Source of the DNA: Patescibacteria group bacterium
GTDB lineage: Bacteria > Patescibacteriota > Patescibacteriia > UBA2591 > UBA4787
Direction: 5' to 3'
Assembly (NCBI GenBank): GCA_028715115.1
Contig: JAQUSN010000001.1
Location: 133,314 to 189,066 of the forward strand
Length of the DNA stretch: 55,753 bases
A program made the position numbers and the translations under genes. Under the pieces are notes generated by a model. The model had not been told where the DNA came from. It was given only the letters and a program-made list of their open reading frames with translations, and made no database searches. The first letter of the stretch is position 1. Each line of letters starts with the position of its first letter. Below are positions 1-55,753 of this stretch, in pieces.

Positions 1-1344
1 CCTATCACCGTCGAACCAAATATTTCTTCTGGTTATCAGGTTAAGTTTAACGGACAAGCTGTTGATGTTAATAAGCTCGGTTCGCGCTTCCAGGTCGATT
101 ATAATTTTTCGCTAAAAAAATATTTTATCAATGACCAAAACGGACAACGAATCTTAATGACTGACCAATCCATTGAATTTGTCCCAACTAATGGGACTGA
201 TCAATTGAAATTAACAGCTGGTTCTTCTTATAACTTTTGTGGTTATTTAAAATTTGTCTATCAATCTACCAATTCGAGACTATCCATTTTAACCAATACA
301 GCCGAGTCATGTTATCCTAAATTAATCGCTCCTGTGCCAACAATAAGCCCAATCCCTCAGCCGGAAGTTTGGTGGCAAGCTATTAGTGCCGACACAAGCG
401 CTACAAGCGATTTTCGCTTTGAGCAAGAGCCGATCATAAAAGTTGGCTTACTTTATCAAACCGCTGACTCTCAAGCGAATTTGCCGTTTAAAATTCATAC
501 GCTTAATAACAAGCCATACGAACTTAGAGACGATAATAATAATTTATTGACTATGGCCACAACTGGAGACACCTTGACTGTTGATTTTGATTTTATATTA
601 AATAAAACATTTGTTGATTCAAATGGCGTTAGATTATTCTTAACCGATTCGCCGCTTCATTTTGTCGCTAGAGAACCCGAAACTATTTTTGAAATCTCTT
701 CATGGAAAAATGGCCCGTTCTGGGGCATGAATGTCAATGACAATGACTATCGCGGCAATCTAATTGTTGAGTATAATCCGAATACGGAAAGATTTTGGCT
801 AATTAACGAAATCGGCATGGAAGAATATTTGCGCGGCAACAGCGAAATTTGGGACACTTGGCCCACTGAAATGTTAAAAGCACAAATAATTGCCGCGCGA
901 ACCTATGCGCTCTTTAGATACATCAATCCAAAATATACTAATTCGCCATCGGCCGATGATGATCCGATTTTTACCGTGCGCTCTACGCAAGCCGATCAGG
1001 TTTATCGCGGCTATCAGGGAGAATTGCGCAATCCAAACATCGTTCAAGCCGCCTCTGACACGCGCGCCATGATTGCTACTTATAATAACGATCCTATCTT
1101 GGCTTATTATTTTGCCCAAACTAACGGACGAACCCGCGATTCGGTTTCGGCTGGCATGACGCGGGCACCAGTTGACTATTTAAAAGGCGTCATTGATCCG
1201 CCAGGCGAGGGCCTAACCCTAAAAGGACACGGCGTAGGACTACCGCAAGTAGGCGGCAAGGTGGCAGCTCAACAAGGAGCAAATTTTGCCCAAATTTTAA
1301 AATATTATTATCAAGGCATTCAAATTAAAAAGCTCTATCCATAA
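1..1344 (+). CDS. SpoIID/LytB-domain protein (5' end outside window)
   Basis: Frame 1 is open from base 1 into the 157..1344 ORF. The C-terminal half carries SpoIID-like motifs (AQIIAARTYAL, YYFAQTNGRT, GHGVGL). Confidence 0.7.
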   Translation, partial: PITVEPNISSGYQVKFNGQAVDVNKLGSRFQVDYNFSLKKYFINDQNGQRILMTDQSIEFVPTNGTDQLKLTAGSSYNFCGYLKFVYQSTNSRLSILTNTAESCYPKLIAPVPTISPIPQPEVWWQAISADTSATSDFRFEQEPIIKVGLLYQTADSQANLPFKIHTLNNKPYELRDDNNNLLTMATTGDTLTVDFDFILNKTFVDSNGVRLFLTDSPLHFVAREPETIFEISSWKNGPFWGMNVNDNDYRGNLIVEYNPNTERFWLINEIGMEEYLRGNSEIWDTWPTEMLKAQIIAARTYALFRYINPKYTNSPSADDDPIFTVRSTQADQVYRGYQGELRNPNIVQAASDTRAMIATYNNDPILAYYFAQTNGRTRDSVSAGMTRAPVDYLKGVIDPPGEGLTLKGHGVGLPQVGGKVAAQQGANFAQILKYYYQGIQIKKLYP

Positions 1345-1348
1345 CCTC

Positions 1349-1377
1349 TTGATTTACTGGGGGAAATTTGATACAAT
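1349..1377 (+). promoter_or_regulatory. Candidate sigma70-type promoter for the tRNA-Pro/tRNA-Gly pair
   Basis: TTGATT (1349-1354), 17-nt spacer, TACAAT (1372-1377), about 30 nt upstream of tRNA-Pro. Confidence 0.4.
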
Positions 1378-1408
1378 ATTGAAATCCAATATTTCTTTTT
1401 TTATATAA

Positions 1409-1485
1409 CGGGGTGTGGCCCAGTAGTCTAAGGCGTCTGCTTTGGGAGCAGAAGACCGTGGGTGCGAATCCCACCACCCCGACCA
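1409..1485 (+). tRNA. tRNA-Pro (anticodon TGG), CCA encoded
   Basis: Hand-folded cloverleaf. Acceptor CGGGGTG/CACCCCG, anticodon stem TCTGC/GCAGA with loop TTTGGGA, T stem GTGGG/CCCAC, 3' ACCA. The T loop reads TGCGAAT rather than TTCGAAT. Confidence 0.85.
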
Positions 1486-1493
1486 ATTAACAT

Positions 1494-1564
1494 GCGGGTA
1501 TCGTATAGCGGCATTACCTCAGCTTTCCAAGCTGATGAGAGGGGTTCGACTCCCCTTACCCGCT
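1494..1564 (+). tRNA. tRNA-Gly (anticodon TCC)
   Basis: Acceptor GCGGGTA/TACCCGC, anticodon stem TCAGC/GCTGA with loop TTTCCAA, T arm AGGGG-TTCGACT-CCCCT. No encoded CCA. Confidence 0.9.
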
Positions 1565-1598
1565 TATATAAAACAGAATAAAAAGCAAAAACAAAAAA

Positions 1599-1624
1599 CG
1601 GGCCAAGATGGCTCGCTTTTTTAT
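1599..1624. terminator. Bidirectional hairpin terminator between the tRNA pair and the LutB-like gene
   Basis: CGGGCC-AAGAT-GGCTCG hairpin with one G.U pair. It is followed by CTTTTTTATT on the plus strand and preceded by an A-rich run, which is a T-run on the minus strand. Confidence 0.5.
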
Positions 1625-1640
1625 TATATAAAAATAATTT

Positions 1641-2888
1641 TTAGCAACAGAATAAACTACCAGGCGGTTGGTCACCAATTTCGCCAAACGGATTGCCATA
1701 TTTTTCTAGATTGGCAATCATTTTTTTATTTTCTTCAGTCGATAGGGCTGCACCATTTAATTTTTGCCTGACTTTTTTCATCAGTTCGGGTAAATCAATC
1801 ACCGGACAATTTATAAAACACGATGAGCATAAGGTGCAGGAATAGGCATTGGCCTTTTTTGCCTCGGATAACCCGCGTGATAAAGCGGCAAAAATAATTC
1901 CTTTACTACCCAGATATTTGTCACCATATTGCCGTCCTAGGTTGTGAAAGGCTGGACAGAAATTAAGACAAGCGCCGCAGTTTAAACAATATAGCAATTC
2001 TACAAAGCCCTCTTGCATCAATCGCGAACGACCATTATCAACTAAAATTAAATAAACCTGTTTTGGACCCTGGGCGCCGATGACCAATTTATTCTGCACA
2101 TCGCCGGTTTTGGATGGACCAGAAATTATCGAAACGTAAGTCGGCCAATCCTGACCCGTACCCCAAACCGCGGAAGCCTTAACAATTTGCATGGCCGCCT
2201 CAAGATCAGGCACTAACTTTTCAACGCTAGAAATAATAATATGTTTAGTCGGCCAGCGCGAAACCAAAGAAACATTACCCTCATTTTCCAATAGAACTAT
2301 TTTTCCGTCGCTAGTAATGGCGTTAGCGCCAGTAATGCCGACGGTAGCTTCAATAATTTTTTGGTGAATTTTTTCTCGGGCAAAAGCGGCGATAGCCTCT
2401 GGCGTAACCTCTATTTTACGGCCAAATTTTTGATAAATCTTGTCAACAATTCTTTGCGGCGCAACGTGAAGGGCCGGAATAACCGGATGTAAATCTTCTT
2501 CGCCCAGTAAATGATTTATCCAGTCGCCCAAATCGGTCTCCACTAATTCTTTGTCGGAAAAAGCCTGAGCAACGTCAATTTCATCGGCGATATTTGATTT
2601 TGATTTTAAAATTAAACGATCGTCTTGGCATAATCCGCTTAAAATATTTCTAGCTTCGACGTCATCTTTAACTTCAATGACTTTAATTTTATTTTTTTCT
2701 AAATTAGCGATGGTCTGTTTTTTTATCACCTCTAAGTTGGTAAAAACATCTCTTTTCATGTGGCGAATTTTTTTTGCCAATTCATCTCGCTCTTGAGAAC
2801 TCAAAGCCTTCTCGCGTTTTTGGCGATATTCTAAAACAACCTGCCAAATGTTTTCTTTTATTTCCGGTGGTAATAAATTTTTAGACAT
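1641..2888 (-). CDS. LutB-like iron-sulfur protein with LUD (DUF162) domain
   Basis: 415 aa. Two ferredoxin-type cluster motifs (CLNCGACLNFCP, CTLCSSCFINCP) plus an LUD-like region. Sits in an operon with a LutA-like CCG-domain protein. Confidence 0.65.
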   Translation of the reverse strand: MSKNLLPPEIKENIWQVVLEYRQKREKALSSQERDELAKKIRHMKRDVFTNLEVIKKQTIANLEKNKIKVIEVKDDVEARNILSGLCQDDRLILKSKSNIADEIDVAQAFSDKELVETDLGDWINHLLGEEDLHPVIPALHVAPQRIVDKIYQKFGRKIEVTPEAIAAFAREKIHQKIIEATVGITGANAITSDGKIVLLENEGNVSLVSRWPTKHIIISSVEKLVPDLEAAMQIVKASAVWGTGQDWPTYVSIISGPSKTGDVQNKLVIGAQGPKQVYLILVDNGRSRLMQEGFVELLYCLNCGACLNFCPAFHNLGRQYGDKYLGSKGIIFAALSRGLSEAKKANAYSCTLCSSCFINCPVIDLPELMKKVRQKLNGAALSTEENKKMIANLEKYGNPFGEIGDQPPGSLFCC

Positions 2889-3185
2889 TTACCTGCCTAA
2901 AATTTTTGTCTTTAAGGCCTCTTTGGGAGTTAAAGACGCAAAAAAACTTTTTAAAATATTTTTTAACTGATTGCGACCCCAACCAGTTTTAAGCCATTGT
3001 TCTCTACAAAAAGCATCGTGCTTATTAATAAACGCTTCATAATAAATTAACTTAAAAGGAGCACGTTTTTTTGTTGCATAAACTCTGCCTGTATTGTGCA
3101 GTAATAGGCGCTGTTTTAGATTATTGGTACAACCAAGATATAGTAGGCCATCCTTCTTGCTCTGTAAAACATAGACATAATACAT
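2889..3185 (-). CDS. Small GIY-YIG nuclease family protein
   Basis: 98 aa. The N-terminus YVYVLQS...GLLYLGCTNNLKQRLLLHN is typical of the short UPF0213-type GIY-YIG domain. Its stop codon abuts the LutB-like start codon. Confidence 0.8.
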   Translation of the reverse strand: MYYVYVLQSKKDGLLYLGCTNNLKQRLLLHNTGRVYATKKRAPFKLIYYEAFINKHDAFCREQWLKTGWGRNQLKNILKSFFASLTPKEALKTKILGR

Positions 3186-3194
3186 ATTTTAAAC

Positions 3195-3935
3195 TCAAAA
3201 ATTTTGGCGGGTAAATAATTGGCTTAATTCTTTTACTTCTAGACCTTGAGAATTTTCTTTTAAATTCATATAACACAAAGGGCAGCTGGTAACCAAAATT
3301 GGCGCGCCGGTTTGCTTGGCCTGATTGATTCTGTCTTTGGCGATTTGATTGGCCAATCCCGGCTCATTGGACTTTACTCCGCCTCCGCCGCCGCAGCAAT
3401 AAGATTCTTGACGATTTAACGTCATTTCTTTTATTTCATAGCCTAATTTTTGCAAAACTTGACGCGGCGCCTCGTAAACTCCCATTTGCCGACCCAAATG
3501 ACAAGGATCATGATAAGTAATCATTCCAGAGCTTACGGATTTAATCTTAAATTTTTCATCTCGAATTGCCCGCTCTATAGTTTCGCTAATATGCTCTATC
3601 TCGATATCCCATTTTTCTCCGAGGATGATCGGGTATTCTTTTTTAAAAATCATAAAACAGGCCGGGCAGTTGGTAATAATCTTTTTAATGCCATGGTCCT
3701 TGAAAATTTTTAAATTTTTCTCAGCCAATTCTTTGAAATTTTTTTGGTAGCCTGCTTTTAGGGCGGGCGAGCCGCAGCAAACTTCCATAGAAGAAAGTTC
3801 AATAAAATCTATTTTAGCCTGGCGCAAAATCCGTCGGTAATTTTCTAATAAGTCCTTACCGACAAATTTAGTTAAACACCCAGGATAATAAAGGGTGTTT
3901 TGTCCGCTAAAAATTTTTGATAAAAAAGAAGTCAT
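3195..3935 (-). CDS. LutA-like (Fe-S) oxidoreductase with cysteine-rich CCG domains
   Basis: 246 aa with two CCG-type cysteine motifs (VCCGSPA, YCCGGGGG, CPAC, CPLC). Confidence 0.65.
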   Translation of the reverse strand: MTSFLSKIFSGQNTLYYPGCLTKFVGKDLLENYRRILRQAKIDFIELSSMEVCCGSPALKAGYQKNFKELAEKNLKIFKDHGIKKIITNCPACFMIFKKEYPIILGEKWDIEIEHISETIERAIRDEKFKIKSVSSGMITYHDPCHLGRQMGVYEAPRQVLQKLGYEIKEMTLNRQESYCCGGGGGVKSNEPGLANQIAKDRINQAKQTGAPILVTSCPLCYMNLKENSQGLEVKELSQLFTRQNF

Positions 3936-3938
3936 TTT

Positions 3939-4613
3939 TTAGGCTAATAGTAATAAGATCGCCAAGCCAACCAAAAATAGCCCGGCCGCCAGCTTCATCC
4001 AGTGGCGATTTTTTTGCCGCCATACTTCCAGCTTCTCTGAAGATAAGCCAAAATTAACTAAAAGAAGTATTAATAATAACGGCAAAATAAAAACAAAATT
4101 ATACAACAACAAATACAAAACTCCCTTGCCCCGACTGCATGATTCCGCCAAAAGACACAAAACGCCGAGATAAATTCCGCCAGTACAAGGTAGCTCAAAG
4201 GCTGAAACCAAAAACCCCAAAATAACAGCGCCGGGAATCGAGGCTTGATGAATATATTTTTCTATAATTGGTTTCTTTGATTTGGGAATGGCCAGAGTAA
4301 AGCCCCGTCCATACCAAAAAAAATCTTTTAAATTAACCAGGCCCATCAAAATCAAAAGACCAGCGGCGACTTTGGTAATCAATGAACCGATTTTAAAGGT
4401 GGTAAAAATTTGTAAAATGCCTAGGCCGGCTAAAAAATAAACTACGAAAACCGTCAAAATATAAATCAGGCCAATTCGAAAGGTTCGCCGAGGTGAACCG
4501 ATCAGCGTCAAATAGCTCAATAAAAAAATTAAAACAGCAAAAGCGCAAGGATTAATCGAGTCTATGGCCGCCGCGCCAACAACCGTAGGAATGTTTAAAA
4601 TTTGTAAATTCAT
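3939..4613 (-). CDS. CcdA/DsbD-type thiol-disulfide transporter membrane protein
   Basis: 224 aa and polytopic. Conserved Cys in NPCAF and ELPCTGG helices. 4-nt overlap with the upstream thioredoxin-like gene. Confidence 0.6.
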   Translation of the reverse strand: MNLQILNIPTVVGAAAIDSINPCAFAVLIFLLSYLTLIGSPRRTFRIGLIYILTVFVVYFLAGLGILQIFTTFKIGSLITKVAAGLLILMGLVNLKDFFWYGRGFTLAIPKSKKPIIEKYIHQASIPGAVILGFLVSAFELPCTGGIYLGVLCLLAESCSRGKGVLYLLLYNFVFILPLLLILLLVNFGLSSEKLEVWRQKNRHWMKLAAGLFLVGLAILLLLA

Positions 4614-5137
4614 TTTTTTCTTTTAAACAATTTGATGACCGCGAAAACAATAATTGCCAAAACCAAAATTATTATTGCCCAACCAATAATGGCTTGTTTG
4701 GCGGTTCCCTCTGACTGATTGTTTTGATCGGCTAAAACTTTATCCTGTGGCGAAGAACAAGTCTGATTGGCGCAACGCAAAACCTCGTTGGTAATTTGAT
4801 TTTTAACGTTATCGTCATAACCAACCCAGGCCTTGTCATTAAGAAAAATAACCGGGACGACCAAATTAGATAAATCTAAATTATAGGCTTTGGCGAAGGC
4901 AAAATATAATTTTCGATTATCATTGTTATAGTAAACTTCAAAAGGTTTTATCTGCACTTGCGGATGTTCTTTGACTAAATCGCTAAAAAAAGCCTCGGCT
5001 TGAACGCAATGCGGGCAACCTTCACCGCGGAAAAAATATAATTCAATGGGTTTGTTTTGCGCTAAGGCCTTGGGAGCAGAAAAAAAACCGCCTAAAAATA
5101 TCAGCGCTAAAATTATAAGGAAGATTTTGTTTTTCAT
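4610..5137 (-). CDS. Secreted, membrane-anchored thioredoxin-fold protein (CPHC)
   Basis: Start moved to ATG 5137 (MKNKIFLIILALIFLGG signal sequence). CPHC redox motif and a C-terminal TM anchor. The upstream part of the tracked ORF overlaps the tRNA-like remnant. Confidence 0.6.
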   Translation of the reverse strand: MKNKIFLIILALIFLGGFFSAPKALAQNKPIELYFFRGEGCPHCVQAEAFFSDLVKEHPQVQIKPFEVYYNNDNRKLYFAFAKAYNLDLSNLVVPVIFLNDKAWVGYDDNVKNQITNEVLRCANQTCSSPQDKVLADQNNQSEGTAKQAIIGWAIIILVLAIIVFAVIKLFKRKK

Positions 5138-5207
5138 ATGATCATTATAATGGTTATAAAAAAGATGTCTACTAAAATAACAAGCGGTCCAAAAACCGCC
5201 CATTATT

Positions 5208-5353
5208 TGGTGCCGGGGGACAGAGCCCCGCAGAATCACCTTCGGTGATCTACGGGGTAAATTGAACTATCGACAATCCTCAGTACAGATAAAATTTTCA
5301 GTCTTCGCTCTACTTCACCCCGCCCCTTACGGGCGGGGCAAGCTGAGCTGTCC
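5208..5353 (-). pseudogene. Decayed tRNA-Phe-like copy with two GC-hairpin insertions, ending in CCA
   Basis: The reverse complement aligns to the intact tRNA-Phe from the end of the acceptor 5' strand through D stem (GCTC..GAGC), loop CTGAAAA and 3' CTCTGTCCCCCGGCACCA. It is interrupted by the hairpins CCCCGCCC-GTAAG-GGGCGGGG (tRNA orientation) and CCCCGTAGATCACC-GAAG-GGTGATTCTGCGGGG (tRNA orientation). The first four acceptor nucleotides are missing. Confidence 0.55.
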
Positions 5354-5588
5354 CAATTAATCTATTTTTATAAATCACATTTTTCTTTTTAAGCCAACGT
5401 TCATGTTTACGAGCATCCTGATAACCAGAATAAACTTTAACATAAACCAATTCCCATGGTTTATGCTTATTTGTAATTTTTGATTTACCCGAATTATGCT
5501 CAAAAAGTCTTCGTGTTGGATTTGTGGAAATACCCGTATAAAATTGTTTATTTTTTATACTTCGAATTAAATAAACAGCGCAATTCAT
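5310..5588 (-). CDS. Small GIY-YIG nuclease family protein (second copy)
   Basis: 92 aa. AVYLIRS...QFYTGISTNPTRRLFEHN GIY-YIG core. Starts 18 nt after the tRNA-Phe 3' end. The last roughly 14 codons read into the tRNA-like remnant. Confidence 0.75.
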   Translation of the reverse strand: MNCAVYLIRSIKNKQFYTGISTNPTRRLFEHNSGKSKITNKHKPWELVYVKVYSGYQDARKHERWLKKKNVIYKNRLIGTAQLAPPVRGGVK

Positions 5589-5606
5589 AAATAAAAAATT
5601 TGCTAT

Positions 5607-5678
5607 TGCCGGGGGACAGAGTTGAACTGTCGACGCAAGGATTTTCAGTCCTTCGCTCTACCGCTGAGCTACCCCGGC
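5607..5678 (-). tRNA. tRNA-Phe (anticodon GAA)
   Basis: The reverse complement folds as GCCGGGG-TA-GCTC-AGCGGTA-GAGC-G-AAGGA-CTGAAAA-TCCTT-GCGTC-GACAG-TTCAACT-CTGTC-CCCCGGC-A. Flanked by the 13-nt inverted repeat AAATTTGCTATTG / CAATAGCAAATTT. Confidence 0.9.
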
Positions 5679-5723
5679 AAATCCCCGACAATAGCAAATT
5701 TTAAATAATAAAAAGAAAAATAA

Positions 5724-5735
5724 TACCCCGGCAAA
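5724..5735 (-). repeat. 12-nt duplicate of the tRNA-Phe 5' end plus leader (TTTGCCGGGGTA)
   Basis: TACCCCGGCAAA on the plus strand at 5724..5735 is identical to 5670..5681, which covers the first 9 nt of tRNA-Phe plus 3 leader nt. Confidence 0.6.
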
Positions 5736-5797
5736 CAATAAAATTATTATAAAGATTTAAATAATTTAGTCAATTATCTTTGGTGGGCACTGAGGGT

Positions 5798-5883
5798 TCC
5801 GCCAACTGGCGGAGAACCCCTGGCCTAAATGGGCGACCAATCCGCCAACTGGCGGAGAACCCCTGGCCTAAATGGGCGACCAA
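5798..5883. repeat. Perfect 43-bp tandem duplication (2 copies) that includes the tRNA-Val 3' end
   Basis: TCCGCCAACTGGCGGAGAACCCCTGGCCTAAATGGGCGACCAA at 5798..5840 and again at 5841..5883. The last 11 nt of each unit are the tRNA-Val 3' end (TTGGTCGCCCA on the minus strand). Confidence 0.9.
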
Positions 5884-5943
5884 GGAATCGAACCTTGTTT
5901 TCTTCCGTGTAAAGGAAATGTTTTGCCATTAAACTAGTCGCCC
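5873..5943 (-). tRNA. tRNA-Val (anticodon TAC)
   Basis: The reverse complement is GGGCGAC-TA-GTTT-AATGGCA-AAAC-A-TTTCC-TTTACAC-GGAAG-AAAA-CAAGG-TTCGATT-CCTTG-GTCGCCC-A. Confidence 0.9.
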
Positions 5944-5974
5944 TTGTATGATTAATTATACCATTTTTTTCTTT

Positions 5975-6008
5975 TTTCTCAAGAAAAACGGGGCGCAGAA
6001 CGCGCCCC
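5975..6008 (-). terminator. Intrinsic terminator ending the tRNA-Ala transcription unit
   Basis: GGGGCGC-GTTCT-GCGCCCC hairpin followed by GTTTTTCTTG on the minus strand. Confidence 0.6.
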
Positions 6009-6160
6009 GCCCCAAGGAGGTTCTCATGCCTAGGGGGCTGGGAACCCGCGGTCACACTCCATGATTAACCTCGGGAAGATCTCTCAAACGTGAGTTTGGG
6101 CCCTGACGTTCTAGAGAAGTCGGGACTCCGACTGCAACGTCGGAGAGATACGAGGCAAAA
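6009..6160 (-). other. GC-rich structured segment co-transcribed downstream of tRNA-Ala (unclassified RNA?)
   Basis: About 150 nt between the tRNA-Ala 3' end and the terminator. Contains the hairpins CTCCGAC-GTTGCA-GTCGGAG and TCTCTAGAACGT..ACGTTTGAGAGA. No convincing ORF on the minus strand. Confidence 0.3.
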
Positions 6161-6233
6161 GGGGCCGTATGCGAATTGAACGCATGACCTCCGCCTTGCA
6201 AAGGGGGAGCTCTACCAACTGAGCTAACGGCCC
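6161..6233 (-). tRNA. tRNA with anticodon TGC (Ala-like) but a G3-C70 acceptor pair
   Basis: The reverse complement is GGGCCGT-TA-GCTC-AGTTGGTA-GAGC-T-CCCCC-TTTGCAA-GGCGG-AGGTC-ATGCG-TTCAATT-CGCAT-ACGGCCC-C. There is a C-C mismatch in the anticodon stem and the discriminator is C. Confidence 0.7.
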
Positions 6234-6249
6234 GACTATCAATATAAAA

Positions 6250-6278
6250 AATATAGCAAATTTATAAAATTTTGTCAA
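6250..6278 (-). promoter_or_regulatory. Consensus-like promoter for the tRNA-Ala unit
   Basis: The minus strand reads TTGACA-aaattttataaatttgc(17)-TATATT. The -10 element ends about 16 nt upstream of the tRNA 5' end. Confidence 0.55.
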
Positions 6279-6330
6279 GAATTTATCTGCTTTATCTTAG
6301 CATTGACCGTCTTAGTTTTTGACAGAGGGA

Positions 6331-6359
6331 TTGACAAAAATGAAAAAATATGATAAATT
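6331..6359 (+). promoter_or_regulatory. Promoter of GC-rich cassette 1a
   Basis: TTGACA (6331-6336), 17 nt, TAAATT (6354-6359). Confidence 0.5.
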
Positions 6360-6388
6360 AATTGTTAACAACCAAACGAGAGGTAATC

Positions 6389-6790
6389 TTGTCAAACAAA
6401 GTAATCCGCGCGCTCTTAGTGCTTATGCTCGTTGCAGCTCTCTGGGCGCTAGCCAGGGGAATTGCGGGGGCGACCAGTCGTCTCGACAACTCGTGCCTAG
6501 GTTCAGAAGTGACCATCTTCGCCCTGATAACCGCGATTGTCTGGATGGTCGCACCCAATGCAAACGAGGCAACGCCTAAAGGCGTAGCCTGGACCATTAT
6601 CGGCACCATACTGCCATTCGCTTGGGTGCTGGCCCAGACGTTCTTCTTCCGCAGTCAACCGTTTGAGGTTAATCGATCGCTCTGGGCGAGCTTTATCGTC
6701 GCCGTAATCGGCTACTGGCTCATCTTTCTGGGCGGCACCTTTGCTCTGCCCGAACAAAAAGAACAGGTAGCGGCACTGTCGCCGCCGTAG
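6389..6790 (+). CDS. GC-rich orphan small membrane protein (about 4 TM)
   Basis: TTG start 5 nt after GAGAGG. 133 aa, hydrophobic (LLVLMLVAALWALA, IFALITAIVWMV, IIGTILPFAWVLAQTFFF, FIVAVIGYWLIFLGG). Bracketed by a promoter and a terminator. The tracked start at 6362 lies at the predicted transcription start. Confidence 0.5.
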   Translation: MSNKVIRALLVLMLVAALWALARGIAGATSRLDNSCLGSEVTIFALITAIVWMVAPNANEATPKGVAWTIIGTILPFAWVLAQTFFFRSQPFEVNRSLWASFIVAVIGYWLIFLGGTFALPEQKEQVAALSPP

Positions 6791-6823
6791 ATAAACCAAG
6801 GAGGCATATGTCTATCCGTGCAG

Positions 6824-6858
6824 GCCCTCCGACACTAGTCGGAGGGCTCTATTTTTTT
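6824..6858 (+). terminator. Intrinsic terminator
   Basis: GCCCTCCGAC-ACTA-GTCGGAGGGC followed by TCTATTTTTTT. Confidence 0.7.
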
Positions 6859-6859
6859 A

Positions 6860-6887
6860 TTGACAAAAATTACACAAAGAATAAAAT
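6860..6887 (+). promoter_or_regulatory. Promoter of GC-rich cassette 1b
   Basis: TTGACA (6860-6865), 16 nt, TAAAAT (6882-6887). Confidence 0.5.
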
Positions 6888-6907
6888 TTTATTTATAAGG
6901 AGGCTTG

Positions 6908-7126
6908 ATGCAAATGCGAGTGTATGAAGGACGATGTCCGGTGTGCCGAATGCAGGAGATTCTTGAGGCCACCTCCTCTGAAGTGGCCCGAGTAACTCTC
7001 TATCATTTTCACCGGGAACATTATTCGTTTTGCCCTGTCCCCAGACAATGGCTCGTGATCAGAGAAGCTGCCAGGCGCAACCGCCTAATCCCCAGACTTA
7101 CCTCTCTTGCATCGTCGACCGTCTAA
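6908..7126 (+). CDS. GC-rich orphan 72-aa Cys/His-containing protein
   Basis: ATG 4 nt after TAAGGAGG. Contains CPVC...HFHREHYSFC, a possible small zinc-binding fold. A terminator follows immediately. Confidence 0.45.
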   Translation: MQMRVYEGRCPVCRMQEILEATSSEVARVTLYHFHREHYSFCPVPRQWLVIREAARRNRLIPRLTSLASSTV

Positions 7127-7158
7127 AGACCCGGGTCAGACCCGGGTCTTTTATTTTT
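7127..7158 (+). terminator. Intrinsic terminator
   Basis: AGACCCGG-GTCAGAC-CCGGGTCT followed by TTTATTTTT. Confidence 0.7.
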
Positions 7159-7164
7159 AACAAA

Positions 7165-7207
7165 TAAAAATTAAAAAAGAAAAGAGGGCGGGAGACGGCT
7201 CCCGCCC
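7165..7207 (-). terminator. Intrinsic terminator, convergent with the previous one
   Basis: GGGCGGGAG-CCGT-CTCCCGCCC (minus strand) followed by TCTTTTCTTTTTTAATTTTT on the minus strand. Confidence 0.7.
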
Positions 7208-7274
7208 TAGTAGAAACGGAGATTCACATCCCTCCAAAGAAATGCGAAACTCCTTCTGTCCTCGCTCGGCGCCG

Positions 7275-7886
7275 CTAGGTGATGCGGTAGTTCTTCGTCG
7301 AGTTCAGACCGGACCCCTGGTTGTTCAGTGCGACGGCTTCCTTGATGTCGGTGACCAGCATGGCGACGCCCGTGTACAGCGGACCAGTGGCGACAATCGG
7401 GCACAAGTAGCCCGTACCTTCCTGTGCGATCATGGCCTGTGTAGATGCGGCGTTCGTGCCCCAGCTCGCCATTTGCTCTCGGTTGGTTGCGCCGGCCTGG
7501 ATCTGGATCGTCGGGTTGGTCGCGATGGTCTTAAGGTTGGCCTGCGTCGGCCAGATGACGACATCGGACCTCATCGCCAGTAGACATGGCTCGTTTGAAG
7601 CGGATGCGCTGCTGTTGTGGATGAATACGGTCCTGGCTGCCATCGTCGAGGTGCCCGGCCCGTGGTTCATGTTGATCGCGACGGCGAGAACGTCCATGGA
7701 AGGGGGACTGTTCACTGCCGCAGCCGTCGATGTGGACACGATGACCTGGTTCTGGTTGCCCGCGTCGTTCTCGAACGCCGATGACGAAGTGCTCGATGTG
7801 TTAAGCGCGACCTCGCTCCTCGGAGGTGACGCCGCGACCATCGACACCAGTACCAGGCAGCAAGCTAGCGTGAGAAGTTTCCTCAT
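7275..7886 (-). CDS. GC-rich orphan secreted protein (Ala/Ser/Thr/Asn-rich)
   Basis: ATG 6 nt after AAGGGAG. Signal peptide MRKLLTLACCLVLVSMVAA. 203 aa and low complexity. A terminator lies 68 nt downstream. Confidence 0.55.
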   Translation of the reverse strand: MRKLLTLACCLVLVSMVAASPPRSEVALNTSSTSSSAFENDAGNQNQVIVSTSTAAAVNSPPSMDVLAVAINMNHGPGTSTMAARTVFIHNSSASASNEPCLLAMRSDVVIWPTQANLKTIATNPTIQIQAGATNREQMASWGTNAASTQAMIAQEGTGYLCPIVATGPLYTGVAMLVTDIKEAVALNNQGSGLNSTKNYRIT

Positions 7887-8109
7887 CACGCACTCCCTTC
7901 TTCCCTTTGTGAGGGAATGCCACCAAAGGTCATCCCGCGCAGGGATAGGTGGCGCTTAGGATGTTAAAGCTGCCTCTCTGCGGTCAACCACGCATGGCTG
8001 ACATCTGACATCGTTCCTCCGCGAGGCAAACGATGCTAGATTGCATTGATTATAAAATAACAGATTAATAAAATTTGTAAAGTTATTGGTGGGGAAAATT
8101 AATAATTTT

Positions 8110-8380
8110 GAAAATTAAAGAGAGGGAGCCAACACCGGTGAGGGTGTGTTGGCTCCCTTAAGGGAATACAGCTGGCACAACAAGTGGAGGCGCGACTTGC
8201 TCTGTCTCTGCTCCCTTTTCGGCGGTGGCTGCAGGTGATGCAGGTGCTCGGAAAAAAATGGATCCCCTTGTTGTTTGTTCTGTTAGTTTTCTCGGTAAGC
8301 TGGCGAGAGTTCGGGTTCCTCGAAAGTGAATATAGCAGGTTAGGCACCGAGCAAGACAACAGAACCTCCATCCATATTTT
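8110..8380 (-). other. GC-rich structured segment ending in a minus-strand terminator (unclassified RNA or leader)
   Basis: Terminator GGGAGCCAACAC-ACCCTCACCG-GTGTTGGCTCCC plus TCTCTTTAATTTTC on the minus strand (8110..8157). A long imperfect stem pairs 8275..8296 with 8346..8367. Tracked ORFs on both strands lack an SD or run through the terminator. Confidence 0.3.
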
Positions 8381-8449
8381 TAGTATGATACTTTTATTTT
8401 AAAAATGAAGCTGAAAATAGTGGATAACTTTTACGGATCAAATTTCTAA

Positions 8450-8481
8450 CAAACACAAAAGAGCGAGAAAATTTCTCGCTC
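8450..8481 (-). terminator. Intrinsic terminator of the polysaccharide-locus transcript
   Basis: GAGCGAGAAA-TT-TTCTCGCTC followed by TTTTGTGTTTG on the minus strand. Confidence 0.6.
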
Positions 8482-8521
8482 TTCTACTTAAAATAATTTA
8501 TTAATTATAATTAATAAATTA

Positions 8522-9073
8522 TTATGAAACAGTTTTGTTTTTTGGAAAAACCCTTTGCCATAAAGCCTTTGTCTCTAAATTTTCGTTTACTACCACCCAA
8601 CGATACAAAAGCGGACTAATAATAATTGCCAAGGCGATGTTACCAACCAAATGCATGGCCGTAAAAGGAATCTGCCCCGTTAACGACTGCATAAATGATT
8701 GATGAAAAAATAAAGGACCGATACTTAAACCGGTCGCTGCATCATATAAAATCGTTGCGATCACCGAATAGCCGACATAATTGATAACCTTGCTGGCTCG
8801 ATTTTTGAAAAACCACCAAGCACCTAAACCAACCAAACCATAGGCTACGCCTGTAATCAAGGTCCAGATGCCTGTTTTTCCGACAATCAGATCAAATAAA
8901 ACTATACTTAAAAATCCATAAACAAAACCAGCGATTGCGCCATATTTTTTTGTTAATGGCATTTGAGTGGCCAAAATTGGCTCTAAATTTGGCGCGCGCA
9001 GAGGGATTAAGCGAACAACAAGGCAGGTTAACCAGGAAATAATAATTTTCGGCCAACTATTTTTTATATTCAT
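8522..9073 (-). CDS. Polytopic membrane protein, possibly an ECF-type S-component/DUF6580-like transporter
   Basis: 183 aa with 5-6 TM segments. The N-terminal VRLIPLRAPNLEPI motif resembles that family. Confidence 0.35.
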   Translation of the reverse strand: MNIKNSWPKIIISWLTCLVVRLIPLRAPNLEPILATQMPLTKKYGAIAGFVYGFLSIVLFDLIVGKTGIWTLITGVAYGLVGLGAWWFFKNRASKVINYVGYSVIATILYDAATGLSIGPLFFHQSFMQSLTGQIPFTAMHLVGNIALAIIISPLLYRWVVVNENLETKALWQRVFPKNKTVS

Positions 9074-9091
9074 AAATCTTAAATTAAACCG

Positions 9092-9937
9092 CTAGTAATT
9101 TATCGTTTTTTTCTTGGAAATGGATTCGGCGACAAAGGCGTAGCAAATAGCAATAATAAAACCAAAAACTGCAGCCACGGTAACATTTAATCTTTTATTC
9201 GGCTTAATTGGATAAGCTGGCAAAACGGGAGGAATGTCTATGCTTGATTCTTGACTTAAATAATTTAATTCTCTTTGTTTATTGTAAAGTTGCTTTTGCA
9301 ATTCCTCCCATCTGAACTTAGCCGCCTGTCGCGCCTCAATATAGCTAGCCGTAATATAGCCCTGCGCCTCAGAAGTTGTACCGGCCAATGCTTTTATTTT
9401 AACATCAAAATCGGCAATCGCATCAGCGTTTTTAATCAAATCCTCCTGTAAAAGACCAATCTCCGCTTCTAAATTAGGCTTGAAACGCGAAGCTATAAGG
9501 TTTTCCCTGTTAATAATAAACTTATTGATTACGTCGATTTTTTGTTTTGTTCTTTGTGGGGTCGAATCATAAGCTTTTACCTCCAACGAATCGCCACTAA
9601 TCGAAACTTTGAATGTGCCAGCTAAATATCCAAAGTTTGATTCTGGTATTTTTAGTTGTCGGCAAAGCTCTCTTAAAACTGCTTCTTGTTTTAAAACTTC
9701 AATAACATTATTTAGAGATTCAACTGTTTTGCCGGAAATTTTTGCCGGCACAATAAGCGAAGAAGCCTGATAAGTTTTGGGTAATAAAAAGCTGATTGTA
9801 ATGGCCAGAATAATAATGGTTATAAAAATGGCCGAGACGATTTTGCGGCGTCGCCAAACAACACGCGCATAGTCGCTCAAATTAATTTCTAGCTCCTCGT
9901 CATAATATGGTTTTTGAGAATTTTGTTGATTATCCAT
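9092..9937 (-). CDS. Wzz-type polysaccharide chain-length determinant
   Basis: 281 aa. N- and C-terminal TM helices flank a coiled region. Wzz-like N-terminus (INLSDYARVVWRRRKIV...LLPKTYQASS). Confidence 0.65.
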   Translation of the reverse strand: MDNQQNSQKPYYDEELEINLSDYARVVWRRRKIVSAIFITIIILAITISFLLPKTYQASSLIVPAKISGKTVESLNNVIEVLKQEAVLRELCRQLKIPESNFGYLAGTFKVSISGDSLEVKAYDSTPQRTKQKIDVINKFIINRENLIASRFKPNLEAEIGLLQEDLIKNADAIADFDVKIKALAGTTSEAQGYITASYIEARQAAKFRWEELQKQLYNKQRELNYLSQESSIDIPPVLPAYPIKPNKRLNVTVAAVFGFIIAICYAFVAESISKKKTINY

Positions 9938-9948
9938 AAAAATATAAA

Positions 9949-11403
9949 TTATCTAGAATTATAATATTTCGAGTCGGTCGGATTTTTAAGGTCACCGCGT
10001 TGAAGAGCGTTATAAATTTCAATAATCCCGTCTTTAACCGTTTTGGTTGGAAAAAAATTGAACACCATCTTTACCTTATTAAATAAAACGTTGTAATTAC
10101 GCTCATCTAGGCTATTTGTTAAAATATTAATTTTTGTTTCGGGCATAATTTCTTTAATTAATTTTGATATGTCCGAAATTAAATAATTTTCCTCATTAGC
10201 ACCAAGATTAAAAATTTGTCCATTAATTTTTTGAAGGGGTGTTCGTAGACAAACCAATAATGTATTGGTAATATCTTCAACATGAATGAACGGTCGCCAT
10301 TGATTACCGCCAAAAATCATAATTTCTTTTTCTGTATAGGCTTTCATGGTTAATAGATTAACCACCAAATCAAAGCGCATACGCGGCGATAAACCATAAA
10401 CAGTAGAAAATCTAAAAACAATTGGTAAAAATTTTTCGCTAGTCATTTTAATCAATTCTTTCTCGGCATAAATTTTGCTTTCGGCATACAAAGAAACTGG
10501 ATTTAAGACAGAACTCTCAGTTAATTCTTCATTCCCGCTGGCCCCGTAGCTGCTACAGGTCGACGCGAATATAAAGCGGCGAATCCCCTTGTCGCGACAT
10601 ATTTTGGCTAAATTAACCGTTGATAAATAATTAGTTTTAATCGCCAAATCAGGCTTAGCGGCGCAGGCCGGATCGCCCACAATAGCCGCTAGATGAACCA
10701 CTGCATCAACGTCTTCCAACGCTCTTTTTAGTTCGTCTTGATTCTGTATATCACCTTCTAAAAATAAAAAATTAGGGTTCTGAAACAAATCTTTAATCGA
10801 TTGATCGCCAAAGAGCAATTTATCTATTACTTTAACTCGATAATTATTTTGTAAAAGTTTTCTCGCCAGAACTGAACCGATATAGCCAGCGCCACCGGTT
10901 ATCAAGACAGTATTAATTCGTTCTTTTTCTGATGGATCTCTTTTCTTTAAAAAAAACTTCCATTTATTTTCTGACGATAATTCTTTTTTAATTAATTGCC
11001 AATAAATTCTTTTTGAAAAACGAACTGCTACCACAAACATAAATAATAAAATGCCATAAGAAAAAATAATTGCGCGCGGAAAACTATCTATCCACGGTTG
11101 ATTACGAAAAATCAGAACACTCATGGCAAAAAATGATGTACTGATAATAACCGAAGCTAATATTTTAGGAATATCTGTCAGACTTATATAAGACCCTGAT
11201 AAACGATAAAGTTTTTGAATTAAAAAGGTCGGAAGAGTAACTAAGATCGCGATAATGGTTGCCCAGAAGATTAAGGACATTTTGGCGTTTGGTATATGAC
11301 CATCGAACCTGAATAAAAAAGAAATATATATTGCCAGAACAATACAAATTAGATCAACGATTATTAGGGTTAAGGTTTTATTTTTATATAATTTTTCTTT
11401 CAT
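9949..11403 (-). CDS. Membrane-anchored NAD-dependent sugar epimerase/dehydratase (PglF/WbpM-like architecture)
   Basis: 484 aa. Four N-terminal TM helices, then an SDR domain with TGGAGYIGS and YAESK motifs. Confidence 0.65.
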   Translation of the reverse strand: MKEKLYKNKTLTLIIVDLICIVLAIYISFLFRFDGHIPNAKMSLIFWATIIAILVTLPTFLIQKLYRLSGSYISLTDIPKILASVIISTSFFAMSVLIFRNQPWIDSFPRAIIFSYGILLFMFVVAVRFSKRIYWQLIKKELSSENKWKFFLKKRDPSEKERINTVLITGGAGYIGSVLARKLLQNNYRVKVIDKLLFGDQSIKDLFQNPNFLFLEGDIQNQDELKRALEDVDAVVHLAAIVGDPACAAKPDLAIKTNYLSTVNLAKICRDKGIRRFIFASTCSSYGASGNEELTESSVLNPVSLYAESKIYAEKELIKMTSEKFLPIVFRFSTVYGLSPRMRFDLVVNLLTMKAYTEKEIMIFGGNQWRPFIHVEDITNTLLVCLRTPLQKINGQIFNLGANEENYLISDISKLIKEIMPETKINILTNSLDERNYNVLFNKVKMVFNFFPTKTVKDGIIEIYNALQRGDLKNPTDSKYYNSR

Positions 11404-11410
11404 TTACAAA

Positions 11411-12550
11411 CTAGCTTATGGTTTTTAAAATTCTTTTAAATGTGCGGGCGATATATTTAATTTGCCTTTTTGTAAGATTATTATAAAACGGTAAAGCAAT
11501 GGTGCGGTCAGAAATAAATTCAGAAATAGGAAAATCTCCTATATTATAACCAAAAGTTTTTTTAAATAATGGCTGCAGATGTATCGAGGGAAAATAATTA
11601 TTACACCCCACTCCATTCTCGCGCAATAATTTTAATATCCGATCTCGTTGAATAATATTATACTTATCGCCTAATCTAATAATATAGGCCTGCCAGCTCA
11701 TCTTAATATTGGGAGCCACCTGCGGCAATATAATCTCAGAAATATCTTTCAGATAATAATTATACATTTTAGCGACCTTGGCTCTTTTAGCGATCATCTC
11801 TCTTAAACGAGTGGTTTGGGCATAGCCTAGAGCGCAATTTATTTCACTAATGCGATAATTATGGCCCAAACGCACGTGCTCTAGCCATTTTTGATCGCCC
11901 CCCCGACCCTGATTACGCATACTTCTAGACAGTTCAGCAATTTTATCATTGTTAGTCACCACAAATCCGCCCTCACCGGTTGTCATCTGTTTATTGGGAT
12001 AAAAAGCAAAGGCACCGGCTTCGCCAAAACAACCACAATTAATCCATCTTCTTCTCGTCTTCGAATAATAAGATGAACCGATGGCCTCACAAGAGTCTTC
12101 GATAATTTTTAAATTATACTTCTGGGCAATTCTTATAATCGGATCCCAGTCGGCCGGATAACCAAAAACATCAATCGGCAAAATTGCTCGAGTTTTTTTA
12201 GTAATTGCTTTTTCGATTTTCTTAGGATCGATATTAAATGTTTTAGGGTCAATGTCGACAAAAACCGGCCTAGCACGTTCAAATATTACACAAGTAGCAG
12301 AAGAAATAAAGGTAAACGGAGAAGTAATCACTTCGTCGCCATCTTTGATGCCAAGTGATTTAACGATTAGATGTAAAGCCGAGGTGCCACTATTAACGGC
12401 GATGGCGTGTTTGATTCCAATGAATTTAGCAAAGGCCTGCTCAAATTTGGGCAACCATGGACCCAAACTCAAGATTGGCGTTTTTAAAACAGACATTACG
12501 GCTTGACGTTCTTTGTTTGTAATATCTGGCCGCGCTAAAGGAATATTCAT
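11411..12550 (-). CDS. DegT/DnrJ/EryC1-family PLP sugar aminotransferase (PglE/WecE-like)
   Basis: 379 aa. AVNSGTSALHL, the lysine-containing region FYPNKQMTTGEGG, and NYRISEI are typical of the family. Confidence 0.8.
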   Translation of the reverse strand: MNIPLARPDITNKERQAVMSVLKTPILSLGPWLPKFEQAFAKFIGIKHAIAVNSGTSALHLIVKSLGIKDGDEVITSPFTFISSATCVIFERARPVFVDIDPKTFNIDPKKIEKAITKKTRAILPIDVFGYPADWDPIIRIAQKYNLKIIEDSCEAIGSSYYSKTRRRWINCGCFGEAGAFAFYPNKQMTTGEGGFVVTNNDKIAELSRSMRNQGRGGDQKWLEHVRLGHNYRISEINCALGYAQTTRLREMIAKRAKVAKMYNYYLKDISEIILPQVAPNIKMSWQAYIIRLGDKYNIIQRDRILKLLRENGVGCNNYFPSIHLQPLFKKTFGYNIGDFPISEFISDRTIALPFYNNLTKRQIKYIARTFKRILKTIS

Positions 12551-12686
12551 AATCTTACTATAATAAAAATACTAATAATGACATTATAAGACAATAATAG
12601 CGCAGTGTCAAGAAATTTTTTTAAAAATAGGACTGCTGATTAAAAGCACTCCTATCAGCCCACTTAACAAAATATAAAAATAATTG

Positions 12687-13301
12687 CTATTTGGCATGAG
12701 CGGGCACACCCATTACCATTGAATTGTCGGGTATATCTCTTATTACCGCCGCCCCCATACCAATTGTACAGCAAACGCCCACATTGCAATACTGACGAAT
12801 ACAACTATTGGCGCCGACAAAACTAAAGTCGCCGACTTTAACGCCACCACAAAGACAAGCTTGTGGAGCAATATGAACCGCGTAACCGACAATATCGTCA
12901 TGGTCCAAGCTGGCGCCAGTATTAATAATACAATCTTCCCCAATAATAACGCCGGGGTTAATAATGGCTCCGGCCGCCACCAATGTCCCAGATTGAATAT
13001 TGGTTTGTAATTTAGAAATAATAGTTCCCGGATGTATAAGTATCGGAAGACTAAACCCCAACTCTCTTAAAAGCTTCGCCTTGTCTCGACGAATTTTATT
13101 ATCACCGATGGCTACAAATGCTGTTTTTACGTTCTTGGGAATTTGTTTTATTCCTTGATAAACCGGCTGATCTAAAAATGTACTTTTTTCGTCGCAATCG
13201 TCTACAAAGCCAACAATGTGGTATTCTCCTCTCAACCGAATAATATCGGCCACTACTTTGGCGTGACCCCCGGTCCCATAAATAATAATCGACTTGGACA
13301 T
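12687..13301 (-). CDS. NeuD/PglD-family sugar N-acetyltransferase (left-handed beta-helix)
   Basis: Start moved to ATG 13301. N-terminal Rossmann-like IIIYGTGGHAKVV followed by hexapeptide repeats. Confidence 0.75.
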   Translation of the reverse strand: MSKSIIIYGTGGHAKVVADIIRLRGEYHIVGFVDDCDEKSTFLDQPVYQGIKQIPKNVKTAFVAIGDNKIRRDKAKLLRELGFSLPILIHPGTIISKLQTNIQSGTLVAAGAIINPGVIIGEDCIINTGASLDHDDIVGYAVHIAPQACLCGGVKVGDFSFVGANSCIRQYCNVGVCCTIGMGAAVIRDIPDNSMVMGVPAHAK

Positions 13302-13438
13302 ATATTCTTTATTAGGCGTGACCAACGTGGCGTCGATCGCGCCGATTATCTACTTTTTATTCCCCCACCCCCAAGATTAACAAAAACCAGAAAAAGGGTC
13401 AACCCGTCTCCGATAAAATAAAAATTAAAGATTAATAG

Positions 13439-14029
13439 CTAAAAACGTAACAATAAATATCGAATCGTTTGACAAAAAATAATGAAGTCTGACCACAAAC
13501 TCCATCTCTGAATATAATCTTCATCTAATTCAATAATCTTTTCGTCGGAAATTGTTTTGTTTTTATATATATATAATTGAGAGGGACCCGTCATCCCCGG
13601 CAAGACATCTGTCCTCTTTCCTTTTAATCGTGAATTAGCATGAACCCTGGGCAAAAAAAATGGTCTCGGCCCAACGAAGCTCATGTCCCCCCGGATGACA
13701 TTAAATAATTGTGGGATTTCGTCCATATGAGACCGCCTCAACCAAAAACCAAATAAAAAGACGCGCGGATCATGACCAGACAACTCATATCGAATAGTTT
13801 GATCTACGGATATGTTACTTGGGCTAAGCGACATAGTCCGAAACTTCCATATCCTAAAAATTTTACCATGATAACCGACTCTTTCTTGTCGGAAAAATAA
13901 AGGTCCATTGGGCGACGATACTTTAATTCCAAGAATAATTAGTAAAAATAATGGGCTTAAGATAATCAAAGCACCCGACGAAAAGACAACATCTATAGTT
14001 CTTTTTGCTGCTCTCGAGAGATTTAGCAT
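13439..14029 (-). CDS. PglC/WbaP-type initiating phosphoglycosyl transferase
   Basis: 196 aa, one N-terminal TM helix, DEIPQLFNVIRGDMSFVGPRP motif. Confidence 0.8.
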   Translation of the reverse strand: MLNLSRAAKRTIDVVFSSGALIILSPLFLLIILGIKVSSPNGPLFFRQERVGYHGKIFRIWKFRTMSLSPSNISVDQTIRYELSGHDPRVFLFGFWLRRSHMDEIPQLFNVIRGDMSFVGPRPFFLPRVHANSRLKGKRTDVLPGMTGPSQLYIYKNKTISDEKIIELDEDYIQRWSLWSDFIIFCQTIRYLLLRF

Positions 14030-15255
14030 TGATTAGTCAAATTTAAAATAAATAATAAATATTTTTCGGCTAATTTCTGGCGGTCAAAATTTTGTGTGAC
14101 AAATCGATAACCATTTTCACCAAAAATTTTTACTTCTTCCGGGTGTTGATATAGACGCAGAGTGGCTTCCTTGAATTGTTGAACATTCTCTGGCTCAACA
14201 AAAAGACCGGCCTGAGCTTGATTAATCACTAATTTTCTGGCCGCGCCATCAATCGGCAAAATAGTCGGTTTTTTACAAGACATATAATCAAAAACCTTAT
14301 TGGGGTAGGTGGTCGTATAAATCTTTTTTAAAACAGCAGTACAGACATCCGCTGCATTAATAAAATCCACAATTTTATTTTTTGGCATCGACTCTAAAAA
14401 CTGAATATTAGTTAGATTCTTTTCTCGGACAACTTTTTGCAATTGAGGCTTCTCCATTCCATTGCCAATCAAAACGAATAAAATCTCTGGATTGGTTCGA
14501 AGTGATTCGGCCACATTAATCAATTGAATTAAATTATTGGCCACGCCATGGGCCCCAACATAAAGAATAATAAATTTATTGTCCCAATGATATTGTTGGC
14601 GTACCCAATTATCTTTTGGGCCCGGCAAAAAAATATCTAAGTCAGCACCGTTAGGAATATAAATAATTTTATCTTTTTTTACCCCCTTTTCTGAAATTAG
14701 ATATTCCTCAAAAGCCGGGGTTAGCACGTTGACTAAATCAGCCTGGCGATAAATAAACGCTTCCAGCCAAAGTGATAATTTAATAATTAATTTGTTCTTC
14801 AATATCCCCTCATCAATCGCAAACTTTGGCCAAAGATCGCGAACTTCAAAAATTAAGGGGGCTCGCTTAAAAATCTTTGCCAAATACCCGGGGATAGCTA
14901 CAAATAAAGGCGGGGATGTAGTAACAATAACATCCGGCCGAGAGACACAAAATAAAATTGCCCAGATCGAAGAAAAAACGAAAGAAAAATAAGCCCACAA
15001 TCGACCCAAAAAATTTTTATTATATTGTTCTGAAACGAAACAACGATAAACCGTAATACCGTCATCAATTATCTCTTTGTTGACCCACTTATTTTTATAA
15101 TTATTTAATTTTTTACCACTAGTATAATCTACCATTCCACTCACCACTGTAACTTTATGTCCGCAGCCAGCCCAATATTTGGCGAATTGATTGAATCGTG
15201 AACCGCCCACCCCGTTCTTTTCTAAAAAATATTGATGAATAATTAAGATGTTCAT
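14023..15255 (-). CDS. GT4-family glycosyltransferase
   Basis: 410 aa with a GT-B fold signature (N-terminal GGSRFNQFAKYW; C-terminal E..P.K.FDYM). Confidence 0.7.
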   Translation of the reverse strand: MNILIIHQYFLEKNGVGGSRFNQFAKYWAGCGHKVTVVSGMVDYTSGKKLNNYKNKWVNKEIIDDGITVYRCFVSEQYNKNFLGRLWAYFSFVFSSIWAILFCVSRPDVIVTTSPPLFVAIPGYLAKIFKRAPLIFEVRDLWPKFAIDEGILKNKLIIKLSLWLEAFIYRQADLVNVLTPAFEEYLISEKGVKKDKIIYIPNGADLDIFLPGPKDNWVRQQYHWDNKFIILYVGAHGVANNLIQLINVAESLRTNPEILFVLIGNGMEKPQLQKVVREKNLTNIQFLESMPKNKIVDFINAADVCTAVLKKIYTTTYPNKVFDYMSCKKPTILPIDGAARKLVINQAQAGLFVEPENVQQFKEATLRLYQHPEEVKIFGENGYRFVTQNFDRQKLAEKYLLFILNLTNQC

Positions 15256-15257
15256 GA

Positions 15258-16238
15258 TTAATAATAAAAAATTTTGAAAACTGTTTTATACATCTGACTT
15301 AATAAAATAAATAGTTTATTTTTCTGATATTTGTCCCAGCGGTCATGATAAAATTTAAAAATCGGTTTATTGGTCATCCGATACATAATTTCTAATTGCA
15401 CAACATGTAAAGAATGATAAAAACGGCTAGTCAACATTTTCATTTTTGTCCCAGACTGTTCATACAAAGACCAAAAACCGGCATCAAAATATGATAAATT
15501 ATTTCTTAGTGTTTCTAAACAATTGTCAAAAAGATCTTTAGCGCTGACTTCTTTGGTTAACAACCAATAATCCCAAACGCCCATTAATGTCCATAAAAAA
15601 CCATTTAAAATGTGAGTTGGCGGTTCAACAATAGTTTCTTCTAACCAATAATCACCGTGCCGATCAATATCAAGAACCCCTCCTTTCTTAATGGAAACCA
15701 AAAGAGAAGCAAATGCCTTTTGTGCGGCAGCTAAATATTTCTCCTCTTTGGTCGTCAGATAAATTCTAACTAAAAGCGAAATGCCATTTCCCTGAGCTAG
15801 GGCCGAATACCAAGGAGCCTTTAATTTATCGCGATACTCCCAATCAAAGTGATGCATCCAGACCAATATGCCTTGATCATTTTTCTCTAAATTATCGACC
15901 AGCCAGTTGGCTTGCCTAATGGCAATATATAGATTTTGTTGATTATGATTTTGTTGATACAAATTATAATGCCCCAAGCCATATTGAGCGATAGCAATTG
16001 GATTATATTGTTGACCAATCTGACCATGATAATCCAAAAGAGGTATACCGCCCGAATCAAACGGACCAAGATATTTGGTCTTATCAAAAAAGGTCATGTA
16101 GTATTGATCTAAGCTATCAAATACCGCGGCCTCATTAACGGCGGGTCTTTCGTGCCAAAAAGTTAATTGGCTATTACTTTTCCCGAGATAAGAAGCAAAA
16201 ACTCTTTGCCAATAATTCAAACGCGACTTTAAGCTCAT
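15258..16238 (-). CDS. D-glucuronyl C5-epimerase C-terminal-domain-like protein
   Basis: 326 aa. WYSALAQGNGISLLVRIY resembles the SAMAQG motif of Glce-type epimerases. Confidence 0.45.
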   Translation of the reverse strand: MSLKSRLNYWQRVFASYLGKSNSQLTFWHERPAVNEAAVFDSLDQYYMTFFDKTKYLGPFDSGGIPLLDYHGQIGQQYNPIAIAQYGLGHYNLYQQNHNQQNLYIAIRQANWLVDNLEKNDQGILVWMHHFDWEYRDKLKAPWYSALAQGNGISLLVRIYLTTKEEKYLAAAQKAFASLLVSIKKGGVLDIDRHGDYWLEETIVEPPTHILNGFLWTLMGVWDYWLLTKEVSAKDLFDNCLETLRNNLSYFDAGFWSLYEQSGTKMKMLTSRFYHSLHVVQLEIMYRMTNKPIFKFYHDRWDKYQKNKLFILLSQMYKTVFKIFYY

Positions 16239-16242
16239 ATTT

Positions 16243-18396
16243 TTATACTAAATGAATGGGTTTATTTTCTCTTAACGACTCCAATACTTTGAGGGTGACT
16301 GAACTGCTCTCAAATAATTCATTAAGGGGGATTGGAGAGGGCAACCCTTGATAAATTGCTTCAATAAAAGTTTTAAATTCATTAAAATGACCCTTGTCTT
16401 GGCTGAATAATTTTTGTTTTTTTACTCCGGCGGCGGTATAAAGCAGGGCTGAACGGAAATTATCAATAATCATTGTTTGATTGTCGCCGAATATTTCAAT
16501 AGATTCTTTCGGCGCATTTTTATTACCCAAAGAAGTATATAAAACACAACCGCGAGAACCATTGGCAAAATTAATCGAGATAAAGACATTGTCTTGATTT
16601 TGGACATTTCCCCCTAGTGGCACGGAAGTAGCATAGACATCGGTTGGCCGAGAACCAGTTAAAAATCTGATTAAGTCAATTAAATGGCAGGCCTCACCGA
16701 TAATCCTGCCACCCTGTTTTAGATCATGAACCCAATGCTCTTTGGGTATGTAGCCGGCATTCATTCGGGCATAAATCATCAGAGGAGGAGATTGAGTAAA
16801 CATTTTTTTGGCCAACATTATTTGAGGCGCAAAACGGCGATTAAAGCCAACCATTAATCGGCCCTTCGACTCCTTAGCTACAGCCATAATTTTTTCTAAC
16901 TCTTGCTCTGTTAAAGCAAGTGGTTTTTCAATATGAACATTTTTATTTTTTTTCAGGGCCTCTATGACAATTTGAGCGTGTAAATCATGACGCGTGGAAA
17001 CGACGACTAAATTAACGTCTGGATCATCAATAATCCGGCGATAGTCGGTGGTAGCATATTTACCATTAAATTTTTTAATTACCGTAGCAGCCTCTTGACC
17101 GCTCGTGTCGGCAACGGCCCATAAAACCGCCTTTTTAATTTTGCTCAAGCTGGGGAGAATCATCGCTTTGGCAAAATTACCAACACCAATCAAGCCGACT
17201 TTAATTTGATTGATTGATTGAAACTTTTGAGGTTCTTTCTGATAAATAATCGTCGGCGTTATTTTGGCTTCTGGTAAATATTTTAATAAAATACCAACAA
17301 TTTCTTCCCCACCGGGATGCAAAACAAGATTGTAGGCATCCTGGGCTTTATTAATATCAAAGACATGGGTTACTAAAGATTTAATATTTATTTTACCTTC
17401 AGCCAATAAGCGTAAAATTTCTTGCAAATTTCTTTTTTCAGTCCAACGAACATAAGGCAAGGGGTAGTCTATCCCCGCATCTTCATAATTATTATCATAG
17501 CGACCGGGACCGTAAGAACAGGAAACGGTTAATTGAATTTCTTTTTCATAATATATTTTTCTTGGGATATCAATCAAGACGTCTCCCACTACCGAAATCT
17601 TTCCTTTTTTATGAACTATCTCGCCGGCTAATTCAATCGGCTGATTGCTCTTCGTGGCAGCGGTAATAATCACTGCATCCAAGCCAAGATTATTAGTAAA
17701 ATTATTACTGGCAATTAGTGGATCCCCTGCTCCTATAACTACACCATTTTTTAGGCCCAAATCTATAGCCCTATTAACTTGTTGAGCATTAAGATCAAAG
17801 CCAATCACCGGATGACCATATGCTCGCAGAATTTGACAGGTTATTTGACCGATTAAACCTAAGCCAATCACTCCGACCGTCTCGCCGGCGGTTAAATTTA
17901 GAACGCGAACGCCCTCTAGAGCAATGGCAGCAACGGTAGTAAAAGCGGCCTCTTGAGTAGAAATATTATTCGGTATCTTGGCGCAAAGGTTTTTGGGTAT
18001 AAAAACAAATTCTGCATGAGCAGCATAACCACCGCCAGCACAAGCCACTAAATCGCCAATTTTAAATTCTTCTGCGCCCTCCCCCACGGACACCACTTCA
18101 CCGGCACAGCTATAACCTAAAGGCATATGCTCATTCAGTTTTTGTTTAACCGTCTTGATGGTAGCTACTAAACCATCTGTTTTAATTTTATTCATAACCT
18201 GCTTAACTAAGTCTGGTCTTGAACGGCCCTTGGCTATTAAACTTTTTTGCGCCAATTGGACAGCTGATTTTTCTGTACCAACGCTAATTAAAGAAAAAAG
18301 ATTTCTAACCAAAACGCCGCCCGACCTAATTGACGGAGTTGGGACATCCACTACTTCAATCTCGCCATTTTTTAGATCCAGAGAAATTTGTTTCAT
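16243..18396 (-). CDS. Bi-domain oxidoreductase (Zn-type alcohol dehydrogenase fused to Gfo/Idh/MocA)
   Basis: 717 aa. N-terminal MDR domain (GYSCAGEV, GLGLIGQ) and C-terminal GFO_IDH_MocA Rossmann domain (VGLIGVGNFA, EKPLA). Confidence 0.7.
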   Translation of the reverse strand: MKQISLDLKNGEIEVVDVPTPSIRSGGVLVRNLFSLISVGTEKSAVQLAQKSLIAKGRSRPDLVKQVMNKIKTDGLVATIKTVKQKLNEHMPLGYSCAGEVVSVGEGAEEFKIGDLVACAGGGYAAHAEFVFIPKNLCAKIPNNISTQEAAFTTVAAIALEGVRVLNLTAGETVGVIGLGLIGQITCQILRAYGHPVIGFDLNAQQVNRAIDLGLKNGVVIGAGDPLIASNNFTNNLGLDAVIITAATKSNQPIELAGEIVHKKGKISVVGDVLIDIPRKIYYEKEIQLTVSCSYGPGRYDNNYEDAGIDYPLPYVRWTEKRNLQEILRLLAEGKINIKSLVTHVFDINKAQDAYNLVLHPGGEEIVGILLKYLPEAKITPTIIYQKEPQKFQSINQIKVGLIGVGNFAKAMILPSLSKIKKAVLWAVADTSGQEAATVIKKFNGKYATTDYRRIIDDPDVNLVVVSTRHDLHAQIVIEALKKNKNVHIEKPLALTEQELEKIMAVAKESKGRLMVGFNRRFAPQIMLAKKMFTQSPPLMIYARMNAGYIPKEHWVHDLKQGGRIIGEACHLIDLIRFLTGSRPTDVYATSVPLGGNVQNQDNVFISINFANGSRGCVLYTSLGNKNAPKESIEIFGDNQTMIIDNFRSALLYTAAGVKKQKLFSQDKGHFNEFKTFIEAIYQGLPSPIPLNELFESSSVTLKVLESLRENKPIHLV

Positions 18397-18438
18397 AATT
18401 TTATAAATAAATATTTTATGTCAAAATAAATACTAAGG

Positions 18439-19245
18439 TTATTTTATTAATGTCTTTTGATTCAAAAAATCTTGATAAGCTTCTTTTATTAAAGCATTTT
18501 TTTCGGCAGAACTAGGATAATTTATAAGCACTGCATGATAAGTGCCCTTAAAGACGAAAAGGCTGCCCGCCGCCGCGCCAATAATCCCATATCGACTGAC
18601 TAGAAGTTTAATGTCTTTTAATGAGCCCGCGCCGCCAAGTACGGTTAAGGGTAAATTTATTGATTTCCGAATCTGATCAATTAAGGTCAAGTCATAACCA
18701 TTCATCATTCCGTCACGATTAATAGAATTGATGACTATTTCACCGGCGCCGCGTATAGTCATCTCCATTGCGACCTGGACTGGATCTTGACCAGTATTTT
18801 TTTGCCCATTGCAACTAAAAATTTTATATTTGTTATCTACTGAATCTTTTTTTACGTCTAAAACCACTACTATACTCTGGTTGCCAACCTGTTTAGCTAT
18901 TTTTAAAACTAGCTCTGGATCTTTTAGAGCAGCGGCGCTAATGGCTATTTTTTCCACGCCCAAGGCAAATATTCTTTGAACCTGTTCAATGGTCCTAATA
19001 CCCCCGCCATAGCAAAGCGGCATCCGACATTCAACAGCTAAATTTTGAATCATTTGATAGTCAGGCTCTTTGTTCTCAATGGTTGCATCAATATCTAAAA
19101 CAATTAGTTCGTCAACTTCCTTCTCATTAAATATTTTTACGGCGTTAAGTGGATCGCCGATATATTTAGGATTTTTAAACTGAATAGTTTTAACTAACCC
19201 CCGGTTGTGAACCAATAAACAGGGAATAATTCTCGGATAAAGCAT
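18439..19245 (-). CDS. HisF-like cyclase subunit (WbuZ/AglZ-type acetamidino sugar synthesis)
   Basis: 268 aa with HisF-like (beta/alpha)8 motifs (RIIPCLL, CYGGGIR, GAAAGSLF). Adjacent to HisH-like and amidotransferase genes. Confidence 0.7.
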   Translation of the reverse strand: MLYPRIIPCLLVHNRGLVKTIQFKNPKYIGDPLNAVKIFNEKEVDELIVLDIDATIENKEPDYQMIQNLAVECRMPLCYGGGIRTIEQVQRIFALGVEKIAISAAALKDPELVLKIAKQVGNQSIVVVLDVKKDSVDNKYKIFSCNGQKNTGQDPVQVAMEMTIRGAGEIVINSINRDGMMNGYDLTLIDQIRKSINLPLTVLGGAGSLKDIKLLVSRYGIIGAAAGSLFVFKGTYHAVLINYPSSAEKNALIKEAYQDFLNQKTLIK

Positions 19246-19247
19246 AA

Positions 19248-19862
19248 CTATAAATTAGCAAAATTTTTAAGAAGCTGAATGCCGTTTTGATGGCTCTTCT
19301 CGGGATGAAATTGAACGCCGTAAATATTCTCGGAATTAACTGCACAAGTAAACTGACCCCCATAATCTGTCGTGGCGAGAATATCTTCTTGATTATTACA
19401 CAGAAAATAATATGAATGAAGGAAATAAAATCGCGCACCATCGGTCAGTCCTTGAAATAATTTATTATTATTTGTTGGACTAACACTGTTCCAACCCATA
19501 TGGGGAAGAAGCGTACCGCTGGTTAATCTTGAAGTATCAAATTTTTTAACCACTCCATCAACCCAGCCCAAGCCAGTTGATAATCCTTCTTCACTAGATC
19601 GAGCCAATATTTGCATGCCCACGCAAACGCCGAGTAACGGCAATCTGCGCTCTAGTACCAGCATTCCAAGTAAGTTTTTTAAACCAGATTTTTCTAATCG
19701 CTCCATCGCATAATCAAAGGCCCCAACTCCCGGTAAAATAATTTTAGTTGCATTATTTAAGTCCTCTGCCCTGGAGACAATTTTAAATGGAATGTTTAAA
19801 ATTTTATAAATATTAGCAAAGGATTTTATATTACCCAGGCCATAATCAATGATTGCAATCAT
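19248..19862 (-). CDS. HisH-like glutamine amidotransferase subunit (WbuY-type)
   Basis: 204 aa. IAIIDYGLGN, GVCVGMQ (catalytic Cys), FHPEKS. Confidence 0.75.
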   Translation of the reverse strand: MIAIIDYGLGNIKSFANIYKILNIPFKIVSRAEDLNNATKIILPGVGAFDYAMERLEKSGLKNLLGMLVLERRLPLLGVCVGMQILARSSEEGLSTGLGWVDGVVKKFDTSRLTSGTLLPHMGWNSVSPTNNNKLFQGLTDGARFYFLHSYYFLCNNQEDILATTDYGGQFTCAVNSENIYGVQFHPEKSHQNGIQLLKNFANL

Positions 19863-19873
19863 AACTATTACTA

Positions 19874-21016
19874 TTATCTAATAGCTCTTCTTTCTAGGCC
19901 CAACATTCTCATTATTTTTGTGCCTAGAATAAAAATGCCTAATTGTGACTTATAGTCTTTATATGACTTATTTGGCGAATCCATATATTCTTGTAATTTT
20001 TTAACCGATATTCCAAGTTTGGTGGCAATATATTCAAAATCTTGAGCGATGGTGCTTTCATTATATGGTAGCTGAGTTAACCCTTTTAATGCCTCCTCTC
20101 TACTCATTTGTTTAGTTAAGATTAAACTCGAGAACTGAACTCTTCTGGTATCATAGCCAAATTTTTTGAAAAGCCAGTAACTTTCATAGAATCTGGTAAA
20201 TCTTGATTCAAAGTGTTTCTGCGGATACTTTTGCCAACCAAATTTGTCAACCAAAAGATTCATGGCCTCTTCTTTAATATAGGGAACGTAGTTCAATGGC
20301 TTTATGACTTTAATGCCTTTAACATAGCGCAGGTATATTTTATGTCTGAGAATATTGGTTAAAGGAAAATTAACGAGCGAGCGCTGGCCGAATTTTCGAT
20401 GAATATCCTTTAGTTGAGTTAAGTCACTGCCCATATAAGTCCACTCCATGGGATTTTTAACACATTCCGTGGAATAGTTGGCGCCAGTTAATACATATTT
20501 AATTTTATGCTTTTCGGCAAAATTATACAGAGCGGCAAAAATGGCATGATCTTGCGGCCAATCAATGTGCGGCACCCCGGCCTCAAAGAAGGCAAGCTGA
20601 AGATCTTTCATCTCTTCCCAATCAATCACTTCGGTATATAGATCTATCCCTAATTTATCCATCAATTGTTCAATATTATTAACTGAAAGTTGTGAGTTCC
20701 ATCCCCCGTCAACGTGAAAGGCTAAAGGTCGAAGGCCTAGCTTTTCTTTAGCAATATAGGCTAAATATGAACTATCAACCCCGCCGCTCATTCCTAAAAT
20801 GCAATCAAATTCTTTGCCTTGACCTTCTTTTCTGATTTTTTCAATTACTTTTTGTAATGATTGCCACCCCTGGGCATCCGTGTGCCAATGGGGAAGAATA
20901 TTTTTATAAAAATTATTACAGTGGTCACAAACTCCATTTTTGTCAAATTTAATCTTAGAATCACTCGTATCCATTACACAGTTCGTACAAATTTGATATT
21001 TCTCTGCCTCAACCAT
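19874..21016 (-). CDS. N-acetyl sugar amidotransferase (WbuX-type, PP-loop ATPase)
   Basis: 380 aa. N-terminal Cys-rich region CTNCVMD..CDHC and PP-loop SGGVDSS. Confidence 0.7.
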   Translation of the reverse strand: MVEAEKYQICTNCVMDTSDSKIKFDKNGVCDHCNNFYKNILPHWHTDAQGWQSLQKVIEKIRKEGQGKEFDCILGMSGGVDSSYLAYIAKEKLGLRPLAFHVDGGWNSQLSVNNIEQLMDKLGIDLYTEVIDWEEMKDLQLAFFEAGVPHIDWPQDHAIFAALYNFAEKHKIKYVLTGANYSTECVKNPMEWTYMGSDLTQLKDIHRKFGQRSLVNFPLTNILRHKIYLRYVKGIKVIKPLNYVPYIKEEAMNLLVDKFGWQKYPQKHFESRFTRFYESYWLFKKFGYDTRRVQFSSLILTKQMSREEALKGLTQLPYNESTIAQDFEYIATKLGISVKKLQEYMDSPNKSYKDYKSQLGIFILGTKIMRMLGLERRAIR

Positions 21017-21027
21017 AAAAACTCATT

Positions 21028-21870
21028 TTATCTATTAAGCCTTGCTCTTATTAAAATTGTTCGATATTTTGACGTATAAGGAATTCTTAGGCTCACTCTT
21101 TGACCCATTATCTTTTTAATGATATTTTTTACAAAATTAATTATGCCATCCTTCCTTCTTCTTTTTATATTTACAACCGAAAAACCATTCCTAGTTAAGT
21201 AACTTATAATATGTTTTTCTCCGGCAAAAACAAGATGATCAGGTAGGTCTAGCTCAGTAGGGACCTCGTCTCTGCTATCAAGATCAGCGATATTGCCTGT
21301 TTCAATAAGAAATTCCCCACCGGGCAGTAAAACCCTCCTTACGTCTTCTAGAAAAATATCAAAATCTGGAAGATGAGAAAAAACATTAATTAAAGATAAA
21401 AAACTAAATTTTTCTTCTAGACTGTTCAAATAACCACCCCTTATTGTTAGTCCCCGTTTTTCTGCGTAGGTTCTTTTCGGCTCCATAGGCTCTAGTCCTT
21501 CAATTTTACTACCTTTTGGCGCGAGCGATAATACAGCTTCAAGCACTTCTCCAAAACCAGCCCCCACATCTAACCAGGAAATTTCTTTTGAATCCAACCA
21601 AACATCACTAAACATATCAGCTATTATTTTCTTATAAAGATTGATCTTTGAAGCAGCACGATGAGTAACGGCTGTTCGTTTATGATTTATTTCACGATGA
21701 ACTCCCGTTTTTACGGCCTCATCTATCAACGATAAACAAGGTCGGGGGTTGACGTAAACAAGTCCGCAATTTAAACATTTTACGGCCGTAAATTCATTTT
21801 CTTTTGCCCAGGGAATATTTTCTGACTTATGACAATAGGGACAATTAATAGCTTCAACCTTATTATTCAT
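21028..21870 (-). CDS. Class I SAM-dependent methyltransferase with N-terminal zinc ribbon
   Basis: 280 aa. CPYC...CLNC, then the SAM motif LDVGAGFG. Confidence 0.65.
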   Translation of the reverse strand: MNNKVEAINCPYCHKSENIPWAKENEFTAVKCLNCGLVYVNPRPCLSLIDEAVKTGVHREINHKRTAVTHRAASKINLYKKIIADMFSDVWLDSKEISWLDVGAGFGEVLEAVLSLAPKGSKIEGLEPMEPKRTYAEKRGLTIRGGYLNSLEEKFSFLSLINVFSHLPDFDIFLEDVRRVLLPGGEFLIETGNIADLDSRDEVPTELDLPDHLVFAGEKHIISYLTRNGFSVVNIKRRRKDGIINFVKNIIKKIMGQRVSLRIPYTSKYRTILIRARLNR

Positions 21871-21871
21871 T

Positions 21872-23242
21872 TTAATATTCGTTATTATCTTCTATATTAT
21901 GTTTCTTATTAACATCAAGAATCAAGCCTTCAACCATATTCTCAATCTGATTATTTTTAATAACATTAAATTTGCTAATATCCGCCGATCCCATTAAGTG
22001 GTCAATTTTGATACCATACATCATATATCCTTTACTTATATTTAAGGGGCTACTATTAAAAATTTTATTATTTTCAATTAAATTATAACTTGATTCTGTG
22101 CGTAATTCTATTCCCGCCGCTCCCCATTGCGAGAAATATAGGCCCCAAAATTTCTTGTTTAGCTCAGGATCCAAATAATTTTTTATTCGATTGCTTGGGG
22201 TGATATAATCATAGGCTGTCGGATATGGCCAATATTCTGGTTCGTAGGCAAGTATATCTTTTGGATCGCCAGTTAATTTTTCATACTCTGGAAAAAGATA
22301 ATCGGGATGTTTATCATATCGCTCAATATCACCGGGCAAAAAACTCTCATCGCAACCTCGCTCTCTGGCAATAAGCTGAATTCTTGCTGCCTGAAGATTA
22401 TTATCATATATTATATTTTTAACAATATTATTATAATATGAATTATGATAAATAAAAATACCTGACTGTAGATTTTTGCCAATTTCATTATTCTTTATCT
22501 CACAAAATTGTGACTCTTCTATTCTAATACCAATTATATTGTTTAATACTTTGTTTTTTTCAATGATACCGCCACTAACATTTCTAAAAACTGGTCCCTG
22601 TTCGCAACCAGATATTTCATTTTTTAAAAATGATATCTTCTGTAAATTCTTTTCAGTTGAGTCTTTGGATAAAGGTAAATATCTGGCGGCAATACTCCAA
22701 TATCCGCAATTGCTTATTTTGTTTTCGATAACATTAATATAATCGGTTAAGTCTTTGGTTGTAGTTATATAAATGCCTATCCAATATCCATTTATATGGT
22801 TTTTTGAGATATCAACATGAGAAGAATTCTCAATCCAAACTGCCGTTGACCCATTAATCCAATCGGGGGCTCCTGCTTGAAAATAAAATCCGATATTGGA
22901 ACTCTGACTTTCGGGCATGCTCTCAAAGATGAATCCTGATAGTTCAAAATTGTCAACATTTTTTATGACAAAAACGGGTTTAGTCTGCGCGGAAAAGATT
23001 TTTACATTATTGTTTTCCGCAATTATCTTTGTATTGTTGAACTTCGAATCAATTAAGATGCTATCTTTAACAAAATAATTACCCCTTGGAATAATAATTA
23101 TTTTATTTCCTTTAATTGCCGCTTTTTCTATATATTGCTTCAACTCTTGATTATGATTAGTGTTTACATAAATAACAAAAATTATAGCCAAGGCAATTGG
23201 GATAGAAATCAAGATAAATATAATTATTGCTCTGATTTTCAT
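21872..23242 (-). CDS. Membrane-anchored right-handed parallel beta-helix repeat protein
   Basis: 456 aa. N-terminal TM helix and repeated N-I/G-I pectate-lyase-like turns (NNEIGKN, IVKNIIYDNN). Confidence 0.55.
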   Translation of the reverse strand: MKIRAIIIFILISIPIALAIIFVIYVNTNHNQELKQYIEKAAIKGNKIIIIPRGNYFVKDSILIDSKFNNTKIIAENNNVKIFSAQTKPVFVIKNVDNFELSGFIFESMPESQSSNIGFYFQAGAPDWINGSTAVWIENSSHVDISKNHINGYWIGIYITTTKDLTDYINVIENKISNCGYWSIAARYLPLSKDSTEKNLQKISFLKNEISGCEQGPVFRNVSGGIIEKNKVLNNIIGIRIEESQFCEIKNNEIGKNLQSGIFIYHNSYYNNIVKNIIYDNNLQAARIQLIARERGCDESFLPGDIERYDKHPDYLFPEYEKLTGDPKDILAYEPEYWPYPTAYDYITPSNRIKNYLDPELNKKFWGLYFSQWGAAGIELRTESSYNLIENNKIFNSSPLNISKGYMMYGIKIDHLMGSADISKFNVIKNNQIENMVEGLILDVNKKHNIEDNNEY

Positions 23243-23254
23243 CAGCTTATTTAT

Positions 23255-24376
23255 TTATATTAAAATACTTAATATTTTTTCTAAAAATTTTTCTTCTAAT
23301 TTTTCAAAATAAAAGTTTTCTTTTATTTGTTTAGAGTTTTTTCTATAAATTTCTAATATATTAGGATTCAATAGTATCTGTCTTATTATTTTTTTTGTAT
23401 CTTCTGAATTCTTTTCTGAGACAGTAAAGCCTGCTTTATATTCATTAACCTTTTCGGCCAAAGCAGTATTTTTAGCGACAATGATCGGAAGGCCACAAAC
23501 GATGGCTTCATAAAGCTTGTTAGGAATAGCTTTTCTGACATTAAATATTGAAGCATCATAAACGCCATAAACAAGATCAATTTTATTATAAATAGAGACA
23601 ATTTCCGTTTCATAATCAAAAAGACCCGTCATCGCGACATTAGAATAGCCCTTTGCCACCTCTTTAATATAGGAATAGTCCGGTCCCTCACCGGCGACGA
23701 TTATCTGGACTCTGTCCGCCAAATCTTTACAAGCCTCGAACAAATTAATTAATTGTTGAGAATATCTTACTGAGCCAATAAATCCAATTGTTAATTTTTG
23801 ATGTTTTTCGGGCCTAAAATTTTTAAATATCCGTTTTTCAGGTAAATTCTCCATAATAAGTATTTGTCTTCTAGACAAATACCGACTATATTCTTCTTGA
23901 AAAAACGGAGAGGTGAACACAAACAAATCAACTGCCCTGAAATATATTTTATGCAAAAAGTTTATTAACCAAGATATAATAAAATATTTTTTAAATCGTC
24001 CGCCCGGAATATCAGAAACCTCATATATAATTTTTTTGGATCTATGTAAAAATTTATAGGTTGTACCTATAATTAACATATCTATGCCGTCTATATACAA
24101 AATCTCTGGTTTTTCTTTATAAAGAGCTATAAGAGCAATAAAAAATAGTTTAATGTTTTCAACTATTCTTTTCAAAATTTCTCTCGAACAAGAAATGTTT
24201 AATTCTTTTATACCAAGATTTATTTCGGGCGGAAGTGTTTTTATTTCCTTAAATCTATTCCAATAGACAACAGAAATCCTTGAACTTATTTTATTTAAGC
24301 TTTTTATCCTTTTTGAAATCCTTGGATTGGGACAGTAGCTTAGGAGTAGCGTTATTTTTTTATTTATTTTCTGCAT
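23255..24376 (-). CDS. Glycosyltransferase (GT-B, GT4-like)
   Basis: 373 aa. C-terminal half has the GT1/GT4 pattern (IGFIGSVR..., PNKLYEAIVCGLPIIV). Confidence 0.6.
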   Translation of the reverse strand: MQKINKKITLLLSYCPNPRISKRIKSLNKISSRISVVYWNRFKEIKTLPPEINLGIKELNISCSREILKRIVENIKLFFIALIALYKEKPEILYIDGIDMLIIGTTYKFLHRSKKIIYEVSDIPGGRFKKYFIISWLINFLHKIYFRAVDLFVFTSPFFQEEYSRYLSRRQILIMENLPEKRIFKNFRPEKHQKLTIGFIGSVRYSQQLINLFEACKDLADRVQIIVAGEGPDYSYIKEVAKGYSNVAMTGLFDYETEIVSIYNKIDLVYGVYDASIFNVRKAIPNKLYEAIVCGLPIIVAKNTALAEKVNEYKAGFTVSEKNSEDTKKIIRQILLNPNILEIYRKNSKQIKENFYFEKLEEKFLEKILSILI

Positions 24377-24377
24377 T

Positions 24378-25565
24378 TTAATTTTTAGATTTCGATAATA
24401 TATCTTGATATAAACCTATGGTTTTATTTGTAATTGTTTGCCAAGAAAAACTGTCAAGAATCTTAACAAGACCTTCGCGCAATTTACTTCTTAAGTCTTC
24501 TTTTTTTGACAATCTAATAATAGTCTCTTTCAGTTCTTTGACGTTTCCATAATTTACTAATAAAATGTTTTCTTCGTTTATTAGCTCATCTGGTGGATTT
24601 TTTGAAAAAGTACTAATAATAGGTAGTTTATGAAAAATGGCGGCCATAAGACTACCGCGCTTTGTTGAAACTCCATCTTCAAACGGTAAGACACAAGCAT
24701 CAGATGATAAAAGATAATAAGAAACTTCGGTCGGGCTACAGTATCCCGTAAAATGAACATGTTTTTCTAGGTGATTAAGCTCAATTATTTCTCTGATTCT
24801 CTTATATATATCCCCTCCAAACTGTCCAATAAACAATAACTTAAAATTTGAATGACCATTTTTTATTAAGAGGTCGAGGGCATTTAGTAAGAATTCTATG
24901 CCCTTACCTAAGCGGATGCTACCAAAAAAACAAATAATGAAATCGTTATTATTTGTTTTTATCCTCTCTTTTATTTCTTGAATTATTCTTAAATCAATTA
25001 CATCCTTCTCCGGAGGCAAAATATTGGCTCCGTCGGGAATATAAATTATTTTGCTTTCTAGCAATAGCCTGAACGGCCATAAAAATTTTAAAATATCTTT
25101 TTTATATAATTTACTTACAACTATTATCCTGCTGCTAAATAAAATACTTATACTTAATCTTAATTTGCCCAATAATGAACGATTACTAAATTCATGAAGG
25201 GTAGAAATAGTACCAACTTTAGGTCGAGTTAATTTTAAAATAAATGGAAAAAAATCCACAGCAAGATCACGCTTATAGTTTTGGGTAGGGTATTGAATAT
25301 GGACAATATCTGGTTTAATTTTTCTAATAAAATTAAATAACTTTATTATTCCTCCAAAATTCCATCGCGGGATTATTTTAAATATATTTTTTTCTTTTAA
25401 TTCCACCCTCATATCATCTTCTGTTGATGTAACCAAATACACATTCTCTGGATTCAAGTTTTTTATTAGCTCGTCATACAAACATTTAGTATAATCGGCA
25501 AGTCCGCCTCGACAGGGTGGATAATCCCCACTAACCAGACATATTTTTTTATCCGACTTAATCAT
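24378..25565 (-). CDS. GT4-family glycosyltransferase
   Basis: 395 aa. GGLADY N-terminal motif and C-terminal EDGVSTKRGSLMAAIFHKLPIIST. Confidence 0.7.
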   Translation of the reverse strand: MIKSDKKICLVSGDYPPCRGGLADYTKCLYDELIKNLNPENVYLVTSTEDDMRVELKEKNIFKIIPRWNFGGIIKLFNFIRKIKPDIVHIQYPTQNYKRDLAVDFFPFILKLTRPKVGTISTLHEFSNRSLLGKLRLSISILFSSRIIVVSKLYKKDILKFLWPFRLLLESKIIYIPDGANILPPEKDVIDLRIIQEIKERIKTNNNDFIICFFGSIRLGKGIEFLLNALDLLIKNGHSNFKLLFIGQFGGDIYKRIREIIELNHLEKHVHFTGYCSPTEVSYYLLSSDACVLPFEDGVSTKRGSLMAAIFHKLPIISTFSKNPPDELINEENILLVNYGNVKELKETIIRLSKKEDLRSKLREGLVKILDSFSWQTITNKTIGLYQDILSKSKN

Positions 25566-26481
25566 TTTTATTTATTCTTATAATAAGTCTGCGTCCTAAT
25601 CTATTTAATATAGGTAACTTATAAAGAACTTTCCTATAAATTTTAGCTAATGATGGTGGTAAGAATTCTTCAAATAAGAAATCAGAGGTTGTTATATTGA
25701 GATAATAATTTTCCCCTAAAACTTTTTTAACATCTGAAAAGGTAAATGCCCGATGAATAACCGTATCGATTCTTTGAGGTTGATATAAATTATGAAATGG
25801 CGGTAAAATTTGAGAAAAAAACAAACCGATAAGTGTTTCTATCCAAATAAGAGGATTTAAAAGTGCCATTGTTTTAAAATCAGAAATAAACGACAAATGT
25901 CTTGATGGAACGGTAATAACAATCGCTCCGTCATTTTTTGTTATTCTTTTTATTTCATCTATGGCCTTTTGGGGGCTAATGAGATGCTCTATGGTTTCAA
26001 CGGAAATAATAATATCAAACTTATTTTCCAAATGGGAAAGCTCTTCGGCGTTTTCAACATCTAAACTTATAATATTTTTATATTTGTTCAAGCGTTGTTT
26101 GGCCAAGGCAATTCTGTTCGGTGAGATATCTACACCAAAAAGATCAACTTGATTTATGTCTATATTCTTTACGATCTGCTCTAATAAATATCCATCGGCA
26201 CAGCCAATGTCTAGTATTTTTAATGGCCTCTTTTCTATTCTTTTTAATATATTTATTATCTCATCATATCTCTTAAAATAAAATATTTGCCCGCTCTTTC
26301 TCCAGCCACTCGACAAATTTTCTAGAAATTGCGCCGTCTCATCTTCATTTTTCGTTATGCCCGCCTGCTCTATTAAATTAAAAGTTTTTCTAGTTTTTTG
26401 AAATAACTGCCAATAATTATATCTATACCAAAGATAATGAAAAACAAAAATAATGAAAATTCCTAAAACAAAAGTTTTCAT
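25558..26481 (-). CDS. Class I SAM-dependent methyltransferase with N-terminal TM helix
   Basis: 307 aa with SAM motif ILDIGCADG. Confidence 0.65.
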   Translation of the reverse strand: MKTFVLGIFIIFVFHYLWYRYNYWQLFQKTRKTFNLIEQAGITKNEDETAQFLENLSSGWRKSGQIFYFKRYDEIINILKRIEKRPLKILDIGCADGYLLEQIVKNIDINQVDLFGVDISPNRIALAKQRLNKYKNIISLDVENAEELSHLENKFDIIISVETIEHLISPQKAIDEIKRITKNDGAIVITVPSRHLSFISDFKTMALLNPLIWIETLIGLFFSQILPPFHNLYQPQRIDTVIHRAFTFSDVKKVLGENYYLNITTSDFLFEEFLPPSLAKIYRKVLYKLPILNRLGRRLIIRINKND

Positions 26482-26490
26482 TTTAATTTA

Positions 26491-28005
26491 TCATTTTAAT
26501 TCACCATTTATTAAGTCCTGCCGAAAAACCCCACAGCCAGCACTAATGGCCAATATTAAACCGAATAAATAATTGGTTGCCAAAGACCAGTTGCTAGTTA
26601 AAATGGGAAAACTTCCCAAAAATAAGGAAAAAAAGATAATTTTTATTGCCAAATTTTTAGAACGATAAAACCTCTTAAAAAAACTATAAAAAATAATAAA
26701 CAATAAGGCCAAATAAATTAACAACCCCCCAACTCCAAACTGTAAAAGCATCTGAATAAAAGGATGGTGAGGTCTTAAGAAATGATCCTTCTCTAACCAT
26801 TCAATAGGATAAGCGCCGCGCCCCTCTCTTTCATATATTATTTGAGGAATAGGATAATACTCGCTCGTAAAATAATCACCCAAGCCTCGACCCCAAATTA
26901 ATGAATTGGTTGCATACAGCCTTCCTAAAATATTAATTGCCTCTATCTCTCTTACGGCAATTGTTGTCGTGCCCGACGTTGGACTTAATCTCCAATCAAG
27001 TAAATGACTGGATCTTGACACAAAATAAGCAAAATTTTTAGGAAAAATTATTGATACCCCGGCTACTAAAATTAAAAATATAATTCCAAAAATAGTAATA
27101 ATTTTAATGAATTTCGGCAACGAAAACGCAAAAATAAAAAAACTTAAGGCAAAGGAAATACCCAAAGAAAGAAGCACATATCTTGATCCGGTTGAATAGC
27201 AATTAAATAAAATTAAAATTATAAAAAGAATAAGGCCTAATCTTGAAAAAAGAGGATTTCTCCATTTACGCGGCCAAATTAAAAGACCAGTCCAAAAATA
27301 AAGAGGAATTAAGATAAACTGAATAGTTGATGAATAATTAAATTGATTAGTAATAGCGTAGACACCTAGCCTAGAATAAATAAATTGTATTGTCATAACA
27401 AATATTCTTGCGGTAAATGCCAGGATAATTATTTTAAAGAACTTGATTAATTCATCCCTTGAACGAAACGTTGTTTTAATTAAAAAATAACCTGCAACAA
27501 TAACTATAATAGGGCTTAATTGACTTGAATATTGAATCGGATTAAGCAAAATATTGGAAAAACCAATAATGGCTGCCAATATATAAAGACAGCTTATTGC
27601 TAATAAAATTTGTTCATAAATATTCAATGAAAATTTGAATTTTTTCTTTAATAAAATGTCAAAAACCATTTTTATTAAAAATATAACCAAAAGATAAGCT
27701 AAAATAGTATTGCCGGCCAGGGGATAGCCAATAATAGACTTAACTAATCTTTCGCCCAGGTCTACAAATTTTGATTGATCATCGCTTAATAAAAGAAGAA
27801 TACTGATAAGATAAACAAATTTCTTCTGGTTAATAAACAATAAAATCAGGGCAACTATGCCCAAAATAATAAGGACCCAAAGAGGCCCAGAATAAGACAA
27901 AAAATCAACAAGGATAAATAAAAATATAAAAAGAATAAAAAGAGATGGCATGCCCAAAAGAAAACGGCCCCCACTCTTCTTGTTTTGAGAATTAAGCTTT
28001 TCCAT
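26491..28005 (-). CDS. Wzy/O-antigen-ligase-like polytopic membrane protein
   Basis: About 504 aa from ATG 28005, with at least 10 TM segments. Located between glycosyltransferase and methyltransferase genes. Confidence 0.5.
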   Translation of the reverse strand: MEKLNSQNKKSGGRFLLGMPSLFILFIFLFILVDFLSYSGPLWVLIILGIVALILLFINQKKFVYLISILLLLSDDQSKFVDLGERLVKSIIGYPLAGNTILAYLLVIFLIKMVFDILLKKKFKFSLNIYEQILLAISCLYILAAIIGFSNILLNPIQYSSQLSPIIVIVAGYFLIKTTFRSRDELIKFFKIIILAFTARIFVMTIQFIYSRLGVYAITNQFNYSSTIQFILIPLYFWTGLLIWPRKWRNPLFSRLGLILFIILILFNCYSTGSRYVLLSLGISFALSFFIFAFSLPKFIKIITIFGIIFLILVAGVSIIFPKNFAYFVSRSSHLLDWRLSPTSGTTTIAVREIEAINILGRLYATNSLIWGRGLGDYFTSEYYPIPQIIYEREGRGAYPIEWLEKDHFLRPHHPFIQMLLQFGVGGLLIYLALLFIIFYSFFKRFYRSKNLAIKIIFFSLFLGSFPILTSNWSLATNYLFGLILAISAGCGVFRQDLINGELK

Positions 28006-28112
28006 ATTTACACTTTCAAACAACCAATAAAAAAATATCTGGCCGAGAAGTTAATTTCTAAAAATTAATACTGATTCTAAATATTATAACCTTTTAAAAA
28101 CAAAAATTTCAA

Positions 28113-28847
28113 TCAACTTCTTTTCTTTGCAAAGGCCAAAATGGCAAGCTTAAAGTTATTAAAAGCAAAACGTTGATGAAATACTCCCAAAAAATAAAAA
28201 AAACGAGAGAACGATAAATAAGATGGTTCTGCTTCATAGCCAGAAACACAATAGTCAAAATTATGACGATTAAGCATTAATTCAATTTTATTTATCGTAT
28301 TACATTTATAAAAAGTCGGAAAAACATCCTTTTCGTTATTCCTCTCTTTTATTTTATTAAGTACCGTATTGTGAAATCTATTAGGAATCAATTTAGAAAA
28401 GAGAGCAACGTAACCTCTTGCGTTTGGCGTTCTAAGACAAAGATAGCCCCCAGGGCGAATCACTCTCTGGCACTCCGAGAACAAAAGCTCTGGATTTTTC
28501 ATATGTTCTAAAACGTGATCACAAATACAAACATCCACGGATCCGTCTTCTAATGGCCACCTTTCGTTTTCTTTTATGAGCCGAAATTCGTCTATAAATG
28601 GATTTACCGCCCCACAGTCATTTACATCGATGCCAACGACCTTTTTGCACTTACCTTTTAATATGCGTAAGTTTCTACGGGTTATGACAGGATCTTCTCC
28701 ATAGGCCCCTCGACCGCAGCCCACATCAAGGACAATAGATGAAGAATTAATAAGTGAATTGACCCGAAGATAAAAAACTATAGCTATGTCTACGTTAGTA
28801 AATCCCCCGAACTTGCTTTCTGGATAATAGTCAAACTTATACTCCAT
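28113..28847 (-). CDS. Class I SAM-dependent methyltransferase
   Basis: 244 aa. VLDVGCGRG motif and ICDHVLEH. Confidence 0.65.
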   Translation of the reverse strand: MEYKFDYYPESKFGGFTNVDIAIVFYLRVNSLINSSSIVLDVGCGRGAYGEDPVITRRNLRILKGKCKKVVGIDVNDCGAVNPFIDEFRLIKENERWPLEDGSVDVCICDHVLEHMKNPELLFSECQRVIRPGGYLCLRTPNARGYVALFSKLIPNRFHNTVLNKIKERNNEKDVFPTFYKCNTINKIELMLNRHNFDYCVSGYEAEPSYLSFSRFFYFLGVFHQRFAFNNFKLAILAFAKKRS

Positions 28848-28967
28848 AAACTATAATAAATCTTTTAATTATATTGATTTATTGGTTAAAAAAAATAAAA
28901 TCCGAAATTGGTCCCGATAAAAAATTAATGATTCAAGCACTATCGATCTAATCCAAAAATTATTAAT

Positions 28968-30128
28968 TTAGATATTATGATCTTTCAAAAAGAGGTTGGA
29001 GAGTTCAAAAAATCTTATATATTTTTTCAAAATTACTTTAACAATCCTCGTCGCTGCCTTTCCATCCCAAAGCGGTGGCGTGCGACCCGTTTTAAATCTA
29101 TTCTCTAAAATAAGCTTTAACTGCTTAAAAATTTTATTTTTATCTAAGTCGGTTATAATATTGGTCCCCATAGTCACCGTAATCGGCCGTTCTGTCTCAT
29201 GACGCAAGGTTAGACATGGCACATTAAAAACAGTAGTCTCCTCTTGAATCCCACCGCTATCAGTTAGAACAACCTTGGCCCGACTAATTAATCTTAGAAA
29301 ATCAAGATACCCCAAAGCACTAACAATGGTCAAGCTAGGCATTTTAAATTCATCTTCTAGACCAAAATCTTTGATATTTTTCTGCGTTCTGGGATGAACC
29401 GAAAAGATAATCGGCAATTTTTGACCCACCAATTTCAAAACATCAATAATTTCTAAAAGTTTTTCTTTTTTATCGACCACCTCGGGCCGATGAAGAGTTA
29501 AAACAGCATAAGATTTGCTTTTTAATCCTAATCTCTTTAAAATCTTTGATTGTCTGATTTTACTTAAATTATTCTTTAAAGTATCAATCATAACATTGCC
29601 GACAAAGAATATCTTTTCTTTAGCAATGCCCTCTTTAAGTAAATTTTTTTTTGCAGATAACTCGGTGGTAAATAAAAAATCGGCAAGCCGATCGGTCAAA
29701 ACTCGATTGATTTCCTCTGGCATATTCCAATTATCACTTCTTAGTCCCGCCTCCACATGAGCTATTGGTATTCTAATCTTAGCGGCAACAAGTGCACAGG
29801 CCAAGGTAGAGTTGACGTCGCCTAAAACTAAAACTAAATCAGGTTTTTCTCTAAGCATAACATCGTCGATGCGATTCATAATCTCGGCCGTTTGCTTGGC
29901 ATGTGGGCCAGAACCGACATAAAGATAAACATCTGGACGCGGCAAACCCAGGACCTTAAAAAACTCTTTAGACATCGCCTGATCATAATGCTGGCCCGTA
30001 TGAACCAAAATTGGTTGAATAAACTGCGGATATTTTTTCATCTCCTTGATTAGAGGGGCCATCTTCACAAAATTAGGCCTAGCGCCAACTATACAAAATA
30101 TTTTTAACTTTTTATATATTTTTTTCAT
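28968..30128 (-). CDS. wecB: UDP-N-acetylglucosamine 2-epimerase (non-hydrolysing)
   Basis: Start moved to ATG 30128 (MKKIYKKLKIFCIVGARPNF). HTGQHYD, GDVNSTLA, EAGLRS and SGGIQEE motifs. Confidence 0.85.
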   Translation of the reverse strand: MKKIYKKLKIFCIVGARPNFVKMAPLIKEMKKYPQFIQPILVHTGQHYDQAMSKEFFKVLGLPRPDVYLYVGSGPHAKQTAEIMNRIDDVMLREKPDLVLVLGDVNSTLACALVAAKIRIPIAHVEAGLRSDNWNMPEEINRVLTDRLADFLFTTELSAKKNLLKEGIAKEKIFFVGNVMIDTLKNNLSKIRQSKILKRLGLKSKSYAVLTLHRPEVVDKKEKLLEIIDVLKLVGQKLPIIFSVHPRTQKNIKDFGLEDEFKMPSLTIVSALGYLDFLRLISRAKVVLTDSGGIQEETTVFNVPCLTLRHETERPITVTMGTNIITDLDKNKIFKQLKLILENRFKTGRTPPLWDGKAATRIVKVILKKYIRFFELSNLFLKDHNI

Positions 30129-30228
30129 AAAAATTAGTAAAACAAAATTAATGAATATGCGTCCATTCCAATATAGCATGACTTGACTCTCTTGGCAATA
30201 ATCTCAACTTCTATTATAGTAATACTAT

Positions 30229-32478
30229 ATGATTTCGCCTAAGTTAGAAAAAATTTGTTTATTTGTTATTAGGTGGGCCAGTTATTTGGTTTTGTTTTTA
30301 CCTCTTTTGGTCTCCAGACAAACATTTTATCCTTATGTTTTTGGAAAAATAATTTTCTTTAGGGTATTAATTGAAATAATGTTTGCCGCTTGGCTAATTT
30401 TGATTATCTGCCCCGTAAAAGATCATGGGTCTCACGGGGCAAGCAATAAAGACTACCGACCGAATTGGAAAAATCCATTAATATTGAGTTCGACAATTTT
30501 TATCATTATTTTATTTCTAACCTCCATTTTCGGCGTGGATTTCAAAAAATCTTTTTGGTCAAATCAAGAAAGAATGACTGGTCTCTTAACTTTACTGCAC
30601 TTTTGGATATGGTTTTTAATTCTAACTAGCACCTTCAAGCGATGGCAAGATTGGCAAAAATTAGTTTGGACTAGCTTGATTTGTTCTGTTTTAGTCGGAC
30701 TTTATGGGCTGGGTCAAAATCTTGGTCTAAAATTTTTATTAGCCGAAGCAGACGTAATGAGAATGACAGCGACCCTGGGAAACCCTATCTTTATAGGAAC
30801 TTATGCTATGATGCATATATTCTTGGCTGGTTTCCTGAGCCAATTAGAAAAAAATAAAAAAATAAAAATTCTTACTTATTTAATAGTATTATTTAATTTT
30901 TCGATTGTAATTTTTAGCGCTAGTCGTGGCCCGTTGATTTCCTGTATTTTCGCTTTTCTAATCTTTTTAATTTGGATTATATCTCGTCACCAAAATCGAA
31001 AAAAAAAGATCACCCTAATTGTCGCCTTAATTTTATTAATTATTATTTTTGTCGCCTTTTATGCTTATCTACAAACCAATCAAGGCAAGAACTTAAAATC
31101 ACATTTACCATTTTTTCTTTATCGTTTTTTAGACGCTCAAGGCCTAACCCATGGTATAGACCAAAGAACTCAATCATGGCAAATCGCCTGGCAGGGCTTT
31201 AAAGAAAAACCAATTTTTGGTTGGGGATGGGAAAATTATAATATAGTATTTAATAAATACTATCAACCGGCCTTTTTAGGTTTTGTGGGGCTTGAAGGAA
31301 CGTGGTACGATCATTCCCACAATCAAATCCTGGATCTTCTGGCGATGAGTGGTTTTTTGGGGGGCCTGGCATATTTATTTTTCTACGGAACAATTTTTTA
31401 TTTATTGATCAAAAAATTTAGAAGAGAATCTGATTTTTCTTCACGATGGCCAATGATAACGCTGATGATTATGCTGGCGGTTTATTTCATCCAGAACTTA
31501 ACCGTTTTTGACACGCCTGGCCCAATGATTATTTTTTATTTTTCCTTGGGCTTGGTTTATTTCTTCACTGTTTCTTTAAATAATAAAAATACAGCGCCCC
31601 AAAATCTAAAAAATAAAAATTCATCTCTTGTAATTATTATTCCTTTATTAATCATGTTGCCGATAGGGCTTTATAGTTTCAACTTCAAACCACTAAATCA
31701 GAGCCTGGAAGGATTTAAGGGCGTGTCTGTATCAAGAACAGATCTAGCTACAGGAATTAATTTTTATAAACAGTCCTTAGCAACAAAAAGTTTTGTCAAT
31801 CCGGAAATAAGGTTGCAACTGGCTAAAACTATTTCGGAACAAACTAAAGACAATCCTGATTATGGCAATGGCCTTGCCTTGGCCGTTCAAGAAATGGCAA
31901 AAAATACCCAAGAACATCCGCTTGACGCGCGATATTGGTTATATTTAGGCCAACTCTATGATCTCAATAATAATCCCGATGATGCCCGGGCAGGACAAAA
32001 TGCTTTAGAGAAGGCCCTTTCGCTTTCCCCTAAAAGACAACAAATATATTTTGAATTGGCAAAAAATCAGATTATTCAAAAAAACTATTCAACGGCCATT
32101 GAATATGCTCGCCAATCCATAGAACTAGACCCCAAAATCGGTTTATCTCATTATGACTTGGGTTTGATTTATTTTGCCAGTCAAGAATATTCCAAAATGC
32201 TCGAAGAATATGCTCAGGCCGAACAACTCGGTTATAACCCATTCCGAGATAAAAACGGATACTTAACCGCCTCGACGGCTTATGCTGAATTAAATAATAT
32301 GGACATGGCTCTTGACTTCGCCGAAAAAGGACTTAAAAAATGGCCTAACGATAAAATGCTGATTATCCAAAAAATAGTTTTACTCCAACAAGCAGAAAAA
32401 ACGAAAGAATTAAATGATTTTATCAATCAATTAGCCCAAGAAAATCCTCAACTATTAAAGGAGCTTGGCGGTAATTAA
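30229..32478 (+). CDS. O-antigen-ligase/Wzy_C-like membrane protein with C-terminal TPR repeats
   Basis: 749 aa. About 12 TM segments, with a large loop containing SHNQILD. The C-terminal 250 aa are TPR-like (ARYWLYLGQLY, ALSLSPKRQQIYFELA). Confidence 0.6.
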   Translation: MISPKLEKICLFVIRWASYLVLFLPLLVSRQTFYPYVFGKIIFFRVLIEIMFAAWLILIICPVKDHGSHGASNKDYRPNWKNPLILSSTIFIIILFLTSIFGVDFKKSFWSNQERMTGLLTLLHFWIWFLILTSTFKRWQDWQKLVWTSLICSVLVGLYGLGQNLGLKFLLAEADVMRMTATLGNPIFIGTYAMMHIFLAGFLSQLEKNKKIKILTYLIVLFNFSIVIFSASRGPLISCIFAFLIFLIWIISRHQNRKKKITLIVALILLIIIFVAFYAYLQTNQGKNLKSHLPFFLYRFLDAQGLTHGIDQRTQSWQIAWQGFKEKPIFGWGWENYNIVFNKYYQPAFLGFVGLEGTWYDHSHNQILDLLAMSGFLGGLAYLFFYGTIFYLLIKKFRRESDFSSRWPMITLMIMLAVYFIQNLTVFDTPGPMIIFYFSLGLVYFFTVSLNNKNTAPQNLKNKNSSLVIIIPLLIMLPIGLYSFNFKPLNQSLEGFKGVSVSRTDLATGINFYKQSLATKSFVNPEIRLQLAKTISEQTKDNPDYGNGLALAVQEMAKNTQEHPLDARYWLYLGQLYDLNNNPDDARAGQNALEKALSLSPKRQQIYFELAKNQIIQKNYSTAIEYARQSIELDPKIGLSHYDLGLIYFASQEYSKMLEEYAQAEQLGYNPFRDKNGYLTASTAYAELNNMDMALDFAEKGLKKWPNDKMLIIQKIVLLQQAEKTKELNDFINQLAQENPQLLKELGGN

Positions 32479-32490
32479 AAATTCCATGTG

Positions 32491-33138
32491 ATGGTTAAAG
32501 CTGTCTTCCACATCCATTCAAAGTATTCTTCCGACAGTTTCTCTAGTCTAGAAAAAATCGCCGGCTTTTGCCAAAAGAAAAATATTAATTTAGTCTTTTT
32601 GTGTGATCACAACAATCTGGCCCCGACAACCACCATAAATGGAGTTCAAATTATTGGCGGGGAAGAAATTAAAACGCGTGAAGGTGAAATTATTGGTCTT
32701 TTCGTCAAAGAAAAAATTGAGCCCAACTTGCTTTTGGCAGAAACTATAAAAAAAATAAAAGAACAGGGCGGACTGGTAGCCACTCCCCATCCTTTTAACA
32801 GCTTAATCCGCCGCTGGAGCGGCAAAAAAATACAACCCGAAAATTTATTAAAAAATATCGATCAAATTGATATTGTTGAAGTTTTTAATGCCCGTAATAT
32901 TTATCCGGTCGACAATAAAAAGGCTCTGGAATTTGCCGAGAAAAATAAAAAGATAAAAATCGTCGGCAGCGACGCCCACGTGATTAATGAAATTGATAAC
33001 ACTAGTTTTTTAATTGATAATTTTTCTACTCCTCAAGAATTTTTAAATAACCTATCTCGGGCGGAATTTTCTACCAAAACTGGTTCTCTTGTTGACCAAC
33101 TGAAGTCGTTATTTGTTAAAATTATAAAATTTTTCTAA
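32491..33138 (+). CDS. PHP-domain metal-dependent phosphoesterase
   Basis: HIHSKYSSDS N-terminal motif, CDHN, PHPF, SDAH. Confidence 0.65.
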   Translation: MVKAVFHIHSKYSSDSFSSLEKIAGFCQKKNINLVFLCDHNNLAPTTTINGVQIIGGEEIKTREGEIIGLFVKEKIEPNLLLAETIKKIKEQGGLVATPHPFNSLIRRWSGKKIQPENLLKNIDQIDIVEVFNARNIYPVDNKKALEFAEKNKKIKIVGSDAHVINEIDNTSFLIDNFSTPQEFLNNLSRAEFSTKTGSLVDQLKSLFVKIIKFF

Positions 33139-33183
33139 ATTAGTATTCTAGGTTTTTCGAGAAGTGTTAAGATAAAAAATCTT

Positions 33184-34329
33184 ATGAATTTACCGAATTC
33201 CTTGCAGAAAAAAATTGAATTTTTAAAAGCTCTGGCGGTTTTTGCCGGCACGATTATCGGCGTCGGCATTTTCGGCCTACCCTACGTCGCCTTAAAATCT
33301 GGATTTTTTGTCGTAGTGGCTTATTTTATTTTGGTGGCTATTTTGGCTATTATTGTCCAGATTCTTTTGGGCGAAATGGCTTGCGATACGCATAAAATCG
33401 CCCGTATTCCAGGTTACGCCGAGGAGTACATCGGGCCAAAGGCAAAAAAAATATCTTTTATCATCTCGTCGCTTGGTTTAATTGGTGCGCTTTTAGCTTA
33501 CTTGATCTTGGGCGGCGCTTTTTTAGGCTCGATTCTTCGGCCGGTCTTGGGCGGCGCTAATTTGATTTATGTTCTATTGTTTTTTACCGCCGGCGCCGCG
33601 CTGATTTTTGCCCGCGTGCGAAATATTGCCCGTTTTGAATTAATAATGTTCGTTGCCTTTGTGATTATTTTATTTATTTTTATTTATCACGGATTTCCTC
33701 ATGTTGATTATCAAAATTTATTGGGCTTTAATCCCAAATTAATTACCTTCCCTTACGGCATTATTTTATTTTCTCTCTGGGGTATTGCTTTGGTACCGGA
33801 GATAAAAGAAATTGTCGAAAGAAATCGACCATGCTTAAGAGGAGTCATTGCCGCCGGCGTCATCGTTTCTGCTCTTTGTTATTTATTTTTTGTCTTTATC
33901 TTTTTGGGTGTCAGCGGTCAAACAACCACGCCCGACGCTATGACTGGTTTTATTAATACGCTAGGCAATGGCGTGAGAACCTTGGGTTTTGTTTTTGGCC
34001 TAATCACTACCTTCACCTCTTTTATTGCTCTAGGCATGACACTAAAAAAAATATTTTGGCTCGATTTTCATCTACCACGAAATGCTTCTTGGGCGCTGGC
34101 TTGTTTTATTCCTTTAGGATTATATTTTTGCGGTTTTAAAAATTTTATAGACATCATCGGTTTAACCGGCGCCCTGATGCTTGGCCTTGAAGCTATTATG
34201 GTCGTCTTTATTTATAAAAATTTCTTGCAAAAAAGGTTTCATCAAAACGCTCCTTGGTGGCTCTACTTGCTCGTTGTCTTGTTTGTTATCGGTATAGTCT
34301 TACAGTTTATATATTTCTTTACTTCATAA
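33184..34329 (+). CDS. Amino-acid-transporter-like polytopic membrane protein
   Basis: 381 aa with about 11 TM segments. The N-terminal GTIIGVGIFGLP motif is typical of the Trp/Tyr-permease and AAAP-like families. Confidence 0.5.
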   Translation: MNLPNSLQKKIEFLKALAVFAGTIIGVGIFGLPYVALKSGFFVVVAYFILVAILAIIVQILLGEMACDTHKIARIPGYAEEYIGPKAKKISFIISSLGLIGALLAYLILGGAFLGSILRPVLGGANLIYVLLFFTAGAALIFARVRNIARFELIMFVAFVIILFIFIYHGFPHVDYQNLLGFNPKLITFPYGIILFSLWGIALVPEIKEIVERNRPCLRGVIAAGVIVSALCYLFFVFIFLGVSGQTTTPDAMTGFINTLGNGVRTLGFVFGLITTFTSFIALGMTLKKIFWLDFHLPRNASWALACFIPLGLYFCGFKNFIDIIGLTGALMLGLEAIMVVFIYKNFLQKRFHQNAPWWLYLLVVLFVIGIVLQFIYFFTS

Positions 34330-34338
34330 AATATCTAC

Positions 34339-34656
34339 ATGCAGGAATCTAGTGCGCCATTTGGCAAAGTGCAAAATCTTGAGTCAAACGATAAGTTCGG
34401 CTCAAGCGTTTTAATCGTCGAGGTTGGCCAAGAAATAACCAAGCACTACCACAAAAAAACCAAAGAAATAGAGGTTATTTTAGAGGGAGAAATAATCTGC
34501 GACGGTGAAATACAAAGGCCAGGCGAAGTTAATATTTGGGAACCAATGCAAATGCATGGTTACAAAAACATCTCTAACGCGCCGGTAAAAATTCTTTGCT
34601 TAGCCGTGCCTCCTTACGATCCAAACGATTCGTTTGAGGTGGGCCCAACCGCCTAA
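34339..34656 (+). CDS. Cupin-domain protein
   Basis: 105 aa. HYHKKTKEIEVILEGE ... MHGYKN, a two-motif cupin pattern. Confidence 0.6.
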   Translation: MQESSAPFGKVQNLESNDKFGSSVLIVEVGQEITKHYHKKTKEIEVILEGEIICDGEIQRPGEVNIWEPMQMHGYKNISNAPVKILCLAVPPYDPNDSFEVGPTA

Positions 34657-34691
34657 TTTTGACTTTCCACGGTTTATCCACAGAAAAAATA

Positions 34692-34720
34692 TTGACAAAT
34701 TTTCATTTTTTTTGTATAAT
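34692..34720 (+). promoter_or_regulatory. rRNA operon promoter
   Basis: TTGACA (34692-34697), 17 nt, TATAAT (34715-34720), 250 nt upstream of the 23S. Confidence 0.6.
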
Positions 34721-34864
34721 TTATATACAAATTAGATAATACTAATGTTTAAACTCATGTTAAACAAAAATTCCATATCTCAATTGGGCGGTTGATTCCA
34801 ACAGCATTTTTTTAGGTGCGTTGAAACCGCCTGAAAGCGGTTTTTTGTTTAATAAAATATTTTC

Positions 34865-34877
34865 TGCTCTTTAACAA
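34865..34877 (+). promoter_or_regulatory. rRNA antitermination boxA
   Basis: TGCTCTTTAACAA is identical to the E. coli rrn boxA consensus. It is preceded by the hairpin AAACCGC-CTGAAA-GCGGTTT, in a boxB-like position. Confidence 0.7.
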
Positions 34878-34973
34878 CTCGCGTTAAAAACAATGAAAGC
34901 ACAATATGCCTAATACAATCCGTTCATCCGCCTACTGGCGGAGACGGACTAACTAAAAATTTTTTCGATTTTT

Positions 34974-38098
<3,125 letters not shown>

Positions 38099-38156
38099 AA
38101 GGATCGAAAAATAAAAAATATTATTTTAACGTACACAAATTAAAACGCGCGCAAAG

Positions 38157-38272
<116 letters not shown>

Positions 38273-38292
38273 CCTTGCGCGCGTTTTTTATT
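38273..38292 (+). terminator. rRNA operon terminator (3' arm of the 5S-enclosing stem plus T-run)
   Basis: CCTTGCGCGCG pairs with 38146..38156 and is followed by TTTTTTATT. Confidence 0.6.
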
Positions 38293-38339
38293 ACCAAAAG
38301 CTGGGCATTCTGGCTCTTTTTTGATATAATATTTATATT

Positions 38340-39620
38340 ATGCAATACATCGCAGATCTACATATACACAGCAAATACTCCCGGGCTACCTCTAAAAGCA
38401 CAGACTTGGAACATTTAACTCAGTGGGCGCAAATTAAAGGCATCCAAATTTTAGGCACTGGCGATTTTACTCACCCGCTCTGGTTTAAAGAAATCCAAAA
38501 CAAGTTAGAACCAGTTAAAGATGGATTATATAAATTAAAAACCGCACAGTCAGACATGCGTTTTATTTTGTCTACCGAATTCTCTTGCATTTATACCAAA
38601 AACGACAAATGCCGACGAATCCATCTTTGTGTTTTTGCGCCGAACATTGCCACGGTTGCCAAAATCAACCAAACATTGGGCGGAAAATATAATCTAAAAT
38701 CCGACGGCCGGCCGATTTTGGGAATCGATGCCAAAGAATTGCTAAAAATTTTATTAGATATTTCTCCGGACATTGTGATGATCCCGGCTCACGCCTGGAC
38801 TCCCTGGTTTTCTATTTTTGGTTCAAAGTCCGGCTTTGATTCAGTCGAAGAATGCTTTAATGAGCTCGCGCCTAAAATTTTTGCCCTAGAAACCGGACTT
38901 TCTTCCGACCCAATGATGAATTGGCAGTGGTCGTATCTCGATAAATACACTCTGATTTCCAATTCTGACGCGCATTCACCGGAAAAACTCGGCCGCGAAG
39001 CTAACGTCTTTGACTTTAAACAAGAACCAACTTATAAAGATTTAATGCAAAGCATTAAAACTAGGCAAGGATTTCTTTACACCATTGAATTTTTCCCTGA
39101 AGAAGGCAAATACCACCTCGACGGCCACCGTGCCCATAATGTCGTCTTAGAACCAAAACAAACCAAGAAACTCAAGGGCATTTGCCCGGTTTGCCACCGG
39201 CCATTAACCGTTGGTGTTTTAAGTCGAGTCGCCGAACTAGCTGATCGCGAGGCGCCACAACGGCCTAAAGGCGCGCCTGACCAAAAAAGTATTATTCCAC
39301 TTAAAGAAATTATCTCTGAAATCGAGGGCGTAATGCCGACCAGTAAGCGGGTTGATGCCATTTATCACGAAATGATTAAAAGGGGTAAAAATGAATTTAA
39401 TATTTTACTAAATTTATCACGCGAGGAGATAACCAATGTCAGCGAACCGAAAATGGCTGAGGCGATAATGAAAATGCGCGCCGGTGAAGTCATAAAAAAC
39501 CCTGGCTACGATGGAGTTTTCGGCCAAATAAAAATTTTCCCCGACTCGCCAGATTTAAAAAGGCTAGGATCTTCTCTGCCAGGTAAAAAAACAAACAAAA
39601 ATCAAAAAGTATTATTTTAA
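38340..39620 (+). CDS. Endonuclease Q-like PHP-domain protein
   Basis: 426 aa. N-terminal ADLHIHSKYSRATS PHP motif, NSDAHSP, and a CPVCHRPLTVGV zinc-finger-like segment. Size and layout match the EndoQ/TIGR00375 family as I recall it. Confidence 0.55.
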   Translation: MQYIADLHIHSKYSRATSKSTDLEHLTQWAQIKGIQILGTGDFTHPLWFKEIQNKLEPVKDGLYKLKTAQSDMRFILSTEFSCIYTKNDKCRRIHLCVFAPNIATVAKINQTLGGKYNLKSDGRPILGIDAKELLKILLDISPDIVMIPAHAWTPWFSIFGSKSGFDSVEECFNELAPKIFALETGLSSDPMMNWQWSYLDKYTLISNSDAHSPEKLGREANVFDFKQEPTYKDLMQSIKTRQGFLYTIEFFPEEGKYHLDGHRAHNVVLEPKQTKKLKGICPVCHRPLTVGVLSRVAELADREAPQRPKGAPDQKSIIPLKEIISEIEGVMPTSKRVDAIYHEMIKRGKNEFNILLNLSREEITNVSEPKMAEAIMKMRAGEVIKNPGYDGVFGQIKIFPDSPDLKRLGSSLPGKKTNKNQKVLF

Positions 39621-39622
39621 AT

Positions 39623-40423
39623 ATGGAAATCCGCTTGATTCAAAGCAAGTCCGCCCTGCATAAATCAAAATTAGCCGGCGGCGGATATACTCTCAACCCC
39701 TATTCTGGCTGCCCGCATGGCTGCCAGTATTGTTATAATCAAAAATTTTTTAACATTATCCATCCCGACTGCCCCTGGGGTAAATATTTTGACGTCAAAA
39801 CAAATTTCCCAGAAATTTTAGCCAAAGAAATCTTGGCCAAACCCAAAGCCAACGTATTTTTTTCAACTATTACCGATCCCTACAACGCCCTGGAGAAAAA
39901 ATACCAGATCACTCGCCGTTCTTTGGAGCTGCTGCTGGCTAATGGTTGGCGAGCTTCTCTTTTAACCAAATCTGATCTGGTTTTGCGGGATTTGGATTTA
40001 TTCAATAAATACCGAGCTAAAATAGACGTCGGTTTTACTATTACTTCGGTTGATGATAAAATCGCCAGAATTCTCGAGCCTAACGCGCCAAGCCCGACCC
40101 GTCGATTAGCTGCCTTAAAACAACTACACAAACATAAAATAAAAAATTATATTTTTGTCGCGCCAATTATTCCGCACCTAACTGACATTGAAAAAATTTT
40201 CCAGGCAGCGAACGGTTTTTGCGATGAAATTTGGTTTGATTCATTTAATACTAAGCTGGTTAACTGGCCAGCCTGGTTAAGGATCGTTAAACAAAATTTT
40301 TCAAATTTATTAGACTTTTACAAAGATTATGCCTTGAATAAAAAATTATTTGAGAAAGAAATAAAAAACAAAATAATAAATTTAGCGCAGAAATATAAAA
40401 TAAAAACCAAATTTATTTTTTAA
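39623..40423 (+). CDS. SPL-family radical SAM protein (SplB / DNA-repair-photolyase-like, COG1533)
   Basis: 266 aa. LNPYSGCPHGCQYCY (CX3CX2C) near the N-terminus. No SPASM-type extra cysteine cluster. Confidence 0.65.
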   Translation: MEIRLIQSKSALHKSKLAGGGYTLNPYSGCPHGCQYCYNQKFFNIIHPDCPWGKYFDVKTNFPEILAKEILAKPKANVFFSTITDPYNALEKKYQITRRSLELLLANGWRASLLTKSDLVLRDLDLFNKYRAKIDVGFTITSVDDKIARILEPNAPSPTRRLAALKQLHKHKIKNYIFVAPIIPHLTDIEKIFQAANGFCDEIWFDSFNTKLVNWPAWLRIVKQNFSNLLDFYKDYALNKKLFEKEIKNKIINLAQKYKIKTKFIF

Positions 40424-40479
40424 TTTTAAAAACAAAAAGCACATTCCTTCTCGCGCTTTTTAATATACATATTTTACTG

Positions 40480-40507
40480 TTGACAAAATGCCGATCTTTG
40501 CTATCAT
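40480..40507 (+). promoter_or_regulatory. Promoter of the GC-rich unit 40.5 kb
   Basis: TTGACA (40480-40485), 16 nt, TATCAT (40502-40507). An overlapping TATAAT sits at 40507-40512. Confidence 0.5.
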
Positions 40508-40514
40508 ATAATAG

Positions 40515-40805
40515 TATTTGAAAGGAGCGTTCTTGGGCAAAACATGTCCACCTGGCGAGAGACTCATCTCTCGTCCGCCCTTCCACAAAGGCACAGATTG
40601 GCGTCGCCAGCTCAGACCAGGGCATGGCAGTCGCCCGGGCAACGGTCCGTCGCGCATACCGCGACCGATCGAAACTCGATCCGAATCTGAGAGTCGTATC
40701 TCAAGGAGGTAAGTAAGATGCTCTTGCGTCCGAAAGCGCGCGACCAGCCGCATTAAGCAAGGGTCACCCTCTCGGGTGAAGCCTACGCGCGGTTTTCCTC
40801 ACATC
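40515..40805 (+). other. GC-rich promoter-to-terminator unit: either a structured RNA or two coupled small ORFs (59 aa and 12 aa)
   Basis: Many local hairpins (CGAGAGA/TCTCTCG, GTCGCG/CGCGAC, GATCGA/TCGATC, TGAGA/TCTCA). AAAGGAG-5nt-TTG opens a 59-codon Pro/Arg/Gly/Ser-rich ORF (40533..40712). Its stop lies inside AAGGAGGTAAGTAAG-ATG, which precedes a 12-codon ORF (40718..40756). Confidence 0.3.
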
Positions 40806-40838
40806 GAACCCCCTCTCCCAGGGGGTTCGTTTATTTTA
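40806..40838 (+). terminator. Intrinsic terminator
   Basis: GAACCCCCT-CTCCC-AGGGGGTTC followed by GTTTATTTTA. Confidence 0.7.
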
Positions 40839-41080
40839 TAAAATTATATTAATCAATATTATTTAAACCATACTCATATTAATAGGCCGAAGAAATAACT
40901 CTAAACTAAAAAAATTTGCGAAATTACGAATATAGAATTCGGGGTTGCAAGTGGGATAAACCTATCTACTCGTTCCTCTTTTTCTTTTTTTAATTAAATT
41001 TCTTTGTTTGTGTCGTAAAACGTGAGTGCAAAATTTGTGGATTATGTTTTAATTTTTATAAAACCCGATTAACCCAATAA

Positions 41081-41100
41081 AATGTTCCACGTGGAACATT
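41081..41100. promoter_or_regulatory. parS (ParB/Spo0J binding site), copy 1
   Basis: AATGTTCCACGTGGAACATT is a perfect 20-bp palindrome. The core TGTTCCACGTGGAACA fits TGTTNCACGTGNAACA. Confidence 0.75.
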
Positions 41101-41235
41101 CACTCTGGTTAATACGAAAAACAAGGGATTATTGTGAAATTCTGGATCTATTTTGAATTTAAAAACAAGAATTTAGCTCTGCTTAAAATCTTAAAAATAT
41201 TTTATCTTTTACTTTTTATTTTCTTAATTCTATTA

Positions 41236-41255
41236 AATGTTCCACGTGGAACATT
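41236..41255. promoter_or_regulatory. parS (ParB/Spo0J binding site), copy 2
   Basis: Identical 20-bp palindrome, starting 155 bp after the first. Confidence 0.75.
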
Positions 41256-41376
41256 CTTAAATTAAAAATAAAATTCATTAATTTTGTCTGGCGATATGCT
41301 AAAAATTGAAACATCATTTTACGACGCCAAATATTTATAAATAAGCCTGATCAAAAAGTTAATAAAAAACAAAGGA

Positions 41377-41404
41377 TTGACAAATATAAAAATTATGCTA
41401 TCAT
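41377..41404 (+). promoter_or_regulatory. Promoter of paralog cassette A
   Basis: TTGACA (41377-41382), 16 nt, TATCAT (41399-41404). Confidence 0.5.
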
Positions 41405-41420
41405 TAAAAATGATAGATAT

Positions 41421-41463
41421 CTACTCGGAGAACGATCTCTAAGAAGAGGTCGACAGCGAGTAG
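41421..41463 (+). promoter_or_regulatory. Conserved 43-nt leader stem-loop, copy A
   Basis: CTACTCG-GAGAA-CGATCTCT-AAGA-AGAGGTCG-ACAG-CGAGTAG. Same architecture as 42174..42216. Confidence 0.5.
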
Positions 41464-41494
41464 GGTCTGTCGGAATTAAGCACTAGGAGGTTTT

Positions 41495-42067
41495 GTGAGT
41501 ATAGCGACAGTTCACCCCTTAAAACAGGGTTCAGTCCAAAAATGGCTCAGGCGATTCTGGATGAATCTGCTCCCCTGGAACAGAGCCTGGAAAAAGTTCA
41601 TAAGCGAAGATCACCTGTGGGGCGGTTTATTCTACCTGAAGAACCACTACATCGACCCGATCAATTGCCCGGAAGAAGTCTCGCAACTGCTTCGGCTCCT
41701 TACGGCCTTACGTGCAGAAGTAGGACACATTCCGGAGCTCCGGAAGATCCAGAATCAGCTGCTTTGGAATCCCAACCCCCAGAGCAAGCACCGCAAGCTG
41801 GCCGACTTGATTGGCCAGGTAATTGTCCTGCTTCAGTCGTATCGCGCCCTTGCCGATAAGTGCGGCATCCAATCGCCCAGGCCCGGCATATTCCTCGAAG
41901 CCGACAATGTCATAATTGCCGAGAGTTCAATTAAGTACCTGCGCAGTCTCGGCAAGACCGATTCGAGGAGAGTTTCGGCCAATTTGTCGGCCCGGACCTT
42001 CCGGAGAAACGAGATGTGGTCGATGGTCCCCATCATCGGCACCATCAACGAACTGCTCAACTCATGA
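41495..42067 (+). CDS. GC-rich orphan protein, paralog A (190 aa)
   Basis: GTG start in AGGAGGTTTTGTG. Shares IPEL.K....LLWNP...SKH..LA......I.VLQ.Y...A..C.I..P with paralog B. Codons mostly end in G or C. Confidence 0.6.
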   Translation: MSIATVHPLKQGSVQKWLRRFWMNLLPWNRAWKKFISEDHLWGGLFYLKNHYIDPINCPEEVSQLLRLLTALRAEVGHIPELRKIQNQLLWNPNPQSKHRKLADLIGQVIVLLQSYRALADKCGIQSPRPGIFLEADNVIIAESSIKYLRSLGKTDSRRVSANLSARTFRRNEMWSMVPIIGTINELLNS

Positions 42068-42072
42068 CCATT

Positions 42073-42116
42073 GCCCGCATCAGGTTCAATCCCTGATCGC
42101 GGGCTTTTCTTTTTTA
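42073..42116 (+). terminator. Terminator with tRNA T-loop-like hairpin
   Basis: GCCCGCATCAGG-TTCAATC-CCTGAT(C)GCGGGC, a 12 bp stem with 1 bulge, followed by TTTTCTTTTTT. Confidence 0.65.
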
Positions 42117-42122
42117 AAAATA

Positions 42123-42150
42123 TTGACAAAAGACAAAAATCTGCTATAAT
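42123..42150 (+). promoter_or_regulatory. Promoter of paralog cassette B
   Basis: TTGACA (42123-42128), 16 nt, TATAAT (42145-42150). Confidence 0.55.
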
Positions 42151-42173
42151 ATATTTAACAAACCAACAGACAA

Positions 42174-42216
42174 CTGCTCGGAGAACGATTTCCTAGGAGA
42201 AATCGGCAGTGAGCAG
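42174..42216 (+). promoter_or_regulatory. Conserved 43-nt leader stem-loop, copy B
   Basis: CTGCTCG-GAGAA-CGATTTC-CTAGGA-GAAATCG-GCAG-TGAGCAG. Confidence 0.5.
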
Positions 42217-42235
42217 CTCTGTTAAAGGAGGTTTT

Positions 42236-42847
42236 GTGAAGCTACATCCGTCAATCATCAGGATCTGGAAGCGAACTTGCCGCTGGCTCAAGGAGATCTG
42301 GCCATTCCTGTCTCCCTGGGGCCGCGCTGTTGTTCGCTTCACCGAAGAAGCTCCAAGCGGTAAAGAAATACCGTTGTGGAACATGCTCTTCACTCTCGTG
42401 CGCACCTACCTCGAGGCCAAGACTCCCATCGGCTTCCCTGAAGACCAAGAAGAACTGATGAGACTACCTACCGTGCTCTACTACTTGCGCATGCTAATGC
42501 TGCGAATCCCTGAGCTCGAGAAGGTCAGAAAAGGGCTGCTATGGAACCCTTTCTACGAAAGCAAGCATCTGCAGCTGGCGCGCCAGGTTGAGCGAATTAT
42601 CTACGTACTACAGCGGTACGACGATTACGCCGCTGTATGCGAGATTGAGGTGCCGAAAGAACTCCCCCAGCTCCACAGCACCAAAGTGCTAAGCCGCACC
42701 ATCGTTCAACTAAGAAGCCTTGAAAAGGGCGCCGACAACGATCGAGCCAAGGCCAATAACCTCTGCCACGACTTCATGCGACATCAGCTGTACGAACTGA
42801 TAGCCGCCGTTAACGCGATAAACCAGCTTCTTCACCCCGAGTCATAG
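42236..42847 (+). CDS. GC-rich orphan protein, paralog B (203 aa)
   Basis: GTG start in AGGAGGTTTTGTG. The tracked start at 42209 lies inside the leader stem. Paralogous to 41495..42067. Confidence 0.6.
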   Translation: MKLHPSIIRIWKRTCRWLKEIWPFLSPWGRAVVRFTEEAPSGKEIPLWNMLFTLVRTYLEAKTPIGFPEDQEELMRLPTVLYYLRMLMLRIPELEKVRKGLLWNPFYESKHLQLARQVERIIYVLQRYDDYAAVCEIEVPKELPQLHSTKVLSRTIVQLRSLEKGADNDRAKANNLCHDFMRHQLYELIAAVNAINQLLHPES

Positions 42848-42888
42848 CCCTGGCGGATTCATCAGGATCGGCCGATCCTGAAATGTCG

Positions 42889-42935
42889 CCCGCGGGATAA
42901 TTAGGTTCAAATCCTACCTGCGGGCTTTTCTTTTT
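42889..42935 (+). terminator. Terminator with tRNA-like acceptor plus T-arm architecture
   Basis: CCCGCGGG-ATAAT-TAGG-TTCAAAT-CCTA-CCTGCGGG-C followed by TTTTCTTTTT. Preceded by the palindrome CAGGATCGGCCGATCCTG (42863..42880). Confidence 0.6.
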
Positions 42936-42936
42936 G

Positions 42937-42970
42937 AAAAAGACATCTAATTTTAGATGTCTTTTTGTTT
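42937..42970. terminator. Bidirectional AT-rich hairpin terminator (paralog B / ychF)
   Basis: AAAAAGACATCTAA-TT-TTAGATGTCTTTTT, flanked by T/A runs on both strands. Confidence 0.55.
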
Positions 42971-42988
42971 TGTATTCTAGATTCTAAT

Positions 42989-44056
42989 TTATGCATTAGC
43001 CCTAATCTCAATCACGTCGCCATCTTTAATTGTGTATGTCTTGCCTTCGGTGCGAACTAAACCCTTTTCGCGAGCCTCAATATAACCATGCGCCTTTAAT
43101 AAATCTTGCCAAAAAATAACTTCAGCGCGCACAAAGCAACGTTCAAAATCAGTATGAATCACGCCGCCGGCTTGTGGCGCCATACTACCTCGTTTCAAGG
43201 TCCAAGCTCGCGTTTCATCCGGCCCAGTTGTTAAAAACGTAATCAAATCTAATAACTGATAAGATTTTTGAATTAATTTGTCTAAACCCGACATGGCTGG
43301 TAAACCGAGGGCGATTCTGTCTTCTGTTTTCATGTCCGCTGCTTCAAGTTCGGCCACCACGTCAACAATTAAATACGACCAACTGTGTTCGTTAAAAACA
43401 TCTTTTATTTTTTGCGACACCTCTGATTCGGATCCGTTTAATAAATATATTCTCGGCTTGGTGGTTAAAAGCTGATAGGTTTTTAAAATTTGCTTTTCTT
43501 CTTCGTTTAAAATCACTTCGGATAAAATCTGACCATTATCTAAAATCTGCCGCACTCGTTTTAAAACTTCAAATTCTTTAAGCGTCTCTTTGCGGCCACT
43601 TTTTATTTCATGTTCCAGGTCTACCAAGCGCTTATTGATAGTTTCCAGATCTTTTAAAATTAATTCTGTATCTAAAATTTCTTTATCAGCCACTGGGTCG
43701 ATTTCTTTTTGAGTGTTGACGATTTTATCATCCAAAAATGCTCGCAAAACATAGACAATAGCGTCGGTTTCACGAATATTGGCCAAAAATTTATTGCCCA
43801 ATCCTTCGCCTTGGCTAGCGCCCTTAACCAGACCAGCAATGTCAACAAATTTTACCGTAGTAAAATTTTTCTTAGCTGACTTAGTCAGCTCGGCTAATTT
43901 ATCAACGCGTTCGTCAGGCACAGCCACCACACCAACATTTGGATCAATGGTGCAAAAAGGATAGTTCGCGCAATCAACCTGCTTTTTAGTAATAGCTTGA
44001 AATAGGGTAGACTTGCCCACATTGGGCAGCCCCACTATGCCGATAGAAAATGACAT
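42989..44056 (-). CDS. ychF: Ribosome-binding ATPase YchF
   Basis: 355 aa. GIVGLPNVGKSTLF Walker A, DIAGLVKGAS, C-terminal TGS-like region. Confidence 0.9.
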   Translation of the reverse strand: MSFSIGIVGLPNVGKSTLFQAITKKQVDCANYPFCTIDPNVGVVAVPDERVDKLAELTKSAKKNFTTVKFVDIAGLVKGASQGEGLGNKFLANIRETDAIVYVLRAFLDDKIVNTQKEIDPVADKEILDTELILKDLETINKRLVDLEHEIKSGRKETLKEFEVLKRVRQILDNGQILSEVILNEEEKQILKTYQLLTTKPRIYLLNGSESEVSQKIKDVFNEHSWSYLIVDVVAELEAADMKTEDRIALGLPAMSGLDKLIQKSYQLLDLITFLTTGPDETRAWTLKRGSMAPQAGGVIHTDFERCFVRAEVIFWQDLLKAHGYIEAREKGLVRTEGKTYTIKDGDVIEIRANA

Positions 44057-44128
44057 GTCAAAATTATTAAAAATTAAGAACTAAAATATTATATAGATTT
44101 TTCTCTCTTTCGTCAACTTTTCATAAGA

Positions 44129-44157
44129 TTGACAAATTCATTAAAATGCGCTATTAT
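44129..44157 (+). promoter_or_regulatory. Promoter of GC-rich cassette C
   Basis: TTGACA (44129-44134), 17 nt, TATTAT (44152-44157). Confidence 0.5.
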
Positions 44158-44232
44158 ATAGCAAGGTTCGTGAAGCTGGGGTCGCTCGGTTTTCGCAAAC
44201 CTGTCTGGAGGCACCTTAACAAGGAGTTTACC

Positions 44233-44805
44233 GTGAGAATCGTGATCTTGACTATGGCGGTCTTTGTTGTCATAGCAGGTGCTATGATCGCATGGGCTTG
44301 GCCAATCGTCACCCAGCCAAATGCCGGAGACGAAAAACCGCAGAGCGCTATCACGCACTTCCGCAATGTACTCAACACGACCGCGAACAACAGCTTAACC
44401 CTGGTACAGCTCAAGGATACCATGACCAGGCTGGGCCAACTGCCCATGGCGCGGCAACTCGGATGGTCTGGGTATCATCTCGACTCACTGCTATCGAATT
44501 ACGCCAAGAACCTGGCCGTGAACTACGGCGATACTATCAAGGCTGTCCTGGGAGAACTGACTGCCGGGAAGACCGATACTGCTACTTTTTGTGAAGTACT
44601 GCAGGCTTTCTCTACCCGCATCGCCTATCTACGCGTGGAATTGAGTATCGCCTGCCCGGCAATGACCATGTTACCAGACGATAGTCTCTACCCCTACTCC
44701 CAGGTTTGGGACGTTTGGGAGAAAACGAGAACGACATGGGTGCAGCGTTTTTTCCGCACATTGTCTCTCGGGCCGCGCATTAGCGCGGCCCTTATCTTTT
44801 CCTAA
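44233..44805 (+). CDS. GC-rich orphan protein with N-terminal signal anchor (190 aa)
   Basis: GTG 6 nt after AAGGAG. N-terminus VRIVILTMAVFVVIAGAMIAWAW. The tracked ATG at 44146 lies upstream of the -10 box. Confidence 0.55.
   Translation: MRIVILTMAVFVVIAGAMIAWAWPIVTQPNAGDEKPQSAITHFRNVLNTTANNSLTLVQLKDTMTRLGQLPMARQLGWSGYHLDSLLSNYAKNLAVNYGDTIKAVLGELTAGKTDTATFCEVLQAFSTRIAYLRVELSIACPAMTMLPDDSLYPYSQVWDVWEKTRTTWVQRFFRTLSLGPRISAALIFS
44770..44800 (+). terminator. Intrinsic terminator overlapping the last codons of cassette C
   Basis: GGGCCGCGC-ATTA-GCGCGGCCC followed by TTATCTTTT. Confidence 0.6.
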
Positions 44806-44926
44806 AAAACCATTGCGGTTTTTCTAATTTTAGTTATAATAAAGGGTGTTCTGTCTCAACAGAGCCTACTCTTAATCTGCGCGCTTGGCAATAATCTCTA
44901 TTTAAGTCAAAAGGTTAAATTAATCT

Positions 44927-45196
44927 ATGACCCTTTCTCTTTTTGTCATTCTTGTAATTTATCTTATTTTCTGCGGCGTAACTCTGTTGTTTTTTTTAGC
45001 CAACCTATACCACCTTATCCGATTCGGGGCGCTTAATTTAGTGACTCTTTTATTTTCTTTCATTTCCATTTGCGGCGTCATTCTGTTGGTTTATTTTTCT
45101 TACCAATACATCTCCGGTATTGATTGGGGTCAAACTTTTACTATTTTTGATGTCATTCGTTTTAAAATGCCTTCCATACCAAAAATTAACCTCTAA
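44927..45196 (+). CDS. Small membrane protein (2-3 TM)
   Basis: 89 aa, hydrophobic, AT-rich native composition. Lies 3 nt upstream of the next gene. Confidence 0.45.
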   Translation: MTLSLFVILVIYLIFCGVTLLFFLANLYHLIRFGALNLVTLLFSFISICGVILLVYFSYQYISGIDWGQTFTIFDVIRFKMPSIPKINL

Positions 45197-45199
45197 TTT

Positions 45200-45730
45200 A
45201 TGGAGCCATTATACGCCCTATTTCATCTCGATCTTGACGAAAGAATTATCATTCATGTGCGACAGCACTGGTGGTTTTTCTTCAAAAAGATTTTAGCTTT
45301 TATTCTAGAAATTTTGGTTTTGGTTGTTATTTATATTATTTTGGTTAATTTTAAGACATCGCTGCTTGAAGATCCAATCATTACCCCGATCTTATTCTTA
45401 GCGGCCACTGCCTACCTGCTCTTTGCTTGGGTTAAATTATTTTCCGACTGGGTTGTCTATTATTTAAGCATCTGGGTGGTTACGAATAAACAGGTTATTA
45501 GTGTTGAACAAAAAAGTATTTTCAACCGGCTTGTGGCGCGCCAGCCGCTTCATCGCATCCAAGACGTCATGGCCACTTCGCAGGGCGTGATAGCAACGAT
45601 TCTAAAGTTTGGCAACGTCAGAGTCCAGTCAGCCGGCACACAAGATTATTTCCTATTTAAAAACGTGCCTCGCCCATTTGAAATTGAGGCAAAAATAAAC
45701 GATTTAATAGAACGCCTTCCCAAAAAATAA
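45200..45730 (+). CDS. Membrane-flanked bacterial PH-domain (YdbS/YdbT-like) protein
   Basis: 176 aa. Two TM helices followed by a bPH-like soluble domain. Confidence 0.45.
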   Translation: MEPLYALFHLDLDERIIIHVRQHWWFFFKKILAFILEILVLVVIYIILVNFKTSLLEDPIITPILFLAATAYLLFAWVKLFSDWVVYYLSIWVVTNKQVISVEQKSIFNRLVARQPLHRIQDVMATSQGVIATILKFGNVRVQSAGTQDYFLFKNVPRPFEIEAKINDLIERLPKK

Positions 45731-45790
45731 AGAGTTAACACCCTTTGTTGCTCGCCGCGCTTAGCAATAAAAATATTAATCACGATAAAT

Positions 45791-47992
45791 ATGGTAAACG
45801 GAAACAAAAATAGAAAAAATCAAACTATCAAACAAAAGCCCGCTAAGGCAAAAAATCCCGAAGCGCAGCGAGTTTCGCGTTTAATTACGGCCACCGTCTT
45901 AATCGCAATTGCCATTGTGATTATTTTGGGCCTGGCCGGCGCGGCCGGACCTTTAGGAAAATATTTAGCCCTAGGATTAAAATTTATTCTAGCCTGGTCT
46001 AGCTGGTCAGTGCCGATTGCACTTTTAATTATTGCCTATAATTTAATTATTCTTCGTGAAGAGGAAAAAATCAGAAAAACCGTTTGGGTTGGCGTGATTC
46101 TTTTTGCTATTGCTCTTGCTGGTATTTTACATTTTTATTTTCTACACGATCAAACTGCCCTAAAACAACAACGTGGTGGCGGCTATCTTGGCTTTGCTTT
46201 AATCTGGTCTATGAACCAGGTGTTCGGTTTTTGGCCGAGCTTAATAATTTTAATTGCTATTTTTTTAACTAGCCTATTTTTAATCGCCACCCTCTTTGCT
46301 CATACCAAAAAATTAATTGAAGAGGCAGAAGAAGAGCCCGAAGAAGCGATCACTTCGACGGAAAAATCTTGGCTGCAAAAATTAAAAGACAAACAACAAG
46401 ACAAAAAAGAAGAAAAAGAAAAAAGAGACGCGGAGAAGGCCGCGGAAAAAGCAGCTCTAATAGAAAGTATGGCCAACGAAGAAGAGGCTAAGGCCGCAGT
46501 TAGAGACGCCTTTAAACCGATTTTTCGATCGCGGCAAATAGCTCAAAAGACTGACTTGCCTCTCGATCTTTTAGAAAAAAATAGCGCCAAACCAACCAGC
46601 GGCGATATAAAAAGCAATAAACTAATTATTCAAAAAACTTTAGAAAATTTTGGCATTTCCGTGGAAATGGGCGATGTGAAGGTTGGACCAACTGTAACTC
46701 AATATACGCTTCGACCCTACGATGGCGTAAAAATTTCACAAATCACCAGCCTAAACAATGATCTGGCTCTGGCCTTAGCCGCGCATCCAATTCGCATTGA
46801 AGCGCCAATTCCCGGCAAAGCTTTAGTGGGCATCGAAGTTCCCAACCAAGGCATTGCCATTGTTAAAATCAGGGAAATGCTGGAAACAGAAGAATTTAAA
46901 AACAGAAAAAATAACACGGCTATTGCTATTGGCAAAGACGTGGCCGGACATATTTTATTTTCTGACTTAACTAAAATGCCGCACATGCTTGTGGCTGGCG
47001 CAACCGGCAGCGGCAAAACCGTCATGCTTAATTCGATTATTATCAGCTTGCTTTATGAAAATTCTCCGGATGATTTAAAGTTTATTTTCGTTGACCCAAA
47101 AAGAGTAGAGCTTTCTTTATATAACGACTTGCCCCACCTTTTAACTCCGGTTATTACTAGCGTGCCTAAAACCGTCAATGCCTTAAAATGGGCTATCGCT
47201 GAAATGGAACATCGTTTTGATGTTATGTCTGAAGCTCGCAAGCGCGACATTCAATCCTATAATCAAGATGCCGAAGAAAAAATGCCCTACATCGTCATTG
47301 TCGTCGACGAATTAGCCGATTTAATGGTTGTGGCACCGCAAGAAATAGAAACTGGCATCATCCGTCTAGCGCAAATGGCCCGCGCAACCGGCATTCACTT
47401 GGTCTTGGCCACTCAACGGCCATCAGTTGATGTCATTACTGGTTTAATTAAAGCCAACATCACTTCGCGCATTGCCTTTTCAGTGGCCTCAATGACTGAC
47501 TCGCGCACCATCCTAGACTTTGCTGGCGCAGAAAAACTTTTAGGCCGTGGTGATATGTTATATGTTTCAGCCGACCTGTCAAAACCACGAAGGTTACAAG
47601 GCGCATACGTAAGTGATAAAGAAATAAAACGCGTAGTTGATTATTTAAGAAACATCCGCGAACCCAACTACCAAGCTGAAATTGTAGAAAAATCTTCTTC
47701 GATTGAAGGATTTGGTAGTGGTGACTTGGCCGAAGACGAACTTCTACCACAGGCTCGCGAAGAAGTTATCCGAGCTAAGCGTGCTTCAGCCTCGCTGCTA
47801 CAAAGACGATTAAGGGTTGGTTATGCCCGCGCAGCGCGCCTATTAGATTTACTGGAGATGGAAGGAACCATTGGACCGGCCGACGGCTCAAAACCCAGAG
47901 AAATTTTAAAAAATATCCTAGCTCCCGAAGGATTAGCGGTTAAAGGAGAGCGCGAGGGCGAAGAAATGCCGCAGGAGGAAGAAAAACAATAA
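45791..47992 (+). CDS. ftsK: DNA translocase FtsK/SpoIIIE
   Basis: 733 aa. N-terminal TM helices, an acidic/lysine linker, the motor domain GATGSGKT (Walker A) and VVVDELADLM (Walker B), and a C-terminal winged-helix gamma domain (LLQRRLRVGYARAARLLDLLE). Confidence 0.9.
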   Translation: MVNGNKNRKNQTIKQKPAKAKNPEAQRVSRLITATVLIAIAIVIILGLAGAAGPLGKYLALGLKFILAWSSWSVPIALLIIAYNLIILREEEKIRKTVWVGVILFAIALAGILHFYFLHDQTALKQQRGGGYLGFALIWSMNQVFGFWPSLIILIAIFLTSLFLIATLFAHTKKLIEEAEEEPEEAITSTEKSWLQKLKDKQQDKKEEKEKRDAEKAAEKAALIESMANEEEAKAAVRDAFKPIFRSRQIAQKTDLPLDLLEKNSAKPTSGDIKSNKLIIQKTLENFGISVEMGDVKVGPTVTQYTLRPYDGVKISQITSLNNDLALALAAHPIRIEAPIPGKALVGIEVPNQGIAIVKIREMLETEEFKNRKNNTAIAIGKDVAGHILFSDLTKMPHMLVAGATGSGKTVMLNSIIISLLYENSPDDLKFIFVDPKRVELSLYNDLPHLLTPVITSVPKTVNALKWAIAEMEHRFDVMSEARKRDIQSYNQDAEEKMPYIVIVVDELADLMVVAPQEIETGIIRLAQMARATGIHLVLATQRPSVDVITGLIKANITSRIAFSVASMTDSRTILDFAGAEKLLGRGDMLYVSADLSKPRRLQGAYVSDKEIKRVVDYLRNIREPNYQAEIVEKSSSIEGFGSGDLAEDELLPQAREEVIRAKRASASLLQRRLRVGYARAARLLDLLEMEGTIGPADGSKPREILKNILAPEGLAVKGEREGEEMPQEEEKQ

Positions 47993-48056
47993 ATACCAAA
48001 TTTAAAATCCAATATTTGTTTGAAATTTATAATTTTGACATTATAGTTTATTCTTC

Positions 48057-48731
48057 ATGCCTCACATATTTTTTGACGAAAGTGGTCAATTTACAACACA
48101 TAATAATGAAAACTATTTCATCGTCGCATCTTTTACCGTCGGGAATCCCAGACGAACAGAAAAACAATTTAAATCTTGGCAGAGGAGAAAATTTCCCAAA
48201 AAACTGCGCTATCAACCAGAAATTAAATTTTCTGAAGTTGAGATTAAAGACGAACTTCGTATGGCAACTCTAAAATTTATTTCCGATCTTGATGTTAGGA
48301 TTAATTTTTCCTATTTATTAAAACAAAATATTCCTGGCAATTATCATAAAAATAAAAAACTACAAAGCGGACTCTTATATACCAACATCATCGGAGAAAC
48401 AGTAGAAATGTATTTGCCCTTAGCCGATAAAGAACTTCGAGTTTTTTGCGATGAACGACATTTAAAAGGAATTAAAAAACCAATATTTGAGAAAACCCTA
48501 ATTAATAGATTGTTACCGCAATTACAAAAAGGTACAAATATTCAAATTGAGATGATTGATTCAAAAGAAAATGCTAATATCCAAATCGTCGATTGGATTG
48601 CCGGGGCACTAGCTGCTTTTTTGGAGAAAAAAGAACTTGGTAGCGGATTTTATCAAATCTTACAAAACAATATCTTAAAAGAAGGCAAAGAATTATTTAA
48701 AGATTATTGGAGCAATAAATATCAAAATTAA
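48057..48731 (+). CDS. DUF3800-family protein
   Basis: 224 aa. The N-terminal IFFDESG motif is typical of DUF3800. Confidence 0.55.
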   Translation: MPHIFFDESGQFTTHNNENYFIVASFTVGNPRRTEKQFKSWQRRKFPKKLRYQPEIKFSEVEIKDELRMATLKFISDLDVRINFSYLLKQNIPGNYHKNKKLQSGLLYTNIIGETVEMYLPLADKELRVFCDERHLKGIKKPIFEKTLINRLLPQLQKGTNIQIEMIDSKENANIQIVDWIAGALAAFLEKKELGSGFYQILQNNILKEGKELFKDYWSNKYQN

Positions 48732-48770
48732 AGATAAAAACCCTGATTTGTTAACCAAGGTTTTTATCGA

Positions 48771-48866
48771 GAAGTAGCGTCTTATAAAATGGTTATTCTG
48801 CGGCTTAAGTCTCGGATACTCCGAGGGAACACCACAGCATTTTATAAGCTATTATTGCATACTTCT
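48771..48866 (+). other. Nested three-level stem structure in the DUF3800-rfbB spacer (unclassified)
   Basis: GAAGTA/TACTTC, CTTATAAAATG/CATTTTATAAG and CTCGGA-TAC-TCCGAG are nested. Confidence 0.3.
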
Positions 48867-48944
48867 ATGAGATAATAATAGCAGATTAAGCATTAAAATC
48901 AAATCAATACTGTGGAAAACTGGTGGACTTAAAATACAATAAAA

Positions 48945-49916
48945 ATGACTAAAAAAATAAAAACAATTCTTATCACCGGCGGCTGCGGCTTTATCGGATC
49001 AAATTTCATCCGATATTTTTTGGCCAAACATTCCAACTATCGCATTATCAATTTAGATAAACTGACCTATGCCGGCCGAAAAGAAAACTTAAAAGACTTG
49101 GCAGGCCATCCGCGCTATAAATTTATCAAAGGTGATGTTTGCGATAAAAAAATCGTTGAGCTGTTAGTCAAAAAATCTGAAGAAATAATTCATTTTGCCG
49201 CTGAATCGCATGTAGATCGCTCAATCGAAGGACCGGAAACATTTTTACGCACCAATATTTTTGGCACCTATGTTTTACTTGAAGCAGCGCGCAAATACAA
49301 GATTAAAAAATTCCTTTTTATATCAACTGACGAAGTTTATGGCAGCATTAAAAGCGGAAAATTTTGTGAAACCAGCAACCTGGCCCCCAATAGCCCCTAC
49401 TCGGTCTCCAAAACTAGTGCCGACCTGCTTTGCCGAGCCTATTTCAAAACATATGGACTGCCAATTTTAATTACTCGCTCTTCCAATAATTTCGGCCCGT
49501 ACCAATTTCCAGAAAAGGTTATTCCTTTGTTTATCACCAATTTAATGCGTAACAAAAAAGTGCCGCTTTATGGCACAGGCAAAAACGTCCGCGACTGGAT
49601 TTATGTGCTTGATAATTGCACTGGCATTGATTTTGTCAGACAGCATGGCAAATTCGGCGAAATTTATAACATCGGCGGCGGCAATGAATTGCCTAACGTT
49701 GTTTTAACTAAATCAATCTTAAAAGCTTTAAAGAAGGATAATTCTTGGATTCAACCGGTAGCCGACCGTTTAGGCCACGATTGGCGCTACGCTCTTGATT
49801 GCACAAAAATAAAAAAACTCGGTTGGCAACCAAAATATAATTTTGAAAAAGCCATTGATGAAACTATTAAATGGTATGTTAATAATCCGTGGTGGTGGAA
49901 GCCGTTAATTAAATGA
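48945..49916 (+). CDS. rfbB: dTDP-glucose 4,6-dehydratase
   Basis: 323 aa. TGGCGFIGSNF, STDEVYG, YSVSK, and a family-typical C-terminus. Confidence 0.85.
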   Translation: MTKKIKTILITGGCGFIGSNFIRYFLAKHSNYRIINLDKLTYAGRKENLKDLAGHPRYKFIKGDVCDKKIVELLVKKSEEIIHFAAESHVDRSIEGPETFLRTNIFGTYVLLEAARKYKIKKFLFISTDEVYGSIKSGKFCETSNLAPNSPYSVSKTSADLLCRAYFKTYGLPILITRSSNNFGPYQFPEKVIPLFITNLMRNKKVPLYGTGKNVRDWIYVLDNCTGIDFVRQHGKFGEIYNIGGGNELPNVVLTKSILKALKKDNSWIQPVADRLGHDWRYALDCTKIKKLGWQPKYNFEKAIDETIKWYVNNPWWWKPLIK

Positions 49917-49920
49917 TTTT

Positions 49921-51024
49921 ATGTCTCGCATTTTTATCGCCATCGCCGTTATTTTTCTCGCCCTTAGCCTTTTGGTCGCCGGGGCTTGTTTTTTGGCCAG
50001 TCGCGATACTTTAGCGCAATTTGTTCCTCAAGGAACATCTTTTTATTTACATTTTAATTTTAATCCCCTAAATAGCCAGGGACAAGCAGCCGCAAAATAT
50101 TTTAATCAAAACTGGCCGCAGAAATCACTTGATCAATTATTAACCAGCGAATGGTCTTTTGTTAAGAACTATCTTAATAGAGATAAAATCGGACAAATTG
50201 ATGAACTGGCTATTGCTGTTGTCGATAATCAGCCATTAATTTTAATGAGATATAAGGCTAATTATGCCAATTTTATGCCCCTGGTCTTAAACCAAAATAA
50301 GACCAATAATTATTATCAATTTTTAACGCCCACTATTTTTGTCGCTTCTAACCAAAAAACCAATCTTGGTAAGGTAAATAGGCAAACCAATAGCTGGCAA
50401 AATCAGTTTAAAAATATATCTTTAAGGTCTTTTGTTTCCGGTCGATTGCAAAGTTGGACAATTAAGGCTACGCTAGCCAAGAACGGCCTTAATTTTTATG
50501 CCTTAAATGAACAAAAGGTACACAAAGCTGACTTGCCGGAAAAAATCAACCAATTTCTAGCTTACGTTATTGCCGCGCCTCAAAACCAGGAAGAATACGT
50601 TTATTTTTTACCAAATCAATCGCAAACTTCTTTGGAACAAGTCCAAAATATTTTCCAAAGAAGACTAGCTCTCCTGTTCCCGATTAAAAAATCAAAAACC
50701 TTACCCGACAAAACTATTATCAATGAAATAGTCGCCGATCCAAGCCTTTTCAAATTCCAAAACATCACCATCGACGGACAAAATGCCTACAAACTAAATA
50801 TTGATAAGGCGAAGGCTGTTGTTTTCTTGGGTCGATTTCAAAATTGCATTTTACTAAGTAATGACCAGGTTATTTTAGAAAAATTTTTAAAGCAACCCCT
50901 TCAGATTAATTTTTCTGAAGCCTTTTATTGGCAAAACCAGGCCATGGTTGTTCAGGGTCAATCTGCTAATAGCCAGAAATATCAAGGCCAAAACAGCGTC
51001 CGTGGATTAATTTACTTCAAATAG
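49921..51024 (+). CDS. Hypothetical membrane-anchored protein
   Basis: 367 aa. N-terminal TM helix, Asn/Gln-rich. No recognisable motif. Confidence 0.4.
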   Translation: MSRIFIAIAVIFLALSLLVAGACFLASRDTLAQFVPQGTSFYLHFNFNPLNSQGQAAAKYFNQNWPQKSLDQLLTSEWSFVKNYLNRDKIGQIDELAIAVVDNQPLILMRYKANYANFMPLVLNQNKTNNYYQFLTPTIFVASNQKTNLGKVNRQTNSWQNQFKNISLRSFVSGRLQSWTIKATLAKNGLNFYALNEQKVHKADLPEKINQFLAYVIAAPQNQEEYVYFLPNQSQTSLEQVQNIFQRRLALLFPIKKSKTLPDKTIINEIVADPSLFKFQNITIDGQNAYKLNIDKAKAVVFLGRFQNCILLSNDQVILEKFLKQPLQINFSEAFYWQNQAMVVQGQSANSQKYQGQNSVRGLIYFK

Positions 51025-51133
51025 CTGTGGAAAAGGCTCTTGCTTTTTTATTAAAAAGCGTTAGAATTTAATTCTAAGATTGGTTAAGCCAAAATCTTAT
51101 TTTTTTAACTTTTGATTTTTGATTTTATATCGT

Positions 51134-51499
51134 ATGAACAAAAAATTAGCCGAAGAAATGCAGGCGTCTTTATTACAAATTAAGGCAGGCCTAGAAAAAT
51201 CCATGGAAGATGTTGCTCAAAAAAGCAACCGCGTTAAGGATACTTATGAAGCCAAATTCCCGGAATATGGAACCTCTGAAGAAGAGGGTGCTGATGAAGT
51301 CTCTACTTTTATCGATCGGCTGTCTTTGGGCGAAAACATGGGCCACAATCTACAAGAAATTGATTTAGCTCTAGATAAAATTAAAAATGGCACCTATGGC
51401 ATTTGTGAAGAATGCCATCGCGACATAGATCAACAAAGACTAAAGGCTATGCCGACCGCGCGCTGGTGCTTAAAGTGCAAAAATAAATTAAATAAATAA
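51134..51499 (+). CDS. DksA/TraR-family C4 zinc-finger protein
   Basis: Start moved to ATG 51134. CEEC...17 aa...CLKC in the C-terminal region after a coiled-coil segment. Confidence 0.7.
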   Translation: MNKKLAEEMQASLLQIKAGLEKSMEDVAQKSNRVKDTYEAKFPEYGTSEEEGADEVSTFIDRLSLGENMGHNLQEIDLALDKIKNGTYGICEECHRDIDQQRLKAMPTARWCLKCKNKLNK

Positions 51500-51598
51500 A
51501 GCCCTTTCTGCTGAAATTTTAGAACAAAGGGCGGAATCCACCAAAGCCCAAAAATTCCCGGAAAATAAATTATAAACCACCTTACTAATTAAATATTT

Positions 51599-52099
51599 AT
51601 GTTTGAACCAGAGCTGGCGTCGGTGGATAAATCGAAAATTACTATGCGCCACAAATATCTTGGGATTAATTTAATAATCCTGGGATTTTTTGTTTTAGAT
51701 AGAATTTTAAAGGCCATTTTTTTGGCTAAAAATTCACTGCTTAATTTAGGCCCGATCAATTTATCTCTGACCAAAAACCCGCAAACAGCCTTCGGCTACT
51801 TACAGCCAAGCGCTTTATTCTATATTATTATTATTATACTAATCAGCTTTTTAATTTATAAACTTTACCAAGCCTACCAATCACAAGAAATTTGGTCAAT
51901 CTGGGCATATACCTTGGTAATTATCGGCGGATTTAGTAATTTACTAGATCGAATTAAATATGGCTTTGTTGTTGATTACGTTTATATTGGTCATTTGTCG
52001 TTTTTTAATTTAGCTGACCTAATGATCAGCGCCGGAATTATTGTCTTAATTATTTATTGCATCCATTCCGGTCGCTTGGCTAAAATAAAAAATAATTAA
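51599..52099 (+). CDS. lspA: Lipoprotein signal peptidase (signal peptidase II)
   Basis: 166 aa with 4 TM helices. GGFSNLLDR and [11 protein letters not shown] motifs. The start could alternatively be the ATG at 51644. Confidence 0.8.
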
Positions 52100-52113
52100 T
52101 CGTAAAAAGCATT

Positions 52114-53037
52114 ATGGAAAAAATGCATCATCAACCATTTGAAGGCACCGAAAACTGGTTTAACGAAAATCTGCCAATCTCTCAAGAACAAATGAAAGAA
52201 AGGTATGATTTTTGGGCTGGAGGCGATATTGAAGTTGAACCAGTTATAACAAAACCCCAAGAACTTTTGGCTGTTAGTCTTTTGTTAAACAAGGCTTGTT
52301 TGCCTGACATAAAAAATTTATCTTTATCAACTTTGCATCTTTTACAAAAATCTATTCGCAGCTGTTATGCCCAATCTGGTATAGAAATAATTCCAGAAAT
52401 AGGTAAACTAACTCCCGAAGACATTGATAAAATAAAGGCCGGCGAAACAATTGGTTGTCCGGCTATGGTTTTAAGTCACAGCCTACGGCCCATAAATCTT
52501 AAGGGGCGGGTAATGCGCTTCTTTTGGACCAACACCGAGGCATGTTTAATAAAAAATAATTTAATCGAAACAGTTAGAGATAAAATGGCCATTAAGGGCA
52601 TCGAGGGTAAAGATTGGTGGTTTGGCGAAGAAGTCATCGATGAAGAAACCAAAAGAGTCTTTGGCGAAGATGTTCCCAGGTCTAGCCAGCCGAGCGACGC
52701 ACTAACCTTGTGTCTTAAAATTCAAGAAAAAAGACTGTGGTATCCGCCGGGCGATGAACCAATTAGCGTAGATAGCCGCGCCGATTTAGCTAAACATATA
52801 GAGCCAATTCCTGACGGCATAGACCCGTATTTTATAATCGGAGAGACGCCCTGGATCTCGTTTCCTAAAGATATAGTCGGCGTTTTAAATCTTGGCGCTC
52901 ATGATAGAACCAGTGCCCGCCACGCTCATTCTCCTTTGATTGACCCTGGTTTTGAGGGTCCGATTCGTTTAGAACTTATAAATGGCCCTCGACATCCAGA
53001 TTATGTCGAGTTGCTTATTTATCAAATAAGGAAATAA
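52114..53037 (+). CDS. Protein with C-terminal dCTP-deaminase/dUTPase-fold-like domain
   Basis: 307 aa. The C-terminal segment TSARHAHSPLIDPGFEGPIRLELIN resembles the Dcd motif SS.AR.G...H....IDPGF.G..TLE..N. The N-terminal 180 aa are unassigned. Confidence 0.4.
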   Translation: MEKMHHQPFEGTENWFNENLPISQEQMKERYDFWAGGDIEVEPVITKPQELLAVSLLLNKACLPDIKNLSLSTLHLLQKSIRSCYAQSGIEIIPEIGKLTPEDIDKIKAGETIGCPAMVLSHSLRPINLKGRVMRFFWTNTEACLIKNNLIETVRDKMAIKGIEGKDWWFGEEVIDEETKRVFGEDVPRSSQPSDALTLCLKIQEKRLWYPPGDEPISVDSRADLAKHIEPIPDGIDPYFIIGETPWISFPKDIVGVLNLGAHDRTSARHAHSPLIDPGFEGPIRLELINGPRHPDYVELLIYQIRK

Positions 53038-53090
53038 AAAGTTAAATAAAAAAGAGATCATCAATAGATCTCTTTTTTATTATAAAAAAT

Positions 53091-53660
53091 TTATTTAAAT
53101 AATAATTGGCTGGCCTTATATTTATCTTTGATAATTTTTTTAGCCATCGGGCTTAATTTTTTATAACTGCGATTAAGCTTTTCTCTCAACCATATTTCGG
53201 CCTGATTAATAGTCATTTGGTAGCGACGACTATTAAAAGCGTGATATAACAAAGAAGCAATGCAGTCAAAATGAGCCATGGAATCAGCATCAGCTAAACA
53301 GCGGGCTTCTTTGGTTAGTTTTTTAGCTAGTACGCTACCGCGATGAGTTAAAATACAATATTGGACTCGCGCGGTTTTGTCTTGAGGATAGCCTAGCTTT
53401 TTTAAAATTTTTTCCGCTAATCTGGCTCCATGAATGTGGTGATCTTTGTGCAATTTATTTGATTTAACACTGGCATAATCATGAAGCAAAGCGGCGAGCT
53501 CAACAATCTCCGCATCAGCGCCAGTTGCTCGCGCCATTAATTTAGCATATTTGACTGCTGGCAAAAAATGATAAGTCCAGGCGCTTGAGCCGGCGTAATT
53601 AGTAGGCTTTTTACAAGCCGCTTCAACGATTTTGGCTACCCTGGTGGTAATCATAATCAT
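53091..53660 (-). CDS. HD-domain phosphohydrolase
   Basis: 189 aa. LLHD, HHIHGA and DADSMAHFD motifs. Confidence 0.7.
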   Translation of the reverse strand: MIMITTRVAKIVEAACKKPTNYAGSSAWTYHFLPAVKYAKLMARATGADAEIVELAALLHDYASVKSNKLHKDHHIHGARLAEKILKKLGYPQDKTARVQYCILTHRGSVLAKKLTKEARCLADADSMAHFDCIASLLYHAFNSRRYQMTINQAEIWLREKLNRSYKKLSPMAKKIIKDKYKASQLLFK

Positions 53661-54856
53661 TTTAATAATTCTAACGCTTTATTTAATTGCGGATCTTTAT
53701 CCGCATTATAATCTTCGTCGGTTAATGTAACTTTAATATCAGGCGCAATGCCGGTTTCATTTATCTGGCGATTTTTTGGCGTATACCAATAAGCAGTCGT
53801 CACTTTAATTGCCGAACCGCCGGGCAAATTGATCAGCTCTTGAACCGAACCCTTGCCAAAGGTCGTCTCGCCAACCAATGTCGCCCTACGAGCATCTTGC
53901 AGGGCACCGGCCAAAATTTCTGCCGCCGAGGCCGTCCCACCATTAACCAAGACAATCGTCTTTAAGTTAGCCAATTCGCCACGGCCCTGTGACTTATAGG
54001 TTTGAACCAGGCCTTGAGCGTCTTTAGAGGTAACAATGGTTTGACTGGGCAACCAATAACCGCCGATTTCAACTGCGCTTTCAAGATAACCGCCCGGATT
54101 ATTACGCAAATCTAAAATAAGATTTTTAGGATTTTTAGCTAAAATCCCCTTAACTGCGTTGGCCGTATCTTTAACCGTATCACTGTTAAAATGAGAAATT
54201 TTTAAATAAGCGGTTGAAGTGTTCCTCATCTCCCATTCCACGGTCTTTACTTCTATTTTAGCGCGAACAATTTCTATGTCTTTAGCTTGAGGCCAACCTA
54301 ATCGACCAATAGTTAAAATTACTTTGGTGCCGCTTTTGCCGCGAATCAAGCTCGAAGCATAGTCAATCGACATATCTGAAGTATCAAGATGATTAATGCC
54401 AATGATTTTATCTCCGGCTTTCAGACCAGCCTTGGCGGCTGGTGTGTTGGGTAAAGGAGCAATAACGGTCATTTGATTTTTCTTAATGCCAATTTCAATG
54501 CCAATGCCTTCGAACGACCCGGCTATTTCATTTTCGAATTTTGTCGCCGTGGCCGGATCAAGATAAACCGAATAAGGATCTTTGAGCGCGCTAACAACGC
54601 CCCTTAAACTGCCATAAAATAAATCCTGATCAGAAACCGGCTGCTTAACATAATTATTTTTTGCAATTTGCCAAACTTGCTGGAATAGGCCCGCATCTAA
54701 GCCCTTGCTCGTTAAAAATGGCAAAAGCAAAGTTGAACCAGCTGGGCTTTGTGACGAGGTATTATGTAAAATAGTCAAATAAGCGGTATAATAGCCGGCC
54801 GTTAAACCGAATACAAAAATTAGAATCAAGGTCAAAATTAATGTTCTTCTTTTCAT
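53657..54856 (-). CDS. S41-family carboxy-terminal processing protease with PDZ domain
   Basis: 399 aa. N-terminal TM helix, PDZ (PAAKAGLKAGDKI), catalytic region NGGTASAAEILAGALQD. Confidence 0.85.
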   Translation of the reverse strand: MKRRTLILTLILIFVFGLTAGYYTAYLTILHNTSSQSPAGSTLLLPFLTSKGLDAGLFQQVWQIAKNNYVKQPVSDQDLFYGSLRGVVSALKDPYSVYLDPATATKFENEIAGSFEGIGIEIGIKKNQMTVIAPLPNTPAAKAGLKAGDKIIGINHLDTSDMSIDYASSLIRGKSGTKVILTIGRLGWPQAKDIEIVRAKIEVKTVEWEMRNTSTAYLKISHFNSDTVKDTANAVKGILAKNPKNLILDLRNNPGGYLESAVEIGGYWLPSQTIVTSKDAQGLVQTYKSQGRGELANLKTIVLVNGGTASAAEILAGALQDARRATLVGETTFGKGSVQELINLPGGSAIKVTTAYWYTPKNRQINETGIAPDIKVTLTDEDYNADKDPQLNKALELLK

Positions 54857-54875
54857 AAATAACTAAAAAATATTT

Positions 54876-55753
54876 TTAAAAAAATCCCTTTTTAAAACCT
54901 AAATGCTGATAAGCCTTGTCAGTGGCCACGCGGCCGCGAGCAGTGCGATGCAAAAATCCGCTTTGAATTAAATATGGTTCATAAATTTCTTCCATGGCCT
55001 CTAGTTCTTCGCCGCAAGCAATAGCCAGCGATTTTACTCCCACCGGTCCACCTTTAAATTTTTCTATCATCACAGTTAAAATTTTTCTATCCATTGGATT
55101 AAGCCCAGCCGAATCAATCTCCAGCATCTCCAGCGCCCCATCTACTACGTTTTGATCGATAGTTTGGTGCTGGTGGACCTGGGCAAAATCACGCACCCGC
55201 TTAAGCAACCGATTGGCGATACGCGGTGTGTAGCGAGCGCGCTTGGCAATTTCTTGCGCTGCCTCATCGTCTAATTTAATACCTAAAATCTTAGCTGAAC
55301 GTTTGATGATTTTTTTTATATCTTCGACTTGATAAAAATCAAGCTGATAAACTGCACCAAAACGATCTCGCAAAGGAGAAGAAAGCATCGAGGGCCGGGT
55401 GGTAGCGCCGATTAAAGTAAAACGCGGCAGGTCTAGGCGCAAAGTTTTAGCCGCCGGGCCTTTACCTAAGACCAAGTCAATGCCAAAGTCTTCCATGGCC
55501 GGATAAAGCACTTCTTCGATTACTCTATTTAAGCGATGAATCTCGTCAATAAATAAAATGTCTCCGTTGTTAAGGTTAGTCAAAATAGAAGCCAAATCTC
55601 CGGCACGCTCCAAGGCTGGACCAGAAGTAATTCTGATATTCACGTTCGTTTCTTTGGCGATAATATAGGCCATGGTCGTTTTGCCTAGACCTGGGCCACC
55701 ATTTAATAAAACATGCTCAAGCGCTTGTTCGCGTTCTTTGGCTGCTTGAATAA
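54876..55753 (-). CDS. ruvB: Holliday junction helicase RuvB (N-terminus outside window)
   Basis: The frame stays open beyond the tracked Met to the window edge and encodes [12 protein letters not shown] (Walker A). [10 protein letters not shown] (Walker B), sensor and winged-helix regions are present. Confidence 0.9.

What the first reader, a model, noticed from the sequence alone, without database searches (positions are those of the whole stretch)
40480..44805. Cluster of GC-rich, individually insulated orphan cassettes embedded among AT-rich native genes
Four units have composition unlike their neighbours: 40515..40805, 41495..42067, 42236..42847 and 44233..44805. Hand counts of single 60-nt lines give 52-62 percent GC inside them (lines 41701, 42541, 44401). 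Sampled polysaccharide-locus lines (22021, 9121) give 18-45 percent. Their codons mostly end in G or C.

Each unit carries its own TTGACA-N16/17-TAnnAT promoter, an AGGAGG-type SD, a GTG or TTG start and its own GC hairpin terminator. The native AT-rich ychF gene sits between two of them, so this is not one contiguous foreign block.

I recognise no domain in any of the proteins. A first cluster of the same kind lies at 6.0-8.4 kb. Possible explanations: repeated capture of foreign genes behind host-type promoters, a family of selfish expression cassettes, or a specialised highly expressed gene class.
Basis: partly seen in the sequence, partly recalled or inferred. Interest (0 to 1): 0.8.

Follow-up and report, generated by a model that had tools for sequence, protein, structure and literature searches.

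The report
GC-rich self-contained orphan genes in Patescibacteria
An AT-rich Patescibacteria chromosome carries several small GC-rich genes of unknown function, each with its own promoter and terminator, that look like imported accessory genes, although related genomes hint that such GC-richness can persist for a long time.

Summary
In a 38.6% GC Patescibacteria window, units A (40514-40835), B (41411-42104), C (42157-42925) and D (44164-44805) are 52-58% GC with sharp edges. B, C and D have GC3 0.64-0.69, against 0.25-0.45 for about 45 native ORFs. Each unit has a near-consensus sigma-70 promoter, a Shine-Dalgarno site, a GTG or TTG start and an intrinsic terminator.

Two NCBI MAG assemblies carry the region, so it is not a chimera. 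B and C are true protein paralogs (36% identity). They share a conserved three-tier 5' leader hairpin and a T-loop-like terminator. Searches of 5.8 billion and 1.84 billion proteins found one other family member, on a 1.1-kb contig with the same A-then-B layout. A probably encodes a ~59-aa basic protein. D is a membrane-anchored orphan. No Pfam, PHROG, NCBIfam, PADLOC, Rfam, PDB or viral match exists.

The units share no ends or repeats and no recombinase is nearby, so they are not a selfish cassette family.

Best reading (confidence 0.48): moron-like autonomous accessory islets of foreign compositional type, sitting in a cellular chromosome rather than a prophage.

Caveat: synonymous sites are saturated within the B/C family, yet GC3 stays high. 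Other Patescibacteria keep orthologous GC-rich cassettes across speciation. Actively maintained GC-richness therefore remains a live rival.

The parts
40480..40507 (+). Promoter of unit A (TTGACA-16-TATCAT with extended -10 TG)
40533..40712 (+). Unit A ORF. It probably encodes a ~59-aa very basic Arg/Pro/Ser-rich protein. A Shine-Dalgarno AAAGGAG lies at 40521-40527. The first in-frame TTG at 40518 is too close to the predicted transcription start to be the start codon.
   Evidence: Aligned with the L002 reading frame, 18 of 36 residues are identical and 12 of those use different codons. Nucleotide identity by codon position is 0.56/0.58/0.33. None of 2000 shuffles reached the alignment score. 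The ORF's own composition shows no GC3 excess.
40678..40714 (+). Conserved 37-nt core of unit A (GATCCGAATCTGAGAGTCGTATCTCAAGGAGGTAAGT). It spans the ORF stop and a second Shine-Dalgarno-like site ahead of a 12-aa mini-ORF.
   Evidence: blastn against L002 gives 82% identity over 38 columns, E 7e-6
40805..40829 (+). Intrinsic terminator of unit A
   Evidence: The whole A transcript folds with z = -4.6 to -5.2.
40836..41376 (.). AT-rich spacer (23-30% GC) between A and B. It holds two 33-nt direct repeats, each containing the perfect palindrome ATGTTCCACGTGGAACAT (41082-41099 and 41237-41254). The equivalent spacer in L002 is only ~70 bp.
41377..41404 (+). Promoter of unit B
41411..41472 (+). 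B 5' leader: a three-tier hairpin starting at about +1, with an invariant internal loop (CTCGGAGAACG / CGRCAGYGAG)
   Evidence: The B, C and L002 leaders each fold on their own into the same architecture (z = -6.0, -4.6, -3.2). Compensatory changes occur in all three stems.
41495..42067 (+). Unit B CDS (190 aa, GTG start, all-alpha orphan)
42073..42104 (+). B terminator: a 12-bp helix with a 7-nt loop UUCAAUC closed by G-C, resembling a tRNA T-loop, followed by a T-run
42123..42150 (+). Promoter of unit C (12 of 12 consensus positions, extended -10)
42165..42223 (+). C 5' leader hairpin, homologous to the B leader
42236..42847 (+). Unit C CDS (203 aa, GTG start), paralog of B
   Evidence: BLASTP gives 36% identity, E 7e-31. 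The codon-position pattern of substitutions is that of a coding sequence.
42888..42925 (+). C terminator, with T-loop-like 7-nt loop UUCAAAU
42989..44056 (-). Native ychF (GC3 0.37). It separates C from D and has its own terminator hairpin at 42937-42966 and its own promoter at 44116-44088.
44129..44157 (+). Promoter of unit D, back to back with the ychF promoter
44233..44805 (+). Unit D CDS (190 aa, GTG start after AAGGAG). It has an N-terminal transmembrane anchor followed by helical sequence, and is an orphan. The last ~12 codons run through the terminator hairpin at 44770-44791.
6331..7151 (+). First cluster, units E and F. E has promoter 6331-6359, a CDS at 6362-6790 encoding a multi-transmembrane protein, and terminator 6823-6848. 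F has promoter 6860-6887, a CDS at 6905-7126 and terminator 7125-7151.
7185..8081 (-). First cluster, unit G. Terminator 7208-7185, CDS 7889-7275 (204 aa with a signal peptide, GC3 0.80), a 157-nt GC-rich 5' UTR, and a promoter-like site at 8081-8054.

Best explanation
The GC-rich segments are small, autonomous, monocistronic accessory-gene cassettes of foreign compositional type. I call them 'moron-like islets'. They sit in three intergenic sites of an AT-rich Patescibacteria chromosome:
- beside the tRNA-Ala and tRNA-Val genes (E, F, G);
- between a radical-SAM gene and ychF (A, B, C);
- between ychF and a bPH_2 gene (D).

How each unit most likely works:
- A near-consensus sigma-70 promoter drives it; A, B and C also have an extended -10.
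- A structured GC-rich 5' UTR follows. In B and C it is a conserved three-tier hairpin that probably stabilises the mRNA or binds a regulator.
- A strong Shine-Dalgarno site with a GTG or TTG start gives translation of a small lineage-specific protein. A is tiny and basic. B and C are all-alpha. D, E and G carry membrane or signal segments.
- An intrinsic terminator prevents read-through into native neighbours.

Shown: the composition, the expression signals, coding status and paralogy, orphan status, and support from independent assemblies.

Inferred: expression level, origin by horizontal transfer from an unsampled moderately GC-rich (~55%) gene pool, and any function.
For: Foreign composition at every level:
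- GC3 is 0.64-0.80 against 0.25-0.45 for native ORFs.
- Codon usage is uncorrelated with native genes (r = -0.42 to -0.01) but correlated among cassettes (r = 0.21-0.51).
- The FYMINK amino-acid fraction is 0.14-0.27, below the native minimum of 0.28.
- Cassettes A-D use GTG or TTG starts where the neighbouring native genes use ATG.

Insulation:
- Each unit has its own promoter and terminator, and GC steps sharply at the transcript edges.

Real genes:
- B, C and P0003 show nucleotide identity pos2 > pos1 > pos3, and about half of the identical residues use different codons.
- Unit A shows a similar pattern.

Patchy distribution and orphan status:
- Searches of 5.8 billion proteins with B, D and G found only the query itself. 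The B/C profile against 1.84 billion representatives found one extra member.
- None of 80 relatives' ychF loci carries a homolog.
- No library match was found.

Context:
- The first cluster abuts the tRNA-Ala and tRNA-Val genes. An exact 43-bp duplication there includes the 3' end of tRNA-Val.
- The region is not an artefact: two NCBI MAG assemblies carry it.
- Own promoter plus own terminator plus deviant GC is the published hallmark of horizontally acquired morons (PMC3594210).
- Horizontal transfer and genomic islands are reported as common in Patescibacteria (PMC12455944).
Against: - No donor or homolog was found in any database, including viral contigs.
- No integrase, transposase, att-type flanking repeats or shared cassette ends occur at 40-45 kb.
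- The cassette promoters are of the same near-consensus type as the native rRNA and tRNA promoters.
- The whole B cassette and the A-then-B order recur in a locus diverged to 50% amino-acid identity, with the same AT-rich promoter and GC-rich body.
- B and C are saturated at synonymous sites yet both keep GC3 of about 0.68.
- In other Patescibacteria, syntenic orthologous GC-rich cassettes keep GC3 of 0.72-0.83 while their native neighbours are saturated at much lower GC3: 0.32-0.42 for L063/L081, and a locus median of 0.56-0.60 for L036/L058. A simple model of recent import followed by amelioration does not predict this.
- Newly acquired genes and ORFans are usually AT-rich rather than GC-rich. 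This point rests on my own knowledge of Daubin and Ochman's work.
Confidence: 0.48

Rival explanations
1. The cassettes are a resident, lineage-specific gene class whose GC-richness is actively maintained. They are long-standing Patescibacteria genes, not recent imports. High GC from transcription start to terminator would be kept by selection, for example for very stable, strongly folded, highly expressed mRNAs, or by a local GC-biased process such as biased gene conversion in frequently recombining surface or accessory genes.
For: - GC enrichment tracks the transcription unit, including the 5' UTRs of B, C, D and G, and not just the ORF.
- Five of the 13 promoters in the window that match 11 or more of 12 consensus positions drive cassettes. 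The others drive rRNA, three tRNAs, ychF and a few native genes.
- Predicted cassette transcripts fold with z = -2.3 to -5.8, against -1.9 to +1.6 for 15 native segments. Their MFE per nucleotide is about 50% stronger.
- B, C and P0003 are saturated at synonymous sites yet have GC3 of 0.69, 0.67 and 0.56.
- Syntenic orthologous GC-rich cassettes in L063/L081 (GC3 0.78/0.72) and L036/L058 (0.82/0.83) persist beside native genes of lower GC3.
- No donor is detectable among 15 billion proteins.
Against: - For coding regions alone the folding excess is modest and inconsistent: z = -3.6 to -0.45 with dinucleotide shuffles, and +0.6 for G with synonymous-codon shuffles. Much of the signal therefore comes from UTR hairpins.
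- Amino-acid composition is GC-shifted as well. This is what long residence in a GC-richer genome predicts.
- Ribosomal-protein genes in L063 and L081 are not GC-rich (GC3 0.28-0.42), so high expression alone does not explain it.
- The genes are absent from 80 relatives' ychF loci.
Confidence: 0.28
2. The units are a family of mobile or selfish cassettes, integron-like or otherwise site-specifically recombined, that spread as units.
For: - The units are compact and self-contained, and each ends in a GC hairpin.
- B and C are tandem copies that include promoter and terminator.
- An exact 43-bp duplication lies at tRNA-Val beside the first cluster.
Against: - The units share no sequence at their ends, and their hairpins differ, apart from the B/C duplication.
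- blastn finds no similarity between the two clusters beyond AT-rich low-complexity sequence.
- No integrase or recombinase appears in the called genes of the flanks.
- The leader pattern gave 0 matches in viral contigs and only chance matches in metagenome contigs.
- Integron cassettes lack promoters, whereas these have them.
Confidence: 0.06
3. The GC-rich islands are structured non-coding RNA genes, as GC-rich islands in AT-rich genomes often are, and the ORFs are incidental.
For: - Unit A has no GC3 excess (0.55/0.65/0.54) and folds with z of about -5.
- The B and C transcripts fold with z of about -4 to -5.8.
- Stop-poor GC-rich DNA gives long ORFs by chance.
Against: - B, C, D, E and G show strong codon periodicity.
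- B, C and P0003 have a protein-type substitution pattern and E = 7e-31.
- Even unit A's ORF shows a third-position identity deficit against L002.
- No Rfam family matches at gathering or relaxed thresholds.
Confidence: 0.05
4. The segments are assembly or binning chimeras, meaning reads from a GC-richer organism were joined into the MAG.
For: The NCBI contig JAQUBC010000001.1 ends at window position 44513, inside unit D.
Against: - A second NCBI MAG (GCA_028713815.1) carries window 34229-54805 and is identical to the window throughout the finding region.
- GC steps coincide with promoters and terminators, not with arbitrary breakpoints.
- An unrelated ENA contig (L002) shows the same architecture of AT-rich promoter and GC-rich body.
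Confidence: 0.02

Closest known systems
Phage morons (independent transcription units inserted in phage or prophage genomes; Juhala/Hendrix concept, reviewed in PMC3594210)
   Same: Single small genes with their own sigma-70 promoter and factor-independent terminator. Their GC content differs from that of neighbours, and they sit between unrelated resident genes. Their products are often small membrane or secreted proteins of unknown function.
   Different: The neighbours here are cellular housekeeping genes (23S/5S rRNA, a radical-SAM gene, ychF, ftsK, tRNAs), not phage genes. There is no PHROG or viral-contig match. The cassettes are GC-richer than their surroundings, and some analogous cassettes persist across speciation.
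Horizontally acquired genomic islands or islets, and ORFans
   Same: Atypical GC3, codon usage and amino-acid composition. Patchy distribution, no homologs, and one cluster beside tRNA genes.
   Different: The islets are very small (0.3-2.4 kb). They carry no mobility genes, and the 40-45 kb units have no flanking direct repeats. They are GC-rich where ORFans are typically AT-rich. Each gene is individually insulated.
Integron gene cassettes
   Same: Compact single-gene units arranged in series, ending in imperfect hairpins, with many orphans.
   Different: These have their own promoters. There is no shared attC-like site, no intI or attI, and a native gene (ychF) interrupts the series.
GC-rich structured-RNA islands in AT-rich genomes
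   Same: Sharp GC islands bounded by a promoter and a terminator, with strong predicted folding, especially for unit A and the B/C leaders.
   Different: Coding periodicity and protein-level conservation show that most are protein genes. No Rfam family matches.

Membership tests
Phage moron | Own promoter upstream of the gene | tested here: met
   Sites matching 11-12 of 12 consensus positions lie directly upstream of A, B, C, D and F; E matches 10 of 12
Phage moron | Own factor-independent terminator downstream | tested here: met
   GC hairpin plus T-run after A, B, C, D, E, F and G
Phage moron | Nucleotide composition differs from flanking genes | tested here: met
   GC3 0.64-0.80 against 0.25-0.45
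Phage moron | Inserted between genes of a phage or prophage genome | tested here: not met
   Flanking genes are rRNA, PHP, radical-SAM, ychF, bPH_2, FtsK, tRNAs and a polysaccharide locus. PHROGs gave no significant hit. Viral contig scans gave no hit.
Integron cassette | attC recombination site shared by cassettes at their 3' ends | tested here: not met
   No repeat family is shared by cassette ends except the B/C duplication
Integron cassette | Promoterless cassette expressed from Pc, next to intI/attI | tested here: not met
   Each unit has its own promoter. No integrase appears among the called genes of the flanks.
Classical genomic island | Atypical composition and codon usage | tested here: met
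Classical genomic island | Mobility genes (integrase or transposase) and flanking direct repeats, often at a tRNA gene | tested here: not met
   No mobility genes were found. The 40-45 kb units have no flanking repeats. The only such sign is a 43-bp duplication at tRNA-Val near the first cluster.
Classical genomic island | Absent from close relatives at the same site | tested here: inconclusive
   Homologs are absent from 80 relatives' ychF loci, but the best relative shares only 71% ychF identity and synteny is not conserved. Exact-protein look-ups returned only the same population.
Known structured ncRNA family (Rfam) | Match to a covariance model | tested here: not met
   No hits in the units at the gathering threshold or at E up to 5
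Known protein family or defence system | Profile match in Pfam, NCBIfam, PHROGs, PADLOC or PDB | tested here: not met

The most novel reading that the evidence does not exclude
Some AT-rich Patescibacteria maintain a dedicated class of autonomous, strongly promoted transcription units bracketed by hairpins. Their entire transcribed region is held at about 55-60% GC over evolutionary time, across gene duplication and speciation, while the rest of the genome sits at 30-40%. This would be a selectively or mechanistically maintained compositional compartment for fast-evolving accessory or surface genes, not horizontal-transfer debris. The A-B-C module, with its conserved leader RNA and T-loop-like 3' ends, would be one such unit with its own RNA-level regulation.
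Probability: 0.2. Interest if true: 0.75.

Novelty: new variant of a known kind. Interest (0 to 1): 0.45.

Why it matters
If these are imported islets, they show that Patescibacteria chromosomes accept single-gene, ready-to-express 'moron-like' units outside prophages. The source would be a gene pool that 15 billion sequenced proteins have not sampled. That is a useful handle on how ultra-small symbionts gain envelope and accessory functions.

If the GC-richness is instead maintained, as the B/C/P0003 family and the L063/L081 and L036/L058 orthologs hint, it would challenge the routine use of GC3 and codon deviation as proof of recent transfer in these genomes. It would also point to an unrecognised force shaping gene-scale composition.

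The B/C family also offers a compact new RNA element, the conserved 5' leader hairpin, for experimental study.

Tried and rejected
Searches that found nothing useful:
- Rfam at the gathering and relaxed thresholds gave nothing in the units. ARAGORN found no tmRNA or tRNA there.
- Pfam, PHROGs, NCBIfam and PADLOC gave only sub-threshold noise.
- A PDB sequence search gave nothing.
- AlphaFold2 of B from a 3-sequence alignment gave pLDDT 62 and an all-alpha model. Foldseek against the PDB gave no match below E = 0.29.
- AlphaFold2 of D gave pLDDT 48, too poor to search with.
- The leader DNA pattern gave 0 hits in viral contigs. Its 61 hits in metagenome contigs were all chance matches inside coding sequences of GC-rich organisms, with no partner arm.
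- The unit A core pattern gave 0 hits in viral contigs.
- B/C, D and G gave no relatives in viral contigs.
- Exact-protein look-ups for ychF, D and G returned only the same MAG population, so no strain-level presence/absence data were obtained.

Ideas rejected:
- Transcript-wide selection for RNA structure. Full transcripts fold far better than shuffles, but the coding regions alone give mixed z-scores that overlap native genes.
- A 14-nt match between the unit A core and ychF (pair I20). It is same-sense on the two transcripts, so it is not an antisense target.
- Assembly chimera.

Full report
SOURCE AND RELIABILITY

The window matches a Patescibacteria MAG. NCBI contig JAQUBC010000001.1 (GCA_028686935.1) covers window 31561-44513 with three mismatches. 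JAQTNO010000008.1 (GCA_028713815.1) covers 34229-54805 and is identical to the window throughout the finding region. The first contig ends inside unit D, but the second assembly reads straight through it. The GC steps coincide with promoters and terminators. The segments are therefore not assembly chimeras.

THE OBSERVATION

The window is 38.6% GC overall. The only stretches longer than 400 bp at 50% GC or more are:
- the 23S rRNA;
- the block holding the tRNA-Val and tRNA-Ala genes plus the first cluster (5851-8385);
- the four units of the finding.

GC3 values are B 0.69, C 0.67, D 0.64, E 0.64 and G 0.80. About 45 native ORFs range from 0.25 to 0.45.

Other measures agree that the cassettes are compositionally foreign:
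- Their codon usage is uncorrelated with native genes (r = -0.42 to -0.01) but correlated among themselves (r = 0.21-0.51).
- Their amino-acid composition is GC-shifted. The FYMINK fraction is 0.14-0.27, against a native range of 0.28-0.40.
- A-D start with TTG or GTG, while the neighbouring native ORFs start with ATG.

Each unit has a promoter matching 11-12 of 12 consensus positions (with an extended -10 TG in A, B and C), a Shine-Dalgarno site and a GC hairpin terminator. In the whole window only 13 promoters reach 11 of 12. Five of them drive cassettes (A, B, C, D, F). The rest drive the 23S rRNA, three tRNAs, ychF and a few native genes.

WHAT THE UNITS ARE

B and C:
- B (41495-42067) and C (42236-42847) are tandem paralogs with 36% identity, E = 7e-31.
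- The duplication includes the promoter, an approximately 60-nt leader, the AGGAGGTTTTGTG start region and the terminator.
- A profile of B plus C searched against 1.84 billion representative proteins found only B, C and one more protein, P0003. P0003 lies on a 1132-bp ENA contig, L002.
- Across the three genes, nucleotide identity is highest at codon position 2 and lowest at position 3. About half of the identical residues use different codons.
- This is therefore a real protein family under purifying selection, with saturated synonymous sites.
- AlphaFold2 gives a seven-helix model of modest confidence (pLDDT 62) with no PDB neighbour.

The shared RNA elements of B and C:
- The leaders of B, C and L002 each fold on their own into the same three-tier hairpin, starting near +1. 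The z-scores are -6.0, -4.6 and -3.2.
- The stems show compensatory changes, and the internal loop is invariant (CTCGGAGAACG / CGRCAGYGAG).
- I infer an mRNA-stabilising or regulator-binding element.
- The B and C terminators are 12-13-bp helices capped by UUCAAUC and UUCAAAU loops closed by G-C. This is the canonical tRNA T-loop pattern. The partial L002 hairpin is not canonical, so the resemblance may be coincidental.

Unit A:
- L002 also carries, upstream of its B-like gene, a homolog of unit A. The two share a 37-nt core, GATCSGAATCYGAG(C)AGTNGTNNCTCAAGGAGGYAAGT.
- A and B are therefore an ancestral pair.
- Unit A folds strongly (z about -5) and lacks a GC3 excess, which suggested an ncRNA.
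- However, its ORF aligns with the L002 frame. 18 of 36 residues are identical, 12 of them through different codons. Position-3 identity is 0.33, against 0.56 and 0.58 at positions 1 and 2.
- I therefore rate A as probably (about 60-65%) a ~59-aa very basic protein gene with a structured 3' UTR and a possible coupled mini-ORF.

Unit D and the first cluster:
- D (44233-44805) has an N-terminal membrane anchor and no homolog other than itself among 5.8 billion proteins.
- G likewise has no homolog.
- E is a multi-transmembrane protein, and G has a signal peptide.
- No Pfam, PHROG, NCBIfam, PADLOC, PDB, Rfam or viral-contig match exists for any unit.

NOT A CASSETTE FAMILY

Apart from the B/C pair, the units share no protein similarity, terminal repeats or attC-like sites. 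No recombinase is called in the flanks. The leader pattern is absent from viral contigs, and its metagenome hits are all chance matches. The 'selfish cassette family' reading is not supported.

ORIGIN: TWO LIVE EXPLANATIONS

(1) Imported islets.
- The closest known concept is the phage moron: a gene with its own promoter and terminator and deviant GC, taken as a sign of horizontal transfer (PMC3594210).
- All three of those features are met here. The fourth feature, a phage genome context, is not met.
- Foreign composition at nucleotide, codon, start-codon and amino-acid level supports import.
- So do the patchy distribution (no homolog in 80 relatives' ychF loci) and the tRNA-adjacent first cluster with a 43-bp duplication of the tRNA-Val end.
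- Horizontal transfer is reported as frequent in Patescibacteria, mostly among themselves (PMC12455944). Some Patescibacteria in the ychF set have 50-67% GC, so a GC-richer Patescibacteria pool is a plausible unsampled source.

(2) Maintained GC-richness. Several results fit the import model poorly:
- B and C are saturated at synonymous sites yet both hold GC3 of about 0.68.
- The L002 cassette, at 50% amino-acid identity to B, keeps the same contrast of AT-rich promoter and GC-rich body.
- Anchoring on ychF revealed analogous cassettes in other Patescibacteria. In L063 and L081 a syntenic orthologous secreted-protein gene (43% identity over 347 aligned residues) has GC3 of 0.78 and 0.72. It has its own promoter and terminators. 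Its native neighbours are saturated at GC3 of 0.32-0.42.
- L036 and L058 show the same pattern (GC3 0.82 and 0.83, against locus medians of 0.56-0.60).
- GC enrichment covers the 5' UTRs as well as the ORFs.
- Cassette transcripts fold far better than shuffles (z = -2.3 to -5.8, against -1.9 to +1.6 for native segments).

Against explanation (2):
- The coding regions alone give mixed z-scores.
- Amino-acid composition is also shifted.
- Ribosomal-protein genes in L063 and L081 are not GC-rich.

VERDICT

The finding is real and is not explained by any curated family. The best reading is moron-like autonomous accessory islets of foreign compositional type in a cellular chromosome (0.48). A maintained GC-rich gene class is a serious rival (0.28). 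Minor rivals are a mobile cassette family (0.06), ncRNA genes (0.05) and chimeras (0.02). The remainder is unassigned.

I class it as a new variant of a known kind, with moderate interest (0.45). The strongest leads for follow-up are the persistence of GC-rich cassettes across speciation and the A-B-C module with its conserved leader.

Noticed in passing
window 41069-41101 and 41224-41256: Two 33-nt direct repeats lie 155 bp apart. Each contains the perfect 18-bp palindrome ATGTTCCACGTGGAACAT, which has a CACGTG core. They sit in the 540-bp, 23-30% GC spacer between units A and B. The palindrome occurs nowhere else in the window, and 0 matches are expected by chance. It could be an operator pair. 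The homologous spacer in L002 is only ~70 bp and lacks it.
   Followed up: partly
window 42073-42104 and 42888-42925: The B and C terminator hairpins have 7-nt loops, UUCAAUC and UUCAAAU, closed by G-C on 12-13-bp helices. They therefore resemble a tRNA acceptor/T-arm minihelix. The resemblance is not conserved in the partial L002 hairpin.
   Followed up: partly
window 41756, 41757, 41761 (inside unit B): The only three differences between the window and NCBI contig JAQUBC010000001.1 over 12.9 kb cluster within 6 nt of gene B (C>T, A>T, G>T; Gln to Leu in the conserved LLWNP motif region). The same contig ends at window 44513, inside unit D.
   Followed up: no
window 5798-5883: An exact 43-bp tandem duplication (2.0 copies, 100% match) includes the last 11 nt of tRNA-Val plus a downstream hairpin. 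It could be an att-like scar next to the first GC-rich cluster.
   Followed up: partly
window 5985-6160 (minus strand): A ~150-nt GC-rich stretch lies between tRNA-Ala and an intrinsic terminator, apparently co-transcribed with tRNA-Ala. It has no Rfam match.
   Followed up: no
L063 3881-5814 and 7890-9080; L081 4446-5678 and 10613-11227; L036 2133-2978; L058 1576-2418: Other Patescibacteria carry GC3-outlier genes next to ychF (GC3 0.68-0.83 against much lower native values). The L063 units have their own promoter-like site and terminators. Two pairs are syntenic orthologs that stay GC-rich although native synonymous sites are saturated. One of these genes has an SLT transglycosylase domain and one has a weak DUF5680 hit.
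   Followed up: partly
window 48770-48866 (minus strand): A DUF3800-V RNA (Rfam RF02964, 82 bits) lies immediately downstream of a DUF3800 protein gene at 48057-48731.
   Followed up: no
window 34692-38272: A 23S rRNA (3111 nt matched against a 2925-nt model, so it probably carries insertions) and a 5S rRNA are driven by a 12-of-12 promoter at 34692-34720. No 16S rRNA lies in the 35 kb upstream, so the rRNA genes appear unlinked. A 26-nt indel at 34918-34943 distinguishes the two assemblies.
   Followed up: no
window 8099-8402: A fourth GC-rich segment of the first cluster (49% GC) has competing ORFs on both strands (72 aa on plus, 90 aa on minus) and a strong hairpin at about 8121-8160. Its strand and coding status are unresolved.
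   Followed up: no

What the first reader, a model, noticed from the sequence alone, without database searches (positions are those of the whole stretch)
41377..42935. Tandem paralogous orphan genes sharing a 43-nt leader stem-loop with compensatory base changes
The products of 41495..42067 and 42236..42847 align by eye. Compare IPELRKIQNQLLWNPNPQSKHRKLADLIGQVIVLLQSYRALADKCGIQSP with IPELEKVRKGLLWNPFYESKHLQLARQVERIIYVLQRYDDYAAVCEIEVP. They also share an N-terminal HP..W.R...PW.RA...F pattern.

Both are preceded by a 43-nt element of identical length and architecture:
- CTACTCG-GAGAA-CGATCTCT-AAGA-AGAGGTCG-ACAG-CGAGTAG
- CTGCTCG-GAGAA-CGATTTC-CTAGGA-GAAATCG-GCAG-TGAGCAG

The outer stem changes A-T to G-C and the inner stem changes C-G to T-A. 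The internal loop GAGAA/(A or G)CAG is conserved. An identical AGGAGGTTTTGTG initiation region follows. Covariation with a conserved internal loop is the signature of a functional RNA element, such as a protein- or ligand-binding regulatory leader.
Basis: seen in the sequence. Interest (0 to 1): 0.75.

Follow-up and report, generated by a model that had tools for sequence, protein, structure and literature searches.

The report
Conserved 5' leader hairpin, orphan genes
Two neighbouring genes of unknown function in an uncultured Patescibacteria genome, plus their only known relative elsewhere, each start their mRNA with the same 60-base three-helix hairpin, which is very probably a real but very rare RNA control element whose function has not been tested.

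Summary
Genes B (41495..42067) and C (42236..42847) are true paralogs: 36% identity, E 6e-31. Each is a complete cassette with a consensus extended -10 promoter, a leader hairpin, AGGAGGTTTTGTG, the coding sequence and a homologous terminator.

The 43-nt element is the upper part of a 60-nt, three-helix hairpin (7+7+7 bp). It begins at or near the predicted transcription start.

Searches of about 15 billion proteins found one other family member, on an 1132-nt ENA metagenome contig. It carries the same promoter and hairpin. Across the three copies:
- 62 of 63 base-pair cells pair.
- 4 pairs show compensatory double changes and 6 show one-sided changes that still pair.
- The internal loop GAGAA/RCAG is invariant apart from R.
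- The terminal loop drifts.
- Wobble pairs fit only the transcribed strand.

The hairpin is 69-82% identical between copies, against 38-50% at third codon positions.

No further copy turned up in the window, in 185,579 species-representative genomes, or in the metagenome or viral collections. There is no Rfam match.

The most likely reading is a protein-recognised 5' leader that controls mRNA stability or translation. Three sequences cannot give formal covariation statistics, and the function is inferred. It is a new, very narrow member of a known kind, of modest interest.

The parts
41377..41404 (+). Promoter of gene B: -35 TTGACA (41377..41382), 16-nt spacer, extended -10 TGCTATCAT (41396..41404)
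   Evidence: Consensus scan scores 11 of 12 with TG before the -10. It is homologous to the promoters of unit A and gene C (family D1). Sequence verified.
41412..41471 (+). Leader hairpin of gene B. P1 41412..41418 with 41465..41471. P2 41421..41427 with 41457..41463. Internal loop GAGAA 41428..41432 and ACAG 41453..41456. P3 41433..41439 with 41446..41452. Terminal loop 41440..41445.
   Evidence: MFE fold, RNAalifold consensus, pair counts, covariance-model score 87.6 bits.
41485..41497 (+). Shine-Dalgarno, spacer and GTG start of gene B (AGGAGGTTTTGTG)
   Evidence: Identical 13-mer in front of both genes. The N-terminal residues encoded after this GTG are conserved in all three homologs.
41495..42067 (+). 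Gene B: 190 aa, basic (pI 10.1), predicted all-helical orphan protein
   Evidence: ORF. Paralogy. Coding signature: identity by codon position 2>1>3, and GC1/2/3 of 0.52/0.39/0.69. No family match.
42073..42115 (+). Intrinsic terminator of gene B: 12-bp hairpin with 7-nt loop TTCAATC, followed by TTTTCTTTTTT
   Evidence: Fold -21.3 kcal/mol, z -5.1. Homologous to the terminator of C and to the cut 3' end of L121 (family D4).
42123..42150 (+). Promoter of gene C: -35 TTGACA, 16-nt spacer, extended -10 TGCTATAAT
   Evidence: 12 of 12 consensus match with TG. Sequence verified.
42165..42223 (+). Leader hairpin of gene C. P1 42165..42170 with 42218..42223 (6 bp; the seventh position, 42171 with 42217, is a C-C mismatch). 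P2 42174..42180 with 42210..42216. Internal loop GAGAA 42181..42185 and GCAG 42206..42209. P3 42186..42192 with 42199..42205. Terminal loop 42193..42198.
   Evidence: Covariance-model score 80.8 bits.
42226..42238 (+). Shine-Dalgarno, spacer and GTG start of gene C (AGGAGGTTTTGTG)
   Evidence: The database protein P0002 starts at this GTG.
42236..42847 (+). Gene C: 203 aa, basic (pI 9.1) paralog of B
42856..42935 (+). 3' end of the gene C transcript: extra hairpin 42856..42887, then terminator hairpin 42888..42925 with loop TTCAAAT, then TTTTCTTTTT
   Evidence: Fold; alignment with the B terminator.
40480..40835 (+). Unit A. A homologous promoter drives a roughly 320-nt, 60% GC transcript that ends in a terminator. 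It has no long conserved ORF. It lies upstream of a B-family gene in both organisms and may be part of the same module.
   Evidence: Promoter. Fold z -5.7. No Rfam match. Partial homolog at L121 1..200 with no shared reading frame.

Best explanation
The element is a cis-acting RNA: a 60-nt, three-helix hairpin at the very 5' end of the mRNA of each B-family gene.

Shown:
- Each gene is its own transcription unit, with a consensus extended -10 promoter and an intrinsic terminator.
- The hairpin starts 0-2 nt (B and the metagenome relative) or about 8 nt (C) after the predicted start.
- Its three helices are kept by compensatory and wobble changes.
- Its asymmetric internal loop (5' GAGAA, 3' RCAG) and the four flanking base pairs are fixed in sequence.
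- The hairpin itself does not sequester the Shine-Dalgarno.

Inferred: the helices cap the 5' end, and the fixed internal loop is a docking site for a protein that sets the stability or translation of the mRNA after transcription. The most likely protein is the basic, helical product of the cassette itself, giving autogenous feedback that would co-regulate B and C because they share the same loop.

Of the 0.45 given to a protein-recognised 5' leader, roughly half is for autogenous binding. The rest is for an unrelated host factor.
For: - Structure: 21 pairs, with 62 of 63 cells paired. Four pairs have double compensatory changes (one in P1, one in P2, two in P3) and 6 have one-sided changes, nearly all to or from G-U. 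Sliding the 3' partners drops pairing to 27-48%. RNAalifold predicts the same structure on its own.
- Strand: 8 G-U cells pair only in the sense strand. The covariance model scores 81-88 bits on the plus strand and 14-17 bits on the minus strand. P1 is lost when the antisense strand of B or of the relative is folded.
- Selection: the hairpin is 69-82% identical between copies, against 38-50% at third codon positions (P 1e-5 to 4e-7). The internal loop is 89-100% identical and the terminal loop 17-67%.
- The third copy comes from a different organism, so gene conversion between the tandem paralogs cannot explain the conservation.
- Position: the hairpin lies immediately after consensus promoters.
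- Ribosome site: the Shine-Dalgarno is unpaired in the MFE folds of B and the relative. In C only its last two G's and the spacer pair weakly with the unpaired 5' tail, not with the hairpin. No U-run follows the hairpin.
- Association: 3 of 3 copies sit with this protein family and none anywhere else.
- The products are basic, with pI 9.1-10.1.
Against: - There are only three distinct sequences. The shuffle controls (3/500 and 17/500) are not probabilities, and no R-scape-type test is possible.
- The transcription start is predicted from the promoter consensus, not measured.
- The proteins have no recognisable RNA-binding domain and no structural neighbour. The AlphaFold2 model has mean pLDDT 62, and the best Foldseek match has E 0.29.
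- No mimic of the hairpin exists in unit A RNA or in the rRNA of the window, so the classical mimicry logic of autoregulation has no support.
- Exclusive association with the gene family is equally expected from simple co-inheritance of the cassette.
- The internal loop matches no named RNA 3D motif by inspection.
Confidence: 0.45

Rival explanations
1. Pure 5'-terminal stabiliser. The hairpin works only as a structural cap. It leaves too few unpaired 5' nucleotides for a pyrophosphohydrolase or for a 5'-end-dependent RNase (RNase J or E type), so it prolongs mRNA life. No specific factor reads the loop.
For: - The hairpin begins 0-2 nt after the predicted start in B and in the relative and is very stable: -31 to -39.5 kcal/mol for leader-containing segments.
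- The neighbouring orphan unit D also starts with a hairpin at its predicted +1.
- 5'-terminal stem-loops stabilise mRNA in E. coli and B. subtilis, and BsRppH needs at least 2 unpaired 5' nucleotides (review PMC3997798).
Against: - A cap needs structure only. Here the 9 internal-loop bases and the 4 flanking pairs are fixed in sequence while the terminal loop drifts.
- Copy C has about 8 unpaired nucleotides before P1.
- Whether this organism has RppH or RNase J could not be examined.
Confidence: 0.2
2. RNase III processing signal. The roughly 21-bp coaxial stack interrupted by an asymmetric 5/4 internal loop is cut by RNase III, as at phage T7 R1.1-type sites or in the E. coli rnc and pnp leaders. 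The cut removes or remodels the 5' end and so sets mRNA fate.
For: - 21 bp is about two helical turns, with an asymmetric internal loop.
- The element lies in a 5' leader, where RNase III autoregulatory and processing sites are known (PMC3997798; the T7 R1.1 architecture is from my own knowledge).
Against: - RNase III recognition depends mostly on helix geometry, so it explains the fixed loop sequence only weakly.
- No rnc gene or cleavage data were available.
- Nothing specific was tested.
Confidence: 0.12
3. DNA-level element. The inverted repeat acts as double-stranded or cruciform DNA, for example as an operator just downstream of the promoter or as a recombination site comparable to an integron attC site.
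For: - It lies at about +1 to +60 of a strong promoter, where operators can sit.
- The orphan cassettes are in tandem.
- The sense strand also folds as DNA.
Against: - The 8 G-U cells become A-C mismatches on the other strand, so pairing falls from 98% to about 86%.
- The minus-strand model score collapses.
- The half-sites would be 29 nt apart.
- There are no attC core sites (RYYYAAC / GTTRRRY) by inspection.
- Each cassette has its own promoter and terminator, unlike integron cassettes.
- No integrase gene lies near the locus.
Confidence: 0.05
4. Riboswitch or RNA thermometer. The internal loop binds a small molecule or an ion, or the helix melts with temperature, and this switches expression.
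For: - Conserved unpaired nucleotides lie between covarying helices.
- Small riboswitch aptamers of 35-45 nt exist (my own knowledge).
- The 5' strand of P3 (CUCU / UUCCU / CUCCU) could pair with the true Shine-Dalgarno by 4-5 bp if P3 opened (reading of the sequence).
Against: - There is no expression platform. The hairpin does not sequester the Shine-Dalgarno: it is unpaired in the MFE folds of B and the relative, and only weakly paired to the 5' tail in C. No terminator follows.
- The alternative pairing is far weaker than the hairpin.
- There are only 3 copies, all before one orphan family rather than before metabolic or transport genes.
- No Rfam family matches.
Confidence: 0.04
5. No function of its own. 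The hairpin is a passenger conserved through recent duplication, gene conversion or horizontal transfer of the whole cassette.
For: - The whole cassette, including the promoter and terminator, is homologous in all three copies.
- The sample is tiny.
Against: - The adjacent coding sequence has diverged to 36-49% amino-acid identity, and third codon positions are near saturation, yet the hairpin is 69-82% identical and every stem change but one keeps pairing.
- The spacer between the hairpin and the Shine-Dalgarno has diverged and carries an indel.
Confidence: 0.05

Closest known systems
5'-terminal stem-loop mRNA stabilisers (E. coli ompA and papA leaders, B. subtilis aprE leader)
   Same: A stable hairpin at, or within a few nucleotides of, the 5' end of a monocistronic mRNA. 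It is followed by an exposed strong Shine-Dalgarno.
   Different: Those elements act through structure alone. Here the internal loop and flanking pairs are fixed in sequence, the hairpin has three tiers, and one copy (C) has about 8 unpaired 5' nucleotides. No half-life data exist.
Autogenous protein-binding leader hairpins (E. coli rne 5' UTR hairpin hp2 with its conserved internal loop, ribosomal-protein leaders, the MS2/PP7 coat-protein operator hairpins)
   Same: A hairpin in the gene's own 5' region in which helices covary while unpaired loop or bulge nucleotides are invariant. The element is found only with the gene family it would control.
   Different: The products here have no known RNA-binding fold and no known primary RNA target. 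Binding is untested. There is no sequence similarity to any of those operators, and no Rfam match.
RNase III processing signals with asymmetric internal loops (phage T7 R1.1 type; E. coli rncO and the pnp leader)
   Same: About two turns of double helix interrupted by a small asymmetric internal loop, lying in a leader.
   Different: There is no evidence of cleavage, and no sequence relation. The conserved loop sequence is not a requirement of RNase III.
Small riboswitch aptamers (preQ1-I, guanidine-III size class)
   Same: Comparable size, with conserved unpaired bases between covarying helices in a 5' UTR.
   Different: There is no expression platform. The distribution is restricted to three copies before orphan genes. 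There is no pseudoknot or pocket-forming conservation in the terminal loop.

Membership tests
Any curated Rfam family (release 15) | Match to a family covariance model at its gathering score, or at least at E <= 1 | tested here: not met
   The whole window at gathering threshold gave only rRNA, tRNA and DUF3800-V. The stretch 40300..45000 at E <= 1 gave only two sub-threshold hits, both at the unit D terminator.
5'-terminal stem-loop mRNA stabiliser | Thermodynamically stable hairpin in the 5' UTR | tested here: met
   -19.7 and -15.7 kcal/mol for the 43-nt cores, and -27.7 to -39.5 kcal/mol for longer leader segments that contain the full hairpins. z is -2.2 to -5.1.
5'-terminal stem-loop mRNA stabiliser | At most a few unpaired nucleotides between the 5' end and the hairpin | tested here: inconclusive
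   The start is predicted from the -10 position only. It gives 0-2 nt in B and in L121, and about 8 nt in C. No 5'-end data.
5'-terminal stem-loop mRNA stabiliser | Removing the hairpin shortens mRNA half-life | not testable with these tools
   Needs an experiment.
Autogenous protein-binding leader operator | Structured element in the gene's own leader, with covarying helices and invariant unpaired nucleotides | tested here: met
   4 compensatory and 6 one-sided changes. The internal loop is 8 of 9 invariant and the terminal loop is variable.
Autogenous protein-binding leader operator | The gene product is an RNA-binding protein that binds the element | not testable with these tools
   The only indirect hint is the basic pI of 9.1-10.1. 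No RNA-binding domain or fold was recognised.
Autogenous protein-binding leader operator | The element mimics the protein's primary RNA target | tested here: not met
   The covariance model finds no similar site in unit A RNA, in 23S/5S rRNA or elsewhere in the window. A target outside the window cannot be excluded.
RNase III processing signal | About 20 bp or more of coaxial double helix, often with an asymmetric internal loop | tested here: met
   21 bp in three stacked helices with a 5/4 internal loop.
RNase III processing signal | Cleavage by RNase III, and presence of the enzyme in the organism | not tested
   No rnc gene was looked for outside the window, and there is no cleavage assay.
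Riboswitch | Expression platform: an alternative terminator or a Shine-Dalgarno-sequestering helix coupled to the aptamer | tested here: not met
   No U-run follows the hairpin. The Shine-Dalgarno is unpaired in the MFE folds of B and the relative. In C only its 3' end pairs weakly with the unpaired 5' tail, a helix that does not involve the hairpin.
Riboswitch | Recurrence upstream of functionally related metabolic or transport genes across taxa | tested here: not met
   Three copies only, all before one orphan family. Motif-pattern scans of genome, metagenome and viral collections gave only chance hits. Those scans required the conserved loop-flanking sequence, so diverged copies could be missed.
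Kink-turn (L7Ae-type site) | A 3-nt bulge followed by tandem sheared G-A / A-G pairs | tested here: not met
   By inspection of the loop. GAGAA opposite RCAG places G opposite G and A opposite A, and no register gives the G-A/A-G tandem next to a 3-nt bulge (sequence).
Integron attC site | Core sites RYYYAAC and GTTRRRY at the base of the hairpin, a position 3' of a promoterless cassette ORF, and an integrase nearby | tested here: not met
   The core sites are absent by inspection. The hairpin lies between a promoter and a Shine-Dalgarno, and each gene has its own terminator. No integrase is among the neighbouring genes.
Intrinsic terminator / attenuator | GC-rich hairpin followed directly by a U-run | tested here: not met
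   The hairpins are followed by GGAAUUAAGC, AAAGGAGG and AGAAUCGC. The terminator scan does not list them.

The most novel reading that the evidence does not exclude
The leader hairpin, the B-family proteins and the upstream GC-rich unit A transcript together form a lineage-restricted ribonucleoprotein or regulatory module of Patescibacteria. The basic helical proteins would be a new kind of RNA-binding protein that recognises the GAGAA/RCAG internal loop. They would use it for feedback control of their own mRNAs while acting on unit A RNA or another cellular RNA. The module would belong to a wider set of GC3-rich, strongly promoted, species-specific orphan genes in this genome.
Probability: 0.1. 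Interest if true: 0.6.

Novelty: new member of a known kind. Interest (0 to 1): 0.33.

Why it matters
If the hairpin is a protein-recognised leader, it gives an experimental handle on a protein family that currently has no homologs, no domain and no predicted fold. The RNA can be used as bait to learn what binds it.

It would also add a case of post-transcriptional control in Patescibacteria, a group in which gene regulation is almost unstudied because most members are uncultured.

The practical weight is limited. The element is known from three sequences, in one species and one metagenome fragment.

Tried and rejected
More family members (none found beyond one relative):
- Word-indexed search with B alone, then with the 3-sequence profile.
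- Full HMMER scan of 1.84 billion cluster representatives. Together these yielded one relative, P0003.
- Back-translated scans of species-representative genomes, run twice, and of IMG/VR. No hits.
- tblastn against phage records and blastn against plasmids. No hits.

More leader copies (none found):
- A tighter pattern on metagenome contigs (54 hits) and genome contigs (49 hits) gave no hit with both stems intact except L121.
- A recurrent human-gut hit lies inside an ORF.
- The viral hits score at most 27 bits, and the best lies in what reads as GC-rich coding-like sequence.
- The covariance model with filters off found nothing else in the window.
- Other assemblies of the same species (two NCBI MAGs) carry identical leaders; three Logan contigs encode the identical B protein but their leaders were not compared.

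Protein function (no result):
- Pfam, PHROGs, PADLOC, NCBIfam and PDB sequence searches all came back empty.
- The AlphaFold2 model has pLDDT 62, and Foldseek against the PDB finds no match at E <= 0.001.
- Unit D is not a paralog of B and C and has no homologs either.

Ideas rejected:
- B and C as GC-rich non-coding RNAs: codon-position periodicity and a conserved reading frame argue against it.
- Kink-turn or loop-E identity of the internal loop: rejected by inspection.
- Attenuator, attC site and DNA operator readings: see the rival explanations.
- The tRNA T-loop-like terminator loops as a tRNA mimic: the third copy departs from the T-loop consensus.
- Unit A as a known RNA: no Rfam match. 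Its conserved block occurs in no species-representative genome.
Full report
**Observation.**
- ORFs 41495..42067 (B, 190 aa) and 42236..42847 (C, 203 aa from the Shine-Dalgarno-supported GTG) align end to end. BLASTP gives 36% identity, 53% positives, E 6e-31.
- The two 43-nt elements are at 41421..41463 and 42174..42216. A one-base-offset window over the second (42175..42217) does so at -15.7 kcal/mol (z -3.5).
- The A-U to G-C change in the outer stem, the C-G to U-A change in the inner stem, the GAGAA/RCAG internal loop and the identical AGGAGGTTTTGTG are all present.

**Anatomy.** Each gene is a complete, separately transcribed cassette, and the whole cassette is duplicated.
- Each has a near-perfect extended -10 promoter: TTGACA, 16 nt, then TGCTATCAT or TGCTATAAT. 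These score 11/12 and 12/12.
- The hairpin follows, then the Shine-Dalgarno and GTG, the coding sequence, and an intrinsic terminator whose sequence is also homologous between copies.
A third, basal helix (P1, 7 bp in B and 6 bp in C) extends it to 41412..41471 and 42165..42223. The result is three stacked 7-bp helices with a 5/4 asymmetric internal loop between P2 and P3.
- The -10 hexamers end at 41404 and 42150. The predicted start is therefore 0-2 nt before P1 in B and about 8 nt before P1 in C. This is inferred from the consensus, not measured.

**A third copy.**
- A word-indexed search of 5.8 billion protein clusters found only B itself.
- A full HMMER scan of 1.84 billion representatives, standing for about 15 billion proteins, found exactly three proteins: B, C and P0003.
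- P0003 (197 aa; 49% identical to B and 40% to C) lies on an 1132-nt ENA metagenome contig, L121.
- L121 carries the same promoter, the same three-helix hairpin (423..482), a GGAGGTCTTGTG start region and the beginning of the same terminator.
- Upstream it carries a partial homolog of the window's unit A.

**Structure evidence.**
- On the three-sequence alignment A6, 62 of 63 pair cells form standard pairs.
- Four pairs show changes on both sides: G-C to A-U in P1, A-U to G-C in P2, and A-U to G-C and C-G to U-A in P3. Six show one-sided changes, nearly all to or from G-U. The single mismatch is the P1 pair nearest the hairpin loop in copy C.
- Sliding the 3' partners by 1-3 columns drops pairing to 27-48%.
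- RNAalifold predicts the identical structure with no guidance.
- The 8 G-U cells would be A-C mismatches on the other strand. The covariance model scores 81-88 bits on the plus strand and 14-17 on the minus strand. P1 disappears when the antisense strands of B and L121 are folded. The structure therefore belongs to the transcribed strand.
- The hairpin is 69-82% identical between copies, against 38-50% at third codon positions of the adjoining genes (binomial P 1e-5 to 4e-7).
- The internal loop is 89-100% identical, while the terminal loop is 17-67% identical.
- The spacer between the hairpin and the Shine-Dalgarno is diverged and carries a 12-nt length difference.
- The third copy is from another organism, so gene conversion between the tandem paralogs cannot account for this.
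- Three sequences remain too few for formal covariation statistics. The shuffle counts (3/500 and 17/500) are not probabilities.

**Distribution.** No further copy was found anywhere.
- Window: the covariance model with filters off finds no other copy.
- 185,579 species-representative genomes: 49 pattern hits, all in high-GC genomes, none with both stems intact. An earlier, looser scan was saturated with chance hits.
- JGI metagenome contigs: 54 hits, none convincing. A recurrent gut hit lies inside an ORF.
- IMG/VR: no credible hit.
- These collection scans required an exact match to the conserved loop-flanking sequence, so diverged copies could have been missed.
- Other assemblies: two NCBI MAGs of the same species carry identical leaders; three Logan contigs encode the identical B protein but their leaders were not compared.
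- Rfam 15 has no matching family.

**The genes.**
- B, C and P0003 are protein-coding. Identity by codon position is 2>1>3, and GC by position is strongly periodic (0.52/0.39/0.69 for B).
- They are basic (pI 9.1-10.1) and Trp/Arg-rich.
- They are predicted all-helical, with only moderate confidence (pLDDT 62, pTM 0.61).
- They match nothing in Pfam, PHROGs, PADLOC, NCBIfam or PDB sequences, and no PDB fold at E <= 0.001.
- The N-terminal 22 residues are conserved. This supports the GTG at 41495 over the internal ATG used in the NCBI record (168 aa).

**Context.**
- The window comes from a Patescibacteria MAG with 38.6% GC.
- Ordinary genes have GC3 of 0.25-0.45. B, C, unit D (44233..44805) and three genes at 6362..7889 have GC3 of 0.64-0.80 and their own consensus promoters.
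- Unit D is not related to B or C and is also an orphan.
- Unit A (40480..40835) has a homologous promoter. It gives a roughly 320-nt, 60% GC transcript with strong predicted structure (z -5.7), no long conserved ORF and no Rfam match. It precedes a B-family gene in both organisms.

**Mechanism.**
- What is shown: a sense-strand hairpin under selection for both pairing and internal-loop sequence, placed at the start of a strongly promoted monocistronic mRNA. The hairpin does not occlude the Shine-Dalgarno, and it is not followed by a U-run.
- This excludes an attenuator and argues against a riboswitch or thermometer with a conventional expression platform.
- Two properties point in different directions. 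The 5'-terminal position is what 5' stabiliser hairpins have: 5'-terminal stem-loops stabilise mRNAs, and B. subtilis RppH needs at least two unpaired 5' nucleotides (review PMC3997798). The invariant loop and flanking pairs are what a sequence-specific reader requires, as in the rne leader hairpin bound by RNase E (same review).
- I therefore favour a protein-recognised 5' leader that sets mRNA stability or translation (0.45). Feedback by the cassette's own basic product is the most likely version.
- A plain stabiliser (0.2) and an RNase III site (0.12; 21 bp with an asymmetric loop) are the main rivals.
- DNA-level roles, ligand sensing and no function are each at about 0.05 or less.

**Verdict.** The element is a new, extremely narrow member of a familiar kind, the structured cis-acting 5' leader. 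It is attached to a protein family with no known relatives. Interest is modest.

Noticed in passing
window 40480..40835 (homolog at L121 1..200): Unit A has a consensus extended -10 promoter and gives a roughly 320-nt, 60% GC transcript ending in a terminator. The transcript is strongly structured (MFE -131 kcal/mol, z -5.7). It has no Rfam match and no long ORF shared with its partial homolog. It lies upstream of a B-family gene in both organisms. A conserved block ends in CTCAAGGAGGTAAGT and is followed by a possible tiny ORF (MLLRPKARDQPH in the window, MYIARSRDSPPF... in L121). It is a candidate new ncRNA or a long structured leader with a micro-ORF. Its conserved block occurs in no species-representative genome.
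   Followed up: partly
window 41081..41100 and 41236..41255: The perfect 20-nt palindrome AATGTTCCACGTGGAACATT occurs twice, 155 nt apart, in the AT-rich spacer between unit A and gene B. It occurs nowhere else in the window, and no dinucleotide-preserving shuffle of the window contained two matches. The corresponding spacer of L121 lacks it. Its function is unknown; it could be a regulator site or a small inserted element.
   Followed up: partly
window 6362..6790, 6905..7126, 7275..7889 (-), 41495..42067, 42236..42847, 44233..44805: A set of small genes has GC3 of 0.64-0.80 in a genome whose other genes have GC3 of 0.25-0.45. Consensus TTGACA-type promoters sit in front of most of them. B, C and D have essentially no homologs in about 15 billion proteins; the other three were not searched. 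The origin of this composition split (foreign origin, expression-linked bias or something else) is unexplained.
   Followed up: partly
window 44129..44805: Unit D has its own consensus promoter. Its leader begins with a 39-nt hairpin at the predicted +1 (44164..44202). It encodes a 190-aa protein with an N-terminal hydrophobic helix, and the terminator lies inside the end of the ORF. It is not related to B or C and is an orphan.
   Followed up: partly
window 5798..5883: An exact 43-nt tandem direct repeat (two copies) overlaps the 3' end of tRNA-Val (5873..5943, minus strand). This looks like a duplicated tRNA 3' fragment, such as an integration scar or a local duplication.
   Followed up: partly
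window 5980..6160: A GC-rich stretch of about 180 nt lies between tRNA-Val and tRNA-Ala, with no Rfam match at gathering threshold. It may be a structured RNA co-transcribed with the tRNAs.
   Followed up: no
window 42073..42104, 42888..42925; L121 1103..1132: The homologous terminators of B, C and the relative have 7-nt loops resembling a tRNA T-loop in a G-C-closed stem (GGTTCAATCCC, GGTTCAAATCC, GGTTACATCCC). In B the stem is a 12-bp minihelix-like stack. The third copy departs from the T-loop consensus, so this may be shared ancestry only.
   Followed up: partly
window 41495 vs 41561: The public annotation of gene B (MDD2646462.1, 168 aa) starts at an internal ATG. The Shine-Dalgarno and the N-terminal residues conserved in all three homologs support the GTG at 41495 (190 aa), as called in the Logan assemblies.
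   Followed up: yes
window 48770..48866 (-) and 48057..48731 (+): A DUF3800-V RNA (82 bits against a gathering score of 37) lies just downstream of a DUF3800 protein gene, on the opposite strand.
   Followed up: no
window 34982..38272: The 23S rRNA match spans 3111 nt against a 2925-position model, which suggests about 190 nt of insertions. It is followed by 5S. No 16S gene lies next to it in the window, although a consensus promoter sits at 34692.
   Followed up: no
window 41430..41435 vs 40528..40533: AGAACG, spanning the internal loop and the start of P3 in the leader, is complementary to CGUUCU near the 5' end of unit A RNA (6-7 bp). This could be chance. It cannot be checked in L121, because that part of unit A is cut off there.
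   Followed up: no
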